This document shows, in pieces, positions 1-64,000 of a DNA stretch of 64,000 nucleotides; positions within the stretch are counted from its first letter, which is position 1; each line of letters starts with the position of its first letter. Position numbers and translations under genes: made by a program. The stretch comes from Escherichia virus TH47. The notes beneath the pieces are model-generated. The model ran no database searches. It saw only the letters and a program-made list of their open reading frames with translations, and was not told the origin of the DNA. Where the stretch lies: the sequence record MT446416.1. The stretch is one strand, 5' to 3'.

Positions 1-31
1 TGATGACTTACCTCTTGATAGAAATAACCCA

Positions 32-1501
32 ATGTACAGTGATTATCAGCACATCCTAGATAGCATCACCAATGCTAAGTACTACGATGATATGAATGCA
101 TTTGATAACCTAGCACTTGAATCACAAACTTCCGAGTTAAAATGGGAAGTTGAAGGTGACGAAGTAGATCCGTACATAATCGACATTTCTGATATTAACC
201 CATCAGGAAGAAAGATTGGTCAGATTCGCTTCACAGTTGATGGTTATGGATTCAATAGTGTTTCACGAGTTCAATTGAGAGACAATAGTAGATATAAAAC
301 TGAAGGTATGGTTATTATCAACCCTTATAAAACAACAGAAGCAATTGTTAGTATTCCTTCTTACGCTAAGATTGAAAATGATATTAGTAAATCATACAGT
401 AAGTATGATGAAAAATACTTCTATAAAATTAAATCAATTGTTAGTGATACAGAAGCTGAAGTAATTGACAATACCCTATCTGATGGTGATAAGGTTATGA
501 TATTCACAACTGATGGTGAAGATTATGTGAGATACCAAAACAATGCATGGGAAACCATCTTGAGTGTATCAAAAATCAAAACTGACACCACACCAACCTT
601 GTACACAGTAAGAAACACTGCGAACGGAACTGTAGAACTACTAGATAGTACTGGAGTTGTACTTCGTTATGATAACATCACTAAACAACAGAATGAACCA
701 GCAATACCTCTAGCATTGAACATCGTTCGTATTAGAACCTTTGCTGATCCAGAATTCTTGGTTGATGGTGTTAAGTTGTATGAAACAAATAGAAATTATG
801 CTATCGACGCAATGAACTATGAAGTATTCTACGACACAACACTATACGGTGGTTCTTATAATGATGGAATTACACCAGATGACGTTGATGTTTGGGTAGT
901 GTCTAACGAGATATTTGAAGTTGATGGTGTTACCATTGATAACGGATATAACTTACCAATTACTGGTGCAGGTGTTCTTAGTGAGTTAGTGAGAACAAAA
1001 ATGACTGATAGTGTGGAAATTAACGTGTTCGAGTATGATGTTGGTATTATTCAACCTGTACTGAATGCTGAAGGGGTATGGGAATATGCATATCCACTAG
1101 TTAGTGATACATATATTGGTGTAGTTGGTGGAACAGTAACTAACATTACTGCTATCAGTGAAGAAAATGCTACTTATGTTTCACAACCAGATTCAGTTAG
1201 TCCATATAGTGTTACTAATAATGTTCTATCTGGTGCTGGTGCAAGTATGAATGATATTATTTCTCTTGGTTTTGAAAAAGTTGAAGTACGATTTGCAAAT
1301 AACTTACTCCGTGGGGTAATGTATAGTGCAGAACACGACTTTAAAGAGAATGTGACATATTCATTTAATGGATTGAACTTAGGTAAAGTTAATTTACTAA
1401 AACGTTATAGTGTTAACAGTTATCCAATCGAACTATCGGTTTACTCCGATAGTTTGCAAATAAGTGGTAATGACATTAAAAATCTATTAGAAGTTAAATA
1501 A
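32..1501 (+). CDS. hypothetical protein, probable virion (tail/baseplate module) protein
   Basis: 489-aa ORF with ATG start, followed directly by a hairpin terminator; no catalytic motif recognised; lies in the structural/fibre cluster. Confidence 0.55.
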   Translation: MYSDYQHILDSITNAKYYDDMNAFDNLALESQTSELKWEVEGDEVDPYIIDISDINPSGRKIGQIRFTVDGYGFNSVSRVQLRDNSRYKTEGMVIINPYKTTEAIVSIPSYAKIENDISKSYSKYDEKYFYKIKSIVSDTEAEVIDNTLSDGDKVMIFTTDGEDYVRYQNNAWETILSVSKIKTDTTPTLYTVRNTANGTVELLDSTGVVLRYDNITKQQNEPAIPLALNIVRIRTFADPEFLVDGVKLYETNRNYAIDAMNYEVFYDTTLYGGSYNDGITPDDVDVWVVSNEIFEVDGVTIDNGYNLPITGAGVLSELVRTKMTDSVEINVFEYDVGIIQPVLNAEGVWEYAYPLVSDTYIGVVGGTVTNITAISEENATYVSQPDSVSPYSVTNNVLSGAGASMNDIISLGFEKVEVRFANNLLRGVMYSAEHDFKENVTYSFNGLNLGKVNLLKRYSVNSYPIELSVYSDSLQISGNDIKNLLEVK

Positions 1502-1507
1502 CAAAAA

Positions 1508-1536
1508 GGAGAGCAAATGCTCTCCTTTTCTTTTTT
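1508..1536. terminator. bidirectional rho-independent terminator
   Basis: perfect stem GGAGAGCA/GCTCTCC with A-run upstream and T-run downstream, between convergent genes. Confidence 0.65.
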
Positions 1537-3823
1537 ACGCAATAACTTTTTCTACTGCTTTAGTTCGTTTAGGTTTGATTGCCAATTTACCATCAATCAC
1601 ATCAAACGTTACGTTACCACCATTAACCAGAGAACCACACAACATCTCTTTAGCTAGTGGGACACGGATGTTTTGCTCAATAGTGCGTTTCATTGGACGT
1701 GCACCCATTCCAACTTTAACACCATTTGTTGCCAACCACTCACGAGCCGCTTTGGTCAGTGAAACTTTAACTTTGCGGTCTTTGATTTGTTCATTCAAAC
1801 TTCCCATGAACTTATCAATGATGCTGTCAATCGCTTCGCTGCTTAGGTCTTTGAATGTCACAATACTATCGATACGGTTGATGAATTCAGGTGGCAAGAA
1901 TGCTTTAATCGCTTTATCTTGTGCTGTATCACTACCGCTCATCCCAATACTACGCTTGGTTGAATCTGCTGCACCAAGGTTAGTCGTCATAATAACAGTT
2001 ACGTTATTGAAGTAAACAGTTTTACCTTGTGAACCAGTCAAACGTCCTTCGTCCAGAACCTGTAGGAAGGTTAGTAGTACTTTACGATCAGCTTTTTCGA
2101 TTTCATCGAGCAACAGTACTGCATTCGGGAACTGCTCAATCTTGTCGAGTAGCAGACCGTTACCAGAATCGTGACCAACATAGCCTGGAGGTGAACCAAT
2201 CAGTTTAGCAACAGTATGTTCCTGTGAAAACTCGGACATATCGAAACGAATCAGTTCAGAACCAGTTGCATCAGCCAGTGCTTTGGTAATTTCAGTTTTA
2301 CCAGTACCAGATGGCCCAACAAACATGAATGCACCTTGAACACTTGATTTATCACGCAGACCAGCACGAGCTACCATCACGTTATCAACCAGTTTCTGTA
2401 CTGCTTCTTCTTGACCGTATACACGAGAACGGAGTGCATCTGGTAGATTACGCATACGTTCACTTTCAGTGCAAGCAACCACGTTAATATCTAGGTTTGC
2501 GATACCTGCAACAACTTCTTGAATCAGTGCAACAGTGATGATGTTATCATCAGTTTCACGAGAACGTACTTTCGCTGCCGCCGCATCCATTAGGTCGATT
2601 GCTTTGTCAGGGAAGTGTTTGTTCTTCAGGAACTTATCACTTAGTGTAATAACTGCATCCATTGCTTCAGTACTGAACTCTACGTTATGGAAAGTTTCAT
2701 AAGTAGATTTCAAACCATTCACAATCGCACGGGTTTCATCAATTGATGGCTCAACTACATCAATTTTCATGAAACGACGAGTTAGTGCACTATCTTTTTC
2801 GATGTTTTTACGATATTCATCGTAAGTTGTTGCACCGATTACACGAATCTCACCACGAGATAGTGCAGGTTTGAGCATGTTGCTCATATCCATAGAACCG
2901 TTGCTTGCTGAACCAGCACCAACCATAATATGGATTTCATCGATGAACACAATAGTGTTTTCACGTTTCTTCAGTTCTTTTAGTAGGTTATCGATACGTT
3001 CTTCGAACTCACCACGGTACTTAGTACCAGCAGTCAGTGCACCTACGTTCAGAGACAGAATTTCAACATCTTTAAGATGCTCTGGTACTTCACCATCAGC
3101 GATTGCCTGTGCTAGACCATCAATGATTTGAGTTTTACCAACACCAGCTTCACCAGTCAGGATGGCATTCTTCTTAGTCTTACGGGCCAGAGTTTCAATC
3201 AGTGCAGAAAGCTCTTTCTGGCGACCAATCATTGGGTCAAGTTTACCTTCTTTTGCAAGTGCTGTTAGGTTAGTGGTGTAATCTTCTAAACCTTTTTGTT
3301 TGGACGATGGTTGCTGTTGTGCCACTTTTTTCTCCCCAGTTGGCTCATCACTAATGCTTTGAAGGTTGATTCCGTTGTCGATTGCTTCTACGTGCTTCTG
3401 TAGAGTTCGTGCTGCTTCAGTACAAGTGATACCCTCTTCACGCAATGCTGCTTCTAGTGCAGTATTTGGGAAGGACAAACACTCAAACAGTACAAAATAA
3501 GCATCAATTGAGAAATCATCACGTTTAAGTTGCTCAATTACTGATTTCTTAGAAAGTTCCTGAACTACACGGTTCACGAGAAGTGATGTGCGGTTCGCTT
3601 CATCACCATCAGCACTTTTAGGTGCATGTGGGAATGTTGTATTCTTCAGATATGCAATCAAACGACCGTGTAGGTTGTCTGCATCGATGTTCATATCTTC
3701 AAATACTGCTTTGATGCTATCGATTGTCAGTACTGTAGCACTTAGATGGTCAATAGTCAAGAAGGTATGACCCAGAGAAGTTGCCAGTTCGTCGCTTTTT
3801 TTGAATAATTGGGTAAGATTCAT
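1535..3823 (-). CDS. ClpA-like two-domain AAA+ unfoldase (Clp ATPase family)
   Basis: Clp N-domain-like N-terminus; two Walker A motifs (GEAGVGKT, GPSGTGKT) and Walker B motifs (VFIDEIH, LLLDEIEKA); start placed at ATG with AGGAGA RBS (ORF track starts at upstream GTG 3847). Confidence 0.9.
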   Translation of the reverse strand: MNLTQLFKKSDELATSLGHTFLTIDHLSATVLTIDSIKAVFEDMNIDADNLHGRLIAYLKNTTFPHAPKSADGDEANRTSLLVNRVVQELSKKSVIEQLKRDDFSIDAYFVLFECLSFPNTALEAALREEGITCTEAARTLQKHVEAIDNGINLQSISDEPTGEKKVAQQQPSSKQKGLEDYTTNLTALAKEGKLDPMIGRQKELSALIETLARKTKKNAILTGEAGVGKTQIIDGLAQAIADGEVPEHLKDVEILSLNVGALTAGTKYRGEFEERIDNLLKELKKRENTIVFIDEIHIMVGAGSASNGSMDMSNMLKPALSRGEIRVIGATTYDEYRKNIEKDSALTRRFMKIDVVEPSIDETRAIVNGLKSTYETFHNVEFSTEAMDAVITLSDKFLKNKHFPDKAIDLMDAAAAKVRSRETDDNIITVALIQEVVAGIANLDINVVACTESERMRNLPDALRSRVYGQEEAVQKLVDNVMVARAGLRDKSSVQGAFMFVGPSGTGKTEITKALADATGSELIRFDMSEFSQEHTVAKLIGSPPGYVGHDSGNGLLLDKIEQFPNAVLLLDEIEKADRKVLLTFLQVLDEGRLTGSQGKTVYFNNVTVIMTTNLGAADSTKRSIGMSGSDTAQDKAIKAFLPPEFINRIDSIVTFKDLSSEAIDSIIDKFMGSLNEQIKDRKVKVSLTKAAREWLATNGVKVGMGARPMKRTIEQNIRVPLAKEMLCGSLVNGGNVTFDVIDGKLAIKPKRTKAVEKVIA

Positions 3824-3861
3824 GTATTCTCCTAAATGAGTAGTCACTCTAATTAATAAAC

Positions 3862-3889
3862 ATTATATCACATTCTTTGCGTTTGTCAA
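3862..3889 (-). promoter_or_regulatory. sigma70 consensus promoter (TTGACA-N16-TGaTATAAT) driving the ClpA-like gene
   Basis: minus-strand reading gives TTGACA, 16-nt spacer, extended -10 TGATATAAT, about 35 nt upstream of the ATG; same 13-nt -10 block as the two copies at 27336-27457. Confidence 0.65.
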
Positions 3890-3931
3890 CAAGGTAAATA
3901 AAGATATACCCGATTTATTTTGGAGACAAAC

Positions 3932-5428
3932 ATGACATACAGAATGTGGAAAAAAGGTAGAACCAATGATTACAAGTTCATTGACTCTGCCATAGCAGAA
4001 CAATACAACATCGGTGGTGTTGACATGTGGCTTTATGCCTATGTCGGACCAAAACAAGTCGCTGATAACACTGATTTATCATATGGCGGTGATTATTATG
4101 GTTCAGATAGTACCGTTGTGTCAAGCATTGGTGATTTAATTTTTGGTGACACTCCAAGTCGTAACTATAATCTCGAAGCTATCACCTTAAGTTGCGTCTA
4201 CCAAGTCCAAGAAGCAACTCCTGACTTGAAAATCCCAGGATTGTTCTTCAACTTTAACACTATGGACATCACAATTCATTATAACACAATGATTCAGCGT
4301 TTGGGAAGAAAAATTATGCCAGGTGACGTAATCGAACTCCCTAACTTACGTGATTTTGATGTACTTGGTAAAGATTCTGGTTTAAATCGCTTCTATGTAG
4401 TACAAGATGGGTTTAGAACATCAGAAGGTTACTCAGTTACATGGCAACATCACATTTACAAACTCCGTGTTAAACCTCTTACTGATTCACCAGAGTATTC
4501 AGACCTTCTAGGTAACAATAACTACCCTGATGACCCAGATGAACCAAACAACGGCAATGGTAATACTGATGATGGCTCTTCAGAGAACAGCAGCTATGGT
4601 AATGAAATGGACATTATGAACCGTATCATTATGCAAGCTGATGATGAAGTACCATACATTCATTTTACTAACGAACACTTGTTCGATGACAGACCAGATA
4701 CCGTTGATTTGTCTAAGTATATGCTAAATGGATACGAATTACCAGAGGAACCAGCAAATAAAATGTATTTCCTCAAGAAAACTTACCCAGTACTGAAAGA
4801 ACTATCTAATGATACATGGATTTCTGTAGAAGTCAAGCGTGGAACAATCTTTCCTCGCAAACCGATGGATGGTGACTTCTTCTTTAAAGAAAACGAGGCT
4901 GATGTCACTGGCTTCTCATTGTATCAATACGATAAATCTGCCAAAAAGTGGCTAAATTGTGATGTTGAGTATACTACAGAAAGCACACCACCACAAGGGG
5001 TTGATGATTTTTATATTGAATACAAAGAACCACACATTTATCAGTACTTAAATGGTAAATGGGGAGAACCAGAAGTAACTTACGTTAATGACCCATTCAC
5101 TTCTAATAGTGTTTATGGAAATATCGATTCACAACAAGATTATCGTCCTAAGATTCCTCCAGCACGAGGTACAGTTCCTGAAGGTAATATGTTCCCAAGT
5201 GATGCAGTTGATGGTGATTACTACTATCGTACCGATTATACACCAGTAACCCTATGGGAATACAGTGCATCCAAGAATTCTTGGGTGATTTTCGATTACG
5301 GTGGTAGAAAACCGTGGGAAGGTGCAGATCTTGCTCTAACAGAATTTGTTAATAGCCCGAACCGTGTACCATTACATGATGCAGTTAAACCTAATACAGC
5401 GTATCGTATACATAAGGATTCAGAATGA
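3932..5428 (+). CDS. hypothetical protein, possible virion (neck/tail completion) protein
   Basis: ORF with GGAGA RBS 6 nt before ATG 3932 (track starts at TTG 3920); stop overlaps next start (ATGA); no motif recognised. Confidence 0.6.
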   Translation: MTYRMWKKGRTNDYKFIDSAIAEQYNIGGVDMWLYAYVGPKQVADNTDLSYGGDYYGSDSTVVSSIGDLIFGDTPSRNYNLEAITLSCVYQVQEATPDLKIPGLFFNFNTMDITIHYNTMIQRLGRKIMPGDVIELPNLRDFDVLGKDSGLNRFYVVQDGFRTSEGYSVTWQHHIYKLRVKPLTDSPEYSDLLGNNNYPDDPDEPNNGNGNTDDGSSENSSYGNEMDIMNRIIMQADDEVPYIHFTNEHLFDDRPDTVDLSKYMLNGYELPEEPANKMYFLKKTYPVLKELSNDTWISVEVKRGTIFPRKPMDGDFFFKENEADVTGFSLYQYDKSAKKWLNCDVEYTTESTPPQGVDDFYIEYKEPHIYQYLNGKWGEPEVTYVNDPFTSNSVYGNIDSQQDYRPKIPPARGTVPEGNMFPSDAVDGDYYYRTDYTPVTLWEYSASKNSWVIFDYGGRKPWEGADLALTEFVNSPNRVPLHDAVKPNTAYRIHKDSE

Positions 5429-6768
5429 AAATAGATTATTATTATGATGGTCAATTTCGTCGAGTACTGAAACATCTTATCAGAGTGTTTGGTGAATTTC
5501 AAGTACAAAATGGTGTTGATGCTGACGGAAAACCAAAATATAAGAAAGTTCCTTGCCGCTATGCAGATATTTCACGTATGGCAGCAGCAATTATTAATGG
5601 TAACAGTGAGAACGTGCTTCCAACAGCACCAATCATGACCATTAGTGTAAACCAACTTAAACTAGATCGCAAGTCAGTTCGTTCAAACGCAAATGAAACA
5701 TTAGTTATGGGGACTAACAAGTCCCCTGGAATTAACGAATATACTAAAGACTTAGATAAACAGTATAAAGTAACTCGTCATAACCCAGTACCTTGGACAT
5801 TTACGTTTGATGTTAATATTTGGGTTACACAAACACAAACTAAAATGGAACTATTTGAGCAAATTTCAACATTGTTTGCTCCTAGTATTCAATTACAACT
5901 CTCCGAGAACCCACTGGATTGGACATCATTGAGTGATGTGGAGTTGATTGACTGTCAATTTACTACTCGTGGTTTCCCACAAGGAACCGATAGTGATTTG
6001 GATATAATGGTATTGACATTTGAAACCACAATTTGGTTCTCTTTGCCAGCTATTGTTGAGAAACCAAAACTTATCCAACAAATCACCACCAATATTAAAG
6101 GTGCTCGTGATGAACTTGATTTTGAAATTGGTAATTACTCGGATATCATTACTGATGTATTCACACCAAAGAACTTATGTATTAAAGTTGATGAAATAAC
6201 AAACTCTGAACTTAATATCCCAGATACTTACCAACTCACTCTTGTTAGTCAATCACTATCAGAAACATCACCAAATGGTGGGATTTATTCATGGGAAAAA
6301 TACCTTAAGTACTTGGACCCAGAATATGAAGACAAGACTGTAGGTATTAAATTCCAACAAGCTATAGAAGAGGATAACCCACTAAAAGGACATATCTCTT
6401 CATTTGGGGAAGGGGCTGATTCTAACAAGATTGTAGTTCAGCTTGATAATAGTAATTATACTGTTGATTATACAATACATGGATTCATTAGTAAAGACTC
6501 TTTGTTATATAACGCACTACCTGAACAATATTATGTAAATAATAGCATACATAACATCATTTACAAAGAGACTGAAATCCCAGCGAACTATTTGTTTAAA
6601 ATTACCAATGATGGAGCAGAACTTATTGAGCCATCGCGAGTACACCACTATGTTTATAATATGGAAGATAGTGGATATTATAGATATAATGACAAATTCA
6701 AATGGCATAAGAGTATTATGTCAGTATATCGTCAGGGATATTGGAAAATAACTTTCACTGACAAATAA
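5425..6768 (+). CDS. hypothetical protein, possible virion (neck/tail completion) protein
   Basis: 447-aa ORF translationally coupled to the upstream gene; AAGGA RBS; no catalytic motif. Confidence 0.6.
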   Translation: MKIDYYYDGQFRRVLKHLIRVFGEFQVQNGVDADGKPKYKKVPCRYADISRMAAAIINGNSENVLPTAPIMTISVNQLKLDRKSVRSNANETLVMGTNKSPGINEYTKDLDKQYKVTRHNPVPWTFTFDVNIWVTQTQTKMELFEQISTLFAPSIQLQLSENPLDWTSLSDVELIDCQFTTRGFPQGTDSDLDIMVLTFETTIWFSLPAIVEKPKLIQQITTNIKGARDELDFEIGNYSDIITDVFTPKNLCIKVDEITNSELNIPDTYQLTLVSQSLSETSPNGGIYSWEKYLKYLDPEYEDKTVGIKFQQAIEEDNPLKGHISSFGEGADSNKIVVQLDNSNYTVDYTIHGFISKDSLLYNALPEQYYVNNSIHNIIYKETEIPANYLFKITNDGAELIEPSRVHHYVYNMEDSGYYRYNDKFKWHKSIMSVYRQGYWKITFTDK

Positions 6769-6780
6769 GGAGGTGTTGTT

Positions 6781-7245
6781 ATGAATGAAGCAGTAGGTGC
6801 TATATTTTTATCTAAAAGTACTGGACACATGATGTTAAACTTGAGATCAGAAAGAAGTACGTATTCTAACAACTGGGCATTTGTTGGTGGGAAGCTTGAG
6901 TATAATGAAACTCCGTTACAGGGTCTTATGCGTGAGATTAAAGAAGAGCTAGGTGATTCTATTCCAACGATAATAGATATTATACCATTTGATGTATTTT
7001 GTACGAAGAATGGTAAATTTAAATATTATTCATTTGTCATTGTAGTTGAAAATGAATTCGTACCTACTTTAAATCATGAGAGTTCTGGTTATGCATGGGT
7101 TAAGATTGGCTCATGGCCCAAACCATTACATCCTGGTGCAAAAAACACATTACTTAACACAAATTTAATGAAGGATTTCTATTCATTGTGGGAAAGTATA
7201 CGACAAGGTACACAGTTTGTCAACAGCTTACCATATCGATATTAA
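6781..7245 (+). CDS. Nudix hydrolase
   Basis: Nudix box GGKLEYNETPLQGLMREIKEELG (G-x5-E-x7-REUxEExGU); strong RBS AAGGAGG. Confidence 0.85.
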   Translation: MNEAVGAIFLSKSTGHMMLNLRSERSTYSNNWAFVGGKLEYNETPLQGLMREIKEELGDSIPTIIDIIPFDVFCTKNGKFKYYSFVIVVENEFVPTLNHESSGYAWVKIGSWPKPLHPGAKNTLLNTNLMKDFYSLWESIRQGTQFVNSLPYRY

Positions 7246-7251
7246 TAAAAA

Positions 7252-7280
7252 AAGGAGCCAATGGCTCCTTTTTTCTTTTT
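7252..7280. terminator. bidirectional rho-independent terminator
   Basis: stem GGAGCCA/TGGCTCC flanked by A-run and T-run, between convergent genes. Confidence 0.65.
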
Positions 7281-8379
7281 ATACCCCAATTAGTGGGATA
7301 CCTGTTATATTAAGTAGAACAGATACTTGAAGCTTAACTGACTCACCTGCCGAAAGGTTGTTTACTATACCATCTACGCGGAACCCTAAGTTTTTATTAG
7401 AGTTAAGAGAGTTAATCACCCAGTTTTCGTAATCCGCTTTTGTAATACCATTCGGATTTGGGAGAGTTGGGTCAACACCATTAATTACCATAGATACATC
7501 CCAATTAGGGCGACTACTTGTAATTACATCCTTGATTGATTCTAGTTGTGTAATGCGACGTGGGTCTGGAATCTGACTTGCACCAATTGAACCAGGAACA
7601 AATTTACCTTGGTTATCAACATAGAACTGACCTTTAATGAAAAATGTTTTTGAATTATACGGAAGAGAAACAATTTCACCTGATGAATCACTAACTTCAC
7701 GAATCATAATTTTCAATTCATAAAAATAGTTACTACCAAATTCAAACACACCAGTACCATTTGTGAATGTTGTCCAGTTATTTGAATCAACCTGTGAAGT
7801 ACCACCCATATTGAAGTAAGCTAATGGCTTAGTACTGTTACTTTGTGTAAATTCAATATATTTCTTACCTGTATCATAGTTGATATCAAGTAGTGTGGAG
7901 TACTCTTTATTTTCTGGACGAGATGTTTGAATTTCACGCCATTCTTTATTTTTCATTAGGACACGAAGGGAATCACCATTACTGGTAAGAACCATACGAC
8001 CCATAATACTATTTTCACCATCTGGTACGGTGTTGAAAATTGAAATCATTGGGATAGATGCCCAGTCAGCTTCAGATGCAGTATCTACTGGCTGACGAGC
8101 ATTATCAACTAATGCAAGAAGTAGTTCGCCAGTGTTGCCAGTATTTCTGTACCAAATCTGACCATTAACGTTACCACGAGGTGCAGTTGCTCCACTGAAG
8201 TTCTCAACCAAGTGGAGGAAGTTTTCGTTCCATGCTTGACCGTAACCAACTTTATTTCGACCTGCAAAGTTTAACGGTACTGGGTTACTACCAGGTTGGT
8301 TTGGTCCTAATATTACGTTATTTGGAATGGTAGCATAAACGCTACCATTACTTCTATAAATTGTATAACTTACACTCAT
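7279..8379 (-). CDS. putative tail fibre / baseplate-associated protein
   Basis: 366-aa ORF, RBS AAGGTGA; Gly/Asn/Thr-rich beta-type composition typical of fibre proteins; no enzymatic motif. Confidence 0.5.
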   Translation of the reverse strand: MSVSYTIYRSNGSVYATIPNNVILGPNQPGSNPVPLNFAGRNKVGYGQAWNENFLHLVENFSGATAPRGNVNGQIWYRNTGNTGELLLALVDNARQPVDTASEADWASIPMISIFNTVPDGENSIMGRMVLTSNGDSLRVLMKNKEWREIQTSRPENKEYSTLLDINYDTGKKYIEFTQSNSTKPLAYFNMGGTSQVDSNNWTTFTNGTGVFEFGSNYFYELKIMIREVSDSSGEIVSLPYNSKTFFIKGQFYVDNQGKFVPGSIGASQIPDPRRITQLESIKDVITSSRPNWDVSMVINGVDPTLPNPNGITKADYENWVINSLNSNKNLGFRVDGIVNNLSAGESVKLQVSVLLNITGIPLIGV

Positions 8380-8391
8380 ATCATCACCTTA

Positions 8392-9000
8392 TTATTGTAG
8401 TTGGACACGAACTGTGTATTTGATTTGCAAAACACGGTTAGCACTTTTCTCAACTGGGTGAAAAATAATATGGGTAAGTGGAATACCGCTATCACCATTT
8501 GTATATAAACCCAATTCGTCAAATACATATGTCCCATCCATGCTAGTACCAGAGCTAACACCTTGGTCAGATGGCTCACCTAAACCTAATGTACAAATAC
8601 AGACGATATCAGTGTAAGCTTGGCCTGGAATGTGAACAGTTGTAATGTTGTTATATTGTGAATCAATACCAGCAGAGATACGTGGGTTGATTTTTTTCAG
8701 ATAAGTCTGAGAATATAGACCACCGAAAGAAGTAACGCGTGGTTTCTTGTATGTGATACGACCAGTACTCAAAACTACTGTTCCACCATTACCAAAACGC
8801 ATCTCACTAATAGATCCAATAGGAATACCAGTACTATCTTGATTATAAGCCAACGCATTAGCAATAGCAGTACTCATATTTTCAGGGTGAATTGCGTTTG
8901 ATTTATCCAAAACGATTTTTTGGTTAGATGGATCAGTAACGTCAGTAATTAGTACATGACCCTTAACAAATAGTTTTGGTTGTTCTGTTTCTAATTTCAT
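8392..9000 (-). CDS. hypothetical virion protein (fibre-attachment-like)
   Basis: 202-aa ORF with AAGGA RBS; C-terminal ELGLYTNGDSG motif resembles phage tail-collar/fibre N-domains. Confidence 0.45.
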   Translation of the reverse strand: MKLETEQPKLFVKGHVLITDVTDPSNQKIVLDKSNAIHPENMSTAIANALAYNQDSTGIPIGSISEMRFGNGGTVVLSTGRITYKKPRVTSFGGLYSQTYLKKINPRISAGIDSQYNNITTVHIPGQAYTDIVCICTLGLGEPSDQGVSSGTSMDGTYVFDELGLYTNGDSGIPLTHIIFHPVEKSANRVLQIKYTVRVQLQ

Positions 9001-9009
9001 TTCTAATCC

Positions 9010-9507
9010 TTAGTAGTTAATTAAAATTTGTTCTAACTTACCAGCTAAACTTTTTTGTACATCAGATGGATACTTGCTAATGTAATCACGGTCAATACCA
9101 ACTTTCAGATAGGTAAAGTTTCCGGTTAAGGTTTCAGCGAATGTACCAGTTGTACCTTGTTCTCTAATAAGGTCACCACCATTTGGGTTAAGAATGACAT
9201 TATCAGTAAATTCAAGATAGAAGTTGCAGCTTTCGGTAAATTTAATTGGGAACCAATCATCGTCCGATGGATTACTTGCCAGTGTAGCGAGTACGTAAAT
9301 TCTACCAATGAAGTTACGTAGGGTAAAGGATATTGTATGTAATCCTGTAGTACTACCATAATAGCCGCCACTAGCTAATGATAATGTTTGTTCGTTCCAA
9401 TGATAATCTAAGTTAGCAGGATACCAGCTATCTGATTCAGGAAATTCTTGCCATGAACCATCTTTAGTTTTTCTTTTGAAGAGGAAGTCTTTTGATCTTA
9501 ATGCCAT
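9010..9507 (-). CDS. hypothetical virion protein
   Basis: 165-aa ORF, RBS AAGGG; first gene of a 3-gene minus-strand operon divergent from the fibre genes. Confidence 0.5.
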   Translation of the reverse strand: MALRSKDFLFKRKTKDGSWQEFPESDSWYPANLDYHWNEQTLSLASGGYYGSTTGLHTISFTLRNFIGRIYVLATLASNPSDDDWFPIKFTESCNFYLEFTDNVILNPNGGDLIREQGTTGTFAETLTGNFTYLKVGIDRDYISKYPSDVQKSLAGKLEQILINY

Positions 9508-9616
9508 TGTTAAGCCCTTTTAGTAGTGAACTTTCATTTATTTATTAATGGCAACGAAATGTATTTTGTACTGATAAATATTGGTATATGACATTAACTC
9601 ATACAAGGGAAATATT

Positions 9617-10744
9617 ATGACAATTTCATTCAACAATGGGTCAGGTGGTTCATGTAATAATTCTGGCATCAAAAGTTTAGTTATTAACGCTGCTGGACAT
9701 TTAATTGTAACCTATTCCGACAATACAATCCAAGACCTAGGTCTAGTGGTTGGACAAAATGGTGCTAACGGTAGAAACTTTTATCCAAATGAGATAGGTT
9801 TTGAAGTTCCTAATGAACTCTTCCGTGTTGGTGAAGAACTAGGGTGGTGTTATCTTAGTCTTGCAAATGGCACTAGTACTTTATATTTTAAATCAAACGA
9901 TGCACAAGAAGAAATTAGTACTTGGAACCGTGTAGAGTTTGGTAAAGGTGATACTGGCGAAACTGGTAAACCATTCCACATTGACAGTTCTGGTACGGTG
10001 TTTCCAACAACTGGTCTTTTCAATAATTACACATTCTATAATACTGAAGATGGTAAATTATATTTCTATCAAAGCGTAACTGCAACATGGAGTGATGGTA
10101 TTCCTTTCCGTGGTGAACAAGGTCTACGTGGTCGTTTCCATATTGATAGTACTGGTAGTCAATTCCCAAGTATTGATAATCTACCACAAGATTATTGCTT
10201 CTATAACACTACTGATGGTAATTTGTATTATGTTGATATCGTAACTACATCATCAACCCCAACTAAAGAGTGGAGTGCTGGAATCTTATTCCGTGGTAAA
10301 GACGGTGAAGAAGGTAAGCAAGGTGAGCAAGGTGTTCAGGGTGAACCTGGTAAAGACACAGTTGTTATCATCAACACTATTGATCATTCATGGACTAACG
10401 CATTGTTAGTTATTGGTACATGCCCTGCTGGATACCTAGTAACTAATATCGAAGTTGACATTAATCAAGCATATGATGAACCAGTAAATGAAATGTTTGT
10501 ACGTTTCGGTGGTGAAGCACAAGAAGATATTGGTGGTACTGTAATTGCACCTGTTGATTATTTCGATATCAACCGCAAAATGCGTTACATTGTTAACGAA
10601 ACCAACCACGAAGTATCAAGTAAAGATGAAATCATTTCTTGTGTATTCAATGATTCCGTAAACAACAGTTCATTTGGTGAAATGAAGATCGTTTGTACTT
10701 TATCATGGCAAGCACCTATTCAGCCTATTCAAGATAACATTTAA
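9617..10744 (+). CDS. tail fibre protein with collagen-like G-X-Y repeats
   Basis: start at ATG 9617 with AAGGGAAA RBS (track starts at TTG 9581); three Gly-X-Y runs (e.g. GKDGEEGKQGEQGVQGEPGKD), each followed by an FHIDSxG-type repeat. Confidence 0.65.
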   Translation: MTISFNNGSGGSCNNSGIKSLVINAAGHLIVTYSDNTIQDLGLVVGQNGANGRNFYPNEIGFEVPNELFRVGEELGWCYLSLANGTSTLYFKSNDAQEEISTWNRVEFGKGDTGETGKPFHIDSSGTVFPTTGLFNNYTFYNTEDGKLYFYQSVTATWSDGIPFRGEQGLRGRFHIDSTGSQFPSIDNLPQDYCFYNTTDGNLYYVDIVTTSSTPTKEWSAGILFRGKDGEEGKQGEQGVQGEPGKDTVVIINTIDHSWTNALLVIGTCPAGYLVTNIEVDINQAYDEPVNEMFVRFGGEAQEDIGGTVIAPVDYFDINRKMRYIVNETNHEVSSKDEIISCVFNDSVNNSSFGEMKIVCTLSWQAPIQPIQDNI

Positions 10745-10758
10745 AAGAGGGTTGATAC

Positions 10759-10825
10759 ATGGCAGTTTTTTCCAATTTAGAAGGGACCATGATGCCAACA
10801 TTCAAGTTGGGTAAACGTGGTGCTT
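10759..10825 (+). repeat. shared N-terminal module, copy 1 (MAVFSNLEGTM...)
   Basis: about 65 nt near-identical to 12915-12981 at the 5' ends of two adjacent fibre genes. Confidence 0.7.
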
Positions 10826-12900
10826 CTATTAATTTTGTAAACGATTCTGTCGCAATCAAAGACTTTTTAGGTGAAACGTTCCTACCTGTTAAGGTGGGAA
10901 CTCCTAATGACGATGATTCCGCAGTAAACGTTATGTATCTTGAAGATAACCCAAATGCTTTATTTGGCGTACTTCCACCAACAAATGACATTGGTAAAAA
11001 TAACAACACTTATTTTCAAGTTGATTCTGAGGGTATTGTTGATATCTTTGCAAAAACAAATGATGTTTGGGTAAAATCATTATACATTAATAAAAATGTC
11101 CTTTCCAGTGTTAACGGTGCTGATTATATCGGACTTATTACTGGAGGAACACTCCAACAGGCACAGTTTTACATAACTCCAGAAGAGTTTGGTGCAAAAG
11201 GTGATGGCATCACTGATGACACGGCAGCGGTTAACGCATGTGCAGTTTATGCAAAAGAACACCAAATCCAAATTCAAGCTGGTGGTAATTATCGTATCAG
11301 AACTGCTGTTTATTTGAATGATATTCAATGGTTTGGTGGAACAATCACTGGCAACGGTGGCACAATGGTATCAGTACTGAATAGTACAATCCAACAAGCA
11401 ACATTAACAGGATGTTATTTAAAATTCTTTGGTGGTGATGGTAAATTTTATTTTAATAAATTTATTAATATTACAAGTACTGCTACATTTCTAATGCAAG
11501 GTATGACTGAATCAGGTACTATCGACTTTTGCTTTAATGAAATGACACAATGTAAGTACGGTGTTCTTCAGCAAGGCACTGGTGAGAAAATGACAGTTGG
11601 GCGTTATTCATACAACCACATCCATGATATATATGGTGATGCAATTGAATTGAACGTAGTCAACTCACATTACCCAGACGGTTTTGTAATAGAAGGTAAC
11701 TTGATTGAAAACGTAGATGGTACAGATGCACCAATTCCTCTTTCAAACTGGGGTATTGGTATCGGCGTTGCTGGTTCTGGTCCTTATGATGTGAATGCTG
11801 ATGATTCACAATATGTAAAAAAATTCGTTATAAAAAATAACCGCTTGTACAATGTCCGTCAATGTATTCACGTTGAGTTGGGTAAAGACTTTAAAATTCT
11901 CAATAATGAAGTTTATCCATCAACGTTGGTATCAATTGGTACTGGTTTGACAACCGCTGGTGTAATTACTTATGGTTCTGTTGATTTTATTATTGATGGC
12001 CTATCTGGGCATCTATTAAATGATCCATCAGTAACTAACCGTATGGTTTCTATTAACTGGGGTGTAACATCTGGTAAATTTGCTGGTCCTCCACGTAACT
12101 TTAAATTATGTAATCTCCACATTCCTGAGTCGTCTATTATTGTGTATACTTCAGGCTCTGATAATTGGCTAAATACTACTGAACTTTCTAATATTACATG
12201 TAGTAGAATTCAATGGCGTGGATTGCCGTCATCTTCCAAGTTTAATAATATCAGTACTAAAGAACTTGATGTTATTGGACAACACCTTGCAACTGAAGGT
12301 GAAGGAGGGGGCTTATATACTCGCTCTAAATATACATATACCAACTGGACTAATTGTGTTGTTCAAGATGATTGTAACATATCAAAATATAGTTTCTCAA
12401 GAATGTATGTTGACCGTATTGACCAATCATCTAATAACTTTAAAGTAACCACTGCAATTGATGGAACTGGACATCGTGGACCTGTAGTAATACCTGTAGT
12501 TGAACAGTATTACGTGCCTTATGATGTTTTTCCTGGTGGGAGATATTTCCCAGAAGGAACAATTATCCATAAACAATCAGGTGGAAAATTTATTGTTACA
12601 GTAGGTGGTTCTTTCTTTGGTCGATATGACACAATTAGACAAACAGTTGCAGGACAAACTTATATCGAAGCATTGGGTGTATCATGGGGTGATAATCAAT
12701 ATGCTAAAGCTGCTGGAACCGAAATCCTAATCACAGGAGCAGGGGAAAACGGCGAAGATTTAAAAACATATATCACTAGAGCAGTTTATGTTGTTAATAA
12801 TGCGTATCGTATCGATATTGCCGATCCGATTGTTACTGCTACCGCAGCAGGGGCATTATTGAAAGCTGCTCAACCAATAACATATATCACCCTATCTTAA
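10759..12900 (+). CDS. tail spike/fibre with pectate-lyase-like beta-helix domain (candidate depolymerase)
   Basis: motif EEFGAKGDGITDDTAAVNA typical of pectate-lyase-superfamily tailspikes; N-terminal MAVFSNLEGTM module shared with the next gene. Confidence 0.65.
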   Translation: MAVFSNLEGTMMPTFKLGKRGASINFVNDSVAIKDFLGETFLPVKVGTPNDDDSAVNVMYLEDNPNALFGVLPPTNDIGKNNNTYFQVDSEGIVDIFAKTNDVWVKSLYINKNVLSSVNGADYIGLITGGTLQQAQFYITPEEFGAKGDGITDDTAAVNACAVYAKEHQIQIQAGGNYRIRTAVYLNDIQWFGGTITGNGGTMVSVLNSTIQQATLTGCYLKFFGGDGKFYFNKFINITSTATFLMQGMTESGTIDFCFNEMTQCKYGVLQQGTGEKMTVGRYSYNHIHDIYGDAIELNVVNSHYPDGFVIEGNLIENVDGTDAPIPLSNWGIGIGVAGSGPYDVNADDSQYVKKFVIKNNRLYNVRQCIHVELGKDFKILNNEVYPSTLVSIGTGLTTAGVITYGSVDFIIDGLSGHLLNDPSVTNRMVSINWGVTSGKFAGPPRNFKLCNLHIPESSIIVYTSGSDNWLNTTELSNITCSRIQWRGLPSSSKFNNISTKELDVIGQHLATEGEGGGLYTRSKYTYTNWTNCVVQDDCNISKYSFSRMYVDRIDQSSNNFKVTTAIDGTGHRGPVVIPVVEQYYVPYDVFPGGRYFPEGTIIHKQSGGKFIVTVGGSFFGRYDTIRQTVAGQTYIEALGVSWGDNQYAKAAGTEILITGAGENGEDLKTYITRAVYVVNNAYRIDIADPIVTATAAGALLKAAQPITYITLS

Positions 12901-12914
12901 AGGAGATTATAAAA

Positions 12915-12981
12915 ATGGCAGTTTTTTCTAATTTAGAAGGAACCATGAAGAAGACCTTCATACTTGGTAAAAATGGTGCAC
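12915..12981 (+). repeat. shared N-terminal module, copy 2
   Basis: near-identical to 10759-10825. Confidence 0.7.
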
Positions 12982-13814
12982 AAATTGCCACTAATGGTAA
13001 TGTTGTTCAAATCCAGAACTACACGGGTACACAACTTCTTCCTGTTTCAGCAGGTGACCCAACCGCAAATACACACTTGGTTACATTGGGTTATTTGAAT
13101 ACACATAGCGGTGGTGGTGGCGGTTCCGGTATTTTACGTGGAACTATTGCACCATCTGAATCAATTGGTGTAGATGGTGACGCTTACTTCTTAGTTGACA
13201 GTACTAATATTATTCAGATCTATATTAAAGACCTTGGTGTTTGGAAACCTCTCCAAAGCACAACTCCAGGTACTGATAGTTCTTACGTTACTACTGAAAT
13301 CGTTCCTGTATCGGCATTTACATTAGTTCCTGGAACAACAGATCAATATACTTATTCTTTACCTGAATCAGTACATGGTCGTGGTCCAGATATTATGGTT
13401 CAGCTACAGGGTGACCCTGGTAACATCCCACTTGACACTGTATTCCAAACTAACGTCACTGTGAGTGGTATTGGTGACATTACGATTGATGTTATTGGTC
13501 AAATCACTGATTATACAAGTGTCAAAGTCAACATCATAGGAGCAACAACAATGACAGTACCTTATAGTAAATTAATTAACCAAGCGGATTGGGTAGTATC
13601 TAGTGATGAATACACCATTACTATCCCAGCGTCTGAACATAACCAAACACCTGATAATTTGTATATTTCAATTTATTCAAATAAAACTCCAGGTAGCACA
13701 GCAGCATCACCATTTGAACTGGTAATAACCGAAACTCAAATTGATGCAAGTGGTAATGTTACATTCACTTCTGACGAAGCGTTTAGTGGTAAAATAGTAA
13801 TTTCTGGTAAATAA
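12915..13814 (+). CDS. tail fibre protein (paralogous N-terminus, distinct C-terminal domain)
   Basis: N-terminus MAVFSNLEGTMKKTF matches 10759 gene; AGGAGA RBS; poly-Gly linker GGGGGSG. Confidence 0.6.
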   Translation: MAVFSNLEGTMKKTFILGKNGAQIATNGNVVQIQNYTGTQLLPVSAGDPTANTHLVTLGYLNTHSGGGGGSGILRGTIAPSESIGVDGDAYFLVDSTNIIQIYIKDLGVWKPLQSTTPGTDSSYVTTEIVPVSAFTLVPGTTDQYTYSLPESVHGRGPDIMVQLQGDPGNIPLDTVFQTNVTVSGIGDITIDVIGQITDYTSVKVNIIGATTMTVPYSKLINQADWVVSSDEYTITIPASEHNQTPDNLYISIYSNKTPGSTAASPFELVITETQIDASGNVTFTSDEAFSGKIVISGK

Positions 13815-13822
13815 AAAAAATA

Positions 13823-13857
13823 GTCCAGACTACGATTCATCGAGTCTGGATTTTTTA
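13823..13857 (+). terminator. rho-independent terminator
   Basis: stem TCCAGACT/AGTCTGGA followed by TTTTTT. Confidence 0.6.
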
Positions 13858-13932
13858 TATCAATAACTAAATATATGTATATTAACAAGGTCAAATGTAT
13901 TTTATGCTTTTTGCCTATTTGGAGGGAACTAA

Positions 13933-16900
13933 ATGTACTCGATTAAAACAGATCTCGATATAACTGGTGGTGCAACGGTTGGTAAAGATCTTCTTGTGAA
14001 AGGCGATGCAGTATTCAATAAAAATCTAACAGTTAATGGAACCGTAACTTTTGCTGACGCTGTATTCACTGCGATTGAAGCAGGAACTGTAGACATTTCA
14101 TCTACACTAGATGTTGCTGGTAAAGCATCATTGAATGGTGGGATTGAAGTTCATGGTAATTCCGTAATTGGTAATTTACCAGTTGGCTCTGATACTGCAA
14201 CGATTAATTCTAATGCACAATTCCAAAGCCCAGTATCAATGGCAGGTAACCTAACACAAACGGCTGGCACTGCTGTACTAAAAGATACCCAAGTGGCATC
14301 AATGGATGTTCTTGGAACTTCTTCATTTAAAGGTAATATTACTGCTGAAACTGGCACTACCGCAGCATTTGACAAAATAACTGCAACTGATGCAACATTC
14401 ACAAACACTGCAACTACTGATATCACATCAACTGGAACTGCAAACTTTAAAGATGTGAATATTTCCGGTACACTAGGTGGAACATTTAGTCTATCTGATG
14501 TTAATGCAACAACTCTAACTGTTTCTGGTTTAACCAGTCTACAAGGTGGTGTTACATTAGGTTCCAACATTACTGGTGTGAATAGTAGTGCAAACTTCCG
14601 TGATATTAAAATTGGTTCCAATGCTGCAAACACTAACTACCGTTTGAGCTTTAACTATTCTGCTCCAAGTCTTCGTCCAACTGTAATTCTACAGAACGAA
14701 ATCCAATCAGAATTGATGTCTCCAGCTACCCTAAGTGTATTGAAAACTGCATCTTTTGGTGATTCGTCATTATCCACTTTTGGTATTACTGGTAATGGTC
14801 TAAACAAACTAGATTACCTAACAGTATCTGGTAACTCTGTTCAAGATCCAACAACTCCACTATTACAAGTAACTTCAGGTAAAACTAAAGTTCATGATTT
14901 CGAAGTAACAGGAACTGCAACTATTCCTAACATTGAAAGTACTGGAACTGCTAATTTTAATAACATCAACGTATCTGGTACACTCGGCGGTACTTTCAGT
15001 CTTGATGATATTGAAGCAAACACTCTAACTGTTTCTGGATTAACTAGCCTTGTTGGTGGTGTAACTTTGGGTGCTGATATTTCCGGTGCTAATAGTACTG
15101 CTAATTTTAAAGCAGTAAGTTTAGGACAAAACGCAGCCGATGCTAACGTTAAGTATGGTTTTGCTTATTCTGCCCCTGGTGCACGTCCAACTGTAATTCT
15201 ACAAAATGAAATTCAGTCTGAACTAGTATCTCCAGCAGTACTAAATGTACAAAAAACTGCTACCTTCGGTGATGCATCTCTTGCAACCTATGGTATCACA
15301 GGTAACGGTCTAAACAAACTAGATTATCTATCTATTACTGGTAATGGTACACAAAGTCCAGCAACGCCACAACTACAAGTAGCTGGTAAATCAGTACTAA
15401 ATGATGTTGAATTCACTGGTACTGTAACTGGCCTAACAGTTGATGTAAGTGGTCAAGACCTAACTCCTAAATCTGTTGTTGCTGCTGAAGCAATCAAAGG
15501 ACAAACCCTTGAATCTGTTGGTCAAACCACCGTAGGAACTAACCTACAAGTTGGTGGAACAGCTAATGTTGTTGGTGCACTAACTGGTACTGCTGCAACC
15601 TTTACTGGTGACGTAAGTGCTGCTAAAGGTACTTTCAGTGGTGATGTTAGCGTTACTGGGCAAACTGTAACTGTACGTGATTTAGTAGTAACTGGCACAA
15701 CTACTGGTGTAACTGCCCAAGCTGACGTTGATGGTCTTGATATCGCCCCAAATAAAGTTGATGTTACAACAACACTATCTGTTGCTGGGGACACTACTTT
15801 AGCTGGTCTAACTGCTAGTTCAGTAACAAGTACTGGTGATGTTACTGGTGCGTCTGTATCTGGTAATACAGTAACTGCGGCTGGTGCACTATCTGGTGGT
15901 TCTCTTGCAGTAACTGGTGCTGGTTCTATGGCTTCACTAACTGTTCCAAGTATTACTGGGGACACTACTTTTGCTAATAACGTAACTATTACTGGAACAC
16001 TAACTCCGAGTAGTATAGATTTAAGCACTACTGATGTAAGTGCTGCTTCTTTAACAACTACTGGTAACGTAACTGTTGGTGGTTCTCTTGCAGTAACTGG
16101 TGCTATTGATTTGTCTGCTGCTGATGTAGTAACAAAATCAGTTAGTGCAACTAACCCAAGTACATTTGGTGTAATTAATGCATCTTCTGTTGCCGCAACT
16201 GGTGACGTTTCAGGTGGCACTCTAACTACTACTGGTGCAGCGAAAGTAGGAACACTAACTAGTACTGGTGTAGTATCTGGTTCGCGTTTGTCTTCTGGTA
16301 CTGCAACAATCTCAACTTCTGTAACAGTTCCAACTTTACAAGCTGAAGCTGCTGGTGCTGGTACACTAAATCTAGCAAGTAATGTTGTCGCGGCAAAAGA
16401 TCTAACTGTCACTGGTGTATTCAAACCTGAAGGTGGTCTTGACCTAACAACTGTTGATATTACTGCAAACTCACTAACTACTACTGCTGATGTTAATGTT
16501 GGTGGAAACTTAGTAGTTGATGGTACTTTTGACCTAAGTGCTGCTGATGTATCAGTTAAATCTCTTGTAAGTGCAGAGGCAATTACTAGTGGTGGTGTGA
16601 TTACCGTTACCGATTCAACCAATACTAGTTCGTTCCCTAAAATTACTTCAACTGATGCAACACTCTTTACAGTAAATGCAGGTACTATTAATGCAACTGG
16701 CAACAGTGTACTACAAAGTGTATCAGCTACTCAAGTAACTGCTACTAGTGCTGAATTTTCTGGTAGTGGCCTTGGTCTTCAAGTTGATAATGATGCAAAC
16801 GTTGGTGGTGCATTATCTGTTGGTGGCATTGCAACTGTTGGTTCTTTAACAACAACTGCTGCTTCTCTTAATATTGCAAAAAATACTGCAATCAATGGTG

Positions 16901-18891
16901 ATTTAGCTGTATCTGGTACACTAACTGCTGGTTCAATCGACCTAAGCAATACTGATGTAACCGTTAAATCTCTTGATTCACTAGGTAACGCACACATTGC
17001 TGGTAACCTAACTGTTGATGGTGCATTCGACTTAAGTGCAACTAACCTTGTAGCTGCAAGTCTAGCAAGTACTGGTTCTACTACTGTTGGAACTGATCTA
17101 GTACTAACAACTGGTGTTGTGACTGGTAGCCCAGCTATCTCTGGTAATACAACAATCGGTGGAACTCTTGGTGTAACTGGTGCTGTTAACCTAACTGATA
17201 TTGTTAATATCGGTAAGAAAGTAACAGTGAGTACTGGTGGTATTCAGGTAGTTGATGGTGGTATCAATACTAACACAATTAACGTTTCTGGTGCTACTAC
17301 TCTAGCAGGAACTTCCATTACTGGAACTTTAGGTGTAACTGGTGCTTCTACTCTAGCAGGTGTATCTGCAACATCACTAACAGTTTCTGGTGACAGTACT
17401 GTTCAGAAACTAACTGTCCAAGGTGAATTGATCCCACAAGGTGGTCTTGACCTAAGCGGTGCAGACATTACTGCTAATAGTCTAACTACTGCAACAACTA
17501 TCAATGCAACTGGCCTAAGTACTCTAAGTGGTGGTGTTAGTACTTCTACTGTGACTGCATCTGGTCTAGCAACTGTTGGAAGTTTAACTTCTACTGCAAA
17601 CGCATCAGTTGGTGGTAATTTGGGTGTAACTGGAACTCTAGGTGTTACTGGTGCAACTACTGTATCTTCACTAACAGCTACTGGTGCAGTGAAAACTGGT
17701 ACAACCCTAACTGTTGGTACTCCAGTTGGTGAACAACCTGAAACTGTACAGATCATTCCAGATACTTATATTGCTGGTAAATTGCGTGTAATCGGCGGTA
17801 TTAACGCTGATATTGATGTTAGTGGTCAAACACTAGAACCATATGCAATTGAAGCTGCTGCAACACTATCTGCTGTTGGTAACATTACTTCTGGTGCAAC
17901 CATCGTTTCTAAAGCTGCAACAATTGGTGATGTTGGTTCACAAAACAACAACCTAACTGTTAATGGTAACGTAGTAACTAATGGTGACTTCACAGTTACT
18001 GGGGTACTAAATGCACAATTGAACCAAGCAGATTCCGATGTAGCTGTTAAATCTTTAACTGCAACTAATAACGTTGCGGCTGGTACTTCAATCACTGCTG
18101 GTACTTCCATCACTGCAACTGGATTACTTAAAGGTAATACTTTAGAAGTTACTACTACTGGTTCATTTGGTGGTGCAGTAACTATGTCAAGTGGTGCAAA
18201 CATCACTGGTACAGTGGGTATTACTGCTGGTGACCTAACAGTAGGTGGTAATATCTCTGCAACTGGCACTGCTGGATTCGGTGCAACAACCGTTTCTACA
18301 ATTACAACATCAGGTTTGGCTACACTTGCAAGTACATCCGTTACTGGTAACGCAACAGTAGGTGGAACACTAGCAGTAACAGGAGCACTAACTGCGAATG
18401 GTAACGTAACATTAGGTGACGCAGCGGCTGACGTTCTAACCGTTAATGCAACTTCATCATTTAAAGAAAATGCTGTGTTTGATAAGGCAGTAACAGTAAC
18501 TGGTGAACTAACCACTACTAATGCTAACTTAACTACTACAACAGTAACTACCAAAAAGTATGATGTAATCCCAACTCAAGTTACATCATCAGTAATTGCT
18601 CCAACCGGAACATGGACTCCAGATGGTACAAGTAACGTGTACTTCATCACTCTAGACCAAGATACCACGTTGGCTCCAATTACTGGCCTAATTGGTGGCG
18701 GTAAAGCTGCATCAGTATACATCTATGTTAAACAAGATACAACTGGTAACAGAAACTTTACAACTGATGGTACTTATGCTGTTGTTGATGGTGAACTAAA
18801 CAAAACTGCTGGTAGCGTGACCATTTACCAAGTAATTTATGATGGTGTAAGTCCAGTTACTGATTTGTTCATTGCACAACGTACTGCTTAA
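13933..18891 (+). CDS. giant fibrous protein (1652 aa), probable long tail fibre
   Basis: GGAGGG RBS; Thr/Gly/Ser/Val/Ala-rich repetitive sequence with recurring LTVSG, VTGT and GNxT motifs; internal tandem duplication. Confidence 0.7.
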   Translation: MYSIKTDLDITGGATVGKDLLVKGDAVFNKNLTVNGTVTFADAVFTAIEAGTVDISSTLDVAGKASLNGGIEVHGNSVIGNLPVGSDTATINSNAQFQSPVSMAGNLTQTAGTAVLKDTQVASMDVLGTSSFKGNITAETGTTAAFDKITATDATFTNTATTDITSTGTANFKDVNISGTLGGTFSLSDVNATTLTVSGLTSLQGGVTLGSNITGVNSSANFRDIKIGSNAANTNYRLSFNYSAPSLRPTVILQNEIQSELMSPATLSVLKTASFGDSSLSTFGITGNGLNKLDYLTVSGNSVQDPTTPLLQVTSGKTKVHDFEVTGTATIPNIESTGTANFNNINVSGTLGGTFSLDDIEANTLTVSGLTSLVGGVTLGADISGANSTANFKAVSLGQNAADANVKYGFAYSAPGARPTVILQNEIQSELVSPAVLNVQKTATFGDASLATYGITGNGLNKLDYLSITGNGTQSPATPQLQVAGKSVLNDVEFTGTVTGLTVDVSGQDLTPKSVVAAEAIKGQTLESVGQTTVGTNLQVGGTANVVGALTGTAATFTGDVSAAKGTFSGDVSVTGQTVTVRDLVVTGTTTGVTAQADVDGLDIAPNKVDVTTTLSVAGDTTLAGLTASSVTSTGDVTGASVSGNTVTAAGALSGGSLAVTGAGSMASLTVPSITGDTTFANNVTITGTLTPSSIDLSTTDVSAASLTTTGNVTVGGSLAVTGAIDLSAADVVTKSVSATNPSTFGVINASSVAATGDVSGGTLTTTGAAKVGTLTSTGVVSGSRLSSGTATISTSVTVPTLQAEAAGAGTLNLASNVVAAKDLTVTGVFKPEGGLDLTTVDITANSLTTTADVNVGGNLVVDGTFDLSAADVSVKSLVSAEAITSGGVITVTDSTNTSSFPKITSTDATLFTVNAGTINATGNSVLQSVSATQVTATSAEFSGSGLGLQVDNDANVGGALSVGGIATVGSLTTTAASLNIAKNTAINGDLAVSGTLTAGSIDLSNTDVTVKSLDSLGNAHIAGNLTVDGAFDLSATNLVAASLASTGSTTVGTDLVLTTGVVTGSPAISGNTTIGGTLGVTGAVNLTDIVNIGKKVTVSTGGIQVVDGGINTNTINVSGATTLAGTSITGTLGVTGASTLAGVSATSLTVSGDSTVQKLTVQGELIPQGGLDLSGADITANSLTTATTINATGLSTLSGGVSTSTVTASGLATVGSLTSTANASVGGNLGVTGTLGVTGATTVSSLTATGAVKTGTTLTVGTPVGEQPETVQIIPDTYIAGKLRVIGGINADIDVSGQTLEPYAIEAAATLSAVGNITSGATIVSKAATIGDVGSQNNNLTVNGNVVTNGDFTVTGVLNAQLNQADSDVAVKSLTATNNVAAGTSITAGTSITATGLLKGNTLEVTTTGSFGGAVTMSSGANITGTVGITAGDLTVGGNISATGTAGFGATTVSTITTSGLATLASTSVTGNATVGGTLAVTGALTANGNVTLGDAAADVLTVNATSSFKENAVFDKAVTVTGELTTTNANLTTTTVTTKKYDVIPTQVTSSVIAPTGTWTPDGTSNVYFITLDQDTTLAPITGLIGGGKAASVYIYVKQDTTGNRNFTTDGTYAVVDGELNKTAGSVTIYQVIYDGVSPVTDLFIAQRTA
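14422..15453 (+). repeat. tandem duplication of a ~516-nt (~172-aa) unit inside the giant fibre gene
   Basis: two consecutive diverged copies (STGTANF..NxSGTLGGTFSL..TLTVSGLTSL..RPTVILQNEIQSEL..GITGNGLNKLDYL..). Confidence 0.6.
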
Positions 18892-18910
18892 TAATTATAA
18901 TAAAAAAAAC

Positions 18911-18934
18911 GGTGTCATCAATTATGGTGACACC
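18911..18934. terminator. hairpin between fibre genes (A-run upstream, no T-run downstream on + strand)
   Basis: stem GGTGTCA/TGACACC; orientation best suits a minus-strand terminator or an RNA-processing structure. Confidence 0.3.
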
Positions 18935-18957
18935 ATCTTAACAAGTGAGGTAGTTAT

Positions 18958-19737
18958 ATGTTTACATATGTAAAAGGTAGTTCTAAAGAAAATTATGAAT
19001 TGGGTAACATCATCTCCAACCCAGTTGGTGTTAAGGGTTTAAAAGAACGCCCTGGGGCAACTCCAGATGATGAACAAACATATCGTTATTTGTACAGTGA
19101 TATTCGTGCACTTTATGGTATTTCAAGTAAAGATGGTTCTGAAATTGAACCTAATAACGCTGTTCGCAAAGAAGAGGGTTTCTGGTGGTTGGAATATAAG
19201 AATGTTGGTAATGTGAACGCAATTAATGAGAATTTGGAATATATTAAACTACAAGATAGTAATCAACCAGTCATCACATTCTTAGAAGAAGCAGAAGGTG
19301 AATATAAAGAGTTAACAGTACTGAAAACTTATAATTATGTTGATATGGACATTGCAGCAGTTAAATCTGATCTGAAAGCACGCACAGTATCATCTCGTAG
19401 TGATCGTATTAATGCTGGTTATATGTTTAACGGTCATCGTTATAGTACTGATCTAGCTGGTCGTCAAATGCTTCTTAATTATTATACACAAGTAACTTCC
19501 GGTTCTGATAGCGTTTCGATTTTCCTTGATGACGCAATTGTAAAACTATCTGCTGCTGAAATGACTCAACTATACACTGAAGCATTTGCTATGGTTGAAT
19601 CCCTATTTGCAGAGTGTAATAAGCAATGTGCTGACATTGATGCAGTTCCTGATGCTGATGAAGATGCAATTTATAAAGCACAACAGGCGGCTGTATGGGT
19701 ATATGAAGGTATTGATATTCCTGAGCGTACTCGTTAA
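18958..19737 (+). CDS. hypothetical protein, possible tail-fibre assembly/chaperone
   Basis: 259-aa ORF with GTGAGG RBS immediately after the giant fibre gene; assignment by position only. Confidence 0.45.
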   Translation: MFTYVKGSSKENYELGNIISNPVGVKGLKERPGATPDDEQTYRYLYSDIRALYGISSKDGSEIEPNNAVRKEEGFWWLEYKNVGNVNAINENLEYIKLQDSNQPVITFLEEAEGEYKELTVLKTYNYVDMDIAAVKSDLKARTVSSRSDRINAGYMFNGHRYSTDLAGRQMLLNYYTQVTSGSDSVSIFLDDAIVKLSAAEMTQLYTEAFAMVESLFAECNKQCADIDAVPDADEDAIYKAQQAAVWVYEGIDIPERTR

Positions 19738-19751
19738 TTTATATTTTTTTT

Positions 19752-19784
19752 AAAGGTCAACTATGGTTGGCCTTTTCTTTTATC
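19752..19784 (+). terminator. rho-independent terminator
   Basis: stem AAGGTCAAC/GTTGGCCTT (one mismatch) followed by T-rich run. Confidence 0.5.
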
Positions 19785-19829
19785 TAAAATAAATACTTAA
19801 TATATAATCTATTCTGAGGAAATATTTAA

Positions 19830-21794
19830 ATGAGTATAAATCGAATTAGAGGTGATGGTGGTGTAATTATAGATAGTCAGGCATTTCTAGAATTACCTAA
19901 AGCACCGACTAAAGAAACCGCTGATGTGGTTAGATCAGGGATGATTAGATACAATAAAGGATGGAAAGCATTTGAAGGTGTACTAGACTTTGAAGATGGT
20001 TCAATGGCATATCGACGTTTTGCAAACCTAGATGCGAACGGTAAACTTCTTACTTCCCAATTACCAGATTCAGTAACTAGTGGTTTACAATTTGTTGGTA
20101 CATATAATCCCATCCCAGATGATATCGATCCACCTTTAGCACAAACTCCACTACCAGCACCATCACCATCGCTTAATGGTGATTATTATGTCGTTCGTGG
20201 TATAATGGATGCCGCACAAGCACATTATGAAGCAAATAATCCACAAACAAGTCCTGTTACATTTACACCTACAAATCCAACTGGACAAGGTAATTGGATT
20301 GAAATTTTATATTATGTTGACTCTAATCCAAATATATCTGGTGCTAAACTAGTAACATACGCTTTTGCTAGAATTATTACTGCATCTATTCCCAGTACTG
20401 GACATGATGGCCTTGAAAATTTAGCAACAGATACTGACTTGACCAAACCATTTGCATCTGGTGTTCCAATGAACCAAACTGCACTTTCAGATGGCGATTG
20501 GATTATTATAACTGAAGATAAGAATATACGTCTTCGTCAGTCAAGAACAAGCATTTCCGCTGCTTCAGTATTATATGACAATACTGTAATGATTGCAAAT
20601 CATCGTCAATTTAGAACAAACGCAGGGACCGTTCAAACATCCATAGATAACGTTGTGATTGAGTGTTTACGTAGAACTGGCGATTCCATGTATAATGATG
20701 GAACAGACGGCTCTGGGCGTTTTGGGGTGGTGTATGGCAGTGCAGCAGCACCAGCATTGACATTTAATAATAATCCGTTTGACCCAACGAATAACCCAGG
20801 TAATGACCCAACTAAGTGGTCCGATGCTAATACTGGTATATTTCATCCATCCGATGACGCAATTGGGTTCAGCACTGCTGGCACAGAACGTGTTCGAATT
20901 AATAATGGAACACTAACATTATTCCAAACTACCGCTACACCAGCAGCTACGCCAGTAATACGTTTTGATAATGCATCAAACACAAACGTAGGGATAAGTG
21001 CAAGTAGTAATATTATTTCTTTAAGTTCAATGAATAAAGTTCAAGTTGAATTTAAAAATGGTGAATCACATTTTCATGGAAATATTATTGTAGATGGTTC
21101 AACATCACTAACTGGTGATTTAGACGCAGGTAACATCAATGCCAGCGGGAATTTAGTTGTTAAAGGTAATACAACACTAGGTGACACTACTGGTGACACT
21201 ATTACAGTTAATGGTGTTAGTACTTATAATGCAAATACTAATTTCAATGGAACTAATAACAAATTCAAAAACATAAACTTACTAGAGAATGGTGTATTCA
21301 CATTAGAAAGTACTACAAACCAAAGTGATATAAAACTACTTGGTGCAGACTTACGTTTCACTATGGGAAGTTATGCTGATGTAAGTATATATGATAACGG
21401 TGTTATTCGTACTCGTTTCAACCGATATGGTATTCAATTACCAGTACTGGCTACAATTGATAACTCGGTTGGTGTTGATGGTATGATTGCATACTCAAAT
21501 ACCGAACGTACATCGATGCAGAAGGTTCAAGGACAATGGGTTCCAATTGGTTCTGGTTCTGTTCGTACTGACCCGTTTGTTGCGTCAGCGTGGGTTTTAA
21601 ACGGCTCATATTACACATTAACAGTAACTGCTAGTAACATAGTAACTGCTGAAATTCAAGAACTCGTAAGTACTGGTGTTTACACTCGTGTTGAAGTTGA
21701 TAGTGTTACATTCAATGGAACAAGCGTAGTGTTCAGTATCCCTGCAACTCCTGATGTGAGATTTGCCGGACGTACACTGGTTACATTAAGATAA
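19830..21794 (+). CDS. tail fibre protein
   Basis: 654-aa ORF, GAGGAAA RBS; Asn/Thr/Gly-rich with fibre-type repeats; ends at bidirectional terminator. Confidence 0.55.
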   Translation: MSINRIRGDGGVIIDSQAFLELPKAPTKETADVVRSGMIRYNKGWKAFEGVLDFEDGSMAYRRFANLDANGKLLTSQLPDSVTSGLQFVGTYNPIPDDIDPPLAQTPLPAPSPSLNGDYYVVRGIMDAAQAHYEANNPQTSPVTFTPTNPTGQGNWIEILYYVDSNPNISGAKLVTYAFARIITASIPSTGHDGLENLATDTDLTKPFASGVPMNQTALSDGDWIIITEDKNIRLRQSRTSISAASVLYDNTVMIANHRQFRTNAGTVQTSIDNVVIECLRRTGDSMYNDGTDGSGRFGVVYGSAAAPALTFNNNPFDPTNNPGNDPTKWSDANTGIFHPSDDAIGFSTAGTERVRINNGTLTLFQTTATPAATPVIRFDNASNTNVGISASSNIISLSSMNKVQVEFKNGESHFHGNIIVDGSTSLTGDLDAGNINASGNLVVKGNTTLGDTTGDTITVNGVSTYNANTNFNGTNNKFKNINLLENGVFTLESTTNQSDIKLLGADLRFTMGSYADVSIYDNGVIRTRFNRYGIQLPVLATIDNSVGVDGMIAYSNTERTSMQKVQGQWVPIGSGSVRTDPFVASAWVLNGSYYTLTVTASNIVTAEIQELVSTGVYTRVEVDSVTFNGTSVVFSIPATPDVRFAGRTLVTLR

Positions 21795-21801
21795 TAAAAA
21801 A

Positions 21802-21828
21802 GGGAGACATAAGTCTCCCTTTTCTTTT
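21802..21828. terminator. bidirectional rho-independent terminator
   Basis: stem GGGAGAC/GTCTCCC flanked by A-run and T-run between convergent fibre and thymidylate synthase genes. Confidence 0.65.
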
Positions 21829-22756
21829 ATACAGCCATTGGTGCTTTGATTGTTGGCATTGGATCGTAATTAACTAATTTGAAAGAATCCATAGTGAAAT
21901 CTTCAATATCAGTAATAGTAGGATCTAACCATAATTCTGGTAATGTACGTGGTTCACGTTGGAGTTGCTCTTTTACTTGTTCAATATGGTTTTGATAGAT
22001 ATGGCAGTCGCCACCATTCCAAATAAATTCACCAACATCTAACCCAGTAATTTGTGCAATCATATGAGTTAGTAGTGAGTAACTACTAATGTTAAATGGT
22101 ACACCAAGGAATAAATCAGCACTGCGTTGATGAAGAATACAACTTAGTTTACCCTGTACAACACAAAACTGCACAAAGCTATGACAGGGTGGCAAAGTCA
22201 TAGCATCAAGCTCACCAACGTTCCATGCACTTAGAATGTGACGACGACCGTATGGATCAGTATTGATACCTTCAATAACTTGTTTTAGCTGGTCAGTTAC
22301 ACGACGCATAATAACACCATGTGAACCAGTATAATCAATAACTTTATACCCTTTATCTTTTAGTTCTTGAATTTCTTCAGTACTGGAACTGAATTTATAA
22401 TCTTCCCATTCACGCCATTGTTTACCATAAACTGGGCCAAGCTCACCATCAGAATACCCAAGGCTTACACCTTGATTAAGGTAGTTGTCTGTCCAAATTG
22501 TTTTCTTTTCTACATCACGTGTCCCGTGTAAAATTTCACACAGACGACGCTCATCGTGAGAACCTTCAATAAACCATAACAATTCTGAAGTCATTGCTTT
22601 CCAAGCCAAACGTTTAGTAGTTACTGCTGGGAAACCTTCTTTTAGGTCAAAACGCATTTGTTGTCCGATTAGCTTGATAGTGCCAACACCAGTACGATCA
22701 ACGCTTTCGACACCTTGATCCAGAATTCTTTGATATAGTTCTTGTAGTTGTTTCAT
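21827..22756 (-). CDS. thyA: thymidylate synthase (ThyA/T4 td type)
   Basis: motifs RTGVGT, FPAVTTKRLAWK, ELGPVYGKQWR, ILSAWN, LPPCH, SADLFLGVPFNISSY and C-terminal PMAV; no intron interruption. Confidence 0.9.
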   Translation of the reverse strand: MKQLQELYQRILDQGVESVDRTGVGTIKLIGQQMRFDLKEGFPAVTTKRLAWKAMTSELLWFIEGSHDERRLCEILHGTRDVEKKTIWTDNYLNQGVSLGYSDGELGPVYGKQWREWEDYKFSSSTEEIQELKDKGYKVIDYTGSHGVIMRRVTDQLKQVIEGINTDPYGRRHILSAWNVGELDAMTLPPCHSFVQFCVVQGKLSCILHQRSADLFLGVPFNISSYSLLTHMIAQITGLDVGEFIWNGGDCHIYQNHIEQVKEQLQREPRTLPELWLDPTITDIEDFTMDSFKLVNYDPMPTIKAPMAV

Positions 22757-23349
22757 TTTACGTCCTTGAAAAATGTAATAAAGTGTTCCATGTGTTTTTG
22801 TGTAGCATTACGTGAACCAATCCCAGTCCAGTTACCGTGTGGTGCTGGTATTGAGAATGTTTCAGTAAACTCTTTCAGTACTGTATCATAATAAAATACA
22901 GAGCGAGTGTTCATATCATAACAATATATTTCTGGATTATCAACTGAATCCATATACATCTGTACTGCCCATGCAGTTCCACCTGAAACTTGCGTAGGTG
23001 ATGTAATATTTGCAATACAATATACTCTTTTAGTATTAAGTATCTGATAACTATTTCTTGCAAGTAATTTATATACATACGAACCGGGCTTCGGAACTGT
23101 TCGGCGTAAAGAGTAACATGCAATGTTTAATTGTTTTAATATTGAACTATCACAAAGGATATTGGATGGAATTTCTAATATAGTATTTTCATCTACGCTG
23201 CTTTGGTGACCCTTGAATGAAAAATTTATTACTTCAAATCCATTGTCTTTTGCATAGATAGAAAAAAGGCGGTCAGCACCTGCTGCCCCGCCACTGAAAC
23301 ATACATTAGATAAACCATTGATTGCTTCATCTAATTCTATTTTATTCAT
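22753..23349 (-). CDS. Rossmann-like SLOG/DprA- or nucleoside deoxyribosyltransferase-like protein
   Basis: N-terminal glycine-rich loop CFSGGAAGADRL; translationally coupled to thymidylate synthase (ATGA overlap); family assignment tentative. Confidence 0.4.
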   Translation of the reverse strand: MNKIELDEAINGLSNVCFSGGAAGADRLFSIYAKDNGFEVINFSFKGHQSSVDENTILEIPSNILCDSSILKQLNIACYSLRRTVPKPGSYVYKLLARNSYQILNTKRVYCIANITSPTQVSGGTAWAVQMYMDSVDNPEIYCYDMNTRSVFYYDTVLKEFTETFSIPAPHGNWTGIGSRNATQKHMEHFITFFKDVK

Positions 23350-23354
23350 TTATA

Positions 23355-24008
23355 TTATTTTGCTTTACGTTCTGCAAATGCCTGTTTAACTTTCTCAATT
23401 GCTTTGGTTTGTGAAATTCCTTCTGGGATTTCAATATAGAAAGTTTTGCTATCAGGTGCTACAGGTGTTGCTTGAACTTGTGGACGTAGAGATGGTTCTA
23501 AGTTGTAAGCACGTTCAAAGTGCTCTTTAGCCAACTGCTCATAACGTTGTGCATCTTTAAGTAGTTGCTCAACAATGGTAGCTTCTTCAACAGAAGTATC
23601 AACTTCTTGTGGCTTGAATGGGTTGTATTCTTTAACTTTACCATCTTCATGTTTTTTAGTATCATTATCATTGATTGCGTTGTTTAGAACATCAAGAGAA
23701 ATCTTACTGTTTCCGCCAACATGCATATCAATATCACAAGTACGTGCACGACGCAAATGTTGTAGATTATGAAGAACATCTAGCATTTTGCGACCGTCTA
23801 GATGACCAATCTTATGCATAACTTCCCACAAATCTACATTCGATTGACCTTGATTCATTACTAAATCTGCAACAGATTGAGCATATGCTTCAGGAAGTGA
23901 GTCGCGATAAACAATGAGACAATGTTCTGGATCATCAGGGAGTGAACGCCATACCACAAATACTCGTGAACCCGTATTACGTACTACACCAACGTGACGA
24001 ATAGCCAT
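23355..24008 (-). CDS. hypothetical protein
   Basis: 217-aa ORF with strong RBS AAAGGAGAA; no motif recognised. Confidence 0.55.
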   Translation of the reverse strand: MAIRHVGVVRNTGSRVFVVWRSLPDDPEHCLIVYRDSLPEAYAQSVADLVMNQGQSNVDLWEVMHKIGHLDGRKMLDVLHNLQHLRRARTCDIDMHVGGNSKISLDVLNNAINDNDTKKHEDGKVKEYNPFKPQEVDTSVEEATIVEQLLKDAQRYEQLAKEHFERAYNLEPSLRPQVQATPVAPDSKTFYIEIPEGISQTKAIEKVKQAFAERKAK

Positions 24009-24010
24009 TA

Positions 24011-24241
24011 TTATTCTCCTTTATTTTGTTCAGCAGCAGCTTGTGCAGCATCAGCTTCTTCTTGTGCTTTGATATCTTCGAGTGCAGAGTTAGCAAACTC
24101 AACAAACTTAGATACGACTGGAGCAACATCAACAAGTTCTTCGACTTTAAATGAATTACGAGCAACAGCAGCTTCCATGATTTTAGCAGCGTTGATTAGG
24201 TCGATTAGGGTTAGTTGAATTTTTTCTGGTTCTTGTTCCAT
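24011..24241 (-). CDS. small acidic hypothetical protein
   Basis: start chosen at ATG with GGAGAG RBS (track ORF extends to 24340 across an extended -10 element at about 24272). Confidence 0.45.
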   Translation of the reverse strand: MEQEPEKIQLTLIDLINAAKIMEAAVARNSFKVEELVDVAPVVSKFVEFANSALEDIKAQEEADAAQAAAEQNKGE

Positions 24242-24350
24242 TTTAATACTCTCCATGTATGTTGTTACAAATATAATTATATCACCTTTTTCCAAGCTGT
24301 CCCGCTGAAAAAAGTAGAGAACGGAATTTTCCGTTCTCATTATTTAGTAC

Positions 24351-25760
24351 TTAGCTACGTTGACGCTTTTTGTCAGCTTCATATTCGTAGTGTACAGTTT
24401 CGCCAAATGGTGCTTGTTTGTTAGGATTACTGTGGATAACAAACAGTGTCTTACAGTAATCAGGATCACCCCATGACTGCCACGGCTCACCATCGGTAAA
24501 CATAATAAGCTGTTTAGGCTTATAGTTGTCATGCTTCATATGAACCCATACTGCTTCAAAGTCAGTACCACCACCACCTTTCACTGGATATTCGAGAATC
24601 TTACTCTCTTCACCAGTTTTGTAATCTTTAACAGTATAAACTTCAGTATCGAACGTCATGATACGGATTTTAAATTGTTTAAACTGCTTAGTGATACCCA
24701 GTACTTCACTGATGAAATCACGGAGCATATCTTCAGAGATAGAACCGGATGCATCTAGTGCAATTGCAATATCAATATCATCATCTGGTTTCATGCCTGG
24801 GAAGATTGGATTCCCGTAGAATGAACCAGTACTACCAAAACCAGCACCCCATGAACGACGATTAGGACTTTGATAAGTTGCGTCAGACTTCAACCAGCTA
24901 CGCAGTGTGCGGTGAAGTTTGGAACGCCAGTCAATCTTAGGTTCTTTGAAGTTGTTAATCATACGTGCGATTTCAGCAGGAGTACCACCTGCACGAGCAG
25001 CATTCATCATTGCTGTTTTGAAATCATCCATATAATCACGTTTTTGTTTATCACTTGAACCACCTTCTTGACCTTCTTGTGGAACGTCATGCTGGTCGAT
25101 TGTTGTACCTTTGCCTTTACCATCTTTGATATCACCAAAAGTACCGCGTGATTTACCTTCACCCTCACCACTACCAGCCTGTGGATTTCCTTCACCTTCC
25201 CCGTCTTGATCCTGTTTATCTTCTTCTTCGAGAATGTTATAAATCTCTTCAGCAGTCATACCATCGTACTTTTTATCGTACAGCCATTGGCTTTGGATTT
25301 TACCAATTTTATCACGAACAAGAATCTGGTTAATTGCATAGTCAGCAGCACGGTTATAACGCTGCGGGTCACGCATACCACGACGCAAGAAGTGGTCATA
25401 TGCACAGTGAAGAATCTCATGACAGATAACTGCAATCAGGTTTTCATCAGTCAAACCTTCTGTCATTTCTTTAAGTTGTTCTTCAGTTACTTCAGGATGT
25501 TTCTCACGAATTGCTTCTTCGTATGCGGACTTTTTGGATTGGTCCTGAATACCCATGATGAATTCTACGTTGTAGAATAAATGCTTACCATCTACTGCCA
25601 AAGTACGACACCATGTATTGTTTGCAACTGGACGCAGACGAGAAGCCAGTACACCAAAGAATGGGAATGTTAGCATTAAAGATGTGCGAGCTAAGATCAG
25701 ACGATCTTGACATTCTTTCTGGAGAGCCGGAGTAACATCACTGAAACGTTTATCTGACAT
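24351..25760 (-). CDS. vWA-domain protein with N-terminal HExxH metallopeptidase-like domain (CobT-like)
   Basis: HEILHCAYDH (HExxH) plus MIDAS DASGS in DIDIAIALDASGSISEDM; GAGGAAA RBS; directly downstream of the AAA5 ATPase. Confidence 0.75.
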   Translation of the reverse strand: MSDKRFSDVTPALQKECQDRLILARTSLMLTFPFFGVLASRLRPVANNTWCRTLAVDGKHLFYNVEFIMGIQDQSKKSAYEEAIREKHPEVTEEQLKEMTEGLTDENLIAVICHEILHCAYDHFLRRGMRDPQRYNRAADYAINQILVRDKIGKIQSQWLYDKKYDGMTAEEIYNILEEEDKQDQDGEGEGNPQAGSGEGEGKSRGTFGDIKDGKGKGTTIDQHDVPQEGQEGGSSDKQKRDYMDDFKTAMMNAARAGGTPAEIARMINNFKEPKIDWRSKLHRTLRSWLKSDATYQSPNRRSWGAGFGSTGSFYGNPIFPGMKPDDDIDIAIALDASGSISEDMLRDFISEVLGITKQFKQFKIRIMTFDTEVYTVKDYKTGEESKILEYPVKGGGGTDFEAVWVHMKHDNYKPKQLIMFTDGEPWQSWGDPDYCKTLFVIHSNPNKQAPFGETVHYEYEADKKRQRS

Positions 25761-25835
25761 TTGTATTTCCTCGTTTAGTTAAGATAAAAGAAGGATACCA
25801 TGTGGTATCCTCCTTGTCAACACTCTTTTTAATTA

Positions 25836-27164
25836 TTAACCAAGAGAGCGTGCTTTACGTACTAGGTCAGAGTACTTCATAACGAAGTCTTTAAACGCTG
25901 GTACATCTTTAATCGTAATCGCTACTTTATGAAGCGTGATGGTACGAATCGCCAGTACTGCCAGTTCTGCTTGAGTTGCAGAGAAGTTATGGTCTAGGAA
26001 GGTGATGAAGTTGTTGCACAGCTTACCCCAATCTTCCACTGGTAGACGTTGTTCTTGCTTCTCATTGTAGAGGTCGATAATTTTGTAAACCAGATTCAGA
26101 GTGATGAAGTAGTTCGCGGAAATATCAAGCGAAGCATCAATCTCTTTAATCTCACCCTGTAGGATGGACATGGTATCTGGTAGTTTAGCTACGTTATCAA
26201 CATACTCGATGTATTCAGTTGCTACGCCTTCACCAACACGACCTGCAATCATCGCACGGAACACTTCTTTATCAATGTTCTTAACTTTCTTCAGATCTTC
26301 GTAGCGTGCTACTGCTTCCCATGAACGTGGAGAAGTACCACCACAGTGAGAAGGATCTTGTGGGCTAAGGGTGTTGAAGTGTTTAGCACCAGTGTTGTTG
26401 ATGAACGCAACAGTTGCTGGGTTCAAACGCTTGCCAATCGCATAATCGTTAATCCAATCTTGATGATAAGGAATCATTTCGATGTGGGTCATACGGTCAC
26501 GCAGTGGTGTAGCTAGAGAGAACGTTACACCGCCATCAGTTTCACGGTTACCTGCTGCGAGAATCAGTGCAGTCTTAGGTAGCTTCATCTCACCAACACA
26601 ACGGTCGAGGATTAGCTGGTAAGACGCTGCCTGTACAATCGGCATTGCAGAGTTGATTTCGTCAAACAGGATAACACCTTTCCAATCATCGGGCAATTTC
26701 AGTACTTTTGGTGCTGCCCACACAACTGCTGTTTCAGCGATGTAATCTTGTGCACTAGCCAGTTCAGATTCAATCAGTTGCTTACCATCCATATCAAGGA
26801 ACACTTTCTCTGGAACTGGAATACCACGAAGGTCACTTGGTTCAATCTGAGACAAACGGAAATCGATAAAGTTAGTGTCTTGGTCGATTAGTTTGGCTTC
26901 AAACGCTGCCAGTTCACGGCGAAGTTGATCGGCATTTTCAGTATCAGCTTCGATTTGTTGTTTCATGAACTCAATTTTTGCCACGTTATCTTTACGCAGT
27001 GGGTAGTTCTCATCAGCGTATTGACGTGCGATAGCAGATTTACCGATACCAGGGCTACCCCAAATCATCAGGCTATCTTGAATCATGTCAGCCAGTGCCA
27101 TTGCTTCTTTAGCTTTCTTAGGAGTCAGTTTTACGTTCAGGATATCGTTGTTTTGAGTAGACAT
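25836..27164 (-). CDS. MoxR/CobS-type AAA+ ATPase (AAA_5 family)
   Basis: Walker A GSPGIGKS, Walker B ILFDEINSA; AAGGAAA RBS. Confidence 0.8.
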   Translation of the reverse strand: MSTQNNDILNVKLTPKKAKEAMALADMIQDSLMIWGSPGIGKSAIARQYADENYPLRKDNVAKIEFMKQQIEADTENADQLRRELAAFEAKLIDQDTNFIDFRLSQIEPSDLRGIPVPEKVFLDMDGKQLIESELASAQDYIAETAVVWAAPKVLKLPDDWKGVILFDEINSAMPIVQAASYQLILDRCVGEMKLPKTALILAAGNRETDGGVTFSLATPLRDRMTHIEMIPYHQDWINDYAIGKRLNPATVAFINNTGAKHFNTLSPQDPSHCGGTSPRSWEAVARYEDLKKVKNIDKEVFRAMIAGRVGEGVATEYIEYVDNVAKLPDTMSILQGEIKEIDASLDISANYFITLNLVYKIIDLYNEKQEQRLPVEDWGKLCNNFITFLDHNFSATQAELAVLAIRTITLHKVAITIKDVPAFKDFVMKYSDLVRKARSLG

Positions 27165-27230
27165 GTATATTTTCCTTTTGTTGGATAAAATCGTTTAGGT
27201 TTCTATTATAGCCAATCCGTGGGCAAAAGT

Positions 27231-27273
27231 AAAGGAACTGTGTTAAAAGAATTTTTAACTTATCAGTTCCTTT
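27231..27273 (-). promoter_or_regulatory. extended palindromic hairpin in the 5' leader of the AAA5 ATPase operon
   Basis: perfect 10-bp stem AAAGGAACTG/CAGTTCCTTT enclosing an inner 7-bp palindrome GTTAAAA/TTTTAAC; lies between the promoters and the start codon. Confidence 0.5.
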
Positions 27274-27335
27274 GTTACTTCATGAATCATCCGTGTATTT
27301 AAAAAGGCATTTCTCTTTGCCGTCTTGATGTGGTC

Positions 27336-27363
27336 ATTATATCACATCGTTCAGGCTTGTCAA
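27336..27363 (-). promoter_or_regulatory. sigma70 consensus promoter, proximal copy (TTGACA-N16-TGaTATAAT)
   Basis: exact -35 and extended -10 with 16-nt spacer and A-rich UP-like tract upstream on the minus strand. Confidence 0.65.
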
Positions 27364-27429
27364 CAACTTTTTTTTATTTCTTTTTCAATCTCACATCTTG
27401 TGATTTTGAAAACTTGCTTCGTGGTGGTC

Positions 27430-27457
27430 ATTATATCACATCATTCGGCGTTGTCAA
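27430..27457 (-). promoter_or_regulatory. sigma70 consensus promoter, distal tandem copy
   Basis: second copy of the same CATTATATCACAT-N8-TTGTCAACA module 94 nt upstream of the first. Confidence 0.65.
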
Positions 27458-27484
27458 CATCTTTTTTTTTCTTTATTTTCGAAG

Positions 27485-27862
27485 CTACATGTGCATCGAA
27501 ATTAACATTCTAAAATCATCACCACACAATGTTAACTCTGTAACTATCATTGCGTCAGAGAGGTATATGTACTGCCCTTCAACATAGTAGGGTGAAGTAC
27601 ATATCCTATCAAGCGATGTAAAGATTATAGAACTTTTGAACTCTCTTTGCAAGGGGATTTTTGTAAATTCGTAAAGAATGTTTTCTTTACAAATTGTATA
27701 TCCAAACTTGCTAAGTCTTAAACCACCGCCAGTTCTGAAATTTTCAAAAATTGACATCAGAAGCATACGGTCTGTTAATTCAGCGTCTGATCCATGTACT
27801 TCTCTAACTTTTAAAAGTACATCGTTTTGAAATTCAGTACTGTTGTGTGGTTCAGGGATCAT
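27485..27862 (-). CDS. hypothetical protein
   Basis: 125-aa ORF, ATG start overlapping upstream stop. Confidence 0.5.
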   Translation of the reverse strand: MIPEPHNSTEFQNDVLLKVREVHGSDAELTDRMLLMSIFENFRTGGGLRLSKFGYTICKENILYEFTKIPLQREFKSSIIFTSLDRICTSPYYVEGQYIYLSDAMIVTELTLCGDDFRMLISMHM

Positions 27863-27865
27863 ATA

Positions 27866-28258
27866 TTACATCCCCACAAAACCCTGTCTTGCTGCATATG
27901 AAGGAGCATCTTTAACTTTATAGTCTTGGACACCATCTTTACCAATTTTCGGACCCATATCTTTGGTTCCGAAGCAGCAATCAGTGGATTCATCAACTTC
28001 TTCAGTACTTTCATCATTATATCGAACATCCGATAAAATGTCACACGCTTTTTGAAGCTTTTCTACGATTTCTTTTTGATCTTCACCTGATTTAACCTTA
28101 TCCACAATGTGGATAAGGCATTCGGTGATATCTTTAAGTAAATCGGTGGCTACAGCATCAGAAGGAGTCTCAACTGCAAAACTTTCTTCTTCAGTAGATT
28201 CTTCACTAGAAGTGATTTCATCTAATGCTTCAACCAATTCACGATAATTATATCCCAT
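27866..28258 (-). CDS. hypothetical acidic protein
   Basis: 130-aa ORF in tight operon packing. Confidence 0.5.
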   Translation of the reverse strand: MGYNYRELVEALDEITSSEESTEEESFAVETPSDAVATDLLKDITECLIHIVDKVKSGEDQKEIVEKLQKACDILSDVRYNDESTEEVDESTDCCFGTKDMGPKIGKDGVQDYKVKDAPSYAARQGFVGM

Positions 28259-28259
28259 C

Positions 28260-29249
28260 TTATTTGTCCCCTAGAAATTGTTGATATTTCTTCTGGAGAC
28301 TTTCGAAAATGTCTTCGACTTCTTCATCGCTTTCATCTTCTAGTTCTTCGTTACCTTCCACGGACTCATCACTCTCATTAACATTGAGTGGGTTGTCACC
28401 TAGAGCAGTACCTGGAAACTTAGGTTCAAATTTGTGAACACGGTTCTCGTTACCGTCATTGTCATAGTACTCTGGTTCAGGACGATTGTCAACATCTTCA
28501 TCAACGACACGTCTCCAGTAGAACTTGTTACCCTTGGTAATAACAACAAAGTGGTCACCTTCTACACCATTAGTTTTAGCTTGACCGTCACGAACGGCAT
28601 CAGCTTCAGTGTTGTAAGGTCCAAAATCAGTACTGTCACCTTGTTCTTCATCTTCAGAGATGGTTAGGTCTGGTAGGAAAGTGTTTTCTTCAACTTTAAC
28701 TTCAGTATCTGGGTTACCTTCTACTGAATATTCATCTTCTGGTTCGTCTTGAAGACCAGCTAGAGATAGCATACGACTGAAATCGAATTCTTCTTCGATG
28801 ATTTCTTCTTCTTCCTCTTCTTCAACTGATTCTAGTTGAGGTTGACCGGAAAGATCTAAAGAAAACTCTTCTTCATCTGCAACCCCAGGCTCTTCGAACT
28901 CTGCATCCATACTTACTTCTTCAGAATCACCACCAAAATCACCAGCTTCAGCAGATAGTGAGTCAGCAGCTACTTCCAATGGGTCTTCAACTGGTGCATC
29001 AATCGCACCATCCATTGCACCACCAACTTCTTCTTCAGCACCAGCACCAATGGAATCCATGTCGAGTGGAGCGATTGGTGGTAGAGAAGGGGTCATAGAC
29101 CCCATAGAAGGAACTGGAGCAGCAACAGGAGAAGCTTGACGCTCTGCTTGACCAGCTAATGCAAGCATACGAGATAGTGTTTCTAGATCTTCAGATTCTA
29201 GACCTGCGATATCGATTTTAACTTGTGCTTCATTAATTTTTTTAGCCAT
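28260..29249 (-). CDS. highly acidic low-complexity protein (scaffold/internal-protein-like)
   Basis: 329 aa with long Glu/Asp-rich tracts; AAGGA RBS; function inferred only from composition and position. Confidence 0.5.
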   Translation of the reverse strand: MAKKINEAQVKIDIAGLESEDLETLSRMLALAGQAERQASPVAAPVPSMGSMTPSLPPIAPLDMDSIGAGAEEEVGGAMDGAIDAPVEDPLEVAADSLSAEAGDFGGDSEEVSMDAEFEEPGVADEEEFSLDLSGQPQLESVEEEEEEEIIEEEFDFSRMLSLAGLQDEPEDEYSVEGNPDTEVKVEENTFLPDLTISEDEEQGDSTDFGPYNTEADAVRDGQAKTNGVEGDHFVVITKGNKFYWRRVVDEDVDNRPEPEYYDNDGNENRVHKFEPKFPGTALGDNPLNVNESDESVEGNEELEDESDEEVEDIFESLQKKYQQFLGDK

Positions 29250-29271
29250 TTTAAATAAATCCTTTTAGTTA

Positions 29272-39706: not shown

Positions 39707-41701
39707 TTAATATTTTTTTGTGTATTTTATATTACCAGAGTTGTAAATCTTATAATATCCCAATACATCACAGCAAATTTGTCTCTCAGTTAAGTTAATA
39801 TCATGACCTTTCTTGACCAATTTATGTTTTTGACATTTCTGACGTGAAATCCTCTCATGTGTTTGTGGGTCATAATAAAAATATCCGGGTTCTGTATAGC
39901 TATCAAACTCAAAGCCAAGAACTGTATAAAGATCACCACTACTCCAATCCATATCCGCATATGTCAATAATGATTGTGGATTATATACTGTTTCAAAATA
40001 TTTTAGTAATTTTGATGCACCACCAACAACTGTACCGGATGAACAGTATCTGATTAATTCATATTCATAGTTTTTATCAAACCTTGATTTACCAAAGGTC
40101 ATAACTGCAACTAAATCACTTCCATAGTAAAGTCCAATGTGAATACTTGCTTGTGCAACACCTTGAATATGGTGTGATTTAGTAAACATATTACTTACTT
40201 GTTTGTCTATATTTCTAACAGTACATTTTCTAGCATAAATTCTATTTGACACTAGAAGTTTATTCTTTAAACGTTCCTTGATAATTTTATTTGTTAATGG
40301 GTTATCCCATTCATCTTCATAAATGTGAATAAGATTCACCCCATGTTTTAAACAATCCAATACCTTATCTTGATGTTTAGTGGAATTTACATTTTCATCA
40401 TTATGCCAATACACACCATTAAATTCAATAGCTAGATTACGGTCTGGGATATACACATCCAACTCTTTAGGTTTCAGCACTGAACGGTCGTTTTCTATAA
40501 TTTGCATATTTTGTATTAATGATTTTATATAATCAACTAAATCTTTCTCTTTCAATGAATGACCATTATTTTTCTGACACTTACATTTCACTTTATGATT
40601 TTTATACTTACTATAAAACAATTCATCACAATACTCACACCAAAATGGGTATTCGTCTGTATTAACTTTCATCATTAGGTCGGTGTTTTCAAATAATGGA
40701 ATATAGTTTTTATCAATATTTGCAACAATGATATTATATCTTTCGTCTAGACGAGCAAGTGACATTTTCTCTTTATACTCATCAGTCTGTGAGTAGTGTT
40801 CTGAACCATATCTATTTTTTGTGGTTTCTTTCATTTTTTCAATGATAGAATTATTTTGGGCTGGGTGTTTTACACCATATCGCTCCACATTGGTATTATG
40901 AACTTTTTCCTGAACACTCATATTGCTCATTGGGTAAAATGAATTATACTTCAACGTGTTGGTGTTTTTTATTTTATCTTGGACAATTTTATTTGATAGT
41001 GGATTGCCACCATATCGTTCAAGATTTGTTTTATTGATTTTTTCACGAATCGTCGGTGATGATAAAGAATACTCAGCACCGTATCTTAATATATTTGTGT
41101 TTTTGGCTTTCTCTTTTACTTCATTTCTTTTGCTTTGGAATTCAACACCATACTTTTTTAAATTTGTTGCTTTTACTTTATTGAATATTTCAGAGTTTTG
41201 GTTTGGATATTCACAACCATATCGCTCTATATTAGTTTGTTTGATTTTATCTTTAGTTTCTGATGTTTGTAAATTAGATGAGACACCATAACGCTCAATG
41301 TTAGTTTTTTCTTTCTTTTGTTTTACTTCTTGTATTTGGGACACATTAGATACACCATACATATCCATTAATGTTGATTTTGTTTTATTAGTTCGATTTT
41401 TATAATACATTTCATGGCATACATTACATGTATTTTTCTTATTAATCACATAGTCATCACAAAATTTATAAAATCCTTTTTGGAAATTTTTGTATCTTGC
41501 TTTTTTTCCGCAATATGCAGTTGGAACGGTTGTTATATCATTCATGAACATATATAGAATTTTATATATTTCGAAATCAGTTTTTGGTTCTATTCCAAAA
41601 GTAGAAAGGAGAACCCTCACACGAGAGTCCCCTTTGTATAAATGTACCCATGAATTAATATGTTTTGACAACAAAAGTTTTTTTAATTCTTCATTGTTCA
41701 T
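39707..41701 (-). CDS. repeat-rich endonuclease-like protein with Vsr/DUF559-type PD-(D/E)xK domain (homing-endonuclease candidate)
   Basis: nine tandem ~29-aa repeats with core TN(I/L)ERYG; Cys cluster CEYCDELF...CKC; motif LDVYIPDRNLAIEFNGVYWH. Confidence 0.55.
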   Translation of the reverse strand: MNNEELKKLLLSKHINSWVHLYKGDSRVRVLLSTFGIEPKTDFEIYKILYMFMNDITTVPTAYCGKKARYKNFQKGFYKFCDDYVINKKNTCNVCHEMYYKNRTNKTKSTLMDMYGVSNVSQIQEVKQKKEKTNIERYGVSSNLQTSETKDKIKQTNIERYGCEYPNQNSEIFNKVKATNLKKYGVEFQSKRNEVKEKAKNTNILRYGAEYSLSSPTIREKINKTNLERYGGNPLSNKIVQDKIKNTNTLKYNSFYPMSNMSVQEKVHNTNVERYGVKHPAQNNSIIEKMKETTKNRYGSEHYSQTDEYKEKMSLARLDERYNIIVANIDKNYIPLFENTDLMMKVNTDEYPFWCEYCDELFYSKYKNHKVKCKCQKNNGHSLKEKDLVDYIKSLIQNMQIIENDRSVLKPKELDVYIPDRNLAIEFNGVYWHNDENVNSTKHQDKVLDCLKHGVNLIHIYEDEWDNPLTNKIIKERLKNKLLVSNRIYARKCTVRNIDKQVSNMFTKSHHIQGVAQASIHIGLYYGSDLVAVMTFGKSRFDKNYEYELIRYCSSGTVVGGASKLLKYFETVYNPQSLLTYADMDWSSGDLYTVLGFEFDSYTEPGYFYYDPQTHERISRQKCQKHKLVKKGHDINLTERQICCDVLGYYKIYNSGNIKYTKKY
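40624..41389 (-). repeat. nine tandem ~87-nt coding repeats (ERYG repeats)
   Basis: periodic K.K.TN.ERYG....Q motif in the translated product. Confidence 0.6.
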
Positions 41702-41727
41702 ATAGTTCTCTTTTTAAATGTTTAAAT

Positions 41728-42519
41728 TTATCCGATAATCATTCCAAGTGGTTCCCCACCATCTTTATATCGCTTCAACTGTTCTTTTAGTTGTTCTTGT
41801 AATTGGATACCTTCATTTCTTAATGTATCACCATCCATTGAAAATGTCCCTTGCGGTCCAGGCAATGAAGCAAACTTAGCACGGTTACGACCAAGCATAA
41901 TCATTGCTTCAGACAATGCCCAATCACGAAGCCACGGGTAACTTTGCTGACGTTGGAATAACAATGGTTCTGGGATGTTATGATATACATGTAATAATAC
42001 TTCTTCTGTACCACGAATATCACGATCAATAATAAGTTTCTTAGTCATTTGGTTGAATTGGAATATAATTTCACGTCCAAACATACGACCAACCAATTCT
42101 TGAAATTGAAAGCTGAAATCATATGTTGTTAGGTCATATCCACCTGCATTCCTAGCAGACGTCAATAGATATGTATTTGTGAATGCCAATGAGAATGGGT
42201 CTACGCTGTTACCTGACCCAGAACTTAAATAACCATTACCATAACGATAAATCTTTTTAACAATTTCTACTTCTGTTGGTAGCATATATACCGATTGTGA
42301 ATCATAAAATTTCATATTTAAAAATGCTTCTTCTTTAGAAGCAGAACTCCACGCTCTGTAATTTGATACAGCATTATCAATTGCAATTTCTAATTGACCA
42401 TCAGTAATTTCTACCTCAACTGCACCTGCTCCCAACATTTGAGTGATAACATCTTTCAGTTTTTCACGATGATCAAAATTAGGAGCATCTGGGTTTCCAC
42501 CCATATAATTGTAAGACAT
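41728..42519 (-). CDS. hypothetical protein, possible virion protein
   Basis: 263-aa ORF, GAGGTG RBS. Confidence 0.5.
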   Translation of the reverse strand: MSYNYMGGNPDAPNFDHREKLKDVITQMLGAGAVEVEITDGQLEIAIDNAVSNYRAWSSASKEEAFLNMKFYDSQSVYMLPTEVEIVKKIYRYGNGYLSSGSGNSVDPFSLAFTNTYLLTSARNAGGYDLTTYDFSFQFQELVGRMFGREIIFQFNQMTKKLIIDRDIRGTEEVLLHVYHNIPEPLLFQRQQSYPWLRDWALSEAMIMLGRNRAKFASLPGPQGTFSMDGDTLRNEGIQLQEQLKEQLKRYKDGGEPLGMIIG

Positions 42520-42572
42520 AAAAAAAGCACCTCATTAATGTTTATATATACATTATTTAGAGGTGCTAATAC

Positions 42573-42746
42573 TTATTTTGAATTATACAAGCAGTACAGG
42601 TATACCAACGGAGTAAAATGTTCTGAATCTATAGCATATATTAACTGTGTAACATATATTCCGTATAAATCTCGACTTTTATCTCGGTACATTAACAATG
42701 AATTATTAAAGTATGGGTCAACCCAGTACTTTATATTATTTAACAT
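42573..42746 (-). CDS. small hypothetical protein
   Basis: short ORF filling a 265-nt gap; start uncertain. Confidence 0.25.
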   Translation of the reverse strand: MLNNIKYWVDPYFNNSLLMYRDKSRDLYGIYVTQLIYAIDSEHFTPLVYLYCLYNSK

Positions 42747-42783
42747 CAATGTATTGTTTCTGTATCCTGATAATTTTAAGCAT

Positions 42784-43161
42784 TTAGCCAACTTTTTCAC
42801 AATTACTTAGTAAGTGTGTGATTACATCGGCAGTGAATGGTCCTAGAACTAAAACTTCTTCTCCATTACCGAAGATACTCAATGGTACAGATTGTTGTCC
42901 TGCTAGATATTCGATTTGTTCTAATTCGAAAATGTCATCAGCAGCATAAACAACCTGTTCCATTTCATTATCTTTAATCCATGACTGCCAATGTTCTTTA
43001 AACTGCTTCGCTTCGTATTCCAGCACATAGTTAGGTGATTCTGGATTGTACTGATGTAGCATTGTCATACCAGCCATGACCAGTTCTTTTGGTGATGGAG
43101 TAGAATCTTTCAGTACTACGATAGCTTGGATAGTTTTAACTTTAACGTTTTGAGCAGCCAT
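42784..43161 (-). CDS. hypothetical protein
   Basis: 125-aa ORF, AGAGGT RBS. Confidence 0.5.
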   Translation of the reverse strand: MAAQNVKVKTIQAIVVLKDSTPSPKELVMAGMTMLHQYNPESPNYVLEYEAKQFKEHWQSWIKDNEMEQVVYAADDIFELEQIEYLAGQQSVPLSIFGNGEEVLVLGPFTADVITHLLSNCEKVG

Positions 43162-43173
43162 TAGATACCTCTA

Positions 43174-43482
43174 TTATAGAATGATTTTGTTATCAGGAAC
43201 AATCAGTGCTGGTTTTTCTTCGATAGCCTTGATTGCTTCAACATAAGCTTCAACTAGTGCAGGGTTTGCATCACTGATGCTGATGATGTTGGATTTATAA
43301 AAAATAACGCCTTTTTCAGAACTAATGAATTCTAGGTAATCACGTAGAATGATTTCACCTTGTTCGTCAGTACCTAGCTGTGCTGGGTAGTTAACTACTA
43401 CTGCTTCAGGTGCATCATTTTGTAGAATTGCTAGTACTGGGCCAACGCTGTTGATGTTTAGTAGTTTAACGGTCATAGTCAT
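43174..43482 (-). CDS. hypothetical protein
   Basis: ORF with AAGGA RBS; start at first ATG (track begins at TTG 43491). Confidence 0.45.
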   Translation of the reverse strand: MTMTVKLLNINSVGPVLAILQNDAPEAVVVNYPAQLGTDEQGEIILRDYLEFISSEKGVIFYKSNIISISDANPALVEAYVEAIKAIEEKPALIVPDNKIIL

Positions 43483-43501
43483 TTTTGTCAAGTCCTTTTG
43501 T

Positions 43502-43978
43502 TTATTTTATAATGTATAAGTGTTTTTCTGCATTAACCAGTCTGTGGTCAATGATTTCTTTGATAACGTTCCAGTTACCACCGCCTAAATCGGCTCCAAT
43601 TTTCGGGAAGTGTACATGAACAGTGCGTTCAACGTTACATAAGTAATTGAGTTGTTTGAAAACATCATCGATTGCATCATAACTCACATACTTAGAACCG
43701 TCATTACCATAGTACTTTTGGGTAATGCAGTTTGCGATAAGCAAATCATCACTTATAGAAGAATATGAAATTTGTCCTGTTCTTAGAAATCCCATTTCCT
43801 TTTCATATGCTTTATAATCATCATATGCCATCGGGTAACGATTTCTTAGTTCTTTTGCAAAACCCGAACCCATCTTACCCTGTGCATTACAACCATGAGC
43901 GATTATATGCAACGCGGTTTGATCATCAGTAACAGTGTTGAACAATTCAAACAAATTACCTAGGTGTTCATGTATCAT
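43502..43978 (-). CDS. macrodomain protein, TARG1/OARD1-like (ADP-ribose processing)
   Basis: motifs GNLF, LHIIAHGCNAQGKMGSGFA and FPKIGADLGGGNW align with TARG1 LAHCISEDCRMGAGIA and MPRIGCGLDRLQW; GGAGAA RBS. Confidence 0.75.
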   Translation of the reverse strand: MIHEHLGNLFELFNTVTDDQTALHIIAHGCNAQGKMGSGFAKELRNRYPMAYDDYKAYEKEMGFLRTGQISYSSISDDLLIANCITQKYYGNDGSKYVSYDAIDDVFKQLNYLCNVERTVHVHFPKIGADLGGGNWNVIKEIIDHRLVNAEKHLYIIK

Positions 43979-44029
43979 TATATTCTCCGAAAAGAAAGGA
44001 CTCTGTAATCAGAGTCCTTAATTTATATT

Positions 44030-44272
44030 TTATTCTTCTTCACCGAATCGAATTTTTTTCAATTCTTTTCGTTGTTTGCGAGCAATGGTACTTTTGTGAA
44101 GTCTATTACCACGTTTTGTGTCTTTCGTGATGTACCATGAATCTTCTGGTGCATTATAATCACAATAACCATCTTCTGTAATCGTCCCTAAGAAAGCAGA
44201 CTTTTTAGGAATGGATGTTTGAGCTTTAGCAGCGAATTGGCCTTTTGCTAATTGTTCACGAAAACTGAGCAT
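44030..44272 (-). CDS. hypothetical basic protein
   Basis: start at ATG with GGGAGA RBS (track begins at TTG 44287). Confidence 0.45.
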   Translation of the reverse strand: MLSFREQLAKGQFAAKAQTSIPKKSAFLGTITEDGYCDYNAPEDSWYITKDTKRGNRLHKSTIARKQRKELKKIRFGEEE

Positions 44273-44317
44273 AATAGTATCTCCCAAATTGTTACGAAGA
44301 ACTTGTGTTCTTCATTA

Positions 44318-44560
44318 TTATTTAGGGTTGCTCGAAACCTCTACTGAAGCGATGAATGCCAAAATATCATCTTTACTGAAAGCTTCAATAATATAAGCAA
44401 CCGCTTTATCGTACTGTTCTTTCTTAGTAGTGTATTCTTTCATTTTGTGAATTTTACGTTGTGCTTTAACTTTTGCAGCTTCCATATCAGGCATTTTAAA
44501 TTCAACACCCAATGTGTCAGCTAAATGTTTTGCACGAGATGATACTTTATCAATATTCAT
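44318..44560 (-). CDS. hypothetical protein
   Basis: 80-aa ORF coupled to glutaredoxin gene. Confidence 0.45.
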   Translation of the reverse strand: MNIDKVSSRAKHLADTLGVEFKMPDMEAAKVKAQRKIHKMKEYTTKKEQYDKAVAYIIEAFSKDDILAFIASVEVSSNPK

Positions 44561-44808
44561 TAATTCCAGCGACCTTCTTTAAGACCTTCAACGAAACCAG
44601 TACAGCCACCTGGAACGTAAACATCGTTTACGAAAATTTGTGGAACCTGTCGTACTGGCTCGCCACATAGTTCAGATAGTTTAGCACCATCAATACCAGC
44701 GGTAACAATATCGATAAACTCCATATCAAATTTGTTATTTTCACATACTGCTTTTGCAGTGTCGCAGAATTTACAACCAGTAGTGCGACCATAAATTTTA
44801 ACTTTCAT
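44560..44808 (-). CDS. glutaredoxin/thioredoxin-like protein
   Basis: 82 aa with N-terminal CKFC redox motif and Grx-like length; AAGGGAAA RBS. Confidence 0.65.
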   Translation of the reverse strand: MKVKIYGRTTGCKFCDTAKAVCENNKFDMEFIDIVTAGIDGAKLSELCGEPVRQVPQIFVNDVYVPGGCTGFVEGLKEGRWN

Positions 44809-45208
44809 TTCTTTTCCCTTTATTTCGTTGAAACATCGTAACAGCCTTTATTATACTGTTACACATTCGTTCAGTCAAATACTTTTGACAATCTAGTACA
44901 TCAATGTACATGAACTTATCCAATTCTGGGTGACTTCTACCATATCGGTTTGTGTAAGTACTCTTACACTCTAACTCTTCTGGTATAGGCTTATCTTTGG
45001 CTGTATAGAAAAATAAAACTAAACGTTTCCCCTTTCTATACGATACATCACCAAGAAACAGAAGATCATCTTCATCGATTTCATATCCTGTCTCTTCGTA
45101 GCATTCGCGAACAGCAGCCTCTTTAAATGTTTCTGTACCTTCAGTTTTACCTTTAGGTAAGTCCCAGTGATTCTGTCCGTGTTGTATGCCCGATAAGTAT
45201 CTGACCAT
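44798..45208 (-). CDS. Nudix hydrolase (second copy)
   Basis: Nudix box GKTEGTETFKEAAVRECYEETG; short N-terminus, start uncertain (GTG/ATG at 45211/45208); extended -10 TGGTATAAT just upstream. Confidence 0.65.
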   Translation of the reverse strand: MVRYLSGIQHGQNHWDLPKGKTEGTETFKEAAVRECYEETGYEIDEDDLLFLGDVSYRKGKRLVLFFYTAKDKPIPEELECKSTYTNRYGRSHPELDKFMYIDVLDCQKYLTERMCNSIIKAVTMFQRNKGKRNES

Positions 45209-45317
45209 CACGATAAAATATTATACCACAACTATAACGCATAATCTTATCTCTTTATCATCAAGTGATGTTCAGATACTAGTAATTATATCAGAAGATG
45301 TTAACTTGTCCCAGCTT

Positions 45318-46433
45318 TTAGAACATTTGCTTGATTGCTTCAATACGCAATTCAGCAACAAAATCACGAATCTCTGATGTTTGGAGTTCACCATCTTTCA
45401 CTAACTGCTGAATATCAGGTAATTCAACATCAGTATAACGATCATAAACTTTAATAATCAAATCTTCAAGATCAGAATCAATTTCTTTGTTCAAAATGAA
45501 GTTTTCCAGTACTTTGTAAAGGAAATCTTCGCCACCATTGTTTTTGATATTCATCTCCAGTAAGATTTGTCCCATTTCAACGGGGGTCTTCTTACGGAAG
45601 GTTTTAATATCTTCACGGAAACGCTTGATGTAATTACTAAACTTCACGTACTTAACTGGAACCTTAATAGAACCATTAAGTACTGAATCATTATTTACTT
45701 CTTCATTTTCAAGAAGTACTGTCCATAAGAAATATGGTTTATATTCTTCTGTACAATTTGCAGCGATAGCATCAATTAATTCCAGACGTTTCTTGGTAAC
45801 TGGAACTGTAGTAAATGCCTTTTCGTAATAACCAAATTGTACCAGAGTTTTGATAAACTTGGAAGGGTTTTCTTCAGAAAGTGCTTTTTCGAATTCAACA
45901 AAAACACGATCTGGAACTAGATGGTCTAGTTCACCAGTACTAACCATATCTTTACACATTGTCATAGTATCATCATGGATTGTAAAGTCTGAGTAACGTG
46001 TAGCGAAACGTGCCAAACGTAGTACACGCAATGGATCTTCTTTAAAGTGTTCTGATACATGACGAAGTACTTTGTTCTTGATATCAGCTTTCCCGCCATA
46101 AGGGTCGATGTGAATCTGGAGTACTGGATCATACGCTATGCTATTTACCGTAATATCCCTTCTGTATAGATCTTGCTCTAGTGTCACGCCTTTAGTATTC
46201 ACTTCGAAGCCACCGTAGCCAGTACCAGTTTTACGTTCGGTACGTGCCAATGCGTGCTCATTACCCTCTGGACTTAGATACACTGGAAAATCCTTACCTA
46301 CTTGCTTATAGCCAATACTTTGTAAGTACTTAATATCGGATTCGGTAGCACCGACAATGACATAATCTTTGTCTTTTGCACGAATACCCATTAAACGGTC
46401 CCTCACATAGCCGCCCACCAAATACTTTTTCAT
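45318..46433 (-). CDS. tRNA nucleotidyltransferase (CCA-adding enzyme) / poly(A) polymerase head-domain protein
   Basis: N-terminal GGYVRDRLMG, DKDY and RRDITVNSIAYD motifs; GAGGAAGG RBS. Confidence 0.8.
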   Translation of the reverse strand: MKKYLVGGYVRDRLMGIRAKDKDYVIVGATESDIKYLQSIGYKQVGKDFPVYLSPEGNEHALARTERKTGTGYGGFEVNTKGVTLEQDLYRRDITVNSIAYDPVLQIHIDPYGGKADIKNKVLRHVSEHFKEDPLRVLRLARFATRYSDFTIHDDTMTMCKDMVSTGELDHLVPDRVFVEFEKALSEENPSKFIKTLVQFGYYEKAFTTVPVTKKRLELIDAIAANCTEEYKPYFLWTVLLENEEVNNDSVLNGSIKVPVKYVKFSNYIKRFREDIKTFRKKTPVEMGQILLEMNIKNNGGEDFLYKVLENFILNKEIDSDLEDLIIKVYDRYTDVELPDIQQLVKDGELQTSEIRDFVAELRIEAIKQMF

Positions 46434-47497
46434 AATATACCTTCCTCTGAAAGATGTTTTTTTAATACAGTTAAGTGGTCTTCATAATATGTTACACGTA
46501 TTAATTTAATAAAATTCTTTTCACAATATTGTGTCTTTATAGTATCGTTATCCTTGATGTTTTTCAATTTATCTTCTCCACCCCAATGAGGTGATTTCTC
46601 AAAATGTTGTTTACCATCATACTCAATACAAATATCATAATCAACCAAATAAAAATCAAATCTTAATAACATTTTATTTTTACAGTCACTAAATGTTTGT
46701 TCTTTATTAAATTTTATACCATTTTCAATTAAAAAACGTGTTATTTCTCTACTAGCTCTGGATTCAGTATGTTCAGATGAGCATATTGGGCAACCTTGTT
46801 TTTTATTTTTTGCTATATGAAAATTTGGAATGATATAAAAAGAATTATTATGTTTTTTACAAATTATTTCAACATGAGTGCTACTATTAATGTAGATGAC
46901 TTTTGAATAGTCATATACATTACCATGAATTTCTTTTGCTCGTTCAACAAATTCAGCGGTGGTGAATGCGTGTGCTAATCTGGTTTTTTCAAATCGACAA
47001 ATAGAGCAACCCTGACCACTTTGTATATTACTAATTTCCATTTCATCAACGTGACCACATTTTAAGCATTTATAAGTTAATTTGGTTCTTTTATCTTTAA
47101 TTATTGGTTGTTCTAAAAGTAATTCACATTCACCAGTCATTAGACTTTTTGAAGTCTTATAAAGATAATATCTATAATTTGCATTGTCATATTTCCCAAT
47201 GATATATTTCATACCTTTCGTTTTTATATCATTTATATTTCTTTTTGTATATATAATACCATCTTTTTCAACAACAGTTCTTGTAAAACTAGATTTCCAT
47301 TCATCACTTGATGTTATAGCAAATCCTAAAATATTATATCCTTTTTCTATTATTTCTTCAAAATGTTCTTTAGGTGTTTTTGATGTTTTAATTAATTTTG
47401 GTGATAAATCTTCGGGACGCATCCATTCGAAACGCATACCTAATTCTTCATGGAAATATACCTTCTCGTTATTTTCATTAAAATAAAATTTATACAT
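46430..47497 (-). CDS. Vsr/DUF559-type endonuclease-like protein with zinc ribbon (homing-endonuclease candidate)
   Basis: CLKCGH...CSIC and CPIC Cys pairs; C-terminal LLRFDFYLVDYDICIEYDGKQHFE resembles DUF559 endonuclease motif. Confidence 0.5.
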   Translation of the reverse strand: MYKFYFNENNEKVYFHEELGMRFEWMRPEDLSPKLIKTSKTPKEHFEEIIEKGYNILGFAITSSDEWKSSFTRTVVEKDGIIYTKRNINDIKTKGMKYIIGKYDNANYRYYLYKTSKSLMTGECELLLEQPIIKDKRTKLTYKCLKCGHVDEMEISNIQSGQGCSICRFEKTRLAHAFTTAEFVERAKEIHGNVYDYSKVIYINSSTHVEIICKKHNNSFYIIPNFHIAKNKKQGCPICSSEHTESRASREITRFLIENGIKFNKEQTFSDCKNKMLLRFDFYLVDYDICIEYDGKQHFEKSPHWGGEDKLKNIKDNDTIKTQYCEKNFIKLIRVTYYEDHLTVLKKHLSEEGIL

Positions 47498-47508
47498 TTT
47501 CTAATCTT

Positions 47509-47640
47509 ATTCCCCCATCAACCAATCAAGCAAATGTTCCCAGAATCCTTTAGGCTTATATTCTGGGTATTCATATTCATCAGTTCCTTGTTCGGAAACA
47601 CCCCAATCTTCTTCTAATACTGTAACCACAATGCCTCCAA
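47509..47640 (-). CDS. possible small protein (GTG start)
   Basis: 43-codon ORF with GGAGG RBS filling the gap between genes; not in ORF track. Confidence 0.2.
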
Positions 47641-48063
47641 TTAAATCAATCTGTCACGTAGACGGTCGTAATATTTTGCATGTATATCTAGTATACACTG
47701 AAATGATGGATAGTCAATACTAAATGTATCATCAATGAACATGTACTGATCAAGTGTTTCAGGACCATTATCAACAACTGGCAATGAACCTTCTTTTTTT
47801 GACAGTGTGTTCCACATCAACTCACATGTAGTATCGAAAATTGCGTATGTTAATTCTATCTTACTTTTTCTAAGTGTAATTAATAATTCATCATTCTCTT
47901 CTAACGAGTTTCGTATTTTTATACGTACAGTACCCTGAAATTTATTAGTGGTTAGTACTCTATATTGATTATACGAAATTATACCTCGTATTTCAGTACT
48001 GATTTCTTGTTCAGAAAAGAACCTTACTGTACTGTGGAAATTTGGTATTTTACGAATGTCCAT
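47641..48063 (-). CDS. hypothetical protein, paralogue A
   Basis: shares C-terminal motif YMFIDDTFSIDY with adjacent gene. Confidence 0.5.
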   Translation of the reverse strand: MDIRKIPNFHSTVRFFSEQEISTEIRGIISYNQYRVLTTNKFQGTVRIKIRNSLEENDELLITLRKSKIELTYAIFDTTCELMWNTLSKKEGSLPVVDNGPETLDQYMFIDDTFSIDYPSFQCILDIHAKYYDRLRDRLI

Positions 48064-48457
48064 TCAAATTCCTTTCGTATATATGGTATACGTTCATTAT
48101 ACTATTATATAGATCAAAGTCAAATCCAAATGTGTCATCAATGAACTGATATTGTAGATATTCTTCATATGAAGCATCAATTGGTAATGAGCCATTACGC
48201 ACATCATCTGATTTAAAATCGTCAATGTATCTTAATGTTATGTCTTCATCAACCGTGATATCTATCATCAACGTATCGTCACTGTACCATAGGTTGTGTA
48301 TACGGATGTAAAGTCTCTTAGCACGATTAAACCAAGATACATTGGTATAGCGATGAAGTTTGTCTAAATTGAAGAAAAAACCTGACTCGTTCTTACTTAT
48401 GTTTTTAATATGTTCTGCAATCGGTTCAATTATATGAACAATGTTGAATGTTTTCAT
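48050..48457 (-). CDS. hypothetical protein, paralogue B
   Basis: C-terminal motif YQFIDDTFGFDF; start at ATG coupled to upstream stop (TTATGA). Confidence 0.5.
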   Translation of the reverse strand: MKTFNIVHIIEPIAEHIKNISKNESGFFFNLDKLHRYTNVSWFNRAKRLYIRIHNLWYSDDTLMIDITVDEDITLRYIDDFKSDDVRNGSLPIDASYEEYLQYQFIDDTFGFDFDLYNSIMNVYHIYERNLNGHS

Positions 48458-48639
48458 AAACAAATCTCATAACGGTTTGTGTTTGGATTGTAGCAATAGG
48501 TATCATTAATTTTAACACCAGGTTTAAGTGTGATGGTTGTACCTACTTCAGTACTGGGTTCCGCATCACAGTAAATCATCACACCAACTCCTGCGAGTAA
48601 GGCTATGATACATACAATTACACATATGGTATATTCCAT
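48454..48639 (-). CDS. small single-pass membrane protein
   Basis: 61 aa with hydrophobic helix CVIVCIIALLAGVGVMIY; GAGGAA RBS. Confidence 0.5.
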   Translation of the reverse strand: MEYTICVIVCIIALLAGVGVMIYCDAEPSTEVGTTITLKPGVKINDTYCYNPNTNRYEICL

Positions 48640-48652
48640 TTCAATTCCTCGG

Positions 48653-49045
48653 TTATAAAAAGTAATTGTACATTTTATTGTACAATATAAAAAGGTCTTT
48701 CACATTATCATAAGTAATATTAGATACATCATGAATTAATGATAACTGAAAAAATGATGCTTCGTCTATATCTACTGGGATTATAACATCATCGTCTTCG
48801 TCCATTTTATTGGTGTAGTATTTTATGTGATCAGCATTCATCTCAATAGAGAACGCAAGGTTGGATTTTGTATAATCTTCAATTAATCCGATAAATTTAG
48901 ATTTTTCATTAATAAAAAATCCAATCCCAAAACAACGGTTATCTGAATATGGATAGTACCATCTATTAAAAACTAGGCTTTCAGGTAAATCATCATCATG
49001 TGTTGATACGAGAGATTTTACTACATCTACCCAAACATAATTCAT
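48653..49045 (-). CDS. hypothetical protein
   Basis: 130-aa ORF with GGAG RBS. Confidence 0.5.
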   Translation of the reverse strand: MNYVWVDVVKSLVSTHDDDLPESLVFNRWYYPYSDNRCFGIGFFINEKSKFIGLIEDYTKSNLAFSIEMNADHIKYYTNKMDEDDDVIIPVDIDEASFFQLSLIHDVSNITYDNVKDLFILYNKMYNYFL

Positions 49046-49098
49046 AATTAAAACTCCATAAGAAAAGGGACAGAATTAATCTGTCCCTTTATTATATC

Positions 49099-49431
49099 TT
49101 ACTCTTCGTCTTCAGTCAAGTCTTCTTGAACTGGATGTTCTGGGTGGTTACGGCGATGCAATTTGATGCTTTTGTCTTTACCTAAGACAGTTTCCATTTT
49201 TTCAAATGAATCACCAATTGCTTTGTATAAATCTGCATCATCGGCTGTAACACTCTTACCGCCTGATGTTAAAGTTACGGAATATTGGTTCTTATGCTCT
49301 TTCTTCACATGAACACCAATATGCAGTACTGAAGAATCACTAAACTTCGTTAGTGCATTTGCTTCAGCATGAATTGCGTCATTGATTGCTGGAGTAATAT
49401 CAACATTACCTTGGATAACTAAATCTAGCAT
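49099..49431 (-). CDS. hpf: ribosome hibernation promoting factor / RaiA-like protein
   Basis: aligns along its length with HPF/YfiA (IQGNVDIT.A, VHVKKE, TLTSGG, DLYKAIGD, KLHRRNH); AAGGTAGG RBS. Confidence 0.8.
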   Translation of the reverse strand: MLDLVIQGNVDITPAINDAIHAEANALTKFSDSSVLHIGVHVKKEHKNQYSVTLTSGGKSVTADDADLYKAIGDSFEKMETVLGKDKSIKLHRRNHPEHPVQEDLTEDEE

Positions 49432-49455
49432 AATTTACCTACCTTTTTTTTAGTT

Positions 49456-50382
49456 TTAAAGATTACTAACTAACAATTCTGCACGGTTTCCTACTTGACG
49501 ATACCATAGAGAATTCTTAATTTCTTTTTTGAACTTGTTATCATTTTGATTATCAACGCTTTTCCATAATTTATTGAAAGTATTTAACTTATCAACTCCT
49601 AATGTAAATGCCATCTCAAATAAAATTCGTTGTTGTTCAGCCGTAAGGTTTGTTGCATTTCTTTTCTTCAATAATAAAACTAAATCATTATTAGTTCGTT
49701 CCATGTCAGACAATAAAAGTTTATGTGCTTGTGACTTCGTAATACCATTACGATACTTACTTGCATCTGATTCTTTCTTTCCAAGATAATGTCCGTACCC
49801 AATAGTGAAGTTACCTTTTATATCACGATACGGATAAAATTTAGAATTTCGATATGGAACTCCAACTTTCCCACCAAGTAAACGTCGTTTGTTCTTGGAC
49901 TGAAATTCAATAGAACCTTCAGCTTCTTTGATGTGATTGACAATTTCTGGATCTTTATAATCAAACAGTACAGTCACATCTGGTAACAATACGTGCTTCA
50001 AATCCTCTTTTGTTGGGATAAAGATACCCTGAGAAGTATGAAGAGTTGCATTTAAGTTGATGTTCTTCAACAAAATGACATAATCTTCAATCTGTACATT
50101 TTTAGGTTTAAATTTCTGTGCAATAGAATAATAACTATCACCAGGTTGAACCGTATAATGTTTCTCGCTGCTTGGAACTGCTTTTGGTACTGATACCTTT
50201 GGTAGTTCCTGCTTTTGAATTTGAGTAAACTGTGGTTTTAAATTATGCACCTGACTTTCGTCTAATGATGGTACATGATCACTTTGAGAAAAACCATAAA
50301 ATCCAATAGCAGCGAATAGGGCTGATGAAACTAATACGCCTACGGCAATTTTAGTTTTCAGTGCTTTTTTCGCTTTTTTCAA
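49456..50382 (-). CDS. signal-anchored LysM + T4-lysozyme-like (GH24-type) protein, endolysin candidate
   Basis: TTG start after AAAGGAGG RBS; N-terminal basic stretch then helix IAVGVLVSSALFAAIGFYGF; LysM-like YTVQPGDSYYSIAQKF; C-terminal FTIGYGH...LWYRQVGNRAELL resembles T4 lysozyme. Confidence 0.65.
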   Translation of the reverse strand: MKKAKKALKTKIAVGVLVSSALFAAIGFYGFSQSDHVPSLDESQVHNLKPQFTQIQKQELPKVSVPKAVPSSEKHYTVQPGDSYYSIAQKFKPKNVQIEDYVILLKNINLNATLHTSQGIFIPTKEDLKHVLLPDVTVLFDYKDPEIVNHIKEAEGSIEFQSKNKRRLLGGKVGVPYRNSKFYPYRDIKGNFTIGYGHYLGKKESDASKYRNGITKSQAHKLLLSDMERTNNDLVLLLKKRNATNLTAEQQRILFEMAFTLGVDKLNTFNKLWKSVDNQNDNKFKKEIKNSLWYRQVGNRAELLVSNL

Positions 50383-50498
50383 AACGCCTCCTTTGTTGGT
50401 TGTTAACAATGAGCAATCACAAAGAGGGCAAAGAGGCCATTTGCAAAAGCCTCATTGGACTTTCTACAGTACTCAGTTGTTCTTTGGAACATTTAAGT

Positions 50499-50526
50499 AG
50501 TATAGCATACTTTTTAGTTATATCAA
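50499..50526 (-). promoter_or_regulatory. sigma70-like promoter upstream of the lysozyme gene
   Basis: minus strand TTGATA-N16-TATACT; about 110-nt leader containing hairpin GAGGC..GCCTC. Confidence 0.4.
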
Positions 50527-50549
50527 GACCTATTTACCAAATAACCACA

Positions 50550-50960
50550 TTAATCGTAATATGTTCTACCAATGGTGATGTGATATTTGAAATATTTAGA
50601 TGCTAAACCAAGTTCATCACGAATTTGTGCAATGAAATCATCTTCAAACTCTATGATAAAGAATGACCCAGGTTTCTTATTGTCTTTTACTTCTTCGATG
50701 AAAGGTTCGAACTTAATCTTAACTTTCATACCATCGTACTTTTTCCAGTACTCTGGATTTGGTGGCACTTCACCACGAACGATACTGACATGTGCTCCCC
50801 ATTGGGGGTCTTTAATATCAATATGTAAGTCAGTTCTGATGAAGTACTGGTAGTATCGAACCAACTGTAATGGAAGTTGCAGTACTAACCAGAAGTCCTT
50901 CTTCTTTTTCATAGTGCCACGATCTGGATCATACACCAGAGTTCCTTCCATTTCAATCAT
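50550..50960 (-). CDS. 2H phosphoesterase family protein (LigT/Acb1-like)
   Basis: two H-x-(S/T)-x motifs, GAHVSIV and YHITIG, about 70 aa apart in a 136-aa protein. Confidence 0.6.
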   Translation of the reverse strand: MIEMEGTLVYDPDRGTMKKKKDFWLVLQLPLQLVRYYQYFIRTDLHIDIKDPQWGAHVSIVRGEVPPNPEYWKKYDGMKVKIKFEPFIEEVKDNKKPGSFFIIEFEDDFIAQIRDELGLASKYFKYHITIGRTYYD

Positions 50961-50967
50961 ATTTTAC

Positions 50968-51171
50968 CTATAAATTTACATATATGTTTTTATTTTCAAT
51001 ACGAACATAAGTTTCTAAAACATCTTTCGGAATTTTATTACTTGTTTTGTACCATGTAGTATTATCTACTAAAACAAAAGTTTCACCTTCAGTTTCACCA
51101 AATGTACTTAGTGCATAAATGAAGTAGTTTGGTGATGCACTACAATAAACATCAGCATTAATTTCAATCAT
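50968..51171 (-). CDS. hypothetical protein
   Basis: 67-aa ORF. Confidence 0.4.
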   Translation of the reverse strand: MIEINADVYCSASPNYFIYALSTFGETEGETFVLVDNTTWYKTSNKIPKDVLETYVRIENKNIYVNL

Positions 51172-51317
51172 ATTTTACACCACAATAAAGCTTAATACAA
51201 CGAGTGTAATAAACACACCCACAATGGCGGTCATTTCAGGGTTAGCATCGTATGTATAACGGATGCACTTTAGAAAATCTTTACCAAACTTTTTTAGTCC
51301 ATTCATATATTTTCCTT

Positions 51318-51662
51318 TCATTTCTTGTGTAAAGGGTCGGCACTTTCATAATAGATTGTATCATTGTTTCGCTCAATAGTAAAACTCTTTTGACACAACT
51401 CTTCAGCTAAACCCTTAGCATAGTTTAATACATCTCGGTTGAGATATACTTCTTCTTTTGGAAAGCGTGGGTACTGAATAATACGAGCACACATTCCACT
51501 TTCAAGACCACCCGTGTAGATGTATTCACACGGAATCAATTGTACACAAAAACCAAGATTGAATGTGAACTTTCTTGTGTACTCTCTTGCTGTTTGGATA
51601 TCACCAGCAATATGAATATTCCAGTACTGCGTTTCAACTGTACCTTTGTCGATGTATTTCAT
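51318..51662 (-). CDS. hypothetical protein
   Basis: start at ATG with GGAGA RBS (track begins at TTG 51674). Confidence 0.45.
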   Translation of the reverse strand: MKYIDKGTVETQYWNIHIAGDIQTAREYTRKFTFNLGFCVQLIPCEYIYTGGLESGMCARIIQYPRFPKEEVYLNRDVLNYAKGLAEELCQKSFTIERNNDTIYYESADPLHKK

Positions 51663-51691
51663 ACTCATCTCCAATTATAGCATAAAAAATC

Positions 51692-52081
51692 CTACTTGCC
51701 CAAATCTTCTATAATTCTTTTTATGGTATCATTGTTTTCCAGACATAAAGTACTGAAATTTCTACCTGTTTTTTCATTTAGTTCGCTGATTTCAAGCATA
51801 AGATAACCATACGTGATATCTTGAATCCTACTTCGTTTTACCCTTGAGTACAGTTTTATGGGTACAGATACACGAGTATTCAAAAAGAATTCTGGTAAAT
51901 CATAACGATATACCAGGTATTCATTCTTGGAACGTCTACGACTGTACGATTCTAAACACTGTGGGAAACGTCTGTCAAAAATACTACTCCTTAACTTAAG
52001 GAACATTGGATCTATCTTATGTGAGTAATATGATTTGATTATTTCATCAAATCTTTTTGTATGTCGTTTACGCCATCTCAT
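51692..52081 (-). CDS. hypothetical basic protein
   Basis: start at ATG with AAGGT RBS. Confidence 0.45.
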   Translation of the reverse strand: MRWRKRHTKRFDEIIKSYYSHKIDPMFLKLRSSIFDRRFPQCLESYSRRRSKNEYLVYRYDLPEFFLNTRVSVPIKLYSRVKRSRIQDITYGYLMLEISELNEKTGRNFSTLCLENNDTIKRIIEDLGK

Positions 52082-52083
52082 AA

Positions 52084-52527
52084 TCAAACCTTAAAAAATA
52101 TAATAGGAAAGTATTTTGTTTCCGAATCTGAAATACTGTTACAGTAATCTTTCAATTCATCATGGATAACATTCAAATGAATAGTAGGATAGTTCATAGG
52201 TTTCTGTACTGGGCCAGTGGCATATACGCAATCTGTTCTATCCCAACTTACATATTGGGTTGGATAATTATCTTTAGTACGTTCTTCAATAATAATATTA
52301 TATTCTGGTGTATTCAATACATATATATCACATTGAGAAATGTACTGAACATTAAAATCACCGTCAGTGAGATGGATCATGTTCCCATCGCAATATAAGC
52401 ATGATGGTTCAGTGTATCCTAAAATTGAAGATAAAGTTCTGAAGTTTGCTCCTGGACCCAAATATACCAAATTCGTGTGTAAACAAATATCAATGAAACG
52501 TTTGAAGACTTCAGTTTCGTTATGCAT
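52084..52527 (-). CDS. hypothetical protein
   Basis: 147-aa ORF with AAGGT RBS. Confidence 0.5.
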   Translation of the reverse strand: MHNETEVFKRFIDICLHTNLVYLGPGANFRTLSSILGYTEPSCLYCDGNMIHLTDGDFNVQYISQCDIYVLNTPEYNIIIEERTKDNYPTQYVSWDRTDCVYATGPVQKPMNYPTIHLNVIHDELKDYCNSISDSETKYFPIIFFKV

Positions 52528-52570
52528 ATAGATACCTTAAAAAGACCCCACATAGTGAGGTCAAACACTT

Positions 52571-52795
52571 TTAAACGTTATCATCATCCAATATTTCACG
52601 GTAAACATAATAAACATGTGTACCTAGAAGAACAATGAGTACAATGAAGACTAACCAGAATGGTACAAAATGCAGTACAAGTGCAAATGCCATTACGGTA
52701 ATAATCATTACTACTGAACTGAAAATAAGACTGGTCGCTTTTTTAAATCCAGATAGTACATCATTCAAAACGCGTTTCATAAATGAATCAACCAT
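52571..52795 (-). CDS. small two-helix membrane protein (holin-like candidate)
   Basis: 74 aa with two hydrophobic segments and charged C-terminus; GAGGAAG RBS. Confidence 0.45.
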   Translation of the reverse strand: MVDSFMKRVLNDVLSGFKKATSLIFSSVVMIITVMAFALVLHFVPFWLVFIVLIVLLGTHVYYVYREILDDDNV

Positions 52796-53372
52796 TTTTC
52801 TTCCTCATATAATCCATATAGCAAGTTCTGCATAGACTCTTGTATGATTCATCACCACCAATAAAGACTTTATCAGTACTTTCAACTATACGGGCATTCA
52901 TAGTGGCTTCTTTGCCACACTTCTGATTCTCACACACGTTCTTAAGTTCATGTATGTCATCAGCTATTTCGAACAGTCTTTGTGAACCTTCAAAAAGATT
53001 GGATTCAAAATCTGTTCGGATTCCATAACAGGAAACATCAACACCATAATTATCTGCTATATCAGCTAAATGGTCAATTTGTTCTCTGTTTAAAAATTGA
53101 CATTCATCAACATAGATACTGTTAATGTCAACGTCATTTTTGAGTGTTTCTTTAACTTTAAGAAGAACACTAATGTCATTTTTTGGAATTACTTCAGCCT
53201 CAGCTTCGATGCCAATTCTCGAAGTAATCTTTCCTGTTCCATAACGATCATCAAGTGCACTGGTTAAGTAAATTACCTTCATTCCATTTTTCTTATGGTT
53301 ATATGCTTTTTGTAAAAGATGAGTACTTTTACCACTAGACATACTACCATAGTAATATACTAATTTACTCAT
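52788..53372 (-). CDS. tdk: thymidine kinase
   Basis: P-loop GSMSSGKST, Walker-B-like VDECQF, C-terminal Cys pairs CENQKC / CRTC; AAGGA RBS. Confidence 0.85.
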   Translation of the reverse strand: MSKLVYYYGSMSSGKSTHLLQKAYNHKKNGMKVIYLTSALDDRYGTGKITSRIGIEAEAEVIPKNDISVLLKVKETLKNDVDINSIYVDECQFLNREQIDHLADIADNYGVDVSCYGIRTDFESNLFEGSQRLFEIADDIHELKNVCENQKCGKEATMNARIVESTDKVFIGGDESYKSLCRTCYMDYMRKKNG

Positions 53373-53703
53373 TTTTAATCCTTAAGTACGTGTGCTTGCA
53401 TTTTAATCTATTACCATAGGATGAAATTGGGATATTGAACATTTCTATTTTACCCTCTTTTAAAAGACGTAAAATATCTGGATCGTTTTTGGTTTGTACA
53501 CAATGAAGACCATTGACTTGAATTTCTACACCATTATTCAGAAATTCATAAATCTTCTGTCTACGCTTCCCACCGAAACTTTCATTTCGGATAACATCTC
53601 TTAGGTCTTTATATTCTTGTTTTAATTTCCTGTCAAAAAGTGTTCCATCTTTCTTTCTGATTTCTTCAATACACTTATATTGAGTTTGTCCTCTAAGAGC
53701 CAT
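53365..53703 (-). CDS. hypothetical protein
   Basis: 112-aa ORF with GAGGT RBS. Confidence 0.5.
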   Translation of the reverse strand: MALRGQTQYKCIEEIRKKDGTLFDRKLKQEYKDLRDVIRNESFGGKRRQKIYEFLNNGVEIQVNGLHCVQTKNDPDILRLLKEGKIEMFNIPISSYGNRLKCKHTYLRIKNE

Positions 53704-54172
53704 ATTTGACCTCGTTGGGATATTTCTTCATTAACTCATGTAAACGTTGAATTTCCTGATTTTTCTTATGTTCTTCATCATACTTCTTAGAAAGATTCTT
53801 TCTTGTATTTGATTCTAATAATCTAAAATTAGTACAGAATCTATCATTTTTAGCAACGTTCTTACGTAACGCATCAAAAACAGTACTGAAATAGTTATCC
53901 AATGGAAAAGAAGTGTCAGTGTAATTATAAAAATCCATTACATTTGTCAGGTTCACATGTTCAATTACCGCACCATTGTGCGTTACAATAAACATTATAT
54001 CACCATAATTACAATTTGCATCAGTACGGTGCAGATATAAATGATCACGTAAATAATCTTTTAATTTATGTTCAATACCACTTTGTTCAGTACTTTGAAA
54101 TACCAAAACTTCACCATAGGTTGTATTACCGTCATATTCATTTGGTTCGCGGATAATTGTAAGGTTATACAT
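53693..54172 (-). CDS. hypothetical protein
   Basis: 159-aa ORF with AAGGAG RBS. Confidence 0.5.
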   Translation of the reverse strand: MYNLTIIREPNEYDGNTTYGEVLVFQSTEQSGIEHKLKDYLRDHLYLHRTDANCNYGDIMFIVTHNGAVIEHVNLTNVMDFYNYTDTSFPLDNYFSTVFDALRKNVAKNDRFCTNFRLLESNTRKNLSKKYDEEHKKNQEIQRLHELMKKYPNEVKYGS

Positions 54173-54180
54173 ATAACTCC

Positions 54181-54462
54181 TTATACCGGAGATACGGTAC
54201 TCAGCATTAGTAGAGCAGTGTTTTCATCAATTTCATGTTGATTGTCGCAAACTAGAGTTTCCAGCAGATCTGGATTGTAATAATAATGTTCATAATCTGT
54301 ATCATTTGGAATATGGTGATAGGTGAATACAATGTCAAATACATCATCATCATTTTCACTTTTGAAACGCTTTAATTCTTCTACACTTTCAACAAAGCCA
54401 TACTCTTCAAAAGCAGTAGTACCATCTTGTAGTTTCATCCATGCACTTGCGACAATTTTCAT
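54181..54462 (-). CDS. hypothetical protein
   Basis: start at ATG (track begins at TTG 54471). Confidence 0.45.
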   Translation of the reverse strand: MKIVASAWMKLQDGTTAFEEYGFVESVEELKRFKSENDDDVFDIVFTYHHIPNDTDYEHYYYNPDLLETLVCDNQHEIDENTALLMLSTVSPV

Positions 54463-54475
54463 AAATTTCAAATCC

Positions 54476-55063
54476 TTATTCTTTTGTAATGTTTAGTTTA
54501 GAAACGAAATGGTTTTTTGCTTCTTCAAATGTCATTGAAGTATATACTGGGTTCCAATTATCGTCAAGATCTGTAAGTACTTTAACTTCCATTACATCTT
54601 CAGGTGTGTAGAATTGCCATGTATTATGGTCTGGCTCATAATTAGGATCTAGTACAAAAACTGTTCCATTCTGACCATAAACTTCCCCATCATTTAATAG
54701 TTCACTGAAGAAATCTTCACCTGTTGTTGGGTCTTCGTATGCATTATAAAAACGAAAAACAACATTCTCAACATCAGTTCGGGTAGTACCATCGTCTTCA
54801 TCATATTCCACCAAACGGTCCTGATGAAATACTAGGTCAATAGCACCAATGCGAGGTTTATTATGTGGAGTTTTGATTTCTTGCTGGGAATTGTAATCCA
54901 TACGTTCAGTACTGATGAATACACCACTTGGTGTGATTTCAATACCAGACACATTTTCTGGTGAATAGTACGCTTCACACATATCATCAATATACATGTG
55001 CTCATGATACACTTCCATTTCAGGGTTCTGCATCAACAGTGCTGCTAGGTCTTTTGCTTTCAA
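54476..55063 (-). CDS. hypothetical protein
   Basis: TTG start 7 nt after GGAGA, overlapping upstream stop (TTGA coupling). Confidence 0.5.
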   Translation of the reverse strand: MKAKDLAALLMQNPEMEVYHEHMYIDDMCEAYYSPENVSGIEITPSGVFISTERMDYNSQQEIKTPHNKPRIGAIDLVFHQDRLVEYDEDDGTTRTDVENVVFRFYNAYEDPTTGEDFFSELLNDGEVYGQNGTVFVLDPNYEPDHNTWQFYTPEDVMEVKVLTDLDDNWNPVYTSMTFEEAKNHFVSKLNITKE

Positions 55064-55452
55064 TCTTCAATCTCCATAGAGTCATCACTTTCGTAATCAT
55101 CACTAGTGTACTTAGTTTTTACCTCAATACCATTCTCATGTAGGTATGTGATAAAACCATTACCATGAACGAATTGATTATAATATGTATTTTCTTCTAC
55201 ATGTGAGTCATAATCATCTTCGTAATATGTGGGCATTGTAACATCATGACCAGCACTTTGCAAGTACTGGAACAATTCTTTCAGTACTACTTCGATATCA
55301 CCTTCTTCTGTACCATAACAATATGCAGGTTCACCGTGAGTGAATTTGAATCCTTTACAGGAAACTGTATAAATGTCACTCATGTTCATACCACAATCAT
55401 CACATTCATGTATAGAACAATGCTGGTGGAATTTAATCTTTTTGATTTGCAT
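55060..55452 (-). CDS. hypothetical Cys/His-rich protein
   Basis: N-terminal HQHCSIHECDDCG cluster suggests metal binding. Confidence 0.45.
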   Translation of the reverse strand: MQIKKIKFHQHCSIHECDDCGMNMSDIYTVSCKGFKFTHGEPAYCYGTEEGDIEVVLKELFQYLQSAGHDVTMPTYYEDDYDSHVEENTYYNQFVHGNGFITYLHENGIEVKTKYTSDDYESDDSMEIED

Positions 55453-55801
55453 TTAGAAAATCCTGTAAAGATGTAGTAGACATTGGACTATCAGCACCAT
55501 CATACCACAGTGATGTATATGGCTGAACTGAACTAATATCAATACACAACCCTTCACGCTCACATTTTTGAGCGAATTCTTCAGTAGTTTGTTTGTTACC
55601 AAAAGAAATCTCAAATTCATAACTCTCAAATTCATAACTAGACATATCAATATCAGTACTGTAAATTAATGCACCATCATATGTAATATGGAGTTTAGAA
55701 TCTGCGTCAAAAAGACGATCTGAAATAGCTTCATAATCATCTTCAGGAACTGCTTCAATAAGACGGGCCATTAGTCCAGATGTTACGCGGTAATCACTCA
55801 T
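55433..55801 (-). CDS. hypothetical protein
   Basis: start at ATG with GGAGAA RBS directly after terminator hairpin (track begins at GTG 55831). Confidence 0.45.
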   Translation of the reverse strand: MSDYRVTSGLMARLIEAVPEDDYEAISDRLFDADSKLHITYDGALIYSTDIDMSSYEFESYEFEISFGNKQTTEEFAQKCEREGLCIDISSVQPYTSLWYDGADSPMSTTSLQDFLNANQKD

Positions 55802-55812
55802 ATATATTCTCC

Positions 55813-55842
55813 AAAAGAAAAGGAGAGTCACAATGACTCTCC
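55813..55842 (-). terminator. rho-independent terminator after Dps-like gene
   Basis: perfect stem GGAGAGTCA/TGACTCTCC with 3-nt loop, followed by T-run on the minus strand. Confidence 0.6.
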
Positions 55843-55849
55843 ATATATT

Positions 55850-56293
55850 TTATTGTAAAACTTTAAGTTTGTAAAGCATTCCTTCACAAAAACTCATAAT
55901 GTCTTCTAGTGTGTTAGTACTGCCATAGTCTTCAGCCTCTTCAAGCATAGCATGAATGGCTTTACATTGACTAACATATTCTTCAAGAATTGGTACACAA
56001 TCCTCGATAGGGGTAAAACGATAACTGTTACCAGTACCTACCTGTAATGCCCCGCGAGTGTTCATAATACCCTCTACAAATGCATCAACGTACTCAGGTA
56101 ACTCTTTGTATAGTTCATCCAATTGTAGATGCTTAGTGTAGAAATGGCTCTGTAAATGCCAGTTGTGAGCAGCAGCACTTAAAAATAAACTATTCTCAAT
56201 AAATGTAAGTAGTACTTCATCATAAGAACTATCTTCTTCAGTATCTCCAATAAAGTCCATAACGTGGCGAAGTGTTGATATATCTTCATTCAT
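55850..56293 (-). CDS. Dps/ferritin-like protein
   Basis: segment AAHNWHLQSHFYTKHLQLDELYKELPEYVDAFVEG aligns with Dps ferroxidase region (H, H, D, E conserved); start at ATG with AGAGGA RBS. Confidence 0.45.
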   Translation of the reverse strand: MNEDISTLRHVMDFIGDTEEDSSYDEVLLTFIENSLFLSAAAHNWHLQSHFYTKHLQLDELYKELPEYVDAFVEGIMNTRGALQVGTGNSYRFTPIEDCVPILEEYVSQCKAIHAMLEEAEDYGSTNTLEDIMSFCEGMLYKLKVLQ

Positions 56294-56322
56294 ATAATTA
56301 CATCCTCTATGTGTATTCATAT

Positions 56323-56964
56323 TCATATTTTATTTATAGTAATGGTGATATTAAAACTTTCTATATCATTCTTTAATATATCAACTCGTTTTCGTAAACC
56401 ATCTATAACTTCTGGTATTACATCATTTTTATACATCTCTATTAACTCTTCTATATATTTTTTCTTTTCTATCTGCCACGCACGATGTGCATCTTCTGGA
56501 GTTTCATAAACACCAATGTATGTTGTTTTATTATATATTGTTATTTTAGCACAATAAGGTTTGGTATATTCACTCACCATGTCTTTTGGACGTTTTCTGT
56601 ATATCACTCCCATTCCATATGGTGATGCATTTGCAGCACTGTCTAGTATACAGTAATTCAATTCTTTGGGAACAAATGCACATGTTTCAGGAGAATAGAT
56701 TTTCTTACTCCCACCAATAATATCTTTATCTAATTGATATCCTTCTTTATAATGTGATTTGTACCAAATTTTAAATTTTGAATAATACTTCCACTCATCA
56801 CATACAACAGTTCCAATATAAGAACCCTTAGCCTTATCGGAATAGCATCGGTCTAACATACGTTGCCATGCACAATATATTGCTCGATCTGGATTTGTTA
56901 TACTAGCATCACCTTTTATATCACAGATGCCATGACCATAAAACTTCTTCATTAATTTATCCAT
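56323..56964 (-). CDS. AP2-like DNA-binding domain protein (homing-endonuclease-associated family)
   Basis: C-terminal YIGVYETPEDAHRAWQ resembles AP2 domain; N-terminal W..M..RC...Y....C..W pattern. Confidence 0.4.
   Translation of the reverse strand: MDKLMKKFYGHGICDIKGDASITNPDRAIYCAWQRMLDRCYSDKAKGSYIGTVVCDEWKYYSKFKIWYKSHYKEGYQLDKDIIGGSKKIYSPETCAFVPKELNYCILDSAANASPYGMGVIYRKRPKDMVSEYTKPYCAKITIYNKTTYIGVYETPEDAHRAWQIEKKKYIEELIEMYKNDVIPEVIDGLRKRVDILKNDIESFNITITINKI
56331..56338 (-). promoter_or_regulatory. T4-late-promoter-like TATAAATA box
   Basis: exact TATAAATA on the minus strand about 38 nt upstream of the Dps-like start. Confidence 0.3.
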
Positions 56965-56974
56965 ATTTTTGTAA

Positions 56975-57403
56975 TTAGTTAATAATAAAGGTAACTTCAG
57001 GATTCATTTCTGAAACTGCATTTCTTTTACTTCTATTCCATAGTACTCTATTGTTATATAATGAAGAATCACAAATTATAAGTAAGCAATTCCTTAATCT
57101 ACTTACAGTACTTTGATTACTTAAATCAGTTTCTGTAACAAAAAATACATTATCAGGAACTTCTACAGGAATTGATTTATCAAAGAAGAAAACTACAATA
57201 GGTCTGTTTGTATGAACTAAATTAATAAAGTCTAAAATACTGTTATAAAATTCAGTTCCTTTGTTTAAACTTAATGGATCTTTGATCCTCTTCAAATATG
57301 TCTGAACCAATTTATGATCGTTTTTGATTTGATACTCAAAATATTCTTTGAATAACATTTGTGTTAATTCAGATGTATTGGATATTTTCGTTGTGTTACT
57401 CAT
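56975..57403 (-). CDS. hypothetical protein
   Basis: 142-aa ORF. Confidence 0.45.
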   Translation of the reverse strand: MSNTTKISNTSELTQMLFKEYFEYQIKNDHKLVQTYLKRIKDPLSLNKGTEFYNSILDFINLVHTNRPIVVFFFDKSIPVEVPDNVFFVTETDLSNQSTVSRLRNCLLIICDSSLYNNRVLWNRSKRNAVSEMNPEVTFIIN

Positions 57404-58093
57404 TCACTTCGTTCTCTCGTAACTCAAGAAGTCACTACGTTTACTTCGTAAACTAGTTCCTTCTGAAAATGATAATGTACTTTAAAAGCTTGACGGGATT
57501 TGTTGAGGACTATTTCATCCCCCCGCAGGGGAATGAAGGTAATAAAAAAGAGACAATTAAGTCTCTCTTGACGATGATGGCATCGGATATTATCGAATTG
57601 CGAATTTCTCAAATTTTGGACGGATCTTTCTTGTACCAAAATTTAGAGAGCGAAAGCGGGTTGCTCGGTTTCTCTCTATCGCAGTCATATGCAACGGTCG
57701 CTGGTCTTTTCATCAACAGCACTCAGTACTAAACTCTATTCGATCAAAGTAGTACCTGTTCTCAAATTTTGGACGCAACTTTCTTGTAAAATCGCGTCCA
57801 CAATCCTTGAACTCCCTTAGCAAATTCGTAAGGTGCGAACCTTATACATCTATCTAGGAACTCTCTGTGTGCTTATTGGAGTTCTTTATACAGCCGTGTC
57901 GCCGTGATTCGTGGTCTTATCTCGTGTTTGTTTGATTGCCAGTACTCTAACAGGTTTCTTTTGCTGTTCGCTACAACGGTAAAGCTCATCTATCCTTTAC
58001 ATTTTCAAGAGAAGTAGGTTCTCATTATCCATTTTTCAATGTCCGTTGTCATTTTACAATATACATTATATCACTAGGATGTATTATGTCCCG
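57404..58093. other. ~0.7-kb low-coding region with direct repeats, hairpins, a minus-strand terminator and an extended -10 element
   Basis: no ORF over 90 codons; TTCTCAAATTTTGGACG repeated at about 57608 and 57751; hairpin AGAGAC/GTCTCT plus T-run (minus) near 57540-57570; TGATATAATG near 58058-58070. Confidence 0.4.
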
Positions 58094-58492
58094 TTACATG
58101 TATACCTTTTTCAAATCCTTGGAACAACGGTCAAAAATTGTTTTGATGAATTCGACATCCTCTTTGATATTGGAGTCTATAGCATCATTCTCGTTTCTTG
58201 TCGTGTTCCTGTATTTGTGTTCAGGGTGATTGTATACCACCTTGACTACATTATTTAGGTCTACAAAAAATGACGATTTTTGCGTATAGGAAGCCTGAAG
58301 CTTAATGAGTTTACCATCGTTTTGTAGATTAGTCTTGTGAATTAGTTCTTCAATACCATCTAAATGGCTATAGCTATCCTGTTCTTTGACGAATGTAACA
58401 GTTACCAGTACTGACTTCTCATCTCCAAAGTCAGAGATATTTTTAACAGCACTGATGATTTCTAAGTTTGAAAAATCTAATTCTTTTAGCAT
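58094..58492 (-). CDS. hypothetical protein
   Basis: start at ATG overlapping upstream stop (TAATG). Confidence 0.45.
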   Translation of the reverse strand: MLKELDFSNLEIISAVKNISDFGDEKSVLVTVTFVKEQDSYSHLDGIEELIHKTNLQNDGKLIKLQASYTQKSSFFVDLNNVVKVVYNHPEHKYRNTTRNENDAIDSNIKEDVEFIKTIFDRCSKDLKKVYM

Positions 58493-58848
58493 TACAAGTA
58501 TTTCCATAAAGTTCGATAAGTGATAATTTCTTCTCTGGTAACAGAAACTTCATAGCACTTAACACCATCAGTTTCATTTCTGAATGGTTCTGCTGGTCTA
58601 TCTTCTGTTAAACCTCGTTCATACGTACAATGATAATATTTGTTCGTGTTCATGTCAAGAAAAACTAGATCAAATTCTTCTGTCCATCGTCTATGCCCTT
58701 TACTTTCATTACTAATGATTTTGTACTTAACATCTGGATTGAATGATTCAGTACTGTCATCCCATGTACCATAGTCAGTATATTCATCATCTTCATCTAA
58801 CTCTGCCAGATGCCACATTAACTGCGGTAAAAAGATTTTAGATTTCAT
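58492..58848 (-). CDS. hypothetical protein
   Basis: 118-aa ORF with GGAGAAA RBS. Confidence 0.5.
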   Translation of the reverse strand: MKSKIFLPQLMWHLAELDEDDEYTDYGTWDDSTESFNPDVKYKIISNESKGHRRWTEEFDLVFLDMNTNKYYHCTYERGLTEDRPAEPFRNETDGVKCYEVSVTREEIITYRTLWKYL

Positions 58849-58902
58849 TTATTTTCTCCAAAAAAATAGGGACTCGATTTCTCAAGTCCCTATCATAACA
58901 CA

Positions 58903-59514
58903 TTAATTGTGATTATTCAATTTCTTTTGTTCTTTTTTTAGAGCTTTCATATGTCGTCCAAAATCACGGACATGCCATATATGGTCGGTTTCCCATAGTT
59001 CTGTACGTAAACGGCGTTCTTCCAATTCTTCTGGAGTAGGAATTTTAGATTTCTTCTTATCTTTATTGAAAAAATCATTCATATGTTCTTCCAGTAGATT
59101 TCTACCCTTAACTTTTTCCAGGAATTCATCTACTGATTCAGTTTTATTAGAACGAAGACTGTTACAACGTGAACACATTGTGTTGTAATTTGACTCTAAA
59201 TCAGGTCCACCCTTAGATGCTAGTTGGTTATTATCTACTGTCATCAGTACTTCATATAGACCACAAACTGCATAGACATTTAAGTGAGGTTTACCATATA
59301 CCGGATCTGTGCTATGTGAACGCTCAATGCGAACTTCAGTAGCTTCAATGCCACACGCAACGCATTTGCAATTCTTAACGAATGTCAGTACTTTTTGTGG
59401 GAAGTATCGGAAAGTAACACCGTTATATGTATAGCGTTTCATCTGTGTACTTCTTTGATTTAACTCATTAAGAAGTGATAGTTTGGCAACATAGTAGACC
59501 TGATATTTTGACAT
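58903..59514 (-). CDS. HNH-type endonuclease-like protein
   Basis: CxxC...H...N...CxxC arrangement (CVACG, HLNVY, NN, CSRCN); GAGGA RBS. Confidence 0.45.
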   Translation of the reverse strand: MSKYQVYYVAKLSLLNELNQRSTQMKRYTYNGVTFRYFPQKVLTFVKNCKCVACGIEATEVRIERSHSTDPVYGKPHLNVYAVCGLYEVLMTVDNNQLASKGGPDLESNYNTMCSRCNSLRSNKTESVDEFLEKVKGRNLLEEHMNDFFNKDKKKSKIPTPEELEERRLRTELWETDHIWHVRDFGRHMKALKKEQKKLNNHN

Positions 59515-59516
59515 TT

Positions 59517-59831
59517 TTAATCCTCGGATTTAATTTTAACCTTAACATCTTGATTTTGTAAATCACGAATAGTTTTAATTAATGCATCATGTTTTAGTGC
59601 ACAGTCATTGTACATTGCATCCCATTTTGCAAGTACTGCAAGAATTTCAGCACCATCATATCCTCTGAACCCGTTTTTATCGACCATGATCTTACTTGGT
59701 AGTGGTGTGTTTTCATCACAACGTTCAAGTAAGATTTCTTGTTCTACAATTGGCTTAGGTTGATACTTAATTTCTTCAGCACAACCACTAATTAATAGAA
59801 AAGAAATTGCAAATACTAAAGCGTATTTCAT
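59517..59831 (-). CDS. o-spanin (outer-membrane lipoprotein lysis component)
   Basis: signal peptide with lipobox LISGC, short mature protein; start overlaps i-spanin stop. Confidence 0.65.
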   Translation of the reverse strand: MKYALVFAISFLLISGCAEEIKYQPKPIVEQEILLERCDENTPLPSKIMVDKNGFRGYDGAEILAVLAKWDAMYNDCALKHDALIKTIRDLQNQDVKVKIKSED

Positions 59832-60202
59832 TTGAATTTATTCCTCGCTGCAAGGGAATTCTGTTTAAGTTCATTCAGAAGTTTAACGCCATCTTCATCT
59901 AGACATACGTTTTTGTAAACTTCTCTTTCTACTATAATAGGCACTTGTGTCTCGATAACTTTAGCATTATCTTGCATTATCTTTTTGGTTTCGATATAGT
60001 TTTTTGCATTTTCTTGCTGCATCTTAGCGAGTGCAGAATCAACTTTCTTTTCTATTTTTTGGTCAATACTTTCTTTATAACCAGTATAATAAGTATTTGC
60101 TGACCATCCACCATAAACACAACCTGCCATTACTCCTACTACCAAAATTGGTTTCCAATATGGTATTAAAACTTTTGAAACAATAATTTCTAGTACACTC
60201 AT
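59828..60202 (-). CDS. i-spanin (inner-membrane lysis component)
   Basis: N-terminal TM helix ILVVGVMAGCVYGGW followed by coiled-coil-like charged region; AGGAGA RBS. Confidence 0.65.
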   Translation of the reverse strand: MSVLEIIVSKVLIPYWKPILVVGVMAGCVYGGWSANTYYTGYKESIDQKIEKKVDSALAKMQQENAKNYIETKKIMQDNAKVIETQVPIIVEREVYKNVCLDEDGVKLLNELKQNSLAARNKFK

Positions 60203-60255
60203 AATAACATCTCCTATAGTTGGTAATATTATTTAGAGTGTACTATATTATATGT

Positions 60256-60672
60256 TTACAACATTTTTTGAATATGATCTACGAGTTTACATAGCATTGT
60301 ATCATTATCTTCGTACTTTTGATCAACTTCAACTTTGAATTCTTCTTCAAGTTCCATGATCATTTCAATCCAGTCAAGCCAATCGAATTTAAATTTATCT
60401 TCAATTTCCCATTTCTTAAGATGGAAGTTCATTGATACATCTTTCTCTGATGCATTTTTGTCGCGACTTGTAATGAATTTGACAATTGCTTTTTCAACGT
60501 CAGTTAGTTCACGTGTGCGATATTCTGGATCAAGATACCATTCGCCATTATTGATAGCTTCCAACGAAAGTCTAAGTTCATGCATTAGTTTATAACGATC
60601 AGTACTTTTCTGGATGCGGTTAACTTCGCGATTCAGTACACGTAGTGCGTCTTTGATTTGTTCGTTTAGCAT
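60256..60672 (-). CDS. acyl-carrier-protein-like domain protein lacking the carrier serine
   Basis: C-terminus FDWLDWIEMIMELEEEFKVEV...LVDHI aligns with ACP [20 protein letters not shown]...AIDYI but has W in place of S; start at ATG with GAGGA RBS. Confidence 0.4.
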   Translation of the reverse strand: MLNEQIKDALRVLNREVNRIQKSTDRYKLMHELRLSLEAINNGEWYLDPEYRTRELTDVEKAIVKFITSRDKNASEKDVSMNFHLKKWEIEDKFKFDWLDWIEMIMELEEEFKVEVDQKYEDNDTMLCKLVDHIQKML

Positions 60673-60682
60673 AACAATCCTC

Positions 60683-62959
60683 TTATTTTTTACTGTACCA
60701 TTGCATTTCACGGATATCTAATAGTACCTTCGTAGCCAACTTTATGTTTGGTCGCTTCGGTAGATGGGTTTTATGATACGCCACATTTCGGATGTAGTCA
60801 ACCTTTTCGTTGAAATAATCCATAACTTCTTGATACAACCACTTCCCGTTACGAATGTCCATCAACATAGCAGCATCTGGTCGGTGAACTTGGATGATGC
60901 CAGTTTCAAGTGCTTCCTCGGCTGTATTCAGCAGCCTGATTGTATGCATAGCATGTTTGCAATTTCCATGTAATGCGGTTTTTCCATTTCTACGAGTAAT
61001 GAGTGTTCCGTTGGGAACAGAAAAACACACAGTTCTGTAATTAGTAACTGGAATTTTTTCAAGATTTTGTTTCATGTTCATTTTTTCGGTTTTGGGTTTC
61101 ATATTGATATGAATTTGATATATATCAACACTACCAAAATTGGTTTCGTTTGTGTATGGTCCCCATTTTGATGTTTCATAACCACATAGCAATGCTAGTT
61201 TTTGAACATCATCAGCTAATAATGAATTGGTAGTATAATATACAAATGTATCATTGTCATTAACTAAATTTCGTTTTGTTCCATCACCTTGTAACAAACC
61301 TTTCAGAAGGAAATCCATTTTACGTTTTGTTAAATCAAATACCCAATTTGGAATTCGTTTATTATATGAACCATGTCCACAATCATTATATAATGCTTCA
61401 GCTACTTCACTTGGGAATGTATATCTTGATTCGTCATTAGCTTGATAATCTTTCTTTTCTATAATGTATTCATTAAACATTAATTGACCAGATTTTTTGT
61501 ATTTTGATAAAGCACAACGCATACCTTGACTAGTTTTTGACTGGGAAATATATAAAGATTTTACTTTACCATCCCTGAAATTTATGCACCCATCTGAAAT
61601 AAACCATCCCATGAGTTGAAGATAAACTTTGATATCCATGTAGTCAATTGGACTTTTTTTATCTTTGTGTTCTTTAGTTATTGGGGATATTGTATTCAAA
61701 ATTTTATATGTTTCTTTTAATTGTGCTGCTTCTACAAATTTCCAATCAGACATATCTTTTTGTTGATTTCGTGCATAATCCTTAACATACATTCGGTGGT
61801 TAGCAGTCACTAAAGTATCTTGGTGATGACCAGTGAAATGGTATAGATTGCCATTATATAAATTATCAAAACGTTCAGTGTATTTCTGATATTCAACTTT
61901 GTGATTTTTGTCAAAAGTAGCTAATAGATCGTTTTCAGTAATATCATCAAATAACTTCCAACCATCTTTAGTTAAGAATTCAGTATCAAAACTATAACAG
62001 TCATAACCGTGGTGTGATTCAAGAATAGCACGTTTGGCATTACGGTTCTGCTTCCATTTGTGATAACTCTTACGGTTCTCACTATTTTCTTTGTATTCCT
62101 TTTCATTGAATTTTACAATGAGTTCAGGACGAACTTTTAATTCTTCCGAAGTACGTTCTTTATTGAAGTAACGTAGTGAACCATCAGCATTCACTGTACT
62201 TTCATTCGGGTTGATAATTACCCCAAAGATGTTTTCACCGTAATGGATTAGTTCATATCCAGAATTGTAATTCAATAAATTGAAATCACGATCTAATACT
62301 TTGTCAGTACTATAATTATGTACTAAACGTACAAAATGATATTGTTTCAATGCTTGTGTTGAAACTAATTGTAATGAAGTATCACGCATGTATTTTTCGA
62401 AATCAATTTTTGTAGCATTGAATGGGTGAAGATTGGATTTATTCAAACGGTCAACCAAATACTGCGGGAATGTATCATACATCCATGAAAGTACTTCGTC
62501 AACTGGATGTTCTTCTAAAATTTCATTTAGTTTACGTTCAGCAATTCGTTCCTTATCGAGCCATCCGTGGTGATTCGACATACGCTTAACCTGATTGTAT
62601 GCATAACCACTGTATGAATGAGCAATCTTTGAACTCAATAATTGCTGATTGAATGAGCGTAGATAGTCATAGATTTCAGTACTTTCTACGATGTGTTCCG
62701 GTTTAACCCATAGTGATTCAAGAATGTTTGGGTTAGCTTCTGTATAAAGACTTAAGTACTGATTGACTTCATAAAATTTAGTATCTTCTTCAGAAGGATC
62801 TGAAACTTCCTTAACATTAAAAAAAGGAGTTAGGATAAATTCTTTGTTTGCAAGGAAGATACCACGATAATCGGTATCACTTTCTGGTGTGCTTGTGCCA
62901 TACGCCTGTGAACCCGCTAAGTGTTTAACAATTGTTTGTTCTAGAAAATTGTTTTTCAT
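60683..62959 (-). CDS. Pol-beta-superfamily nucleotidyltransferase-fold protein interrupted by a probable intein
   Basis: N-terminal HLAGSQAYGTSTPESDTDYRGIF (GS...DxD NTase motif); in-frame 346-aa insert with Hint and LAGLIDADG blocks. Confidence 0.55.
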   Translation of the reverse strand: MKNNFLEQTIVKHLAGSQAYGTSTPESDTDYRGIFLANKEFILTPFFNVKEVSDPSEEDTKFYEVNQYLSLYTEANPNILESLWVKPEHIVESTEIYDYLRSFNQQLLSSKIAHSYSGYAYNQVKRMSNHHGWLDKERIAERKLNEILEEHPVDEVLSWMYDTFPQYLVDRLNKSNLHPFNATKIDFEKYMRDTSLQLVSTQALKQYHFVRLVHNYSTDKVLDRDFNLLNYNSGYELIHYGENIFGVIINPNESTVNADGSLRYFNKERTSEELKVRPELIVKFNEKEYKENSENRKSYHKWKQNRNAKRAILESHHGYDCYSFDTEFLTKDGWKLFDDITENDLLATFDKNHKVEYQKYTERFDNLYNGNLYHFTGHHQDTLVTANHRMYVKDYARNQQKDMSDWKFVEAAQLKETYKILNTISPITKEHKDKKSPIDYMDIKVYLQLMGWFISDGCINFRDGKVKSLYISQSKTSQGMRCALSKYKKSGQLMFNEYIIEKKDYQANDESRYTFPSEVAEALYNDCGHGSYNKRIPNWVFDLTKRKMDFLLKGLLQGDGTKRNLVNDNDTFVYYTTNSLLADDVQKLALLCGYETSKWGPYTNETNFGSVDIYQIHINMKPKTEKMNMKQNLEKIPVTNYRTVCFSVPNGTLITRRNGKTALHGNCKHAMHTIRLLNTAEEALETGIIQVHRPDAAMLMDIRNGKWLYQEVMDYFNEKVDYIRNVAYHKTHLPKRPNIKLATKVLLDIREMQWYSKK
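60962..61999 (-). mobile_element. probable intein with LAGLIDADG homing-endonuclease domain
   Basis: block A CYSFDTEFLTKDGWKLFDDI, block B LVTANHRMYV, two LAGLIDADG-like motifs LMGWFISDG and LLKGLLQGDG, C-terminal NGKTALHGN followed by Cys. Confidence 0.5.
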
Positions 62960-63357
62960 AAGTAAATCGTTAACTCCTTTAGAAAACCATTATAGTATCG
63001 TTTAAAATCATGATCCAGTACTTGGTAGTCATTGTAACTAAAACCTAGATTTATAATAGTATCTTCTTGGAAGAATTTCTCTTCATTCATTACTTCGATA
63101 GGTTCATATACTTTTCCACCTTTATATACTTTAGTAAAGAACATACCATCATTGTTAATTTCAACGTACATGAAATTATTTTCTGGATCTCGTGGACACA
63201 CAATGTTTAATGAACTGGTTCCGTTGTTATTATATTCGTATGAGATAATATCAAAAGAATCGATACCATAACACTTGGACTTTTCTTTGTCACCAAAGAC
63301 TTTTCTATCTGTACTCATATTGCGTATAGTACTATAGATATCATCAACTGTAGTCAT
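62956..63357 (-). CDS. hypothetical protein
   Basis: 133-aa ORF coupled to downstream gene. Confidence 0.5.
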   Translation of the reverse strand: MTTVDDIYSTIRNMSTDRKVFGDKEKSKCYGIDSFDIISYEYNNNGTSSLNIVCPRDPENNFMYVEINNDGMFFTKVYKGGKVYEPIEVMNEEKFFQEDTIINLGFSYNDYQVLDHDFKRYYNGFLKELTIYL

Positions 63358-63359
63358 AA

Positions 63360-63869
63360 TTAACCACCGTACTTTGACTTGTATGTTTCTAATGATAAAG
63401 AAATACGATTTTGCTTTTTAATTCTTTCATCAATATCCTTTGAATTCTTCACACTTCTGTATACATCAGCTAATAAATTATAATCTTCTTTATTTGAACT
63501 ATGCGGTGACCAACCTATATCTGTTTTGATTCGAACATATGCTTTATTTGATGTGAAATAAAAACTGAATCCGTTGGACCCATCAAAAATATCATAAGTA
63601 TCTACCCAATCGCCATAAGGGAAACTCATTGGTACTGACTCGTGATCAATAGTGATATCCGATAAATTTTTAGAACAGTACTTTGCAAAGTGATATACAA
63701 TCGGATCGCATTTTGATAATTCATATTTGTATTCAATGATAGATTTTCTATTAGTATCATTGATGGCATATTCTTTCATCAAAGGACTTTTTTTGATGAT
63801 AAGAGTCCACAGAAACGATTCTAATCCAGTTTCATCAACTTTTTCTTTCTTTTTGAAAAATGAAATCAT
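63360..63869 (-). CDS. hypothetical protein
   Basis: 169-aa ORF; start overlaps stop of an upstream partial gene. Confidence 0.5.
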   Translation of the reverse strand: MISFFKKKEKVDETGLESFLWTLIIKKSPLMKEYAINDTNRKSIIEYKYELSKCDPIVYHFAKYCSKNLSDITIDHESVPMSFPYGDWVDTYDIFDGSNGFSFYFTSNKAYVRIKTDIGWSPHSSNKEDYNLLADVYRSVKNSKDIDERIKKQNRISLSLETYKSKYGG

Positions 63870-64000
63870 TTATATAAACCCTTAATTTTCTGTCTATTAT
63901 GTATATCATTTTGCTGAATTTTCAAATTAGTAAGATTGTGTCTTACACCTTCAACACCACGCATTATTTGTAACATAATTAGTGATTCATCATAGGTTAG
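63866..64000 (-). CDS. partial CDS (3' end only), truncated by window edge
   Basis: open minus-strand frame from window end to TGA overlapping the next start (ATGA). Confidence 0.35.
   Translation of the reverse strand, partial: LTYDESLIMLQIMRGVEGVRHNLTNLKIQQNDIHNRQKIKGLYK

Follow-up and report, generated by a model that had tools for sequence, protein, structure and literature searches.

The window analysed here, a stretch of 64,000 nucleotides from Escherichia virus TH47 (sequence record MT446416.1), belongs to the genome of an Asteriusvirus-type jumbo (giant) E. coli phage, and its backbone is about 99% identical to that of phage WPEC3. A reading made without database searches (the sequence-only reading) had placed an endonuclease gene at 46430-47497, next to a gene for a CCA-adding enzyme, which raises the question of what this gene encodes and how it came to lie there. 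The endonuclease assignment was borne out: the ORF, on the minus strand, starts with ATG and encodes 355 amino acids, and its product matches PHROG 559 at an E-value of 1.8e-51 over aa 5-341 and PHROG 9084, 'homing endonuclease', at 2.4e-25. The protein is 98.9% identical in amino-acid sequence to A4_535. It has 1298 database homologues; no structure has been solved, and no activity described, for any of them, and an NCBIfam search returned nothing useful for the protein. The ORF is intact in all five alleles, and its dN/dS of 0.21-0.25, measured against the diverged alleles L062 and L009, indicates purifying selection. Together, the PHROG 559 match, the number of homologues and the dN/dS values argue that this is not a chance ORF. 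The gene of the window differs from that of phage A4 at 4 of 1068 nucleotides, and all four differences are non-synonymous, which fits a relaxed constraint on the youngest copies. A 60%-identical homologue on metagenomic phage contigs lies directly 5' of, and overlapping with, a diverged CCA gene, a position indicating that the association of the two genes is an older one. A back-translated peptide search of IMG/VR revealed no further gene-bearing loci. A 19-nt junction pattern, GGTATATTATGAAAAAGTA, had 3 viral and 43 metagenome matches; tblastn found neither the nuclease nor the CCA enzyme at these, and they were set aside as chance matches.

The domain architecture of the protein is that of a DNA-binding part joined to a nuclease. 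The N-terminal region (aa 1-120; 47138-47497, minus strand, as for all segments of the protein) is modelled by AlphaFold with pLDDT values of 31-63, is kept in the 60%-identical protein P0002 and lies inside the PHROG 559 match. It is followed by a zinc module of treble-clef or zinc-ribbon type (aa 121-170; 46988-47137), modelled as beta-hairpins and matched over aa 133-168 by Pfam DUF4379, a treble-clef zinc finger (1.7e-07; 31.8 bits versus a cutoff of 24.5). The second zinc module (aa 178-240; 46778-46966) is a DUF723-type repeat of the pattern FVERAKEIHGNVYDYS...C213, H216...C236, C239, is predicted with pLDDT above 90 and recurs as tandem repeats with nearly invariant columns in the homologues; DUF723 matches 45 of 53 family members. 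The zinc-ribbon cysteine pairs noticed in the sequence-only reading were confirmed in both modules, as C144/C147 with C164/C167 and as C213/H216 with C236/C239; in the second, all three cysteines are invariant among the 53 homologues and H216 is conserved in at least 90%. Modules of the DUF723/DUF4379 type are known from phage homing endonucleases, where they serve as DNA-binding repeats (PMC10448857).

The C-terminal domain (aa 244-352; 46442-46768) is predicted to be a Vsr-like PD-(D/E)xK nuclease of the EDxHD type, with D281, E292, D294, H298, D318 and K321 as motif residues, an assignment that rests on the predicted fold and the order of the motifs. The motif LLRFDFYLVDYDICIEYDGKQHFE corresponds to residues 277-300. 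The sequence-only reading had made conserved catalytic acidic residues a point to check, and conserved acidic residues were found: D281, E292, D294 and D318, together with H298, occupy columns with at least 90% conservation among the 53 homologues. The composite motif E...D...x...H...D sought here corresponds in Vsr to E25, D51, the H64 position, H69 and D97. Its description of the product as Vsr/DUF559-like held for the Vsr-like fold, as predicted, but not for the Pfam models, since neither DUF559 (PF04480) nor Vsr (PF03852) matched the protein at E-values up to 0.1; among the 53 relatives, DUF559 is weakly matched by 3 and DUF2726 by 20. A search of solved structures with the single protein and with the 53-sequence profile returned nothing, even at an E-value of 10. 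Alignment of the family profile to E. coli Vsr by hhalign was not significant (E 0.36) and is informative for the register alone. In this alignment-based register, S249 aligns with Vsr E25, the first EDxHD residue, in both the 355-aa protein and P0002, and the wider family has a glutamate at this position; E245 and E251 lie nearby but out of register.

Several homologues are named 'very-short-patch-repair endonuclease' by JGI, and the modelled Vsr-like fold would suit a Vsr-type mismatch repair nickase or a general phage DNA-repair enzyme. E. coli Vsr (PDB 1VSR, 1CW0), however, is a single-domain T:G mismatch repair nickase that is not mobile and has no significant sequence match to the protein, whereas the nuclease here is joined to zinc modules in arrays that read sequence, no dcm-like partner adjoins the gene, and the gene occurs sporadically and lies within a conversion tract (see below). 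A repair function is therefore extremely improbable. The HNH label carried by PHROG 559 and by several GenBank records was likewise rejected as a misannotation, because there is no Pfam HNH match and the catalytic domain folds, as modelled, as PD-(D/E)xK. The database labels are thus corrected on both counts: the protein is not of the HNH type and very probably does not act in repair.

Comparison with related phages revealed that the gene is an insertion. Nucleotides 46434-47508 (1075 nt) replace 3 nt of the gene-less phages, as defined by BLAST breakpoints and junction alignments, with each end ambiguous by 1-3 nt. The synteny comparison proposed in the sequence-only reading gave a clear presence/absence polymorphism: only 1 of 36 related phage records (A4) carries the gene at this site, and the other 35 are without exactly that stretch. 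The gene is also found at the same site on three further metagenomic backbones. The insertion lies between the stop of a 40-aa ORF (47507-47629, minus strand; PHROG 34272 at 2.8e-28) and the ATG of the gene for the CCA-adding tRNA nucleotidyltransferase (45318-46433, minus strand; Pfam PolyA_pol at 1.7e-18 and PolyA_pol_RNAbd; PHROG 2244 at 6e-115), the putative target. Both neighbours are intact and the gene is in neither an intron nor an intein, so that its description as free-standing holds, as does its coupling to the CCA gene, whose ATG overlaps the nuclease stop as ATGA at 46430-46433. At the junction with the 40-aa ORF, the alignment shows that the insertion completes the TAA stop. A Shine-Dalgarno-like GAGGAAGG at 46440-46447 (minus strand) was read in the last part of the nuclease gene, on the 5' side of the CCA ATG at a distance of 6 nt; it takes the place of the GGGGGAA found in gene-less phages and could serve the CCA gene. 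The insertion is judged from the sequence to do little harm: it falls precisely at the boundary of two genes, gives the upstream ORF its stop and apparently provides the CCA gene with a new ribosome-binding site. Across 45200-48200, promoter-like sites were not above expectation (23 versus 16.9 +/- 4.6 in shuffled sequence), and no terminators were found.

The nuclease gene did not arrive alone. Over 46134-47508, which comprises the nuclease gene and nt 1-300 of the CCA gene, identity switches from WPEC3 to about 99.5% with A4, although the backbones of the window and A4 differ by about 20%. The identity profile and a site-by-site map place an A4-type haplotype at 46134-46433 (minus strand) within the WPEC3-type backbone: this 5' part of the CCA gene is 98-100% identical to A4 versus 74-94% to WPEC3. 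At informative sites, the window agrees with WPEC3 at every one up to 46119 and with A4 at nearly every one from 46134 to 47508. These comparisons indicate that 46134-47508 is a co-conversion tract and that the nuclease gene was recently copied into the phage of the window together with about 300 bases of its neighbour. The 'unique' bases at 47513-47653 were considered as new mutations from error-prone repair; most of them match BF17- or PBECO4-type alleles, and the segment is another mosaic.

A replicate of this event is seen in L066, a metagenomic phage with a ph0011-like backbone, which also returns to its own backbone after CCA nt 300. The patches of the window and L066 start at the nuclease gene and stop within one and the same interval of 15 nt. 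Accordingly, 46119-46137, where the tract has its distal end (last donor-type marker 46134, first backbone-type marker 46119), is marked as a predicted double-strand break interval. Furthermore, among the four gene-bearing backbones, which are few and may have a shared history in the tract, CCA nt 421-1116 are only 71-79% mutually identical, whereas the nuclease genes are 97-99.6% identical.

Within the CCA gene, the sites that distinguish carriers of the nuclease gene are confined to a short patch. Ten of the 430 variable CCA columns fully separate the 4 gene-bearing from the 14 gene-less alleles, and all ten fall within 46137-46176 (minus strand; CCA nt 258-297), a clustering matched by 0 of 1,000,000 random placements in a permutation test. 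This segment covers the codons for E-Q-D-L-Y-R-R-D-I-T-V-N-S-I, and within the phage collection only A4 shares the haplotype of the window. The codons of the RRD motif read AGA AGG GAT ATT ACG GTA in gene-bearing phages versus CGY CGT GAY CTN ACA ATN in gene-less phages. In L062, the stretch that separates the patch from the nuclease gene differs, yet all ten diagnostic bases are kept. On these diagnostic columns, the RRD-motif patch is likely both the target and the immunity site, and the CCA gene is probably the target of the nuclease in addition to being its translationally coupled neighbour. The patch is variable among gene-less phages too, and part of the clustering could therefore reflect a locally high substitution rate.

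It could also be argued that the gene is a passive passenger: the relic of a nuclease that has lost its activity or its mobility, brought in with an A4-like patch when co-infecting phages underwent ordinary homologous recombination. Mosaic patches and indels do occur nearby where no nuclease gene is present (48201-49000 and 49401-49800), and recombination alone can therefore make patches; the serine in place of the first EDxHD glutamate and the exclusively amino-acid-changing differences between the window and A4 alleles also suit a relic. However, ordinary recombination does not readily account for patches on unrelated backbones that run from the gene to the same 15-nt interval, for the recoded patch that remains linked to the gene in L062 where the intervening sequence was exchanged, or for near-identical nuclease genes on strongly diverged backbones, and an inactive relic is at odds with an ORF that is intact in five alleles and shows the dN/dS values given above. 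This explanation is considered unlikely.

Altogether, with a probability of roughly 0.75, the ORF at 46430-47497 is a free-standing homing endonuclease gene that homes by way of a break in the CCA gene. The two zinc modules of the CapR/DUF723/DUF4379 type, together with the N-terminal region, would bind a specific DNA sequence, and the C-terminal Vsr-like EDxHD-type PD-(D/E)xK domain would cleave it. The cut is predicted to fall in the CCA gene of a co-infecting gene-less phage, about 260-315 nt into the coding sequence at the conserved RRD motif. Repair from the gene-bearing genome would then copy CCA nt 1-300, followed by the nuclease gene, into the recipient, which is the outcome seen in the comparison, and the heavily recoded RRD-motif codons would shield gene-bearing genomes from cleavage. 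This homing reading agrees with the behaviour of free-standing endonucleases, whose cut sites lie hundreds of base pairs away from the endonuclease gene, in codons that specify critical residues, with co-conversion of the interval (PMC2988022).

It is also known that homing endonucleases cause marker exclusion and that they lend themselves to co-option (PMC2988022, PMC10448857, PMC13096335), and a nuclease that serves its phage by excluding the markers of competitors or by degrading foreign DNA would, like this one, be under purifying selection. A gene retained for such a benefit rather than for homing is nevertheless distinctly improbable: 35 of 36 close relatives lack it, and the structure of the tract is the one that self-propagation predicts. 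Moreover, such a role overlaps with homing instead of replacing it.

The class to which the homing endonuclease belongs is known, and the present comparison probably pinpoints where it cuts. Its proposed lifestyle is that of the T4 enzymes SegF, SegG and MobE, for which 'intronless homing' has been described (PMC2988022): their genes are intergenic, they cut hundreds of base pairs away in a neighbour, the interval is obligatorily co-converted, and their own copy is protected by sequence differences (PMC2988022). The T4 enzymes, however, have GIY-YIG or HNH domains and experimentally established activity, whereas the 355-aa protein has a PD-(D/E)xK domain whose activity we infer. Closer in nuclease type are Hef of phage U5 and F-LimIII of LIMEstone1, free-standing Vsr-like enzymes of large lytic phages that are encoded between genes and cut a conserved neighbour (PMC2988022, PMC3239194, PMC3296691). 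The EDxHD family member I-Bth0305I (PDB 3R3P; PMC3239194) is encoded in a group I intron in recA and has N-terminal DNA-binding motifs of the NUMOD/HTH type, in contrast to the free-standing gene and DUF4379/DUF723 zinc modules described here; the 3R3P chain has no detectable sequence similarity to the 355-aa protein, in which serine takes the place of the motif's first glutamate. The T5orf172 homing endonucleases (PMC10448857) carry the same CapR/DUF723/DUF4379 zinc-finger arrays, and their genes lie at the boundaries of exchanged phage segments; their nuclease domain is GIY-YIG-like, whereas the 355-aa protein joins the same binding modules to a Vsr-like domain.

A more speculative, and rather doubtful, proposal is that the protein and its relatives form a branch of homing endonucleases, as yet uncharacterised, that combines interchangeable zinc-finger 'beads' with a Vsr-like cutter, and that the RRD recoding reflects an ongoing arms race between nuclease and target, fought over a motif of an enzyme's active site; synonymous recoding of the RRD-motif codons is unusually heavy in gene-bearing and gene-less phages alike. 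If this were true, recognition might be sufficiently modular for re-engineering and the locus would be a natural system in which to observe target escape. As a natural record of homing in jumbo phages the locus is a clean one: the gene, the flank converted with it, a second such event on another backbone and a candidate target of 40 nt can all be made out in the sequence. It yields a prediction of the cut site that can be put directly to the test, in a protein family that is large and biochemically untouched, and would extend the conserved genes targeted by homing endonucleases to a further, putative target, the gene for the CCA-adding enzyme of phages.

The sequence-only reading had further proposed that this gene and a second nuclease gene, at 39707-41701 (minus strand), belong to one actively spreading family. 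The second gene encodes a 664-aa Hef-like free-standing homing endonuclease (PHROG 3339 at 4.7e-163) that is 30% identical to the Hef-like F-LimIII (PMC3296691). The pairwise alignment that had been suggested as a check recovered a shared catalytic core, by BLASTP (61 residues, 26% identity, E 0.009) and by hhalign (82% probability, 57 columns), but beyond this core of about 60 residues nothing aligns by either method; the same endonuclease signature is thus present in the core and nowhere else. The 664-aa protein has DUF7487 repeats and an extra C-terminal domain, both absent from the 355-aa protein with its DUF4379/DUF723 zinc modules, and the best PHROG families (3339 versus 559/9084) and the nearest relatives (the 664-aa gene is present at its locus in UE-S1 and ph0011 only, the 355-aa gene in A4) also differ. 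Because the likeness is limited to the core and the binding parts, families and relatives are different, the two genes are taken to represent two independent invasions and not copies from a single spreading family, as the comparison indicates.

Both genes lie inside patches of foreign sequence. The patch around the 664-aa gene (38800-42900, from the identity profile) is UE-S1-like within the WPEC3-like backbone, with 93-100% identity to UE-S1 versus 74-95% to WPEC3 inside and 98-100% to WPEC3 outside. A 469-aa ORF at 24351-25760, annotated as an HNH endonuclease in WPEC3, was considered as another mobile nuclease and rejected as a DUF2201/VWA protein. Six patches of the window diverge from WPEC3; a homing endonuclease gene is present at full length in two of them and in a likely truncated form in a third, and a fourth holds an intein. 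Much of the local mosaicism in Asteriusvirus-type phages is located at mobile nuclease elements.

The ORF at 46430-47497, which the sequence-only reading had described as a nuclease gene coupled to that of the CCA-adding enzyme, was borne out as a 355-aa, ATG-started frame on the minus strand, and its stop overlaps the start codon of the CCA-adding tRNA nucleotidyltransferase gene that follows (the CCA gene, 45318-46433, minus strand; Pfam PolyA_pol 1.7e-18; PHROG 2244 6e-115) within ATGA. The ORF matched PHROG 559 (1.8e-51), PHROG 9084 ('homing endonuclease', 2.4e-25) and, with a score above the model cutoff, Pfam DUF4379 (treble-clef zinc finger); the gene is real. The C-terminal motif and zinc-ribbon cysteine pairs that had been noticed are present, with LLRFDFYLVDYDICIEYDGKQHFE at residues 277-300 and the two ligand sets at C144/C147 with C164/C167 and C213/H216 with C236/C239. 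A search of a large protein collection returned 1298 relatives, and the family plan was read from an alignment of 53 of these: tandem modules of about 60 aa, variable in number (FIxKAKxIHGxKYDYSxVxY...C..H......H....GC..C) and named DUF4379 (53/53 members) and DUF723 (45/53 members) in Pfam, are followed by a C-terminal domain with near-invariant D281, E292, D294, G295, H298, D318, K321 and R334. In the 355-aa protein this C-terminal domain is preceded by a 120-aa N-terminal region, a single zinc ribbon and a single DUF723-type module. It did not match the Pfam Vsr and DUF559 models, and sequence-level searches with it found no match among solved structures. PHROG 559 and some GenBank records bear the label 'HNH endonuclease', which is incorrect for the 355-aa protein.

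An AlphaFold model built on the 53-sequence alignment was confident from residue 120 onwards, and a Foldseek search with the model found 1vsr at a probability of 1.00; the predicted structure shows a Vsr-like fold of the nuclease domain. The conserved residues match the active site of Vsr and I-Bth0305I, as described previously (PMC3239194), in order and spacing. Comparison of the family profile with E. coli Vsr by hhalign was not significant, and its register was as expected (D281 to D51, E292 to F62, and D294 to H64). The first glutamate of EDxHD, the composite active-site motif of Vsr and I-Bth0305I, aligns with S249.

The window derives from an Asteriusvirus-type jumbo coliphage (PBECO4/121Q group). 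When the proposed synteny comparison was performed, the region was matched by 36 phage records, and the nuclease gene was present in one (phage A4, 98.9% aa identity) and cleanly missing from 35, in which the match splits into two pieces that leave out exactly the nuclease-gene stretch. As judged from these records, the gene shows presence/absence polymorphism at the CCA locus. In gene-less phages, the stop of a 40-aa ORF lies 1 nt ahead of the CCA ATG; in the window and A4, 3 nt at that junction are replaced by 1075 nt (46434-47508). Both neighboring genes remain intact, because the insertion completes the TAA stop of the 40-aa ORF and brings GAGGAAGG to a position 6 nt upstream of the CCA ATG.

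The window backbone shares 98-100% identity with the related phage WPEC3, against about 80% with A4. A site-by-site map revealed that all informative sites up to 46119 follow WPEC3, that nearly all from 46134 to 47508 follow A4, that A4 is no longer followed from 47513, where about 140 nt are a mosaic of known alleles, and that WPEC3 is followed once more from 47659. These switches therefore delimit a tract consisting of the nuclease gene (4/1068 nt differ from A4) and CCA nt 1-300. Reads from a public set, assembled independently, gave the same sequence as the window across 5.3 kb, which shows that the mosaic did not arise from misassembly of one record. The stretch at 47513-47653, which holds the 40-aa ORF that precedes the insertion, has a best database-phage match of 92.5% within surroundings about 99% identical to WPEC3; alleles of BF17/PBECO4 type are interspersed there with WPEC3-type alleles and a few singletons, and an origin by new mutation was rejected because the alleles are known ones.

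Exact-sequence look-ups found the nuclease gene at the same site in three further backbones, represented by metagenomic contigs L062/L063, L066 and short contigs. Pairwise identity of the four gene-bearing backbones over CCA nt 421-1116 is just 71-79% (window versus BF17 and WPEC3, 98.9%; L066 versus phage ph0011, 98.4%); their nuclease genes are 97-99.6% identical. L066 equals ph0011 upstream as far as the junction and is 100% identical to it downstream from CCA nt 301, with the common gene-bearing haplotype between. The window and L066 thus record two independent events whose tracts share a distal end, and these genome comparisons show conversion tracts.

For a linkage test, the whole CCA gene was aligned across 4 gene-bearing and 14 gene-less genomes. 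Exactly 10 of the 430 variable columns lacked any allele common to the two groups, and all 10 fell within CCA nt 258-297 (window 46137-46176); random placement of 10 marks on variable columns gave an equally tight cluster in none of a million trials. This patch codes for E-Q-D-L-Y-R-R-D-I-T-V-N-S-I, in which RRD corresponds to motif B, conserved in class II nucleotidyltransferases; both arginine codons of RRD are AGR in the 4 gene-bearing genomes and CGY in all 14 gene-less ones. L062 is divergent from the nuclease gene to the patch (84% identical), yet retains all 10 diagnostic bases, an outcome that selection against self-cutting would produce. Within the phage collection the patch occurred in A4 only, the next best match being 77% identical over 61 nt. 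Across the genomes compared, linkage of the patch to the nuclease gene is shown. Unusual variability of the RRD codons is seen among gene-less phages as well: at least five haplotypes occur, all of the form RRDLTIN[SA]I[AS], and the protein motif is conserved; this variation may represent target-site escape under nuclease pressure.

A 60%-identical homologue on metagenomic phage contigs (P0002) is encoded directly upstream of a diverged CCA gene, again with an ATGA overlap. Comparison of this homologue's gene with that of the window gave a dN/dS of 0.21 (dS 1.5), and 5/5 nuclease alleles are intact; with the CCA adjacency, this indicates purifying selection while beside the CCA gene. In the P0002 phage, a terminator-like hairpin and an AT-rich spacer precede the nuclease gene (L009 330-420; L010 890-1000), which may have its own promoter there, unlike the window gene, which lies within a co-directional array.

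Recombination patches without nuclease genes occur nearby, and the A4-type tract at the CCA locus could likewise have arisen by recombination that carried the nuclease gene along passively; however, the coincident ends of the tracts on two backbones, the patch-to-gene linkage and the selection on the nuclease ORF make this unlikely. We instead favor, at a probability of about 0.75, a free-standing homing endonuclease that joins a Vsr-like nuclease domain to CapR/DUF723-type zinc modules, a known class (PMC3239194, PMC10448857). In intronless homing by T4 SegF, SegG and MobE, the endonuclease cuts at critical-residue codons of the neighboring gene, hundreds of bp away from its own gene, the interval is co-converted, and the target differs in the host genome's own copy (PMC2988022); the window/L066 pattern fits this behavior. 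Homing by the 355-aa nuclease would involve recognition across CCA nt 258-297, a double-strand break in gene-less phages around CCA nt 300-315 (window 46119-46137), and repair from a gene-bearing genome. We infer cleavage, target and immunity from sequence patterns, and what the comparison adds is a specific, testable target prediction within the CCA-adding enzyme gene.

The homing-endonuclease interpretation did not extend to one spreading gene shared with the second nuclease gene (39707..41701, minus strand, 664 aa). Its product is, by homology, Hef-like: it matched PHROG 3339 (4.7e-163), and 93% of its length aligns at 30% identity with F-LimIII, a Hef-like protein of LIMEstone1 (PMC3296691). 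At its own locus this gene occurs in phages UE-S1 (96.5%) and ph0011 (93.6%) only, and is missing from WPEC3 and A4. The surrounding 4.1 kb or so (38800-42900) is UE-S1-like (93-100%) within the WPEC3-like backbone and, on this comparison, is a second conversion patch, larger and older than the CCA-locus tract; it takes in about 900 bp on the side of the dNMP kinase and about 1200 bp on that of the neck/tail gene. The shared signature that had been claimed for the two proteins held for the nuclease core, where 61 aa align at 26% identity and hhalign gives 82% over 57 columns, but not for the rest, and tblastn gave no cross-hit between the genes within the window. Rather than one spreading family or copies of one gene, they are, by sequence, independent invaders from one superfamily. 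Remoter relatives of the 355-aa protein (31-47% identity) lie at different loci in other Asteriusvirus and RaK2-like phages, including an apparent truncated copy in PBECO4; members of the wider family are therefore common among these phages, and the family is undergoing turnover.

Other features of the window were noted, most of them differences from WPEC3. Stretches 48567-49040 and 49401-49800 differ without a nuclease gene: a 130-aa ORF (48653-49045; PHROG 36582) is in A4 and not in WPEC3, and 49401-49800, in the N-terminal part of a lysozyme-like ORF (49456-50409), is 62-74% identical to WPEC3. The WPEC3 orthologue of 24351-25760 (minus strand) is labelled 'HNH endonuclease'; a nuclease identity was rejected, as matches to DUF2201_N (4.4e-36), DUF2201 and VWA mark a metallopeptidase/VWA-like protein. 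A 213-aa ORF (56323-56964, minus strand), missing from WPEC3, matched PHROG 953 ('HNH endonuclease', 5.8e-65) solely in the C-terminal half (profile 194-402 of 420) and had no Pfam hit; it likely represents a homing endonuclease gene that has been truncated or is decaying. Finally, a 758-aa RlaP-like nucleotidyltransferase (60683-62959, minus strand) contains an insertion of about 345 aa (~60963-61997) missing from the 412-aa WPEC3 gene; with Cys as its first residue and LAGLIDADG-type motifs (Pfam LAGLIDADG_3, 3e-05), the inserted segment is probably an intein that contains a homing endonuclease.

Follow-up and report, generated by a model that had tools for sequence, protein, structure and literature searches.

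The closest described relatives of the gene studied here are gp031 of phage RaK2 and its orthologues in the Rak2-like phages (PHROG 2244; WPEC3, PBECO4, 121Q, GAP32 and Eneladusvirus), which belong to the same family of proteins of about 370 amino acids and are 57–99% identical to its product. This family is already known: it is annotated (PHROG 2244, GenBank) and has been discussed in print (RaK2 gp031, 2013), with the same proposed role, the maturation of the phage's own tRNAs. Because it has already been named and discussed, recognizing it once more adds little beyond a correct annotation. No experimental characterization of a phage Cca was found in the literature.

The cellular counterparts differ mainly in their C-terminal half. 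The head and neck of the enterobacterial Cca (PRK10885) are 53% identical to those of the phage protein, with conservation of the flexible loop and of all class II motifs, whereas the C-terminal half of the host enzyme contains an HD domain (phosphatase, 2′-nucleotidase and 2′,3′-cyclic phosphodiesterase) and that of the phage protein is a predicted helical body/tail of unrelated sequence, devoid of an HD motif. The solved CCA-adding enzymes devoid of an HD domain, from T. maritima (3H37, 3H38 and 5HC9) and B. stearothermophilus (1MIV), resemble the phage model over its full length (TM 0.65–0.73), but the sequence identity is 21–23%, and conservation in sequence does not extend to the residues of the tail that bind tRNA.

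A further point of comparison is provided by the Seg and Mob enzymes of T4, which are free-standing homing endonucleases with co-conversion of flanking markers. The window, that is, the whole 64-kb stretch of DNA analysed in this work, likewise carries an intergenic gene that is variably present, together with a putative donor tract in the adjacent conserved gene; the predicted endonuclease is of a different family (PHROG 559 with DUF4379). The Rak2-like phages share the gene order of the window (lysozyme ... cca, NudE, glutaredoxin ... Tk.4/macro). The cca of the window is unlike their other copies in that its 5′ third is A4-like and an endonuclease-like gene lies directly upstream, as in phage A4.

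Origin of the window and tRNA genes of its relatives

By megablast, the window comes from an Asteriusvirus, one of the PBECO4/121Q-like jumbo coliphages with genomes of 348–386 kb. In the regions that were compared, it shares about 95–97% identity with WPEC3, vB_Ec-M-J, EC.P1, fEgEco12 and others, and its 64 kb correspond to less than one fifth of such a genome. ARAGORN predicted no tRNA gene within this stretch, and the Rfam covariance models gave no match to any RNA family in it at the gathering threshold; these two independent methods agree with the first-pass annotation, which had found no tRNA there. The further step taken in that annotation, from the absence of tRNA genes to host tRNAs as the possible target, is not supported, since in relatives the tRNA genes lie at a distance of about 170 kb from cca. 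The absence most probably arises because the window covers no more than 64 kb out of some 348–386 kb. Limited to one window, it is uninformative on a jumbo-phage genome.

Six tRNA genes have been reported near 295 kb in fEgEco12 (PMC13070987). ARAGORN, run on the interval 288–302 kb of this genome, placed genes for Ser-TGA, Ser-GCT, Met, Asn and two Thr-TGT at 290.9–295.1 kb. The cca gene of fEgEco12, to which the window is about 96% identical, lies near 122 kb, about 168 kb from the tRNA cluster; WPEC3, A4 and PBECO4 show a comparable distance, and in these relatives cca is not linked to the cluster. The tRNA region of fEgEco12 is matched in the Asteriusvirus records among those listed, and each of the four genomes analysed (fEgEco12, WPEC3, A4 and PBECO4) has six tRNA genes. 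Published counts range over 6–8 tRNAs per genome, with 7–8 for sibling phages, and the relatives overall have 5–8 tRNA genes, the compared regions being about 96–97% identical. From relatives that are 95–97% identical over the compared regions, we infer that the genome of the window probably holds the same tRNA cluster.

The cca gene and its product

The positions of the features discussed are reported in table 1. The open reading frame occupies exactly 45318..46433, and its product, with the N-terminus MKKYLVGGYVRDRLMG, matches the Pfam model PF01743 (PolyA_pol head) over profile positions 2–126 of 126 (aa 4–124, E 1.7e-18); the earlier description of a phage-encoded nucleotidyltransferase with a complete head is therefore well founded. 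Its naming as a CCA-adding enzyme was also the right call, as Pfam, PHROG 2244, NCBIfam and the motifs agree. PHROG 2244 ‘tRNA nucleotidyltransferase’ spans the protein end to end (6e-115). The NCBIfam Cca models score 211–278 bits, the top one being PRK10885 (E. coli-type Cca), which matches aa 1–204 only and, at 278 bits, does not reach its equivalog cut-off of 451. The orthologue in WPEC3 (XTQ13634.1, ‘tRNA nucleotidyltransferase’) is 98.7% identical. With a dN/dS of about 0.03–0.15 within the genus (0.089 for the C-terminal part compared with A4), cca is under purifying selection along its whole length.

Table 1. Location of the features discussed. Positions preceded by L and a number are those of excerpts from the loci of other phages; all the others are positions in the window.
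Feature	Genome	Position	Strand	Remarks
cca	Window	45318..46433	minus	371 aa, stop codon included; predicted class II tRNA nucleotidyltransferase (CCA-adding enzyme)
Head (catalytic) domain, aa 4–124	Window	46062..46424	minus	Pfam PF01743
Neck domain (PolyA_pol_RNAbd), aa 149–207	Window	45813..45989	minus	Pfam PF12627 at 2e-09
Motif D, E132-D133-P134-x-R136	Window	about 46026..46040	minus	Predicted nucleotide template; just upstream of neck
C-terminal helical body/tail, aa 208–371	Window	45321..45812	minus	Predicted; without HD domain
Shine–Dalgarno-like GAGGAAGG	Window	46440..46447	minus	Located 6 nt before the ATG of cca; read from the sequence
Free-standing homing-endonuclease-like gene	Window	46430..47497	minus	355 aa; ends in a stop codon overlapping the start of cca (ATGA)
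Inserted cassette	Window	46435..47506	minus	1,072 bp compared with WPEC3
Putative co-conversion tract, cca codons about 1–110	Window	46100..46434	minus	A4-like in an otherwise WPEC3-like genome
Nudix (NudE-like) gene	Window	44798..45211		Follows cca
Glutaredoxin gene	Window	44560..44808		Follows cca
Macro-domain/Tk.4-like gene	Window	43502..43978		Further downstream of cca
Genes downstream of cca	Compared loci	L010 4660-6384; L009 4684-5366		Positions in locus excerpts
cca orthologue A4_536	A4	L001 4311-5423		Carries a multifunctional-type label
CCA-less tRNA genes	fEgEco12			Asn, Thr, Thr
CCA-less tRNA genes	WPEC3			Thr and one Ser-like gene
CCA-less tRNA genes	A4			Asn, Thr
CCA-less tRNA genes	PBECO4			Gly, Asn, Thr
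The ten CCA-less tRNA genes	Asteriusvirus	L003 5201-5273, 6988-7141; L004 6900-6991, 8978-9051; L005 6742-6815, 8059-8132; L006 3699-3771, 6790-6862, 7901-7974		Positions in tRNA-locus excerpts
CCA-less tRNA genes	Klebsiella phage Muenster (RaK2-like)			Four out of six

The catalytic motifs were examined in an alignment of 53 sequences. Motif A comprises GGxVRD and the metal-binding carboxylates DxD; its residues G7, G8, R11, D12 and D23 are invariant and D21 is conserved in at least 90% of the sequences. The same holds for R91, R92 and D93 of motif B (invariant), for D110, P111 and G114 (invariant) and D117 (at least 90%) of motif C, and for E132, D133, P134, R136, R139 and R142 in the region of motif D (invariant). 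Residues A61, L62 and R67 of the flexible loop A61-L-A-R-x-E-R-K68 are nearly invariant (at least 90%). Residues 1–201, comprising the head and the neck, are 53% identical to Salmonella Cca, and the loop between motifs A and B, ALARTERKTGTGYGGF, pairs without gaps with ALARTERKSGSGYTGF of that enzyme.

The AlphaFold2 model built from the alignment has a mean pLDDT of 93.6 and a pTM of 0.86, with values above 90 throughout the C-terminal region. It superposes over its full length on the CCA-adding enzyme 3H38 of T. maritima (TM 0.73, 389 columns) and on 1MIV of B. stearothermophilus (TM 0.65). The modelled protein thus has the four-domain head–neck–body–tail fold of class II enzymes, and the full-length superposition on CCA-adding enzymes suggests that the phage-specific C-terminal part is the body/tail domain. 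In sequence, this part is specific to the jumbo phages of the Rak2-like group, and no similarity to host Cca can be detected over the C-terminal 170 residues.

Two C-terminal segments, of 172 and 85 residues, were searched for the HD domain, and Pfam gave no PF01966 match at E ≤ 1; in the positive control, Salmonella Cca, the domain is found at 4.4e-14. The alignment agrees: the segments of bacterial Cca that contain the HD motifs are missing from the phage protein. A lone match to Bt_P21 in the C-terminus (E 0.02–0.03, below the cut-off) was dismissed as chance. The orthologue is already labelled ‘tRNA nucleotidyltransferase’ or ‘CCA tRNA nucleotidyltransferase’ in most Asteriusvirus records. 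In A4, Sharanji, phAPEC6 and slurp01, it is called ‘multifunctional CCA protein’ or ‘tRNA nucleotidyl transferase/2'3'-cyclic phosphodiesterase/2'nucleotidase/phosphatase’. Since the HD domain behind the extra activities is absent, these labels look like over-calls and should shrink to ‘CCA tRNA nucleotidyltransferase’.

Phage tRNA genes with and without an encoded CCA

The CCA status of each tRNA gene was determined from the sequence that follows the discriminator base. Two or three of the six genes are CCA-less in each of the four Asteriusvirus genomes (table 1), and the phage genes for Ser-TGA, Ser-GCT and Met encode CCA. All 10 CCA-less Asteriusvirus genes read discriminator-C-AAA, followed by A (T in the Ser-like gene of WPEC3). 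This regularity, which might be a signal for 3′ processing, is not seen in the cluster of Klebsiella phage Muenster (L008). The Cca of the RaK2-like group to which Muenster belongs is about 67% identical to that of the window.

Every tRNA gene of E. coli encodes CCA, and the bacterium can do without its own cca (Zhu & Deutscher 1987, as quoted in PMC11291079). The CCA-less genes are thus a peculiarity of the phage in this host, and with them the phage imports a class of substrates that is absent from the host genome. With two or three CCA-less genes out of six in each relative, the phage's own tRNAs need a CCA-adding activity; such a mixture of CCA-encoding and CCA-less genes is a simple rationale for a phage cca.

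The tRNA content differs between close relatives; for example, WPEC3 has a different Asn gene, which encodes CCA. Genes for HNH endonucleases lie within the tRNA clusters of WPEC3 (L004 6313-6837) and Muenster (L008 5923-6741 and 9245-9790). The variable content and the presence of these genes suggest an endonuclease-driven shuffling of tRNA genes.

Proposed role of the phage enzyme

The cca gene probably encodes a working class II CCA-adding enzyme, the main job of which would most likely be to finish the phage's own tRNAs at their 3′ ends. According to the established mechanism of class II enzymes, the head domain would hold two metal ions on the carboxylates of its DxD motif, the EDxxR motif would serve as a protein template choosing CTP, CTP and then ATP, the flexible loop would permit the switch to A, and the helical body/tail would grip the tRNA elbow so that synthesis ends after CCA. 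Host RNase BN/Z or exonucleases would trim the trailer of the phage transcripts, and the phage enzyme would then add the missing nucleotides. The phage enzyme would also restore eroded CCA ends, whichever tRNA of the infected cell they belong to. Since CCA-adding enzymes act on a tRNA irrespective of its origin, the repair of host tRNA 3′ ends is possible; nothing here points to it specifically. What stands of the first-pass reading is therefore the enzyme itself, with host tRNA repair still possible, and what falls is the deduction of a host target from a tRNA-free window. The CCA-less tRNAs of T4 are matured by the host enzyme. Given this precedent and the presence of a host Cca, the phage copy is not strictly required, and selection may maintain it for a different benefit, such as a supply of enzyme once the host has been shut off, or repair.

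The activity itself could be of another kind: the product might be a poly(A) polymerase, or a split CC-adding or A-adding enzyme. The Pfam head domain is common to all these enzymes, and the A-adding enzyme 4WC2 (TM 0.66) and the E. coli poly(A) polymerase 3AQL (TM 0.62) superpose on the model nearly as well as the CCA-adding enzymes, so that the assignment of CCA specificity, rather than CC or A, draws on sequence evidence. This evidence makes the other activities highly improbable. The Cca models of NCBIfam far outscore those of the PcnB poly(A) polymerases (TIGR01942, 91 bits for a cut-off of 305.65; PRK11623, 49.6 for 702) and the A-adding model (65.6 bits, cut-off 1440), and the head and neck share their 53% identity with a bona fide enterobacterial Cca. 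CC-adding enzymes reportedly carry a deletion in the flexible loop, a finding attributed to Neuenfeldt et al. in 2008; the loop of the phage protein is conserved and ungapped, and at full length it would confer the capacity for A addition. In a sequence search of the PDB, CC-adding chains (3WFP family, about 1e-06) rank far below CCA-adding chains (1.4e-21). The poly(A) polymerase, CC-adding and A-adding identities were rejected on the NCBIfam scores, the conservation of the loop and this ranking. Apart from CMSTMSU, which has two places, tblastn found one place per Asteriusvirus record among those listed, and thus no second tRNA nucleotidyltransferase gene that might serve as a partner.

For a CCA-adding enzyme, the main purpose could alternatively be repair or counter-defence, with cca kept for rebuilding CCA tails, on host as well as phage tRNAs, after erosion by exonucleases or after clipping or blocking by defence effectors that act on the 3′ end of the tRNA. 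This is essentially the idea of the first-pass annotation and is compatible with the maturation of the phage's own tRNAs; as the main purpose, we find it rather unlikely. CCA-adding enzymes are grouped with RNA-repair nucleotidyltransferases in a review of jumbo phages (Iyer et al. 2021, PMC7824862), and nucleases that cut tRNA CCA tails in defence do exist, e.g. Cas12a3 (PMC12851939). The Asteriusviruses, including WPEC3 and vB_Ec-M-J, encode a T4-type RnlA RNA ligase and a PseT kinase/3′-phosphatase, which implies that the genome includes a tRNA-repair strategy; in principle, PseT could provide the end-healing that is missing from an HD-less Cca. However, it is by the HD phosphohydrolase domain that the host Cca heals phosphorylated 3′ ends, and the phage protein has none. 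Neither RnlA nor PseT was found in the 64-kb window; in relatives, their genes are about 50 kb from cca and so form no module with it. Loss of the discriminator base is beyond repair by a CCA-adding enzyme. Such a loss can occur too, since the post-cleavage complex of Cas12a3 holds the ACCA tail of tRNA-Ala (PMC12851939). The premise that the phage has no tRNAs also fails in the relatives, with six tRNA genes in four Asteriusvirus genomes out of four. We know of no defence system targeting the CCA end that acts on these phages.

A more elaborate possibility, which appears improbable to us, is that the CCA-less genes with their discriminator-C-AAA trailer and the HD-less Cca form a deliberate, phage-controlled maturation circuit, in which Cca would double as a protection against immunity directed at the CCA tail (Cas12a3 and MenT-type toxins). 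RNase T is inhibited by a 3′ C. In such a circuit, the single encoded C would halt the host 3′ exonucleases and leave tRNA-NC for the phage enzyme, and the phage tRNAs would be functional only once that enzyme had been made.

A predicted endonuclease gene and the recombinant 5′ end of cca

The gene directly upstream of cca matches PHROG 559 ‘HNH endonuclease’ (1.8e-51) and PHROG 9084 ‘homing endonuclease’; in Pfam, it matches only DUF4379, a treble-clef zinc finger. Compared with WPEC3, it is an insertion of 1,072 bp, placed precisely in the spacer of 1 nt that separates a small open reading frame from the cca ATG. The cassette is absent from WPEC3 and from most of the matching Asteriusvirus records, which cover 74% of a 4-kb query. 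Among phage records, only A4 has the endonuclease at the same site, with 98.9% identity. The remaining homologues reach no more than 47% identity and lie at other loci.

The insertion is accompanied by a switch in the affinity of the flanking sequence. In a profile of 100-bp steps, the region 46100..47506 is 97–100% identical to A4 and 83–93% to WPEC3, whereas the values for the flanks nearest cca, among them 43000–46099, are about 83% with A4 and about 99% with WPEC3. The dS of cca compared with WPEC3 is 0.80 in codons 1–110 and 0.05–0.07 thereafter, and this pattern is reversed in the comparison with A4. The first 110 residues of Cca contain two amino-acid differences from WPEC3. The switch in identity and the jump in dS near codon 110 indicate that the predicted endonuclease gene was acquired from an A4-like donor together with the 5′-terminal 330 bp or so of cca. 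Judged by its sequence, the cca of the window is a recombinant allele with an almost unchanged protein. Both marks of a homing gene, a presence/absence polymorphism at one site and co-conversion of donor sequence, were found at this locus, and the predicted endonuclease gene with its putative co-conversion tract is a homing signature.

The Shine–Dalgarno-like GAGGAAGG of cca sits within the 3′ end of the endonuclease open reading frame and is the same in A4; in WPEC3, which has no insertion, the sequence upstream of cca differs from this region.

Genes around cca

A Nudix gene and a glutaredoxin gene follow cca in Asteriusvirus, RaK2 and the Yersinia phage fHe-Yen9-04. The macro-domain/Tk.4-like gene is found downstream in Asteriusvirus and RaK2, and is un-annotated in the record of fHe-Yen9-04. 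We considered a functional module made up of cca and the Nudix, glutaredoxin and macro-domain genes: the order is conserved in three genera, but the phages are collinear relatives, so that the shared order is no evidence of coupling.

The two RNA-repair genes of the Asteriusviruses are located elsewhere, with pseT at 71390-72319 in vB_Ec-M-J, about 50 kb from cca, and rnlA at 84035-85174 in PBECO4. Their products are an anticodon-loop repair pair, about 64% identical to that of RaK2.

Two adjacent, unannotated open reading frames without a Pfam match, 47641..48063 (140 aa) and 48050..48463 (137 aa), share a C-terminal stretch of 42 residues with 40% identity (E 3e-08) and the motif Q-Y-x-F-I-D-D-T-F; they are likely tandem paralogues. 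The open reading frame 48653..49045 has no detectable relation to its neighbours (E 0.35).

Scans for regulatory signals gave 42 sigma-70 promoter sites, for 31.5 ± 6.0 expected, and four terminators, for 2.0 ± 1.5 expected. A GC-containing hairpin of 10 bp (43996..44019) lies between the open reading frame 44030..44287 and the macro-domain gene. It is terminator-like on both strands, the minus-strand tail having only five T's, and is the sole such site in the tightly packed array of minus-strand genes around cca.

Follow-up and report, generated by a model that had tools for sequence, protein, structure and literature searches.

An old, selected HPF/RaiA-family gene with a RaiA-like tail in Escherichia virus TH47 and related jumbo phages

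Why a virus that depends on ribosomes should encode a ribosome silencer is the puzzle raised by a small gene of Escherichia virus TH47 (record MT446416.1), of which a stretch of 64,000 nucleotides, here called the window, was analysed. A preliminary description of this DNA had proposed that the gene encodes a phage homologue of the ribosome hibernation factors HPF and RaiA (YfiA, protein Y), and this proposal is upheld by sequence comparison, predicted fold, purifying selection and the annotation of the orthologues. The identification is correct but not new, since RefSeq already names both PBECO4 gp039 and 121Q gene 533 'HPF/RaiA family ribosome-associated protein', and proteins of this kind were published by Mizuno et al. 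in 2019, who described HPFs of rV5-like phages and of Cronobacter phage GAP32 (PMC6375957). Other depositors have called the gene 'sigma 54 modulation protein / S30EA', 'ribosome-associated inhibitor A' or 'ribosome hibernation promoting factor', and the Sharanji genome paper lists it among translation factors (PMC11895373). Mizuno et al. proposed that viral HPFs compete with host factors. In E. coli expressing the rV5 HPF, salt-washed 70S and 100S ribosomes did not contain the protein, and the levels of 100S particles were unchanged (PMC6375957), so that the sole experiment performed so far on a phage HPF was negative. What is added here for the jumbo-phage gene is the architecture of its tail, its vertical descent and synteny, dN/dS estimates, the pattern of conservation and the layout of its promoters.

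Judged by sequence and predicted structure, the gene is a real one and its 110-aa product a single-domain member of the HPF/RaiA/protein-Y family. The reading frame occupies the position first assigned to it, although the minus strand had been left unsaid (Table 1), and it lies within a long run of genes on that strand, all its neighbours included. Shine-Dalgarno-like, purine-rich motifs are found just 5' of the start codon of the orthologues, in the form of AAGGTAGG, GGAAGG, GAGAGG, AGAGG or AAGGAG. A profile search against the S30AE/HPF family, suggested from the outset as a check, bore out the assignment: Pfam PF02482 (Ribosomal_S30AE) was matched with 43.6 bits (E 5.2e-11), against a curated gathering cut-off of 23.7 bits, over protein residues 8-87 and model positions 5-84 of 88. 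PHROG 8990 (S30EA) was also matched, as was PHROG 34864 from end to end. On the NCBIfam equivalog models the protein scored under the cut-offs, with 34.4 bits for TIGR00741 (yfiA; cut-off 40.9) and 20.3 bits for NF007780 (short HPF YhbH; cut-off 125), which sets it apart from E. coli RaiA and E. coli HPF, respectively. A phmmer search of the PDB at E <= 10 returned 13 sequences, every one of them an HPF, RaiA or protein Y chain (best E 1.1e-8); E. coli RaiA gave no match at this threshold, and the RaiA side was represented only by the H. influenzae homologue (E 0.018). PF02482 was the sole Pfam domain found in the 110-aa protein, the dimerisation domain of long HPFs (PF16321) being absent. The end-to-end alignment with bacterial HPF/YfiA claimed in the preliminary description thus holds for the core, approximately residues 2-94, but not for the last ~16 residues, which lie outside the domain models and align solely with the C-terminal tails of RaiA-type members.

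Table 1. Features of the HPF locus and of its putative transcription unit (positions are those of the window)
Feature	Position	Strand	Basis or remark
HPF/RaiA-family CDS, 110 aa	49099..49431	minus	ATG 49431-49429, TAA 49101-49099; list of open reading frames and sequence
Shine-Dalgarno-like AAGGTAGG	49438..49445	minus	6 nt 5' of the HPF ATG; read from sequence
Core S30AE domain, residues 1-94	49150..49431	minus	AlphaFold2 models, Foldseek, signature motifs
C-terminal tail, residues 95-110, NHPEHPVQEDLTEDEE	49102..49149	minus	After Arg93-Arg94; predicted disordered
Sigma70-like promoter inside the HPF 3' end	49091..49119	minus	11/12 consensus, 17-nt spacer
Hairpin AAAGGGACAGA-TTAAT-TCTGTCCCTTT, then TCTTAT	49064..49090	minus	Probable intrinsic terminator of the lysozyme-HPF transcript
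LysM and phage-lysozyme protein, membrane-anchored, 308 aa	50382..49456	minus	PF00959, PF01476; probable TTG start at 50382
Conserved 5' leader block TGTAGAAAGTCCAA, then hairpin GAGGC-N11-GCCTC	50433..50468	minus	Leader of the lysozyme-HPF transcript
Sigma70-like promoter TTGATA-N16-TGcTATACT	50499..50526	minus	10/12 consensus, extended -10 TG; 5' of the lysozyme-HPF pair

The fold predicted by AlphaFold2 is that of the family, beta-alpha-beta-beta-beta-alpha, with strands at residues 2-8, 36-46, 49-56 and 59-65 and helices at 14-27 and 68-95. The two runs, with 12 and then 53 aligned sequences, reached a mean pLDDT of 75 and 79, and the core blocks scored 79-91. In a Foldseek comparison with the PDB, the best 36 matches were all HPF, RaiA, protein Y, RafH or plastid pY structures, many of them ribosome-bound, with probabilities of 0.98-1.0 and TM-scores of 0.52-0.72 (rank 36 alone at 0.40). 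In a library of viral structures the top matches were the PBECO4 orthologue and the protein of phage GAP32, the latter at 19% identity. Both signature motifs of the domain are present: the start of helix 1, (I/V)-T-x-A-(I/L), reads ITPAI at residues 12-16, and the start of helix 2, D-(M/L)-Y-x-A-I, reads DLYKAI at residues 67-72. Within these motifs T13, D67, Y69 and I72 are invariant in both phage clades, and the corresponding columns are near-invariant in 124 cellular homologues.

Ribosome binding by HPF and RaiA has been ascribed to surfaces formed by helix alpha2 and the beta-strands, including a basic track on helix 2 (K80, R83, K87 and K91 in E. coli numbering) that contacts 16S rRNA (bioRxiv 10.1101/2025.10.07.680626). 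We took the list of contact residues from that study and verified the E. coli RaiA and HPF reference sequences against the PDB. Several contacts are kept in the phage protein, namely K80, K87 and K89 (phage K78, K85 and K87), Y30 as an aromatic residue (F30), T53 (T53) and R95 (R93). Other positions that are usually basic or conserved have changed (K23->E, K26->A, D75->G, R83->T, Q84->V and K91->I), K23, K26, R83, Q84 and K91 being replaced with respect to E. coli RaiA. On helix 2 the counterparts of R83 and K91 are T81 and I89, and K90 adjoins I89. The exchange of R83 for Thr is not by itself disqualifying, because the HPF of T. thermophilus, which has been seen bound to the ribosome, likewise has Thr at this position. 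The charge of the core was considered as a sign of lost RNA binding and rejected as non-discriminating, given that its net charge of -1 and pI of 6.49 equal those of E. coli HPF. Within the genus, conservation (as the majority fraction) was highest in beta2 (0.89) and alpha2 (0.87) and lowest in alpha1 (0.71), a pattern that fits the reported contact surfaces (bioRxiv 10.1101/2025.10.07.680626).

Beyond the core, the sequence that follows helix 2, HRRNHPEHPVQEDLTEDEE, aligns with the tail of E. coli RaiA, whereas E. coli HPF ends before it and lacks the 16-residue extension of the phage protein. The tail carries a net charge of -7 over residues 95-110, and residues 99-110 are predicted to be disordered (pLDDT < 50). 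A basic-then-acidic tail of this type was present in all 24 phage homologues compared, as against 16 of 56 short cellular homologues. The RaiA tail heads toward the RMF site (bioRxiv 10.1101/2025.10.07.680626), and YfiA (RaiA) is found on 70S particles, HPF together with RMF on 100S particles (PMC5620043). A single domain with a RaiA-style tail and without a dimerisation domain makes silencing of 70S ribosomes likelier than 100S formation. As far as sequence and analogy can tell, a RaiA-like silencing of 70S monomers is thus the more likely activity, and the formation of 100S dimers, which the preliminary description had named for bacterial HPF/YfiA, is disfavoured by the architecture of the protein.

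Comparison with characterised members of the family places the phage protein close to RaiA in layout and apart from all of them in sequence. E. coli RaiA (113 aa) likewise consists of a single S30AE domain without a dimerisation domain, is of near-equal length and shares the arrangement of the tail, with Arg-Arg after helix 2, a short linker and an acidic end, yet it is only 24% identical. E. coli HPF (YhbH, 95 aa), the short HPF that forms 100S particles with RMF, has the same fold (TM-score 0.69-0.79 to 6h4n_x), 30% identity and an equal core charge and pI, but no C-terminal tail. The best sequence match in the PDB was the N-terminal domain of Coxiella burnetii HPFcold (CBU_0020, PDB 9t0z; E 1.1e-8, residues 8-98), which has in common with the phage protein an H-x-x-x-H-P-E stretch after helix 2; the appended domain of HPFcold reaches the anti-Shine-Dalgarno region, whereas the phage protein has only its 16-residue acidic tail. 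Some of the nearest cellular relatives by sequence are the N-terminal domains of clostridial long HPFs (E ~1e-10 to 1e-7), with short marine and Photobacterium RaiA-like proteins ranking level with them in an exhaustive search, but the long HPFs of Firmicutes (PF02482 plus PF16321) possess the dimerisation domain that makes 100S dimers, and the phage protein does not. The HPFs of the rV5-like phages (Vequintavirinae) and of GAP32 are also S30AE proteins, of 105-111 aa, from large enterobacterial myoviruses, and have already been read as possible modulators of ribosome hibernation (PMC6375957). They belong to separate lineages. The GAP32 protein (K4F6Q6) is a structural match with a TM-score of 0.77 and yet only 19% identity, and the rV5-type proteins, which account for ~100 of the 130 phage records matching E. 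coli HPF, are ~44% identical to that host protein and gave no tblastn match to the TH47 protein at E <= 1e-3.

The assignment of this DNA to a phage was borne out by a 5-kb region around the gene that is 84-94% identical to 35 Escherichia and Salmonella jumbo phages of the Asteriusvirus group, such as PBECO4, 121Q and phAPEC6. The protein is 99% identical to its counterparts in phages EC.P1 and WPEC5, and tblastn found the gene in 37 phage records, nearly all of Asteriusvirus type. In a profile search of 1.84 billion representative proteins the Asteriusvirus HPFs formed an isolated clade. The next matches past this cluster were proteins of 103-116 aa (E 2.5e-12 to 1e-6), several of them on contigs of 258-362 kb, which their gene context identifies as phage genes at the same place. 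The order lysozyme, HPF, a few small ORFs, CCA-adding tRNA nucleotidyltransferase, NUDIX and glutaredoxin is kept at HPF identities of 28-36%, and among the named members are Salmonella phages Munch, 7t3 and SE_PL, Klebsiella phage fENko-Kae01 and Erwinia phage Hallingskeid. The conservation of gene order at this level of divergence points to vertical inheritance in a deep jumbo-phage lineage, so that on sequence evidence HPF is an old, vertically inherited core gene of Asteriusvirus and related jumbo phages. With the identities to E. coli HPF and RaiA quoted above, the gene is no recent acquisition from the host. The exhaustive profile search found no close cellular donor: the next non-phage matches, at E 1e-7 to 1e-10, were mixed, comprising short marine forms, one RaiA-like protein of Photobacterium and Clostridia long HPFs. 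A 1605-aa 'kinesin' of Diplonema that was matched in 29 stretches in the same search is a repetitive protein and was treated as spurious.

Pairwise dN/dS values of 0.17-0.29 among Asteriusvirus orthologues, and of 0.14-0.53 against the more distant and saturated Hallingskeid sequence, indicate that the gene is under purifying selection. These values, together with the persistence of an intact and syntenic gene across a lineage diverged to ~30% identity, largely refute the idea that HPF is a decaying passenger without function, a reading that we regard as most improbable. The observation in its favour is that four Salmonella phage records (SD-15_S21, SD-1_S14, SD-2_S15 and SD-6_S16) contain truncated or internally deleted copies. 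The four genomes are shorter, at 310-326 kb, and in the two records inspected the lysozyme gene is broken as well, which suggests poor assembly or deletions during laboratory passage; we therefore rejected the truncations as proof that the gene is dispensable, since they are likely assembly or passage artefacts. What is left of HPF in SD-15_S21 and SD-1_S14 is an internally deleted form (74 aa) or the C-terminal half, the adjoining lysozyme gene is in fragments and the genomes are 20-40 kb shorter; these two cases could reflect poor assembly or a real decay on the Salmonella host.

The gene lies directly behind a lysozyme gene whose length matches the 927-nt gene annotated in PBECO4. This lysozyme gene is found immediately 5' of HPF in all relatives compared except phage Munch, where one gene lies between them. 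The gap between the two genes measures 24 nt and contains no promoter-like site, which makes their co-transcription likely. A sigma70-like promoter is predicted 5' of the pair (Table 1), and a promoter-like site stands at the matching place in A4, PBECO4, 121Q, Turkey5, EJP2 and Hallingskeid. Over the whole window, sigma70-like sites with at most two mismatches number 56 on the minus strand and 11 on the plus strand, as compared with 23 expected from block shuffles. This enrichment of near-consensus sites on the coding strand makes transcription by the host polymerase plausible, and from the sequence the lysozyme-HPF pair is probably transcribed by host sigma70 RNA polymerase from the promoter 5' of lysozyme. 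Elsewhere in the window, three perfect TTGACA-N16-TATAAT sites occur on the minus strand, with the -35 hexamers starting at 27457, 27363 and 3889.

The transcript of the pair would end at a hairpin just behind the HPF stop codon. The terminator scan called this hairpin on the plus strand; the minus-strand reading, taken from the sequence, shows a GC core of GGGACAG/CTGTCCC followed by TTTTCTTAT. All orthologues have a hairpin here, and the annotation of phage Munch places a terminator at the corresponding site, as does that of UE-S1 within the matching region. The hairpin adjoins a second sigma70-like promoter that is embedded in the end of HPF itself, its -35 element TTGACT coinciding with codons Leu105-Thr106 and its -10 element TATAAT following the stop codon; by its sequence it would drive the next gene, which starts with an ATG at 49045. 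The layout GAC-TTG-ACA...TAA-(T/C)A(T/C/G)A(A/C)T recurs in PBECO4, 121Q, Turkey5, EJP2, Hallingskeid and a distant metagenomic relative, so that the lineage as a whole has kept the dual use of this DNA for the HPF C-terminus and for a promoter. The overlapping -35 hexamer, and not the function of the protein, may therefore account for some of the conservation of Asp-Leu-Thr in the tail; in one relative the promoter lies 3' of the stop codon and the tail is still acidic (VIVEDDE). A transcript from the embedded promoter would begin within the 5' arm of the hairpin and would thus escape termination. As an arrangement, the promoter and hairpin form a cassette at 49064-49119 on the minus strand that overlaps the end of the HPF gene and resembles the 'promoter-early stem-loop' cassettes of T4-type phages.

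The leader of the lysozyme-HPF transcript contains a block, TGTAGAAAGTCCAA followed by the hairpin, that hardly varies, if at all, among 10 phages with HPF identities of no more than ~30%. Several explanations of this block were considered and set aside. The motif TGTAGAAAGTCCAA occurs once in exact form in the 64 kb, and its matches with three mismatches number 16 as against 10 expected, at the level of chance, so that a general promoter motif was rejected. The idea that the leader conceals the Shine-Dalgarno site of lysozyme, as happens in early transcripts of T4 gene e, found no support, since the pairing probability of the GGAG was 0.74 in the window compared with a mean of 0.76 when the upstream sequence was shuffled; among the relatives, one of nine was clearly above the shuffles and two more were borderline. 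A search of positions 48900-50700 against Rfam at permissive E-values yielded chance-level matches only, none of them to the lysozyme leader, and the pairs of the leader hairpin showed no covariation, being either invariant or altered on one side only.

Around HPF lie genes for an RlaP nucleotidyltransferase, a thymidine kinase, a 2H phosphoesterase, a CCA-adding enzyme, a NUDIX protein and a macro-domain protein, and relatives additionally carry an RNA ligase in this neighbourhood. Iyer et al. 2021 (PMC7824862) have proposed that such RNA-repair and translation genes counter attacks of the host on the translation system; HPF goes unmentioned in their study. The neighbourhood is circumstantial support for a role in ribosome maintenance. 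Some of these neighbours have features of their own. The 136-aa product of the minus-strand gene at 50550-50960 matched the 2H phosphoesterase 'Swiss Army Knife' family with 23.8 bits, under the cut-off of 27, and this family is recorded at the equivalent position in a distant relative. A 758-aa protein (60683-62959, minus) combines an RlaP domain at residues 14-131 with a LAGLIDADG-like domain at residues ~551-601, and may represent a homing-endonuclease or intein-type insertion or a fusion. On the 3' side of HPF, two adjacent small ORFs (47641-48063 and 48050-48463, minus) encode proteins of 140 and 137 aa that are paralogues (BLASTP E 3e-8) with a common C-terminal motif, GSLP...QY.FIDDTF..D, and neither has a Pfam match. 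Related phages differ in how many small ORFs separate HPF from the CCA-adding enzyme.

What such a protein might do during infection can be approached from the behaviour of its family. The roles suggested in the preliminary description, namely stalling or protection of host ribosomes and the countering of ribosome-targeting defence, are plausible. The likeliest mechanism, to which we give roughly even chances on the strength of sequence, model and analogy, is a RaiA-like capping of vacant host ribosomes. As in other members of the family, the core would enter the head-body channel of vacant host 30S or 70S particles and cover the positions of the mRNA and of the A- and P-site tRNAs, and the tail would follow the path of the mRNA to the anti-Shine-Dalgarno/RMF site, like the RaiA tail and the modules appended to other members. 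Idle host ribosomes would be kept as silent, nuclease-shielded 70S monomers and not as 100S dimers, and translational capacity would thereby be preserved through the long infection of a jumbo phage. Against capping counts the fact that it is not obvious what a phage would gain from silencing ribosomes while its own proteins are being actively made. The proposal is also weakened because the rV5 HPF, from a different lineage and the sole phage HPF assayed, gave a negative result (PMC6375957), and because several basic contacts are replaced and the scores lie under the NCBIfam equivalog cut-offs. We speculate, with low expectation, that the protein could be a dedicated ribosome guard. Produced as soon as infection begins, it would cap the decoding centres of host ribosomes that stand idle, would prevent their locking into 100S particles by RMF and HPF, would keep out the nucleases directed in abortive infection at the decoding centre or at the 16S 3' end, and would act beside the RNA-repair genes for RlaP, 2H phosphoesterase, CCA-adding enzyme and macro domain.

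Three other functions have to be weighed against capping. The competition with host factors suggested by Mizuno et al. (PMC6375957) would take the form of a weak and reversible occupancy of the HPF/RaiA site, or by the tail of the RMF site, that stops RMF and HPF from locking ribosomes as 100S particles under infection or starvation and leaves them quickly available to phage mRNAs. The RaiA-like tail points to such an antagonism of 100S formation, the lost canonical basic contacts fit weaker and reversible binding, and the likely sigma70 promoter suggests that the gene is switched on as infection begins; nevertheless, an occupant of this site blocks tRNA and mRNA and would inhibit phage translation too unless it were efficiently displaced, and the idea overlaps heavily with capping, from which it differs only in the benefit claimed. 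We consider it rather unlikely. Somewhat more doubtful is a repurposed domain, in which the S30AE fold would be kept and ribosome binding lost in favour of some other RNA or protein, such as a transcript of the phage or a factor of the host. The replacements K23E, K26A, R83T, Q84V and K91I, the missed NCBIfam cut-offs, the isolation of the clade (nearest cellular sequences only at E 1e-7 to 1e-10) and the failure to recover the rV5 protein from purified ribosomes (PMC6375957) are all consistent with it, but conservation is focused on the ribosome-facing alpha2 and beta-sheet, K78, K85, K87, F30 and T53 are kept, the core does not differ from E. coli HPF in net charge (-1, pI ~6.5), and the rV5 result came from high-salt-washed ribosomes and a different lineage. 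We deem still less probable that the protein is a host shut-off factor, an early product that would block initiation on free host 30S and 70S particles, phage messages escaping by means of phage translation factors. The binding of HPF and RaiA overlaps the sites of tRNA, IF1, IF3 and EF-G (PMC5620043), the promoter is of sigma70 type and relatives encode an IF3 homologue (PMC11895373), all of which agree with this idea; against it, no known feature would let phage mRNAs bypass an occupied decoding centre.

Overall, this jumbo-phage lineage may be better suited than that of rV5 to test the function of phage HPFs, as its gene is old, syntenic and under selection, its product has a RaiA-like tail and its neighbours include RNA-repair genes. 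If the protein does not bind ribosomes, the hibernation fold would have been put to another use; if it protects ribosomes or blocks a hibernation imposed by the host, ribosome hibernation would be a front in the conflict between phages and their hosts.

Follow-up and report, generated by a model that had tools for sequence, protein, structure and literature searches.

The gene and its start

The DNA analysed here, referred to throughout as the window, is a stretch of 64,000 nucleotides from Escherichia virus TH47 (sequence record MT446416.1), an Asteriusvirus jumbo coliphage. Its minus strand carries a gene for a modular lysozyme, in which a predicted transmembrane (TM) helix precedes a LysM domain and a T4-type lysozyme domain (GH24). 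The gene and the signals for its translation are as follows:

50382..49456, minus strand: TM-LysM-GH24 lysozyme gene, coding for 308 aa from its TTG start to a TAA stop
50382-50380, minus strand: TTG start codon, the supported start, giving 308 aa
50387..50394, minus strand: Shine-Dalgarno sequence AAAGGAGG, followed by a 4-nt spacer, CGTT, and then TTG

Read mechanically, the open reading frame (ORF) spans 50409..49456 on the minus strand and specifies 317 amino acids. A preliminary description, made from the sequence of the window, had set an ORF at 49456-50526 and begun translation at a TTG codon six nucleotides after AAAGGAGG. The ORF is present, on the minus strand, and its coding sequence reaches only to 50382. 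The choice of TTG was sound: the codon follows the Shine-Dalgarno sequence, the record annotations of JNE01 and 121Q use the identical start, and in GAP32-like loci initiation has to be at the equivalent TTG, because an in-frame stop lies three codons before it. The spacer, however, measures four nucleotides rather than six. AAGGAG(G) is kept at the matching position in 14 aligned loci. Of the 26 loci checked, 25 have a start codon other than ATG, in keeping with a toxic product that is made at a low level. Database entry P0001, a predicted protein that corresponds to the 317-aa ORF with the upstream start, is 100% identical to our query over its full 308 aa.

Orthologues of the window protein are 121Q gp532, CBB_187, GAP32 gp180 and phAPEC6 gp293. 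The protein is 99% identical to its counterpart in JNE01, ~81% identical to those in 121Q and PBECO4, and ~55% identical to that in GAP32. Seventy-seven full-length homologues have the same architecture, and the features confirmed here go well beyond chance. No other GH24 gene was found within the 64-kb window. Two paralogues lie outside it; in the related Asteriusvirus 121Q these are gp586, of 162 aa (the LysUE1 type), and gp587, a baseplate hub lysozyme of 887 aa. LysUE1, an Asteriusvirus T4-type lysozyme of 162 aa, is active in vitro, where it lyses cells (PMC12805682).

Domain architecture

Behind a short basic N-terminus, the protein is made up of four segments:

50290..50349, minus strand: hydrophobic helix IAVGVLVSSALFAAIGFYGF, residues 12-31 (20 aa), a predicted type II signal-anchor or SAR-like segment
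50161..50289, minus strand: low-complexity linker, residues 32-74 (~43 aa), rich in Q, P, S and K (pLDDT <50 over residues 1-72)
50020..50160, minus strand: LysM peptidoglycan-binding domain, residues 75-121 (PF01476 match and modelled fold)
49459..49962, minus strand: GH24 (T4-type) lysozyme domain, residues 141-308 (PF00959, profile search of the PDB, Foldseek)

The order signal-anchor, LysM, lysozyme was proposed in the preliminary description, and Pfam, the structural model and the 77 homologues all uphold it; the individual elements stand as well. The N-terminus (MKKAKKALKTK) has a net charge of +6, and 31 of 32 family members carry a positive net charge ahead of the helix, the exception being P0066, where it is 0. 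The helix itself has a summed Hessa free energy of +1.15 kcal/mol and consists of Gly, Ala, Ser and Thr to 47%. Across the 32 members, helices range from anchor-like (-3.0 kcal/mol) to very weak (+3.5 kcal/mol), with a median content of these four residues of 37%. By eye, no polar c-region follows the helix; Ala-rich stretches (SSA and FAA here, AAA in relatives) leave cleavage possible. The protein has no cysteine anywhere. The linker varies from 37 to 62 aa across the family.

The LysM segment matches PF01476 partially (profile positions 1-17) and just above the cut-off (21.4 versus 20.9 bits). It is matched in 20 of 32 homologues (best E=1.3e-6), and the AlphaFold model gives it a beta-alpha-alpha-beta fold (strand 75-77, helices 84-91 and 98-108, strand 119-121). 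Identification of the lysozyme domain is firmer. PF00959 matches at 38.2 bits (E=2e-9; cut-off 22.3 bits), and all 32 family members have this match; a profile search of the PDB finds T4 lysozyme at E=5e-26; and the best Foldseek matches are T4 lysozyme too (probability 1.0, target-normalized TM-score ~0.6). Residues 73-308 are modelled at a pLDDT of ~90 or more, and the GH24 domain at >90. A fold search of BFVD added nothing beyond family members.

The catalytic residues

T4-type lysozymes are recognizable by a Glu, an Asp and a Thr at canonical spacing, E-8aa-D-5aa-T. The Asp and the Thr had been noticed at the outset, together with an Arg nine residues ahead of the Asp, where the Glu was expected; the Glu was accordingly described as missing, or else the catalytic residue as shifted. 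The positions concerned are:

49804..49824, minus strand: Asp187 (49822-49824) to Thr193 (49804-49806), equivalent to D20 and T26 of T4 lysozyme
49918..49920, minus strand: Glu155 (codon GAA), proposed general acid, counterpart of T4 lysozyme E11
49843..49911, minus strand: family-specific insertion of 23 residues, IEFQSKNKRRLLGGKVGVPYRNS (residues 158-180), between Glu and Asp and including R178

The Asp and Thr assignments, from HMMER alignment to T4 lysozyme, agree with the first reading. In our alignments A1 and A3, D187 never varies; T193 does not vary in A1, and its conservation in A3 is 90% or more. The Arg, too, is where it was said to be (R178 in the numbering of the 308-aa protein, R187 in that of the 317-aa ORF), but it lies within the insertion, and the Glu is found ahead of it. 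E155 and the adjoining G156 are invariant in 32 of 32 close homologues and in 17 of 17 distant ones, down to 29% identity. The first helix of the modelled domain (residues 145-156) terminates at this pair, and E11 of T4 lysozyme is placed likewise. MAFFT alignment by way of the two paralogues sets E155 against E11. The insertion, which falls in the beta-hairpin region, is itself conserved (Q161, R166, L168 and G171 are invariant in A1). When it is deleted in silico, PF00959 scores 45.5 bits instead of 39.6, and the alignment begins at profile position 1. Because this test returns alignment coordinates only, the column of E155 was obtained by ungapped count; it is column 4, the first column of the T4 lysozyme match (residues 11-141).

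Local alignments (Pfam, phmmer, hhalign of the family against T4 lysozyme, and hmmsearch against the PDB) show no aligned Glu. They begin past the insertion, and so could not have placed it. Taken at face value, these alignments and the Arg nine positions before the Asp would point to a lysozyme derivative that has lost its general acid and merely binds the cell wall, as the preliminary description offered in one of its two interpretations. We regard this as highly improbable. Conservation of E155-G156, D187 and T193 over such distances argues against it, as do the full-length Pfam alignment obtained by deletion and the count that puts E155 on the E11 column. The 162-aa type to which the active LysUE1 belongs has the same alignment start (PF00959 position 10), and induction of the CBB orthologue, CBB_187, inhibited growth of Escherichia coli, a result reported as ‘data not shown’ (PMC5259590).

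On the evidence of sequence, then, the catalytic Glu is present. It lies 32 residues before D187, far from it in sequence because of the family-specific insertion, and the spacing becomes E-31aa-D-5aa-T: a variant within GH24 in which the Glu-Asp distance is lengthened, the catalytic residue is not shifted, and none is lost. The muramidase is predicted to be catalytically intact, with E155, D187 and T193 as its full set. The apparent loss was an artefact of alignment. Glu and Asp have 31 residues between them in this GH24 subfamily (21 in the paralogues) rather than 8, so ‘E-8aa-D-5aa-T’ rules and local HMM alignments wrongly flag the general acid as absent.

Predicted promoter and leader RNA

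Two further elements lie upstream of the coding sequence:

50499..50526, minus strand: match to a sigma-70-like promoter, TTGATA-16-(TG)nTATACT, with an extended -10 TG (consensus match only)
50440..50467, minus strand: conserved block in the leader, GTAGAAAGTCC-loop-GGCTTT(G)TGCAAA, which could pair as a 9-bp RNA hairpin with a loop that varies

The promoter match agrees with the sigma-70 consensus at 10 of 12 positions and, as a consensus match, predicts a leader of ~110 nt. Position 50526, the upper coordinate given in the preliminary description, is its first base. At the corresponding position 121Q has TTGTAA-16-TATACT, and in the distant relatives L054, L055, L059 and L060 near-consensus promoters resembling TTGACA-17-TATAAT, likewise identified by consensus, lie immediately upstream of the gene. 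These motifs suggest early transcription, which would be unexpected for a lysis enzyme unless its translation or its activity were restrained. There is a precedent in T4 lysozyme, which is also transcribed early yet held untranslated (PMC3014915).

Each RaK2-like genome has the leader block a single time, invariably upstream of the lysozyme gene; every pair of the hairpin can form in all 16 distinct leaders. An Rfam search of the leaders of the window and nine related loci gave no credible match. Other identities for the block were considered and rejected: its single occurrence per genome rules out a repeated promoter motif; loop indels of 2-5 nt, which are not multiples of three, rule out coding sequence; and most lineages have no U-tract, which rules out an intrinsic terminator. 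In the GAP32-like clade, the ribosome-binding site is less accessible than in shuffled leaders (z from -2 to -3). No such reduction is seen in the window (z=+0.5), L007 or L056, and a universal model of ribosome-binding-site sequestration is therefore unsupported for the window.

The conserved non-ATG start, together with the hairpin in the leader, is a hint that a toxic lysis enzyme may be tightly controlled after transcription, in a way for which gene e of T4 is the precedent. In its strongest form, the timing of the lysozyme would be mainly post-transcriptional: a conserved weak start, the invariant hairpin (GUAGAAAGUC/GGCUUU(G)UGC) and lineage-specific anti-Shine-Dalgarno pairings would together gate translation of the tethered LysM-muramidase, and some phage or host factor would recognize the hairpin as its operator. 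This we consider improbable. Were it true, it would amount to a lysis clock for jumbo phages that is independent of a canonical holin, with the long linker letting the muramidase reach the wall. Nothing usable on the transcriptomes of RaK2-like phages was found in the literature.

Lysis context and probable role

The neighbours of the gene function in translation, RNA repair and nucleotide metabolism, and are not lysis genes. Farther off in the window, one lysis module can be recognized:

59517..60202, minus strand: likely spanin pair, comprising an i-spanin (59828-60202) and a lipoprotein (59517-59831; lipobox LISGC), the genes overlapping by 4 nt

The pair matches phrog_1152, ‘Rz-like spanin’, at E=1e-27, and we infer that it acts in the same lysis pathway as the lysozyme. 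No holin or pinholin is annotated within 20 kb of the gene in fEgEco12. A hydrophobicity scan of the window picked out a protein of 74 aa with two TM helices (52571-52795) as a candidate holin only. A search of the literature for lysis genes of phage Munch yielded nothing usable.

Some records annotate the protein as a ‘tail lysozyme’, and its GH24 domain resembles in sequence, in PHROG and PDB comparisons, the lysozymes of baseplate hubs and of the virion interior. It might thus be a virion component, one that breaches the wall as the DNA is ejected. This is barely credible in our view: phAPEC6 gp293 was explicitly not detected by mass spectrometry of the virion, the list of CBB virion proteins passes from CBB_183 to CBB_201 without CBB_187, the separate 887-aa hub protein has a lysozyme domain of its own, and an N-terminal signal-anchor is unexpected in a tail protein.

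Rather, we think it likely that the gene encodes an exported, membrane-tethered and catalytically intact muramidase, a non-virion protein that is the predicted endolysin of the RaK2/121Q-type jumbo phages. The N-terminus would direct Sec-dependent insertion, N-terminus inside and C-terminus outside, and the LysM and catalytic domains would thereby be periplasmic. The membrane tether, together with low synthesis from the TTG start and structured leader, would restrain the enzyme. Depolarization of the membrane or release of the anchor would then permit attack on the peptidoglycan, much as with SAR endolysins, after which disruption of the outer membrane would fall to the Rz-like spanin pair, whose genes lie 9.4 kb upstream. 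The toxicity reported for CBB_187 on induction fits a lytic enzyme. A SAR-type endolysin was also the other interpretation of the preliminary description; the role is plausible, and has been proposed for this family (PMC5259590), but the shifted catalytic residue that went with it falls away.

What counts against a role as the main endolysin is that Asteriusvirus also encodes the soluble 162-aa T4-type lysozyme, active in vitro, which could itself be the main endolysin. The protein described here would then be an exported muramidase with some function other than lysis, either permanently anchored or freed by signal peptidase, that remodels peptidoglycan early, or opens it locally, during the long jumbo-phage cycle. 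Besides the second, active lysozyme, the sigma-70-like promoters immediately upstream in several lineages, the metabolic neighbourhood, the strongly hydrophobic, anchor-like helices of several family members, and a linker of 37-62 residues, by which a tethered enzyme could extend to the wall, are all in keeping with this. We nevertheless judge it unlikely. The gene for the 162-aa lysozyme is flanked by the hub and gp25-like genes, inside the baseplate cluster, a site no more ‘lysis-like’; lysis genes are scattered in T4-type genomes as well, and T4 lysozyme, too, is transcribed early but held untranslated (PMC3014915); a remodelling role has no known precedent; and the toxicity reported on induction suits a lytic enzyme. 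As a candidate endolysin of a Gram-negative host with a natural cell-wall-binding domain, the protein has some applied interest.

Comparison with known systems

The closest systems are the orthologues. CBB_187, GAP32 gp180, 121Q gp532 and RaK2 gp506 were predicted in silico to be endolysins with TM, LysM and lysozyme segments by Buttimer et al. in 2017, who proposed a SAR-like role for them (PMC5259590). Together with phAPEC6 gp293, they have the three-part architecture, the weak LysM and the genomic neighbourhood in common with the window protein, and no structural difference from it. Architecture and role are thus already published; the catalytic residues, the insertion between Glu and Asp, the non-ATG start and the leader element are absent from that description.

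The paralogues, gp586/LysUE1 and gp587, share with the window protein the motif IKExEG(S/T)xx(Y/F)Q...(F/Y)(K/R)NxKF(W/Y)xYxD, and in them, too, Glu and Asp are set apart by an insertion. Theirs is of 13 residues, giving E-21aa-D-5aa-T; that of the window protein is 10 residues longer (RRLLGGKVGV). Both lack the TM helix and the LysM domain, the former being soluble and the latter a hub protein of the virion.

The SAR endolysins (e.g. P1 Lyz, R of phage 21 and gp45 of phiKMV) resemble the window protein in their basic N-terminus, uncleaved-looking helix and GH24 Glu/Asp/Thr, and its helix is only marginally hydrophobic, with a free energy and a Gly/Ala/Ser/Thr content near the values that we computed for P1 Lyz and R21. 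Unlike in these enzymes, the helix is ~110 residues from the catalytic domain (it ends at residue 31, and the domain starts at ~141), with the linker and LysM domain between; 31 residues rather than 8 separate Glu and Asp; and no pinholin gene is adjacent. With no cysteines, disulfide caging is impossible, and with the helix so remote, the known mechanisms of SAR control cannot apply as such. SAR behaviour is uncertain, with helix hydrophobicity in the family ranging from anchor-like to very weak.

T4 lysozyme, finally, has the same fold, Asp, Thr and C-terminal lobe motifs, and its Glu, too, stands in an ‘EG’ motif that ends the first helix. It has 8 residues between Glu and Asp where the window protein carries the 23-residue insertion, and a loop region, residues 35-50, that the window protein lacks. 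T4 lysozyme is cytoplasmic and depends on a holin, whereas the window protein has a predicted export signal and a LysM domain.

The lysozyme gene and its family

The lysozyme feature is real, and the preliminary description outlined it correctly. The product, of 308 amino acids, is organized as follows:

Residues 1-11: basic N-terminus, net charge +6
Residues 12-31: hydrophobic helix
Residues 32-74: Q/P/S/K-rich linker (model pLDDT below 50 for residues 1-72)
Residues 75-121: LysM, beta-alpha-alpha-beta in the model, Pfam LysM match just over threshold
Residues 141-308: T4-lysozyme fold, confident

The basic N-terminus and hydrophobic helix, the LysM-like segment and the T4-lysozyme-like domain had all been described from the sequence alone, and all are borne out. 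The Pfam LysM match recurs in 20 of 32 homologues, and HMMER aligns the recognizable Asp and Thr (D187 and T193) to D20 and T26 of T4 lysozyme. The Arg noted nine residues before the Asp is R178.

By tblastn, the window is assigned to the genus Asteriusvirus (jumbo coliphages of ~350 kb), and the protein is 99% identical to its counterpart in vB_EcoM_JNE01 and ~81% to those in 121Q and PBECO4. Its orthologues include 121Q gp532 and phAPEC6 gp293. A database search returned 77 full-length homologues of the same architecture. Among 1.84 billion representatives searched exhaustively, only 11 clusters reached E<=1e-30, the remaining matches covering the lysozyme or the LysM part alone, which makes the family compact and confined to RaK2-like phages.

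The catalytic glutamate

The preliminary description held that the catalytic Glu was apparently missing, with Arg in its place. The Glu looks absent because every local alignment, whether by Pfam, phmmer or hhalign, begins just past the region where it is expected. Upstream of that point lies the sequence IKEAEGS, which contains E155-G156. Both residues are invariant in the 32 homologues, and likewise across 17 more distant sequences with identities down to 29%. Helix 145-156 of the model terminates exactly at E155-G156; E11 of T4 lysozyme lies at the end of helix 3-10.

Two paralogous lysozyme domains are encoded by related Asteriusvirus genomes (121Q), neither of them found when the window was searched for other lysozyme genes:

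121Q gp586: 162-aa lysozyme paralogue
121Q gp587: 887-aa baseplate hub with a C-terminal lysozyme domain

Both share with the window protein the motif IKExEG(S/T)xx(Y/F)Q...(F/Y)(K/R)NxKF(W/Y)xYxD. When the three are aligned with T4 lysozyme by MAFFT, E155 falls on E11, and the insertion between Glu and Asp measures 23 residues in the window protein and 13 in the paralogues. The Pfam profile PF00959 agrees. T4 lysozyme matches it over residues 11-141 (profile positions 4-110), placing E11 at position 4. The intact window domain matches only from position 10 (39.6 bits), and the 162-aa paralogue is truncated likewise. Removing the 23 residues IEFQSKNKRRLLGGKVGVPYRNS in silico extends the window match to position 1 (45.5 bits), and the Glu then occupies position 4, by ungapped count from the alignment coordinates rather than by residue alignment. 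PDB sequence searches yielded no chain aligned across the insertion region. On these comparisons the ‘missing Glu’ is an artefact of alignment, and the one claim that made the feature unusual is refuted. The predicted catalytic triad is E155-D187-T193 (spacing E-31aa-D-5aa-T), its three-dimensional equivalence to that of T4 lysozyme being drawn from secondary structure and alignment. Judged by analogy, the insertion class is compatible with activity, since the 162-aa type includes LysUE1, which has been purified and lyses cells (PMC12805682).

Role in lysis

The window protein is a member of an already published family of predicted endolysins of RaK2-like jumbo phages, comprising CBB_187 and its homologues GAP32 gp180, 121Q gp532 and RaK2 gp506 (Buttimer et al., PMC5259590). 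These authors described an N-terminal transmembrane domain, a weak LysM and a C-terminal lysozyme, noted the likeness to signal-arrest-release (SAR) endolysins, and reported, as data not shown, that induction of CBB_187 inhibits growth of E. coli. In the virion proteome of phAPEC6, gp293 was explicitly not detected, and CBB_187 is missing from the virion table of CBB. From the distribution of charge at the N-terminus, N-in, C-out insertion is predicted, and a probable spanin pair lies on the same strand, 9.4 kb upstream:

59828-60202, minus strand: Rz-like i-spanin, 124 aa (phrog_1152, E=1e-27)
59517-59831, minus strand: lipoprotein, 104 aa, lipobox LISGC, 4-nt overlap with the i-spanin gene

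In fEgEco12 these two genes are labelled ‘FtsB’ and ‘lytic conversion lipoprotein’. Given the published prediction, the absence from virions, the predicted topology and the spanin pair, the protein is most likely a muramidase that is exported, tethered to the membrane and active in lysis. The main endolysin could instead be the soluble 162-aa lysozyme, which also goes unreported in virion mass spectrometry of phAPEC6 and CBB and whose gene sits within the baseplate cluster of 121Q. It may serve as an endolysin or as a baseplate accessory. In 121Q (genes 586 and 587; locus L004, 45346-48534), it lies directly between the hub-lysozyme gene and the gp25-like baseplate gene.

The helix of the presumed tethered muramidase resembles SAR domains in being marginally hydrophobic (a simple Hessa sum gives +1.15 kcal/mol) and in its Gly/Ala/Ser/Thr content (47%); across the family, hydrophobicity ranges from -3.0 to +3.5 kcal/mol. 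Unlike in SAR endolysins, the helix is ~110 residues away from the catalytic domain and the protein has no cysteine, so that, on its sequence, the known mechanisms of SAR control cannot apply directly. Within 20 kb of the lysozyme gene in fEgEco12, the annotation has no holin. A 74-aa protein of the window (52571-52795, minus strand; phrog_22328, function not assigned), whose gene adjoins that for thymidine kinase, may be a holin or pinholin; it has two helices of strong hydrophobicity, and its C-terminus is acidic. What remains new is small: the long Glu-Asp insertion, the conserved weak start codon and a gene-specific leader hairpin.

Neighbouring genes

Immediately downstream of the lysozyme gene is one for an HPF/RaiA-type ribosome hibernation factor (49099-49431, minus strand; PF02482, E=5e-11). 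It adjoins the lysozyme gene also in 121Q, phAPEC6, fEgEco12 and several metagenomic loci (L056, L060 and L061), and is missing at that position in the distant relatives L054, L055 and L059. The upstream neighbour (50550-50960, minus strand) contains two H-x-T/S motifs and matches 2H-SAK phosphoesterases below threshold (23.8 bits versus a cut-off of 27); in related loci its homologue lies amid genes for RNA ligase, CCA-adding enzyme, NUDIX, glutaredoxin and macro-domain proteins. A 355-aa homing-endonuclease-like protein (46430-47497, minus strand; phrog_559 ‘HNH endonuclease’, E=2e-51) has a treble-clef zinc finger. Its gene may be a mobile insertion, because the annotations of 121Q and fEgEco12, the two compared, list no endonuclease between the lysozyme and tRNA nucleotidyltransferase genes. 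A nucleotidyltransferase-like ORF of 758 aa (60683-62959, minus strand) has, by eye from its translation, an apparent mid-protein insert resembling an intein or homing endonuclease.

Start codon and leader

The elements at the 5' end of the gene, all on the minus strand, are:

50409..49456: mechanical ORF, 317 aa
50382-50380: second in-frame TTG, the supported start, giving 308 aa
50394-50387: AAAGGAGG, with a 4-nt spacer (CGTT) before the TTG
50383-50498: leader, carrying a conserved non-coding block with a potential hairpin (core 50440-50467)
50526 (first base): sigma-70-like promoter match, TTGATA, 16 nt, TATACT, extended -10 TG

The first base of the promoter match is also the upper coordinate assigned to the feature originally. 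The TTG start proposed then agrees with the annotations of the nearly identical JNE01 and of 121Q, and with GAP32-like relatives, in which the equivalent TTG has an in-frame stop three codons before it and no other start keeps the conserved N-terminus; the spacing, given as six nucleotides, is four. Of the 26 lysozyme loci compared, whose proteins are as little as ~40% identical, 25 start with TTG or GTG, and the sole ATG follows an unusually long spacer; for comparison, 83 of 90 annotated neighbouring genes (~92%) start with ATG. This near-constancy points to selection for weak initiation.

The leader block occurs once in the window, and also at L006 3881-3994, L057 2912-3000 and other related loci. 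The block, GTAGAAAGTCC-loop-G(A/C)G(G/A)CTTT(G)TGCAAA, is kept upstream of the gene in relatives with only ~50% protein identity. When 2.9 million viral contigs were scanned for the pattern, the block appeared once per RaK2-like genome, before the lysozyme gene in 13 of 13, together with four unrelated chance matches. A coding function was rejected because loop length varies by 2-5 nt. Every one of the 16 distinct leaders can form the possible 9-bp hairpin; of its pairs, seven are the same throughout and two change on one side only, with pairing retained, and two invariant U-G wobbles argue for action as RNA rather than as a DNA palindrome. A preceding hairpin has four covarying pairs. Rfam searches of the leader, from the window and related loci, gave no match. 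In most lineages the leader folds better than its shuffled versions (z of -2.3 to -4.1); that of the window does not (z=-0.9). The GAP32-like clade shows significant predicted masking of the ribosome-binding site, the window leader none. Sequences downstream of the hairpin pair with the Shine-Dalgarno region in some clades; the leader of the window has no such predicted pairing. Two lineages without the block have instead a terminator, a consensus sigma-70 promoter and a short leader. These features are suggestive of a possible role for the leader in lysozyme expression. For such a role, gene e of T4 offers a precedent: there, a leader hairpin holds early transcripts untranslated (PMC3014915).

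Follow-up and report, generated by a model that had tools for sequence, protein, structure and literature searches.

What does the small protein encoded at 50550-50960 of this jumbo phage genome do with its two histidine motifs, and is it an Acb1? The window, i.e. the whole 64,000-nucleotide stretch of Escherichia virus TH47 (record MT446416.1) that was analysed, comes from a jumbo coliphage of the 121Q/PBECO4 type, genus Asteriusvirus, and the 4 kb around the gene are 97% identical to Ecwhy_1. A preliminary description of this DNA had placed here a compact 2H phosphoesterase of 136 residues with the motifs HVSI and HITI, and had proposed it as an Acb1-like candidate for degrading cyclic nucleotide defence signals, with 2',3'-cyclic phosphate processing in tRNA repair as another possibility. 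The reading frame is as described there, with an ATG start and with the stop codon included in its coordinates (Table 1).

Only three histidines are present in the protein, H46, H57 and H127. H57 (in HVSI) and H127 (in HITI) are separated by 70 residues, compared with 69 residues between H44 and H113 of T4 Acb1. We searched composition-preserving shuffles of the window protein for two H-hydrophobic-S/T-hydrophobic motifs 55-95 residues apart, and such a pair appeared in one of 200,000. Among the 87 open frames with 100 or more residues in the six frames of the whole window, the 2H ORF alone harbours one. When 77 homologues sharing 25-54% identity with the window protein were aligned, only the columns of H57 and H127 proved invariant, with T129 conserved at more than 90% and S59 matching the consensus; an alignment of 15 close homologues has H57, S59, R62, G63, E64, H127, T129, G131, R132 and T133 as invariant positions. 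The HVSI/HITI pair is real and far beyond chance, in agreement with the preliminary description.

Table 1. Positions in the window of the 2H gene, its motifs and the surrounding features
Feature	Position	Strand	Remarks
136-aa stand-alone 2H phosphoesterase ORF (2H-SAK-like clade)	50550..50960	-	Orthologue of 121Q gp531
First catalytic motif, H57-V-S59-I-V-R62-G-E	50769..50792	-	H57 invariant; R62/G63 conserved
Second catalytic motif, H127-I-T129-I-G-R132-T	50562..50582	-	H127 invariant; T129 >90% conserved
Terminator-like hairpin upstream of the gene block	52544..52562	-	Matches terminator annotated in phage UE-S1
LysM + T4-type lysozyme gene	49456..50409	-	Immediately downstream of 2H gene, 140-nt gap
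HPF/RaiA-type ribosome hibernation factor homologue	49099..49431	-	PF02482, E 5e-11
11-bp palindromic terminator-like hairpin	49064..49090	.	Right after HPF gene; matches UE-S1 annotated terminator
CCA-adding tRNA nucleotidyltransferase	45318..46433	-	4.1 kb downstream of 2H gene
Nudix hydrolase, candidate ADP-ribose pyrophosphatase	44798..45211	-	NudE-like in 121Q
Putative Macro (Appr-1''-p processing) protein	43502..43978	-	Pfam 20.3 bits vs cutoff 22

The preliminary description had taken the absence of a 2H fold, together with that of cyclic (oligo)nucleotide hydrolysis, as a refutation; we found the pseudo-symmetric, two-lobed alpha+beta fold that is a feature of the 2H superfamily. Foldseek searches yielded no PDB match at E<=1e-3, with TM scores of only ~0.4 to LigT and Usb1, and in BFVD one self-like fragment and weak 2H matches, nothing else. 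Neither the single protein nor the 77-sequence profile reached a 2H structure when searched by sequence against the PDB, all matches being due to chance. The lack of a significant structural match, the low TM scores, the failure of the family profile to reach a solved 2H structure and the length of the protein, unusually short for a 2H enzyme, favour a degenerate or non-catalytic 2H-like protein, such as an RNA- or nucleotide-binding factor, or a 2'-5' ligase, which we regard as highly improbable.

The sole Pfam family matched by the window protein is PF22547, 2H-SAK (E 5.9e-5), with a score of 23.8 bits for a gathering cutoff of 27 and with residues 91-136 alone, in the C-terminal half, being aligned. 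Among its relatives, 64 of 77 match this family at E<=0.01 (best E 1e-8), precomputed PF22547.3 matches exist for 23 of 25 close homologues, and orthologues at 55-60% identity carry the automatic UniProt name 'Swiss Army Knife 2H phosphoesterase domain-containing protein'. By its sequence, the window protein lies at the periphery of Pfam 2H-SAK. It has no match in NCBIfam, and the function of its PHROG match, 12204, is listed as unknown.

As summarized in PMC7824862 from Burroughs & Aravind 2016, 2H-SAK is the 2H domain of Swiss-Army-Knife RNA-repair proteins. Relative to the domain as outlined in that summary, the window protein shares a minimal length, an end right after the second HxT and a predicted role in RNA end healing, but it stands alone, whereas the SAK domain is described as part of multidomain proteins. 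No SAK-type HAD phosphatase is found beside the 2H gene. For that role we considered gp61, the stand-alone HAD phosphatase found in 121Q, and rejected it, as it is NT5C-like. The 2H proteins of group 2.2 jumbo phages have been described as 2',3'-cyclic phosphate specialists (PMC7824862), and two surveys of 2021-22 already predicted the clade to be a 2',3'-cyclic-phosphate enzyme.

Full-length tblastn matches at 26-100% identity were collected in 76 phage records, nearly all of jumbo phages; the carriers include the Rak2-like group, GAP32, CBB, XbC2, a 349-kb Vibrio phage, Atu_ph07, Bacillus phage G and RsoM2USA. The homologues are nearly always annotated as hypothetical, and the exact window protein is already public as a 'hypothetical protein'. 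In a search of 1.84 billion representative proteins, the family profile matched 899 clusters, defined at 50% identity, with E<=1e-3, and for 318 the match reached E<=1e-10; most are stand-alone proteins of 130-170 residues. Most of the 73 IMG/VR loci of the family are on contigs of 200-600 kb, and a scan of 185,579 representative genomes of bacteria and archaea with the family pattern, which is fairly strict, found no match. This distribution is suggestive of a phage-restricted clade devoid of cellular members.

In several GenBank records (PBECO4, JNE01, CMSTMSU), the 2H gene is annotated only as fragments of 45-103 residues; for PBECO4 and JNE01, tblastn showed the frame to be full-length, suggesting inconsistent gene calls or local sequencing errors. 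In the metagenomic representative P0042 (335 residues), a 2H-SAK-like domain occupies residues 5-154 and is followed at the C terminus by a tRNA-binding domain of the YqeY/GatB type (E 4e-17); the fusion may be genuine or result from an erroneous gene call.

Membership of the Acb1 family failed by Pfam model, by profile-profile alignment, by the lid and by coexistence. The Pfam Acb1 model (PF23474) did not match the window protein or any of its 77 relatives at E<=10, and the genuine Acb1 ORF of locus L056, used as a positive control with the same library, scored 71.2 bits. Alignment of the family with 15 Acb1 sequences by hhalign gave a probability of 26% over 38 columns, and it paired lobe 2 of the 2H-SAK-like family with lobe 1 of Acb1, a match accounted for entirely by the fact that the 2H fold is internally duplicated. 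In Acb1, a lid formed by residues 145-152 closes over the ligand (PMC9117128); only 9 residues follow H127 in the window protein, as against ~39 after H113 in Acb1. The bona fide Acb1 gene of L056/L057 (14799-15308, minus strand; 71 bits for PF23474 and 32% identity to T4 Acb1) is 4.4 kb from the 2H-SAK-like gene and on the opposite strand, so that two 2H families occur in one region. Yersinia phage fHe-Yen9-04 also encodes an orthologue of the window protein and a separate protein named Acb1 by UniProt. A local Acb1 HMM run over the window and all of 121Q detected no recognizable Acb1.

More generally, Acb1 (T4 gp57B, Erwinia phage FBB1; PDB 7T27) has no sequence or profile kinship with the window protein, which has a longer N-terminal segment with its own conserved G-x3-YDP-x-R signature. 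The motif contexts also differ, HxSxxRGE and HxTxGR in the window protein as opposed to HSTICYSR and PHITLSYN in Acb1. The initial interpretation is partly supported: the 2H phosphoesterase stands, given the motifs and the fold, and membership of the Acb1 family must be given up, given the model, hhalign, the lid and the coexistence.

These failed tests lower the probability that the protein is an Acb1 and leave standing that it works like one. A functional analogue outside the Acb1 family would cleave 3'-5' cyclic oligonucleotide signals of CBASS, possibly also those of type III CRISPR systems, through a 2',3'-cyclic phosphate intermediate, and would thereby blunt abortive-infection signalling; we consider it unlikely. 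It is likewise doubtful that the ~900-cluster clade represents a second viral 2H family besides and independent of Acb1, whose members break down nucleotide-based immune signals of the host, be they cyclic oligonucleotides or a cyclic phosphate derived from ADP-ribose. If so, Acb1 and the clade would coexist in some genomes because their substrate spectra differ, and the clade would replace Acb1 in 121Q-like phages, which are devoid of Acb1 and have Pnkp and Rnl1 for RNA healing.

Other 2H systems were also compared. The LigT_PEase signature (PF02834) does not match the window protein and matches two of its 77 relatives at ~1e-3. LigT/ThpR enzymes (E. coli 5LDI, P. horikoshii 1VGJ, D. radiodurans 5H7F) are 30-50 residues longer and are cellular, whereas the clade of the window protein appears to be phage-only. 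No sequence kinship was found with the cyclic phosphodiesterase (CPDase) for ADP-ribose 1'',2''-cyclic phosphate (Appr>p) from A. thaliana (1FSI), which belongs to a yeast and plant pathway continued by Macro (Poa1-type) and Nudix enzymes. By comparison with that pathway, 121Q has no annotated KptA/Tpt1 to make Appr>p, only a Sir2, and the Macro assignment is weak.

We then turn to the genes around the 2H gene in this lineage. The hairpins listed in Table 1 bracket a putative eight-gene unit composed of five small ORFs and the 2H, lysozyme and HPF genes; the one at 49064-49090 could terminate transcription in both directions. A scan for sigma-70 promoters performed at chance level (62 found versus 57.6 expected) and hence was not used. 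The gap between the 2H and lysozyme genes (50410-50549) contains a long hairpin that folds somewhat better than shuffles (z -2.1) and a promoter-like site with an extended -10 (50526-50499), and a separate promoter or a processing site may serve the lysozyme gene there.

Farther downstream, a glutaredoxin gene is located between the Nudix and Macro genes on the same strand, and the 121Q orthologue of the putative Macro protein bears the RefSeq name macro domain protein. This gene order is kept across the Rak2-like clade, with the CCA-adding enzyme and the Nudix hydrolase each in 13 of 14 loci and the Macro gene in 12 of 14, 5.1-6.6 kb downstream of the 2H gene. No tRNA genes or Rfam families were found in the window.

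Reading of the whole 121Q genome revealed a T4-type Rnl1 (gp438), a Pnkp with a HAD phosphatase domain (gp443), an RlaP RNA-repair nucleotidyltransferase (gp506), a PTH2 annotated as 'hydrolase' (gp458) and an adjacent pair of Sir2 and Nudt16-like Nudix genes (gp476-477). Rnl1 and Pnkp are ~50 kb from the 2H gene of 121Q, and all these RNA/tRNA maintenance genes are 13-50 kb away from it. They are scattered over ~40 kb (positions 1797-4965, 9638-10054, 20175-21472 and 40061-41290 of locus L082).

In T4, the 2H gene 57B (Acb1; 3953-4411 of locus L002) is just upstream of the tRNA cluster. It is also within a few kilobases of nudE and of the lysozyme gene e. The block at 43500-50960 of the window, with its 2H, T4-type lysozyme, tRNA enzyme and NudE-like Nudix genes, has a gene set resembling that of T4, which may represent old synteny or a coincidence.

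For a broader census of neighbours, the ORFs within 10 kb on either side of the 2H gene in 76 loci were clustered, and the loci were sorted into 26 synteny groups. The linked families are always coded on the strand of the 2H gene. NADAR proteins are linked in 8 of the 26 groups and adjoin the 2H gene in two loci, the Nudix subfamily of the window in six, and the CCA-adding enzyme in five; RNA ligases, which form two unrelated PF09414 clusters, are also linked in five groups, with gaps of 0.7-6.1 kb. A His_Phos_1 phosphatase is linked in a single group, where it immediately follows the 2H gene and is itself followed by an RNA ligase. With one representative per lineage, the domains found within 3 kb include RNA_ligase, NUDIX and Nuc_deoxyri_tr2 (three times each) and PARG (twice), and in phage G a Macro gene is 3 kb downstream of the 2H gene. 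In the distal control region, at 6-10 kb, no RNA ligase was visible, and NADAR, NUDIX, NMNAT-like, NAMPT, CCA-adding enzyme and YqeY genes were present. Several recurrent neighbour clusters correspond to homing endonucleases and represent noise.

By rough reasoning, a single-copy gene in a 350-kb genome has a ~4% chance of falling within ~6.5 kb of another gene; the links were observed in 19-31% of the groups, which by this rough estimate indicates real clustering. However, no tight operonic partner of the 2H gene emerged from the 76 loci, the links being loose and lineage-dependent. Since the lineages are partly dependent and jumbo phages pool auxiliary genes regionally, the context is suggestive rather than operonic. 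With that reservation, RNA repair and the clean-up of ADP-ribose are the functions to which the neighbouring genes point.

A lineage of huge phages (loci L065-L076) shows the gene order EF-Ts homologue, 2H, histidine phosphatase, HNH endonuclease, RNA ligase and NAMPT (e.g. EF-Ts at 8158-9150 of L076 and His_Phos_1 at 10396-11061 of L075). With a translation elongation factor encoded by the phage at its side, this block may represent a heal-and-seal cassette.

The same census bears on the idea of a small-molecule scavenger or signal quencher acting apart from RNA repair, with NADAR, Macro/PARG and Nudix enzymes as partners, whose targets would be 2',3'-cNMPs in free form or some other cyclic phosphate, derived from ADP-ribose or NAD, that serves as a host immune signal or toxin. 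NADAR being the most frequently linked family and the recurrence of Nudix, PARG, Macro, NAMPT and NMNAT genes in the same regions argue for it, but genes of the NADAR, Nudix and NAMPT types also occur in the distal control, such that their linkage may reflect a shared auxiliary region, and the links with RNA ligase, CCA-adding enzyme and YqeY genes point to RNA. In addition, the known gcADPR signals of Thoeris systems contain glycosidic linkages rather than phosphodiester rings, which counts against a quencher. On balance, we find it quite unlikely.

Our best explanation, to which we give somewhat less than even confidence, is that the window protein may act as a cyclic phosphodiesterase on RNA>p, on Appr>p or on both. 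It would be a catalytically intact, metal-independent 2H enzyme of a phage-restricted, minimal 'Swiss-Army-Knife' clade, with His57 and His127 as the general acid and base and with Ser59/Thr129 and Arg62/Arg132 holding the phosphate. Its substrates would be five-membered cyclic phosphates, opened by hydrolysis. Host metal-independent nucleases would generate 2',3'>p ends on tRNA or RNA, which the 2H enzyme would open to a 2'-phosphate. Removal of this phosphate with NAD+ by KptA, or possibly by Sir2, would produce Appr>p, which the 2H enzyme would in turn open to Appr-1''p. The Macro protein and then the Nudix hydrolase would complete the breakdown of Appr-1''p, and the CCA-adding enzyme encoded downstream, or a ligase, would rebuild the RNA. 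The 2H gene of this phage would accordingly be part of a translation-maintenance and NAD/ADP-ribose clean-up block. This mechanism fits both the genes that make up the block and what the two surveys predicted; beyond the conserved 2H site in its neighbourhood, we infer all of its steps, and hence the substrate, product and biological role of the protein.

The main argument against the cyclic phosphodiesterase is the presence of Pnkp and Rnl1 in this lineage, as in T4, whose only 2H protein is Acb1. With Pnkp and Rnl1, 2',3'>p ends can be healed in 121Q without the 2H enzyme. The neighbour links, which span kilobases and concern 5-8 of the 26 groups, are located in a region rich in auxiliary genes, distal control included. 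Also unfavourable are the missing annotation of an Appr>p source in 121Q, the Macro match below the Pfam threshold and the score of the window protein under the PF22547 gathering cutoff.

The fold, the Pfam 2H-SAK family and the predicted role of the 2H proteins of jumbo phages were already known from databases and the literature. Our analysis supports the ORF, the conservation of the catalytic tetrad, the 2H fold, the family placement and the gene neighbourhoods. New are the firm 2H assignment for an Asteriusvirus protein annotated as hypothetical, the rejection of Acb1 membership, the coexistence of Acb1 and the 2H-SAK-like clade in the same genomes, and the neighbourhood census; the main gain at present is the replacement of a 'hypothetical protein' by a supported 2H phosphoesterase annotation. 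The members of the clade, which is small and apparently phage-only, are easy to express and have a clear catalytic tetrad. If RNA-end healing proves true, the 2H enzyme, the CCA-adding enzyme and the Macro and Nudix proteins would form an NAD-linked route of tRNA 3'-end repair distinct from the classic Pnkp/Rnl1 pathway of T4. Signal degradation, if true, would define a new anti-defence family and be considerably more interesting.

A few additional features of these genomes are of note. Between a pair of paralogues and the CCA-enzyme gene, the minus strand of the window encodes a 355-residue ORF with a treble-clef zinc finger (DUF4379; 46430-47497) that overlaps the start of the CCA-enzyme gene by 4 nt. 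At the corresponding place, 121Q and UE-S1 carry no more than an ORF of ~40 residues, so that the DUF4379 ORF appears to have been inserted, possibly as a mobile gene resembling a homing endonuclease. The apparent paralogues, two tandem ORFs of 140 and 137 residues (47641-48463, minus strand), have a common C-terminal '...FIDDTF...' segment, and the 130-residue ORF at 48653-49045 may be related to them. Outside the window, 121Q harbours a tandem array of ~15 consecutive, paralogous RCC1-like genes (17089-31255 of locus L080, minus strand), on the strand opposite to their surroundings.

Follow-up and report, generated by a model that had tools for sequence, protein, structure and literature searches.

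The locus examined here raises two linked questions, namely whether a jumbo coliphage carries a gene of the Dps/ferritin type and whether the exact copy of TATAAATA found just upstream serves this gene as a late promoter. The window, which is the whole stretch of 64,000 nucleotides of Escherichia virus TH47 (MT446416.1) that was analysed, belongs to an Asteriusvirus (PBECO4/121Q-like jumbo coliphage). The minus-strand open reading frame at 55850..56326 is genuine and encodes 158 aa in full. Its translation most likely starts at the ATG at 56293, giving a coding sequence at 55850..56293 (minus strand, stop codon included) and a protein of 147 aa (MNEDIS...). This start is preceded by a putative Shine-Dalgarno sequence, GAGGA (56303..56307, minus strand), read 9 nt 5' of the ATG. 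The annotated products of relatives have 146 aa and start at the equivalent codon, and the identical 147-aa product has been called on 4-5 public contigs. Directly after the stop codon, the terminator scan located an intrinsic terminator-like hairpin, GGAGAGTCA-TTG-TGACTCTCC followed by TTTTCTTTT (55812..55842, minus strand), the sequence of which is identical in vB_Ec-M-J and PBECO4. The gene is surrounded by members of PHROG 10749, 9509 and 35272, to which no function is assigned, and by an HNH-family ORF. The Rfam and tRNA scans of 53-60 kb gave no matches. PBECO4 has an extra 618-bp gene beside its Dps-like gene; it was considered as a homing endonuclease and rejected, being a paralogue of the window ORF at 54476..55063 (PHROG 18200). 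In phages that are ~98% identical the gene has already been annotated, and the public records name it 'starvation-inducible transcriptional regulator' or 'starvation-inducible DNA-binding protein'.

The family to which the protein belongs is clear. Its score for Pfam DUF5856 (PF19174) was 97 bits, where the cut-off is 34.6 (E 1.4e-27), and residues 28-157 of the 158-aa ORF matched PHROG 858 (E 6.2e-35). The family profile, consisting of 60 sequences with the 147-aa protein as the first row, was aligned by hhalign to T4 rI.-1 with a probability of 98.8% (E 5.5e-17, 119 aligned columns). In a further hhalign comparison, gp217 of the Vi01-like phage Sajous1, itself a DUF5856 member, reached 99.75%. 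T4 RI.-1 (MobD.6; NP_049716) shares with the phage protein the family, the four invariant residues described below and the C-terminal YKL motif. It differs in being only 128 aa long, without the acidic N-terminal extension of ~23 residues, and its gene lies in the rI operon beside the antiholin gene, whereas the neighbours here are unrelated. The rI (antiholin) operon setting, which is found in T4 and in T4-like Aeromonas phages, is absent from this locus. The preliminary description had regarded phage Dps-like proteins as uncommon, which does not agree with the tblastn search, in which homologues were found in 390 phage records, including those of Rak2-like jumbo phages, Ackermannviridae and T4-like Aeromonas phages; the profile comparison adds T4 rI.-1 to this list. 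The RaK2 homologue is 73% identical. Domain fusions offered no functional hint, as the ten long members (185-832 aa) show only DUF5856 in Pfam, and DUF5856 was not mentioned in the literature searched. Family membership is already known, and the gene is largely ordinary, because its family is catalogued in Pfam and it is itself already annotated in near-identical phages.

The relationship of this family to Dps emerged mainly at the level of profiles. When the single sequence was compared with the PDB, only Dps proteins matched, and weakly (E 0.002-0.03), while the family profile (hmmsearch) matched Dps proteins in the PDB at 7.6e-10, 1.6e-7 and 2.4e-7. The hhalign comparison of the family profile with five Dps sequences, which came mostly from the search output, gave a probability of 96.7% (E 4e-10) and a ligand-to-ligand alignment. 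With a single E. coli Dps sequence, checked only by its residue numbering, the hhalign probability was 34.5% and H43 was placed on H51; because this comparison was weak, reliance is placed on the PDB hmmsearch and on the five-Dps alignment. The protein stays below the thresholds of Pfam Ferritin (PF00210; 15.6 bits against 24.5, E 0.016) and of the NCBIfam Dps equivalog NF006975 (16.1 bits against 114). The DUF5856 / PHROG 858 family represents a divergent offshoot of the Dps (mini-ferritin) lineage, and it looks like one that is held by phages. The assignment of the gene as Dps/ferritin-like in the preliminary description is therefore upheld by the DUF5856 match and by the profile matches to Dps structures.

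At the level of sequence, residues H46, H55, D70 and E74 align with H31, H43, D58 and E62 of Listeria Dps in both hmmsearch and hhalign, and the neighbouring D59 and Y62 fall on D47 and Y50 of the same protein. The codons of this Dps-type ferroxidase ligand block, delimited by profile alignments and family conservation and running from H46 to E74 through helices A and B, occupy 56072..56158 (minus strand). The earlier proposal that both histidines, the aspartate and the glutamate occupy Dps positions holds in that all four are present with Dps-like spacing, but the first histidine had been misplaced. The ungapped alignment points to H43, which lies 12 residues before H55, whereas both profile alignments select the family-invariant H46, and with H46 as the first ligand the A-B hairpin is 3 residues shorter than in Dps. 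Among 170 family members, H46, H55 and E74 are present in all 170 and D70 and Y62 in 169 each. Y141 and K142 are also present, and each of these seven residues is kept in 163-170 of 170-172 members. The position of D59, the equivalent of D47 in Listeria Dps, is variable in the family (88 D, 32 N, 27 G). No ExxH motif occurs in the 147-aa sequence; therefore, the site is not of the ferritin/Bfr intrasubunit type. Bacterial Dps proteins (for example Listeria innocua 1QGH, S. aureus 2D5K, B. anthracis Dlp-2 1JIG and M. smegmatis Dps2) share with the phage protein the four-helix bundle and the ferroxidase ligands on helices A and B, and the spacing of these ligands agrees except for the shortened hairpin. 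Helix D also aligns, with DYGSTNTLEDIM...LYKLK in the phage protein and DYGTANIMDDIM...LWMHK in 2PYB. The differences comprise an identity of only ~20%, the scores below the Pfam and NCBIfam cut-offs, a very acidic instead of a basic tail, and the tryptophan that follows the first histidine in Dps, which is replaced by leucine in the phage protein, whose own tryptophan precedes the histidine.

The predicted structure is in agreement with this assignment. Because an earlier AF2 model that drew on 22 close relatives had been mediocre (pLDDT 77), the prediction was repeated with 60 diverse members, which resulted in a model with pLDDT 91.6 and pTM 0.84. Its helices, at residues 24-48, 52-80, 96-119 and 123-145, form the four-helix bundle that the preliminary description had named as a check. 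In the Foldseek search with the better model, the top PDB matches were almost all Dps proteins, with a probability of 1.0 and TM 0.6-0.69. Since the E-values were only 3e-3 to 0.1, none of them below 1e-3, this result is fold-level support and not a proof of family. The Dps BC helix, which is located in the B-C loop and sits on the two-fold axis, appears to be absent: residues 81-95 are modelled as coil in both predictions, with a block pLDDT of 91 in the better one. The dimer, and hence the inter-subunit site, may therefore differ from that of Dps.

The charge of the protein bears directly on the names given in the public records, by which it would be a DNA-binding nucleoid protein or a transcriptional regulator. 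The DNA binding of E. coli Dps depends on an N-tail rich in lysine. The 147-aa phage protein has a pI of 4.34 and a net charge of about -19, and among its N-terminal 30 residues 9 are acidic (D/E) and 1 is basic (K/R). It has no basic DNA-binding tail of the E. coli Dps type, a feature that is not universal in Dps, and the Pfam search identified no DNA-binding domain. The names are the whole of the support for this reading, and they can be traced to E. coli Dps. They are doubtful because the Dps and Ferritin scores are sub-threshold, the BC helix is missing from the models, the pI is 4.3 and the N-tail is acidic. The designations "transcriptional regulator" and "DNA-binding protein" are thus probably wrong for such a protein, and the function that they imply is very unlikely. 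The suggestion that the protein could mimic a host nucleoid protein meets the same obstacle and is not retained.

Directly upstream of the gene, and overlapping the box in its 3' end, lies the HNH-endonuclease-family ORF (56323..56964, minus strand), which has 213 aa (209 aa if the second ATG is used). It matched PHROG 953 at 5.8e-65, covering only profile positions 194-402 of 420, and no Pfam HNH match was found for it. At this site the ORF is absent from every INPHARED phage and present on 4-5 NCBI contigs. Sequence comparison with vB_Ec-M-J delimited the replaced segment at 56248..56974 (minus strand), which takes in the HNH-family ORF, the box and the ribosome-binding site and extends over the initial 46 nt of the Dps-like gene. 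In the coding sequence, 14 differences fall in these 46 nt as against 5 in the remaining ~400 nt, and the gene on the upstream side is nearly identical up to its stop codon. The promoter box is not ancestral to the gene: it came with, or arose in, an HNH-family insertion that is missing from close relatives.

The preliminary description was right that TATAAATA has a single exact copy in the window (56331..56338, minus strand), which ends 37 nt before the start codon. Its interpretation as a T4-type late promoter is plausible from the distribution of the shorter ATAAATA motif and from the use of this motif in related phages, but not as an original feature of the gene. Compared with the counts expected from sequence shuffles, one copy of TATAAATA against 8.1 is a depletion and not an enrichment, and the 10 copies of ATAAATA against 30.5 amount to a threefold depletion. 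Eight of these ten lie 15-70 nt upstream of a start on the same strand (5.8% for AT-only 7-mers), and ATAAATA ranks best of the 128 AT-only 7-mers for such placement. These eight sit 29-51 nt from their start codons, and the genes that follow the seven other than the present box code, among other products, for the tail sheath, the tail tube, a tail protein and a virion structural protein. In front of the tail sheath gene, AATAAATAA is invariant in four genera. ATAAATA thus behaves like a real promoter element in this window. A sigma-70-like promoter scan was uninformative (42 sites against 38.6 expected). A published account has the Rak2-like phages CBB and GAP32 using ATAAATA in front of structural genes and reports a gp55-like sigma for CBB (PMC5259590); the present box is placed like the seven other upstream sites of the window. 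It shares the exact 8-mer with the T4-type late promoters read by gp55, among them the late TATAAATA from which the T4 rI.-1 operon, and so the T4 copy of the gene, is transcribed (PMC2962797). From the other ATAAATA copies of the window it differs in having T as the first letter (A or G elsewhere), and it is the only one in the non-structural half and inside the coding sequence of an inserted ORF.

This last feature allows another explanation, in which TATAAATA is a by-product of codons in recently acquired foreign DNA from which the motif has not been purged, and the gene owes most of its expression to upstream read-through, as it does in the relatives. The box is indeed not intergenic, as it is formed by the codons T-I-N-K (ACT-ATA-AAT-AAA) of the HNH-family ORF, and its single copy in the window shows no enrichment. 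It was considered whether the box is a conserved feature of this type of HNH-family ORF, and this was rejected: the homologous ORFs of 7t3 and JNE01 encode similar peptides and lack the box, the same peptide TITINKI being written with ATC-AAT-AAG in JNE01. In vB_Ec-M-J and PBECO4, the relatives without the insertion, the box is absent from the orthologous site, there is no ATAAATA near the gene, and no late-type box occurs within 5-6 kb of it. Against the by-product explanation, the lineage strongly avoids ATAAATA except at 29-51 nt upstream of genes, a range that includes the present distance. Moreover, the box is kept on the four independent contigs that share the insertion, although 1-3% of sequence divergence and a 6-nt indel next to the box distinguish these contigs. 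In T4, a late promoter needs no element beyond this 8-mer. The by-product explanation is a substantial possibility, if somewhat short of an even one. The gene is probably transcribed late, in addition to any read-through, because it stands behind its own predicted ribosome-binding site and because the TATAAATA agrees with the late-promoter element of the lineage.

Taken as a whole, the gene is best explained, on balance and judging from sequence features, as encoding a phage mini-ferritin of the Dps lineage that would act as an iron/peroxide sink and that stands behind a late-type box borne by a cassette. By analogy with Dps, two subunits would pack antiparallel, so that H46 and H55 of one chain and D70 and E74 of the other could form a di-iron site, which would oxidise Fe(II) with H2O2 or O2. 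The removal of Fenton-active iron may protect the replicating and packaging phage DNA and the infected cell throughout a prolonged infection. Given its strong acidity, the protein is probably a soluble sink and not a coat on DNA. In this sublineage, the HNH-family cassette replaced the upstream region and the first codons of the gene, and the hairpin terminator would end the transcript. The Dps-like genes of Lactobacillus phages and of the gut 'Gratiaviridae' are likewise phage-borne members of the ferritin superfamily proposed to limit iron or peroxide damage, and they are set apart by their description as homologues of bacterial Dps or DNA-binding ferritin-like proteins (PMC6669764, PMC8008677).

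The only experiments on the family are of overexpression and point to lysis timing. Overexpressed T4 RI.-1 prolongs lysis inhibition, i.e. the life of the infected cell; it does so alone, synergises with RIII and relieves RIII toxicity (PMC2962797). The protein could accordingly be a lysis-timing accessory that prolongs the latent period through protein contacts (in T4 with RIII and the holin/antiholin system), with the His, Asp and Glu residues in a structural or regulatory metal role, and the homology of the family to T4 rI.-1 is firm. However, RaK2, which carries the 73%-identical homologue, reportedly has none of RI, RI.1, RIII or the T holin (PMC3622015), the neighbours of the present gene are unrelated small ORFs and the HNH-family ORF, and the T4 data are indirect and fit an antioxidant effect as well. 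Such a role would also leave the invariance of exactly four Dps ferroxidase ligands unexplained, and we consider it unlikely. A virion-associated iron carrier or structural protein, made late and packaged or attached, for entry ('Ferrojan horse') or for the protection of encapsidated DNA, is less likely still. Sajous1 gp217 was found 10 times by mass spectrometry of the purified phage and was recognised as a ferritin by Phyre2, yet the authors noted that proteins with low counts may be contaminants from cell debris and observed no dependence on iron-uptake pathways (PMC10892097). In several Ackermannviridae records the homologue goes by the name '(putative) structural protein', but the RaK2 paper treats it under host interaction and omits it from the structural proteins in its main text (PMC3622015). 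The late-type box in front of the present gene would suit a virion protein; however, in relatives without the insertion the gene does without such a box and lies among small non-structural genes.

Summarizing, the importance of this gene is modest: it is a member of a catalogued family that bears a misleading name in near-identical phages. The window offers a clear case in which a mobile HNH-family cassette has taken the place of its neighbour's expression signals. More broadly, exactly the four ferroxidase ligands of Dps are retained throughout DUF5856, T4 rI.-1 included, and this conservation suggests a testable biochemical role for a T4 gene of which only the effects of overexpression on lysis inhibition are known. 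We tentatively propose, as a rather speculative extension of the mini-ferritin reading, that DUF5856 proteins including T4 RI.-1 may be catalytically active mini-ferritins which remove Fe(II) and peroxide and so lengthen the productive life of the infected cell, and that in the present phage a cassette of the homing-endonuclease type may have brought in a late promoter, a ribosome-binding site and an N-terminus and thereby re-timed expression. If true, this would explain in chemical terms why RI.-1 affects lysis inhibition, which has long been a puzzle.

Over the 3 kb around the Dps-like gene, identity is 98% to the Escherichia phages Turkey3, vB_Ec-M-J and fEgEco12 and about 91-92% to PBECO4; these are Asteriusvirus jumbo phages of about 350 kb each. 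The longest form of the open reading frame (55850..56326, minus strand, 158 aa) lies within the interval 55850..56338. Translation most likely begins at the ATG at 56293, yielding a product of 147 aa (MNEDISTLRHVMDF...); this ATG is preceded at a distance of 9 nt by the ribosome-binding site GAGGA (56307..56303, minus strand). Sequence inspection revealed no ribosome-binding site for the two earlier in-frame ATGs, both of which overlap the stop codon of the upstream ORF. The equivalent start codon is used in the annotation of the relatives, with products of 146 aa, and the identical 147-aa product was predicted by gene callers on public contigs. Directly 3' of the stop codon, a terminator-like, G+C-rich hairpin of 9 bp followed by a T-run (55842..55812, minus strand) is kept in the relatives.

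The protein belongs to Pfam DUF5856 (E 1.4e-27; 97 bits, cut-off 34.6) and PHROG 858 (E 6e-35). Its score against Pfam Ferritin was below threshold (15.6 vs 24.5 bits), and the NCBIfam Dps equivalog was matched only faintly (16 vs 114 bits). A profile run against 1.84 billion representative proteins returned 674 relatives at E <= 1e-3, and among 50,697 phage records tblastn located homologues in 390, including Rak2-like jumbo phages, Ackermannviridae (Cba120 orf108 and others) and T4-like Aeromonas phages, in which the homologue is annotated rI.-1. Therefore, the earlier view of phage Dps-like proteins as uncommon is not tenable for this family. T4 rI.-1 (MobD.6) itself matched the family profile with 98.8% probability (E 5.5e-17). 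RaK2 ORF015 has already been linked to RI.-1 (PMC3622015), and the RaK2 homologue at 7802..8236, 73% identical to the Dps-like protein, is probably this ORF, judging by its position. The Vi01-like homologue Sajous1 gp217, called ferritin by Phyre2 (PMC10892097), is a family member according to profile comparison (99.75%). Many DUF5856 members found outside the window are 185-832 aa long (P0038, P0046, P0067, P0094, P0138 and others), with the Dps-like domain located N- or C-terminally, and nothing in Pfam matched their long extensions.

Searched against the PDB, the single sequence retrieved Dps proteins only, and weakly (E 0.002-0.03); a profile of 60 family members gave clear Dps matches (2D5K, 7.6e-10; 1JIG, 1.6e-7; 1QGH, 2.4e-7), and hhalign against five Dps sequences reached 96.7% (E 4e-10). 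Both profile alignments paired H46, H55, D59, Y62, D70 and E74 with H31, H43, D47, Y50, D58 and E62 of Listeria Dps, respectively, and in both the A-B hairpin was 3 residues shorter than in the Listeria protein. The preliminary description had placed both His, the Asp and the Glu at positions matching Dps; these residues are present and aligned by the profiles, but the first His is H46 and not H43. The pairing of H43 with Listeria H31 results from an ungapped alignment, which is probably what had been seen, and it was rejected: the family varies at H43 (112 H, 53 W) but not at H46. Among 170 family members, H46, H55 and E74 were conserved in all, D70 and Y62 in 169, and D59 was variable (88 D, 32 N, 27 G). 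As judged from these counts, the invariant residues are therefore exactly the four positions that ligate iron in Dps. The ExxH motif is absent, so the site is not an intrasubunit one of the ferritin/bacterioferritin kind. An alignment with Dps 2PYB extends to helix D (DYGSTNTLEDIM...LYKLK in the phage protein, DYGTANIMDDIM...LWMHK in 2PYB).

The AlphaFold model, built with 60 diverse sequences (pLDDT 91.6, pTM 0.84), comprises a short N-terminal helix (residues 4-15) and long helices at 24-48, 52-80, 96-119 and 123-145. The top Foldseek matches in the PDB were nearly all Dps, among them M. smegmatis Dps2, P. aeruginosa PA0962, B. subtilis MrgA, E. coli Dps and Listeria Dps, with probability 1.0 and TM 0.6-0.69 but E-values of only 3e-3 to 6e-2. 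A predicted structure other than a four-helix bundle had been named as the result that would speak against a ferritin-like protein; the four long helices and the Dps matches point to such a bundle. Unlike Dps, which has a BC helix, the model is confidently coil at residues 81-95. The protein is strongly acidic (pI 4.34, net charge about -19), with 9 acidic residues and 1 basic among residues 1-30. DNA binding by E. coli Dps is mediated by a lysine-rich N-tail, to which nothing in the phage protein is comparable. Therefore, on sequence grounds, a DNA-binding protein or regulator is unlikely, and so is the host nucleoid mimic that had been proposed.

The candidate late-promoter box TATAAATA (56331..56338, minus strand) is indeed unique in the window, as first described, with one copy observed vs 8.1 by chance. 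The 7-mer ATAAATA contained in it shows a threefold depletion (10 copies vs 30.5 expected), and 8 of the 10 copies precede a start codon on the same strand by 29-51 nt. Among pooled AT-only 7-mers this fraction is 5.8%, with ATAAATA the highest-ranking of the 128; by our own arithmetic, the binomial probability of this placement is about 5e-9. Behind the seven other upstream sites (9539, 9574, 19789, 31377, 31899, 35609 and 38675) lie, among other genes, those for tail sheath, tail tube, a tail protein and a virion structural protein. At the tail sheath gene, the upstream AATAAATAA does not vary between the window, RaK2, CBB and SE_PL, which represent four genera, while the flanks diverge. In CBB and GAP32, structural genes are reported to be preceded by ATAAATA, and for CBB a gp55-like sigma factor is reported as well (PMC5259590). 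Taken together, the placement, the invariance and this report indicate that ATAAATA very probably serves as late promoter in this lineage, the Rak2-like phages. With its end 37 nt upstream of the Dps-like start codon, the box fits the pattern. In T4, a late TATAAATA located between tk and rI.1 drives transcription of rI.1-rI-rI.-1 (PMC2962797); rI.-1 and the Dps-like gene each stand behind this sequence.

The box itself consists of the codons T-I-N-K at the 3' end of the ORF 56323..56964 (minus strand), an HNH-endonuclease-family member (PHROG 953, 5.8e-65). The match covers the C-terminal half of the profile only and no Pfam HNH domain was found, which makes the predicted nuclease activity uncertain. 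This ORF, inserted between two conserved genes, is present at the site in no phage of the INPHARED collection; in vB_Ec-M-J and PBECO4 a boxless 30-nt spacer precedes the Dps-like gene, and no ATAAATA occurs within 5-6 kb around it. Homologues of the ORF elsewhere in phages 7t3 and JNE01 have similar C-terminal peptides without the box. Compared with vB_Ec-M-J, the Dps-like gene shows 14 differences in its first 46 nt and 5 in the remaining roughly 400 nt (~1%), and the gene upstream of the insertion is near-identical as far as its stop codon. A segment of about 727 bp (56248..56974) has thus taken the place of the spacer, the ribosome-binding site and the initial codons of the Dps-like gene; the pattern resembles homing with co-conversion on one side. 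The insertion and box are also found on four public contigs (three of 345-360 kb, one of 95 kb; 97-99% identity to the window); these differ by a 6-nt ATGAAT indel beside the box. This tandem-copy polymorphism lies at 56314..56326, between the HNH-family stop codon and the Dps-like ribosome-binding site; two copies occur in the window and contigs L010 and L011, and one in L009 and L012, where the box-to-ATG spacing is 31 nt instead of 37. We lean towards the box firing as a late promoter of the Dps-like gene; a sizeable chance is left to its being an unselected by-product of the inserted HNH-family codons.

Directly downstream of its Dps-like gene, PBECO4 carries an extra 618-bp gene (gp054, 2300..2917 of L002), a paralogue of window ORF 54476..55063 (PHROG 18200, unknown function), so the flanks of the Dps-like gene are a gene-gain hotspot in Asteriusvirus. 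A second, unrelated HNH endonuclease gene (58903..59514, minus strand; PHROG 23285, E 2.6e-112) lies 2.6 kb upstream; a strong terminator hairpin of 13 bp comes after it (58894..58865). Just upstream of the Dps-like region, about 58017..57544 (minus strand), a candidate structured non-coding RNA of roughly 470 nt deserves its own follow-up. The whole gap 57404..58093 contains no ORF of at least 90 aa, and the element has a G+C of 0.40-0.42 vs 0.26-0.33 in the flanks. It is conserved better than the genes beside it: the closest phages share 99.9% identity, the PBECO4 group 96% (genes there about 91%) and other genera 66-78% (A4, GAP32, CBB, SE_PL, Serratia BF, Yersinia and Erwinia phages), each genome of the latter matching at 3-5 places. 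RNAalifold with 6 sequences predicted 74 pairs, 18 of them with compensatory double changes; the internal terminator AGAGAC-TTAATT-GTCTCT-TTTTT (57566..57544) covaries across genera, and sigma-70-like boxes lie at the 5' end (58092..58065 and 58052..58024). The element matched no Rfam family, tRNA or tmRNA.

Several of the related phage records already name the gene "starvation-inducible transcriptional regulator" or "starvation-inducible DNA-binding protein", and the related record SE_PL has "ferritin like protein"; family membership and Dps/ferritin resemblance are already known from public annotation and partly from the literature. The present analysis adds ligand-level evidence across the entire family, T4 rI.-1 included, a case against DNA binding, and the tracing of the promoter box to a mobile cassette. 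The sole experimental data on the family, the prolonged lysis inhibition upon overexpression of T4 RI.-1 and its synergy with RIII (PMC2962797), fit either an antioxidant effect extending infected-cell life or a direct role in lysis timing. The latter is less likely here, because RaK2 is reported to be without RI, RIII and T (PMC3622015). The one pointer to a virion-associated role comes from low-count mass spectrometry of a Vi01-like phage (PMC10892097). The best-supported interpretation of the sequence and the model is that the protein would be a soluble Dps-type mini-ferritin. Family membership, homology to Dps, conservation of the ligands and the predicted fold are shown here; beyond these, we infer that the subunits would form antiparallel dimers with inter-subunit di-iron sites, to which one chain would contribute H46/H55 and the other D70/E74. 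Such sites may oxidize Fe(II) with H2O2 or O2, which would lessen Fenton damage during the long infection of a jumbo phage.
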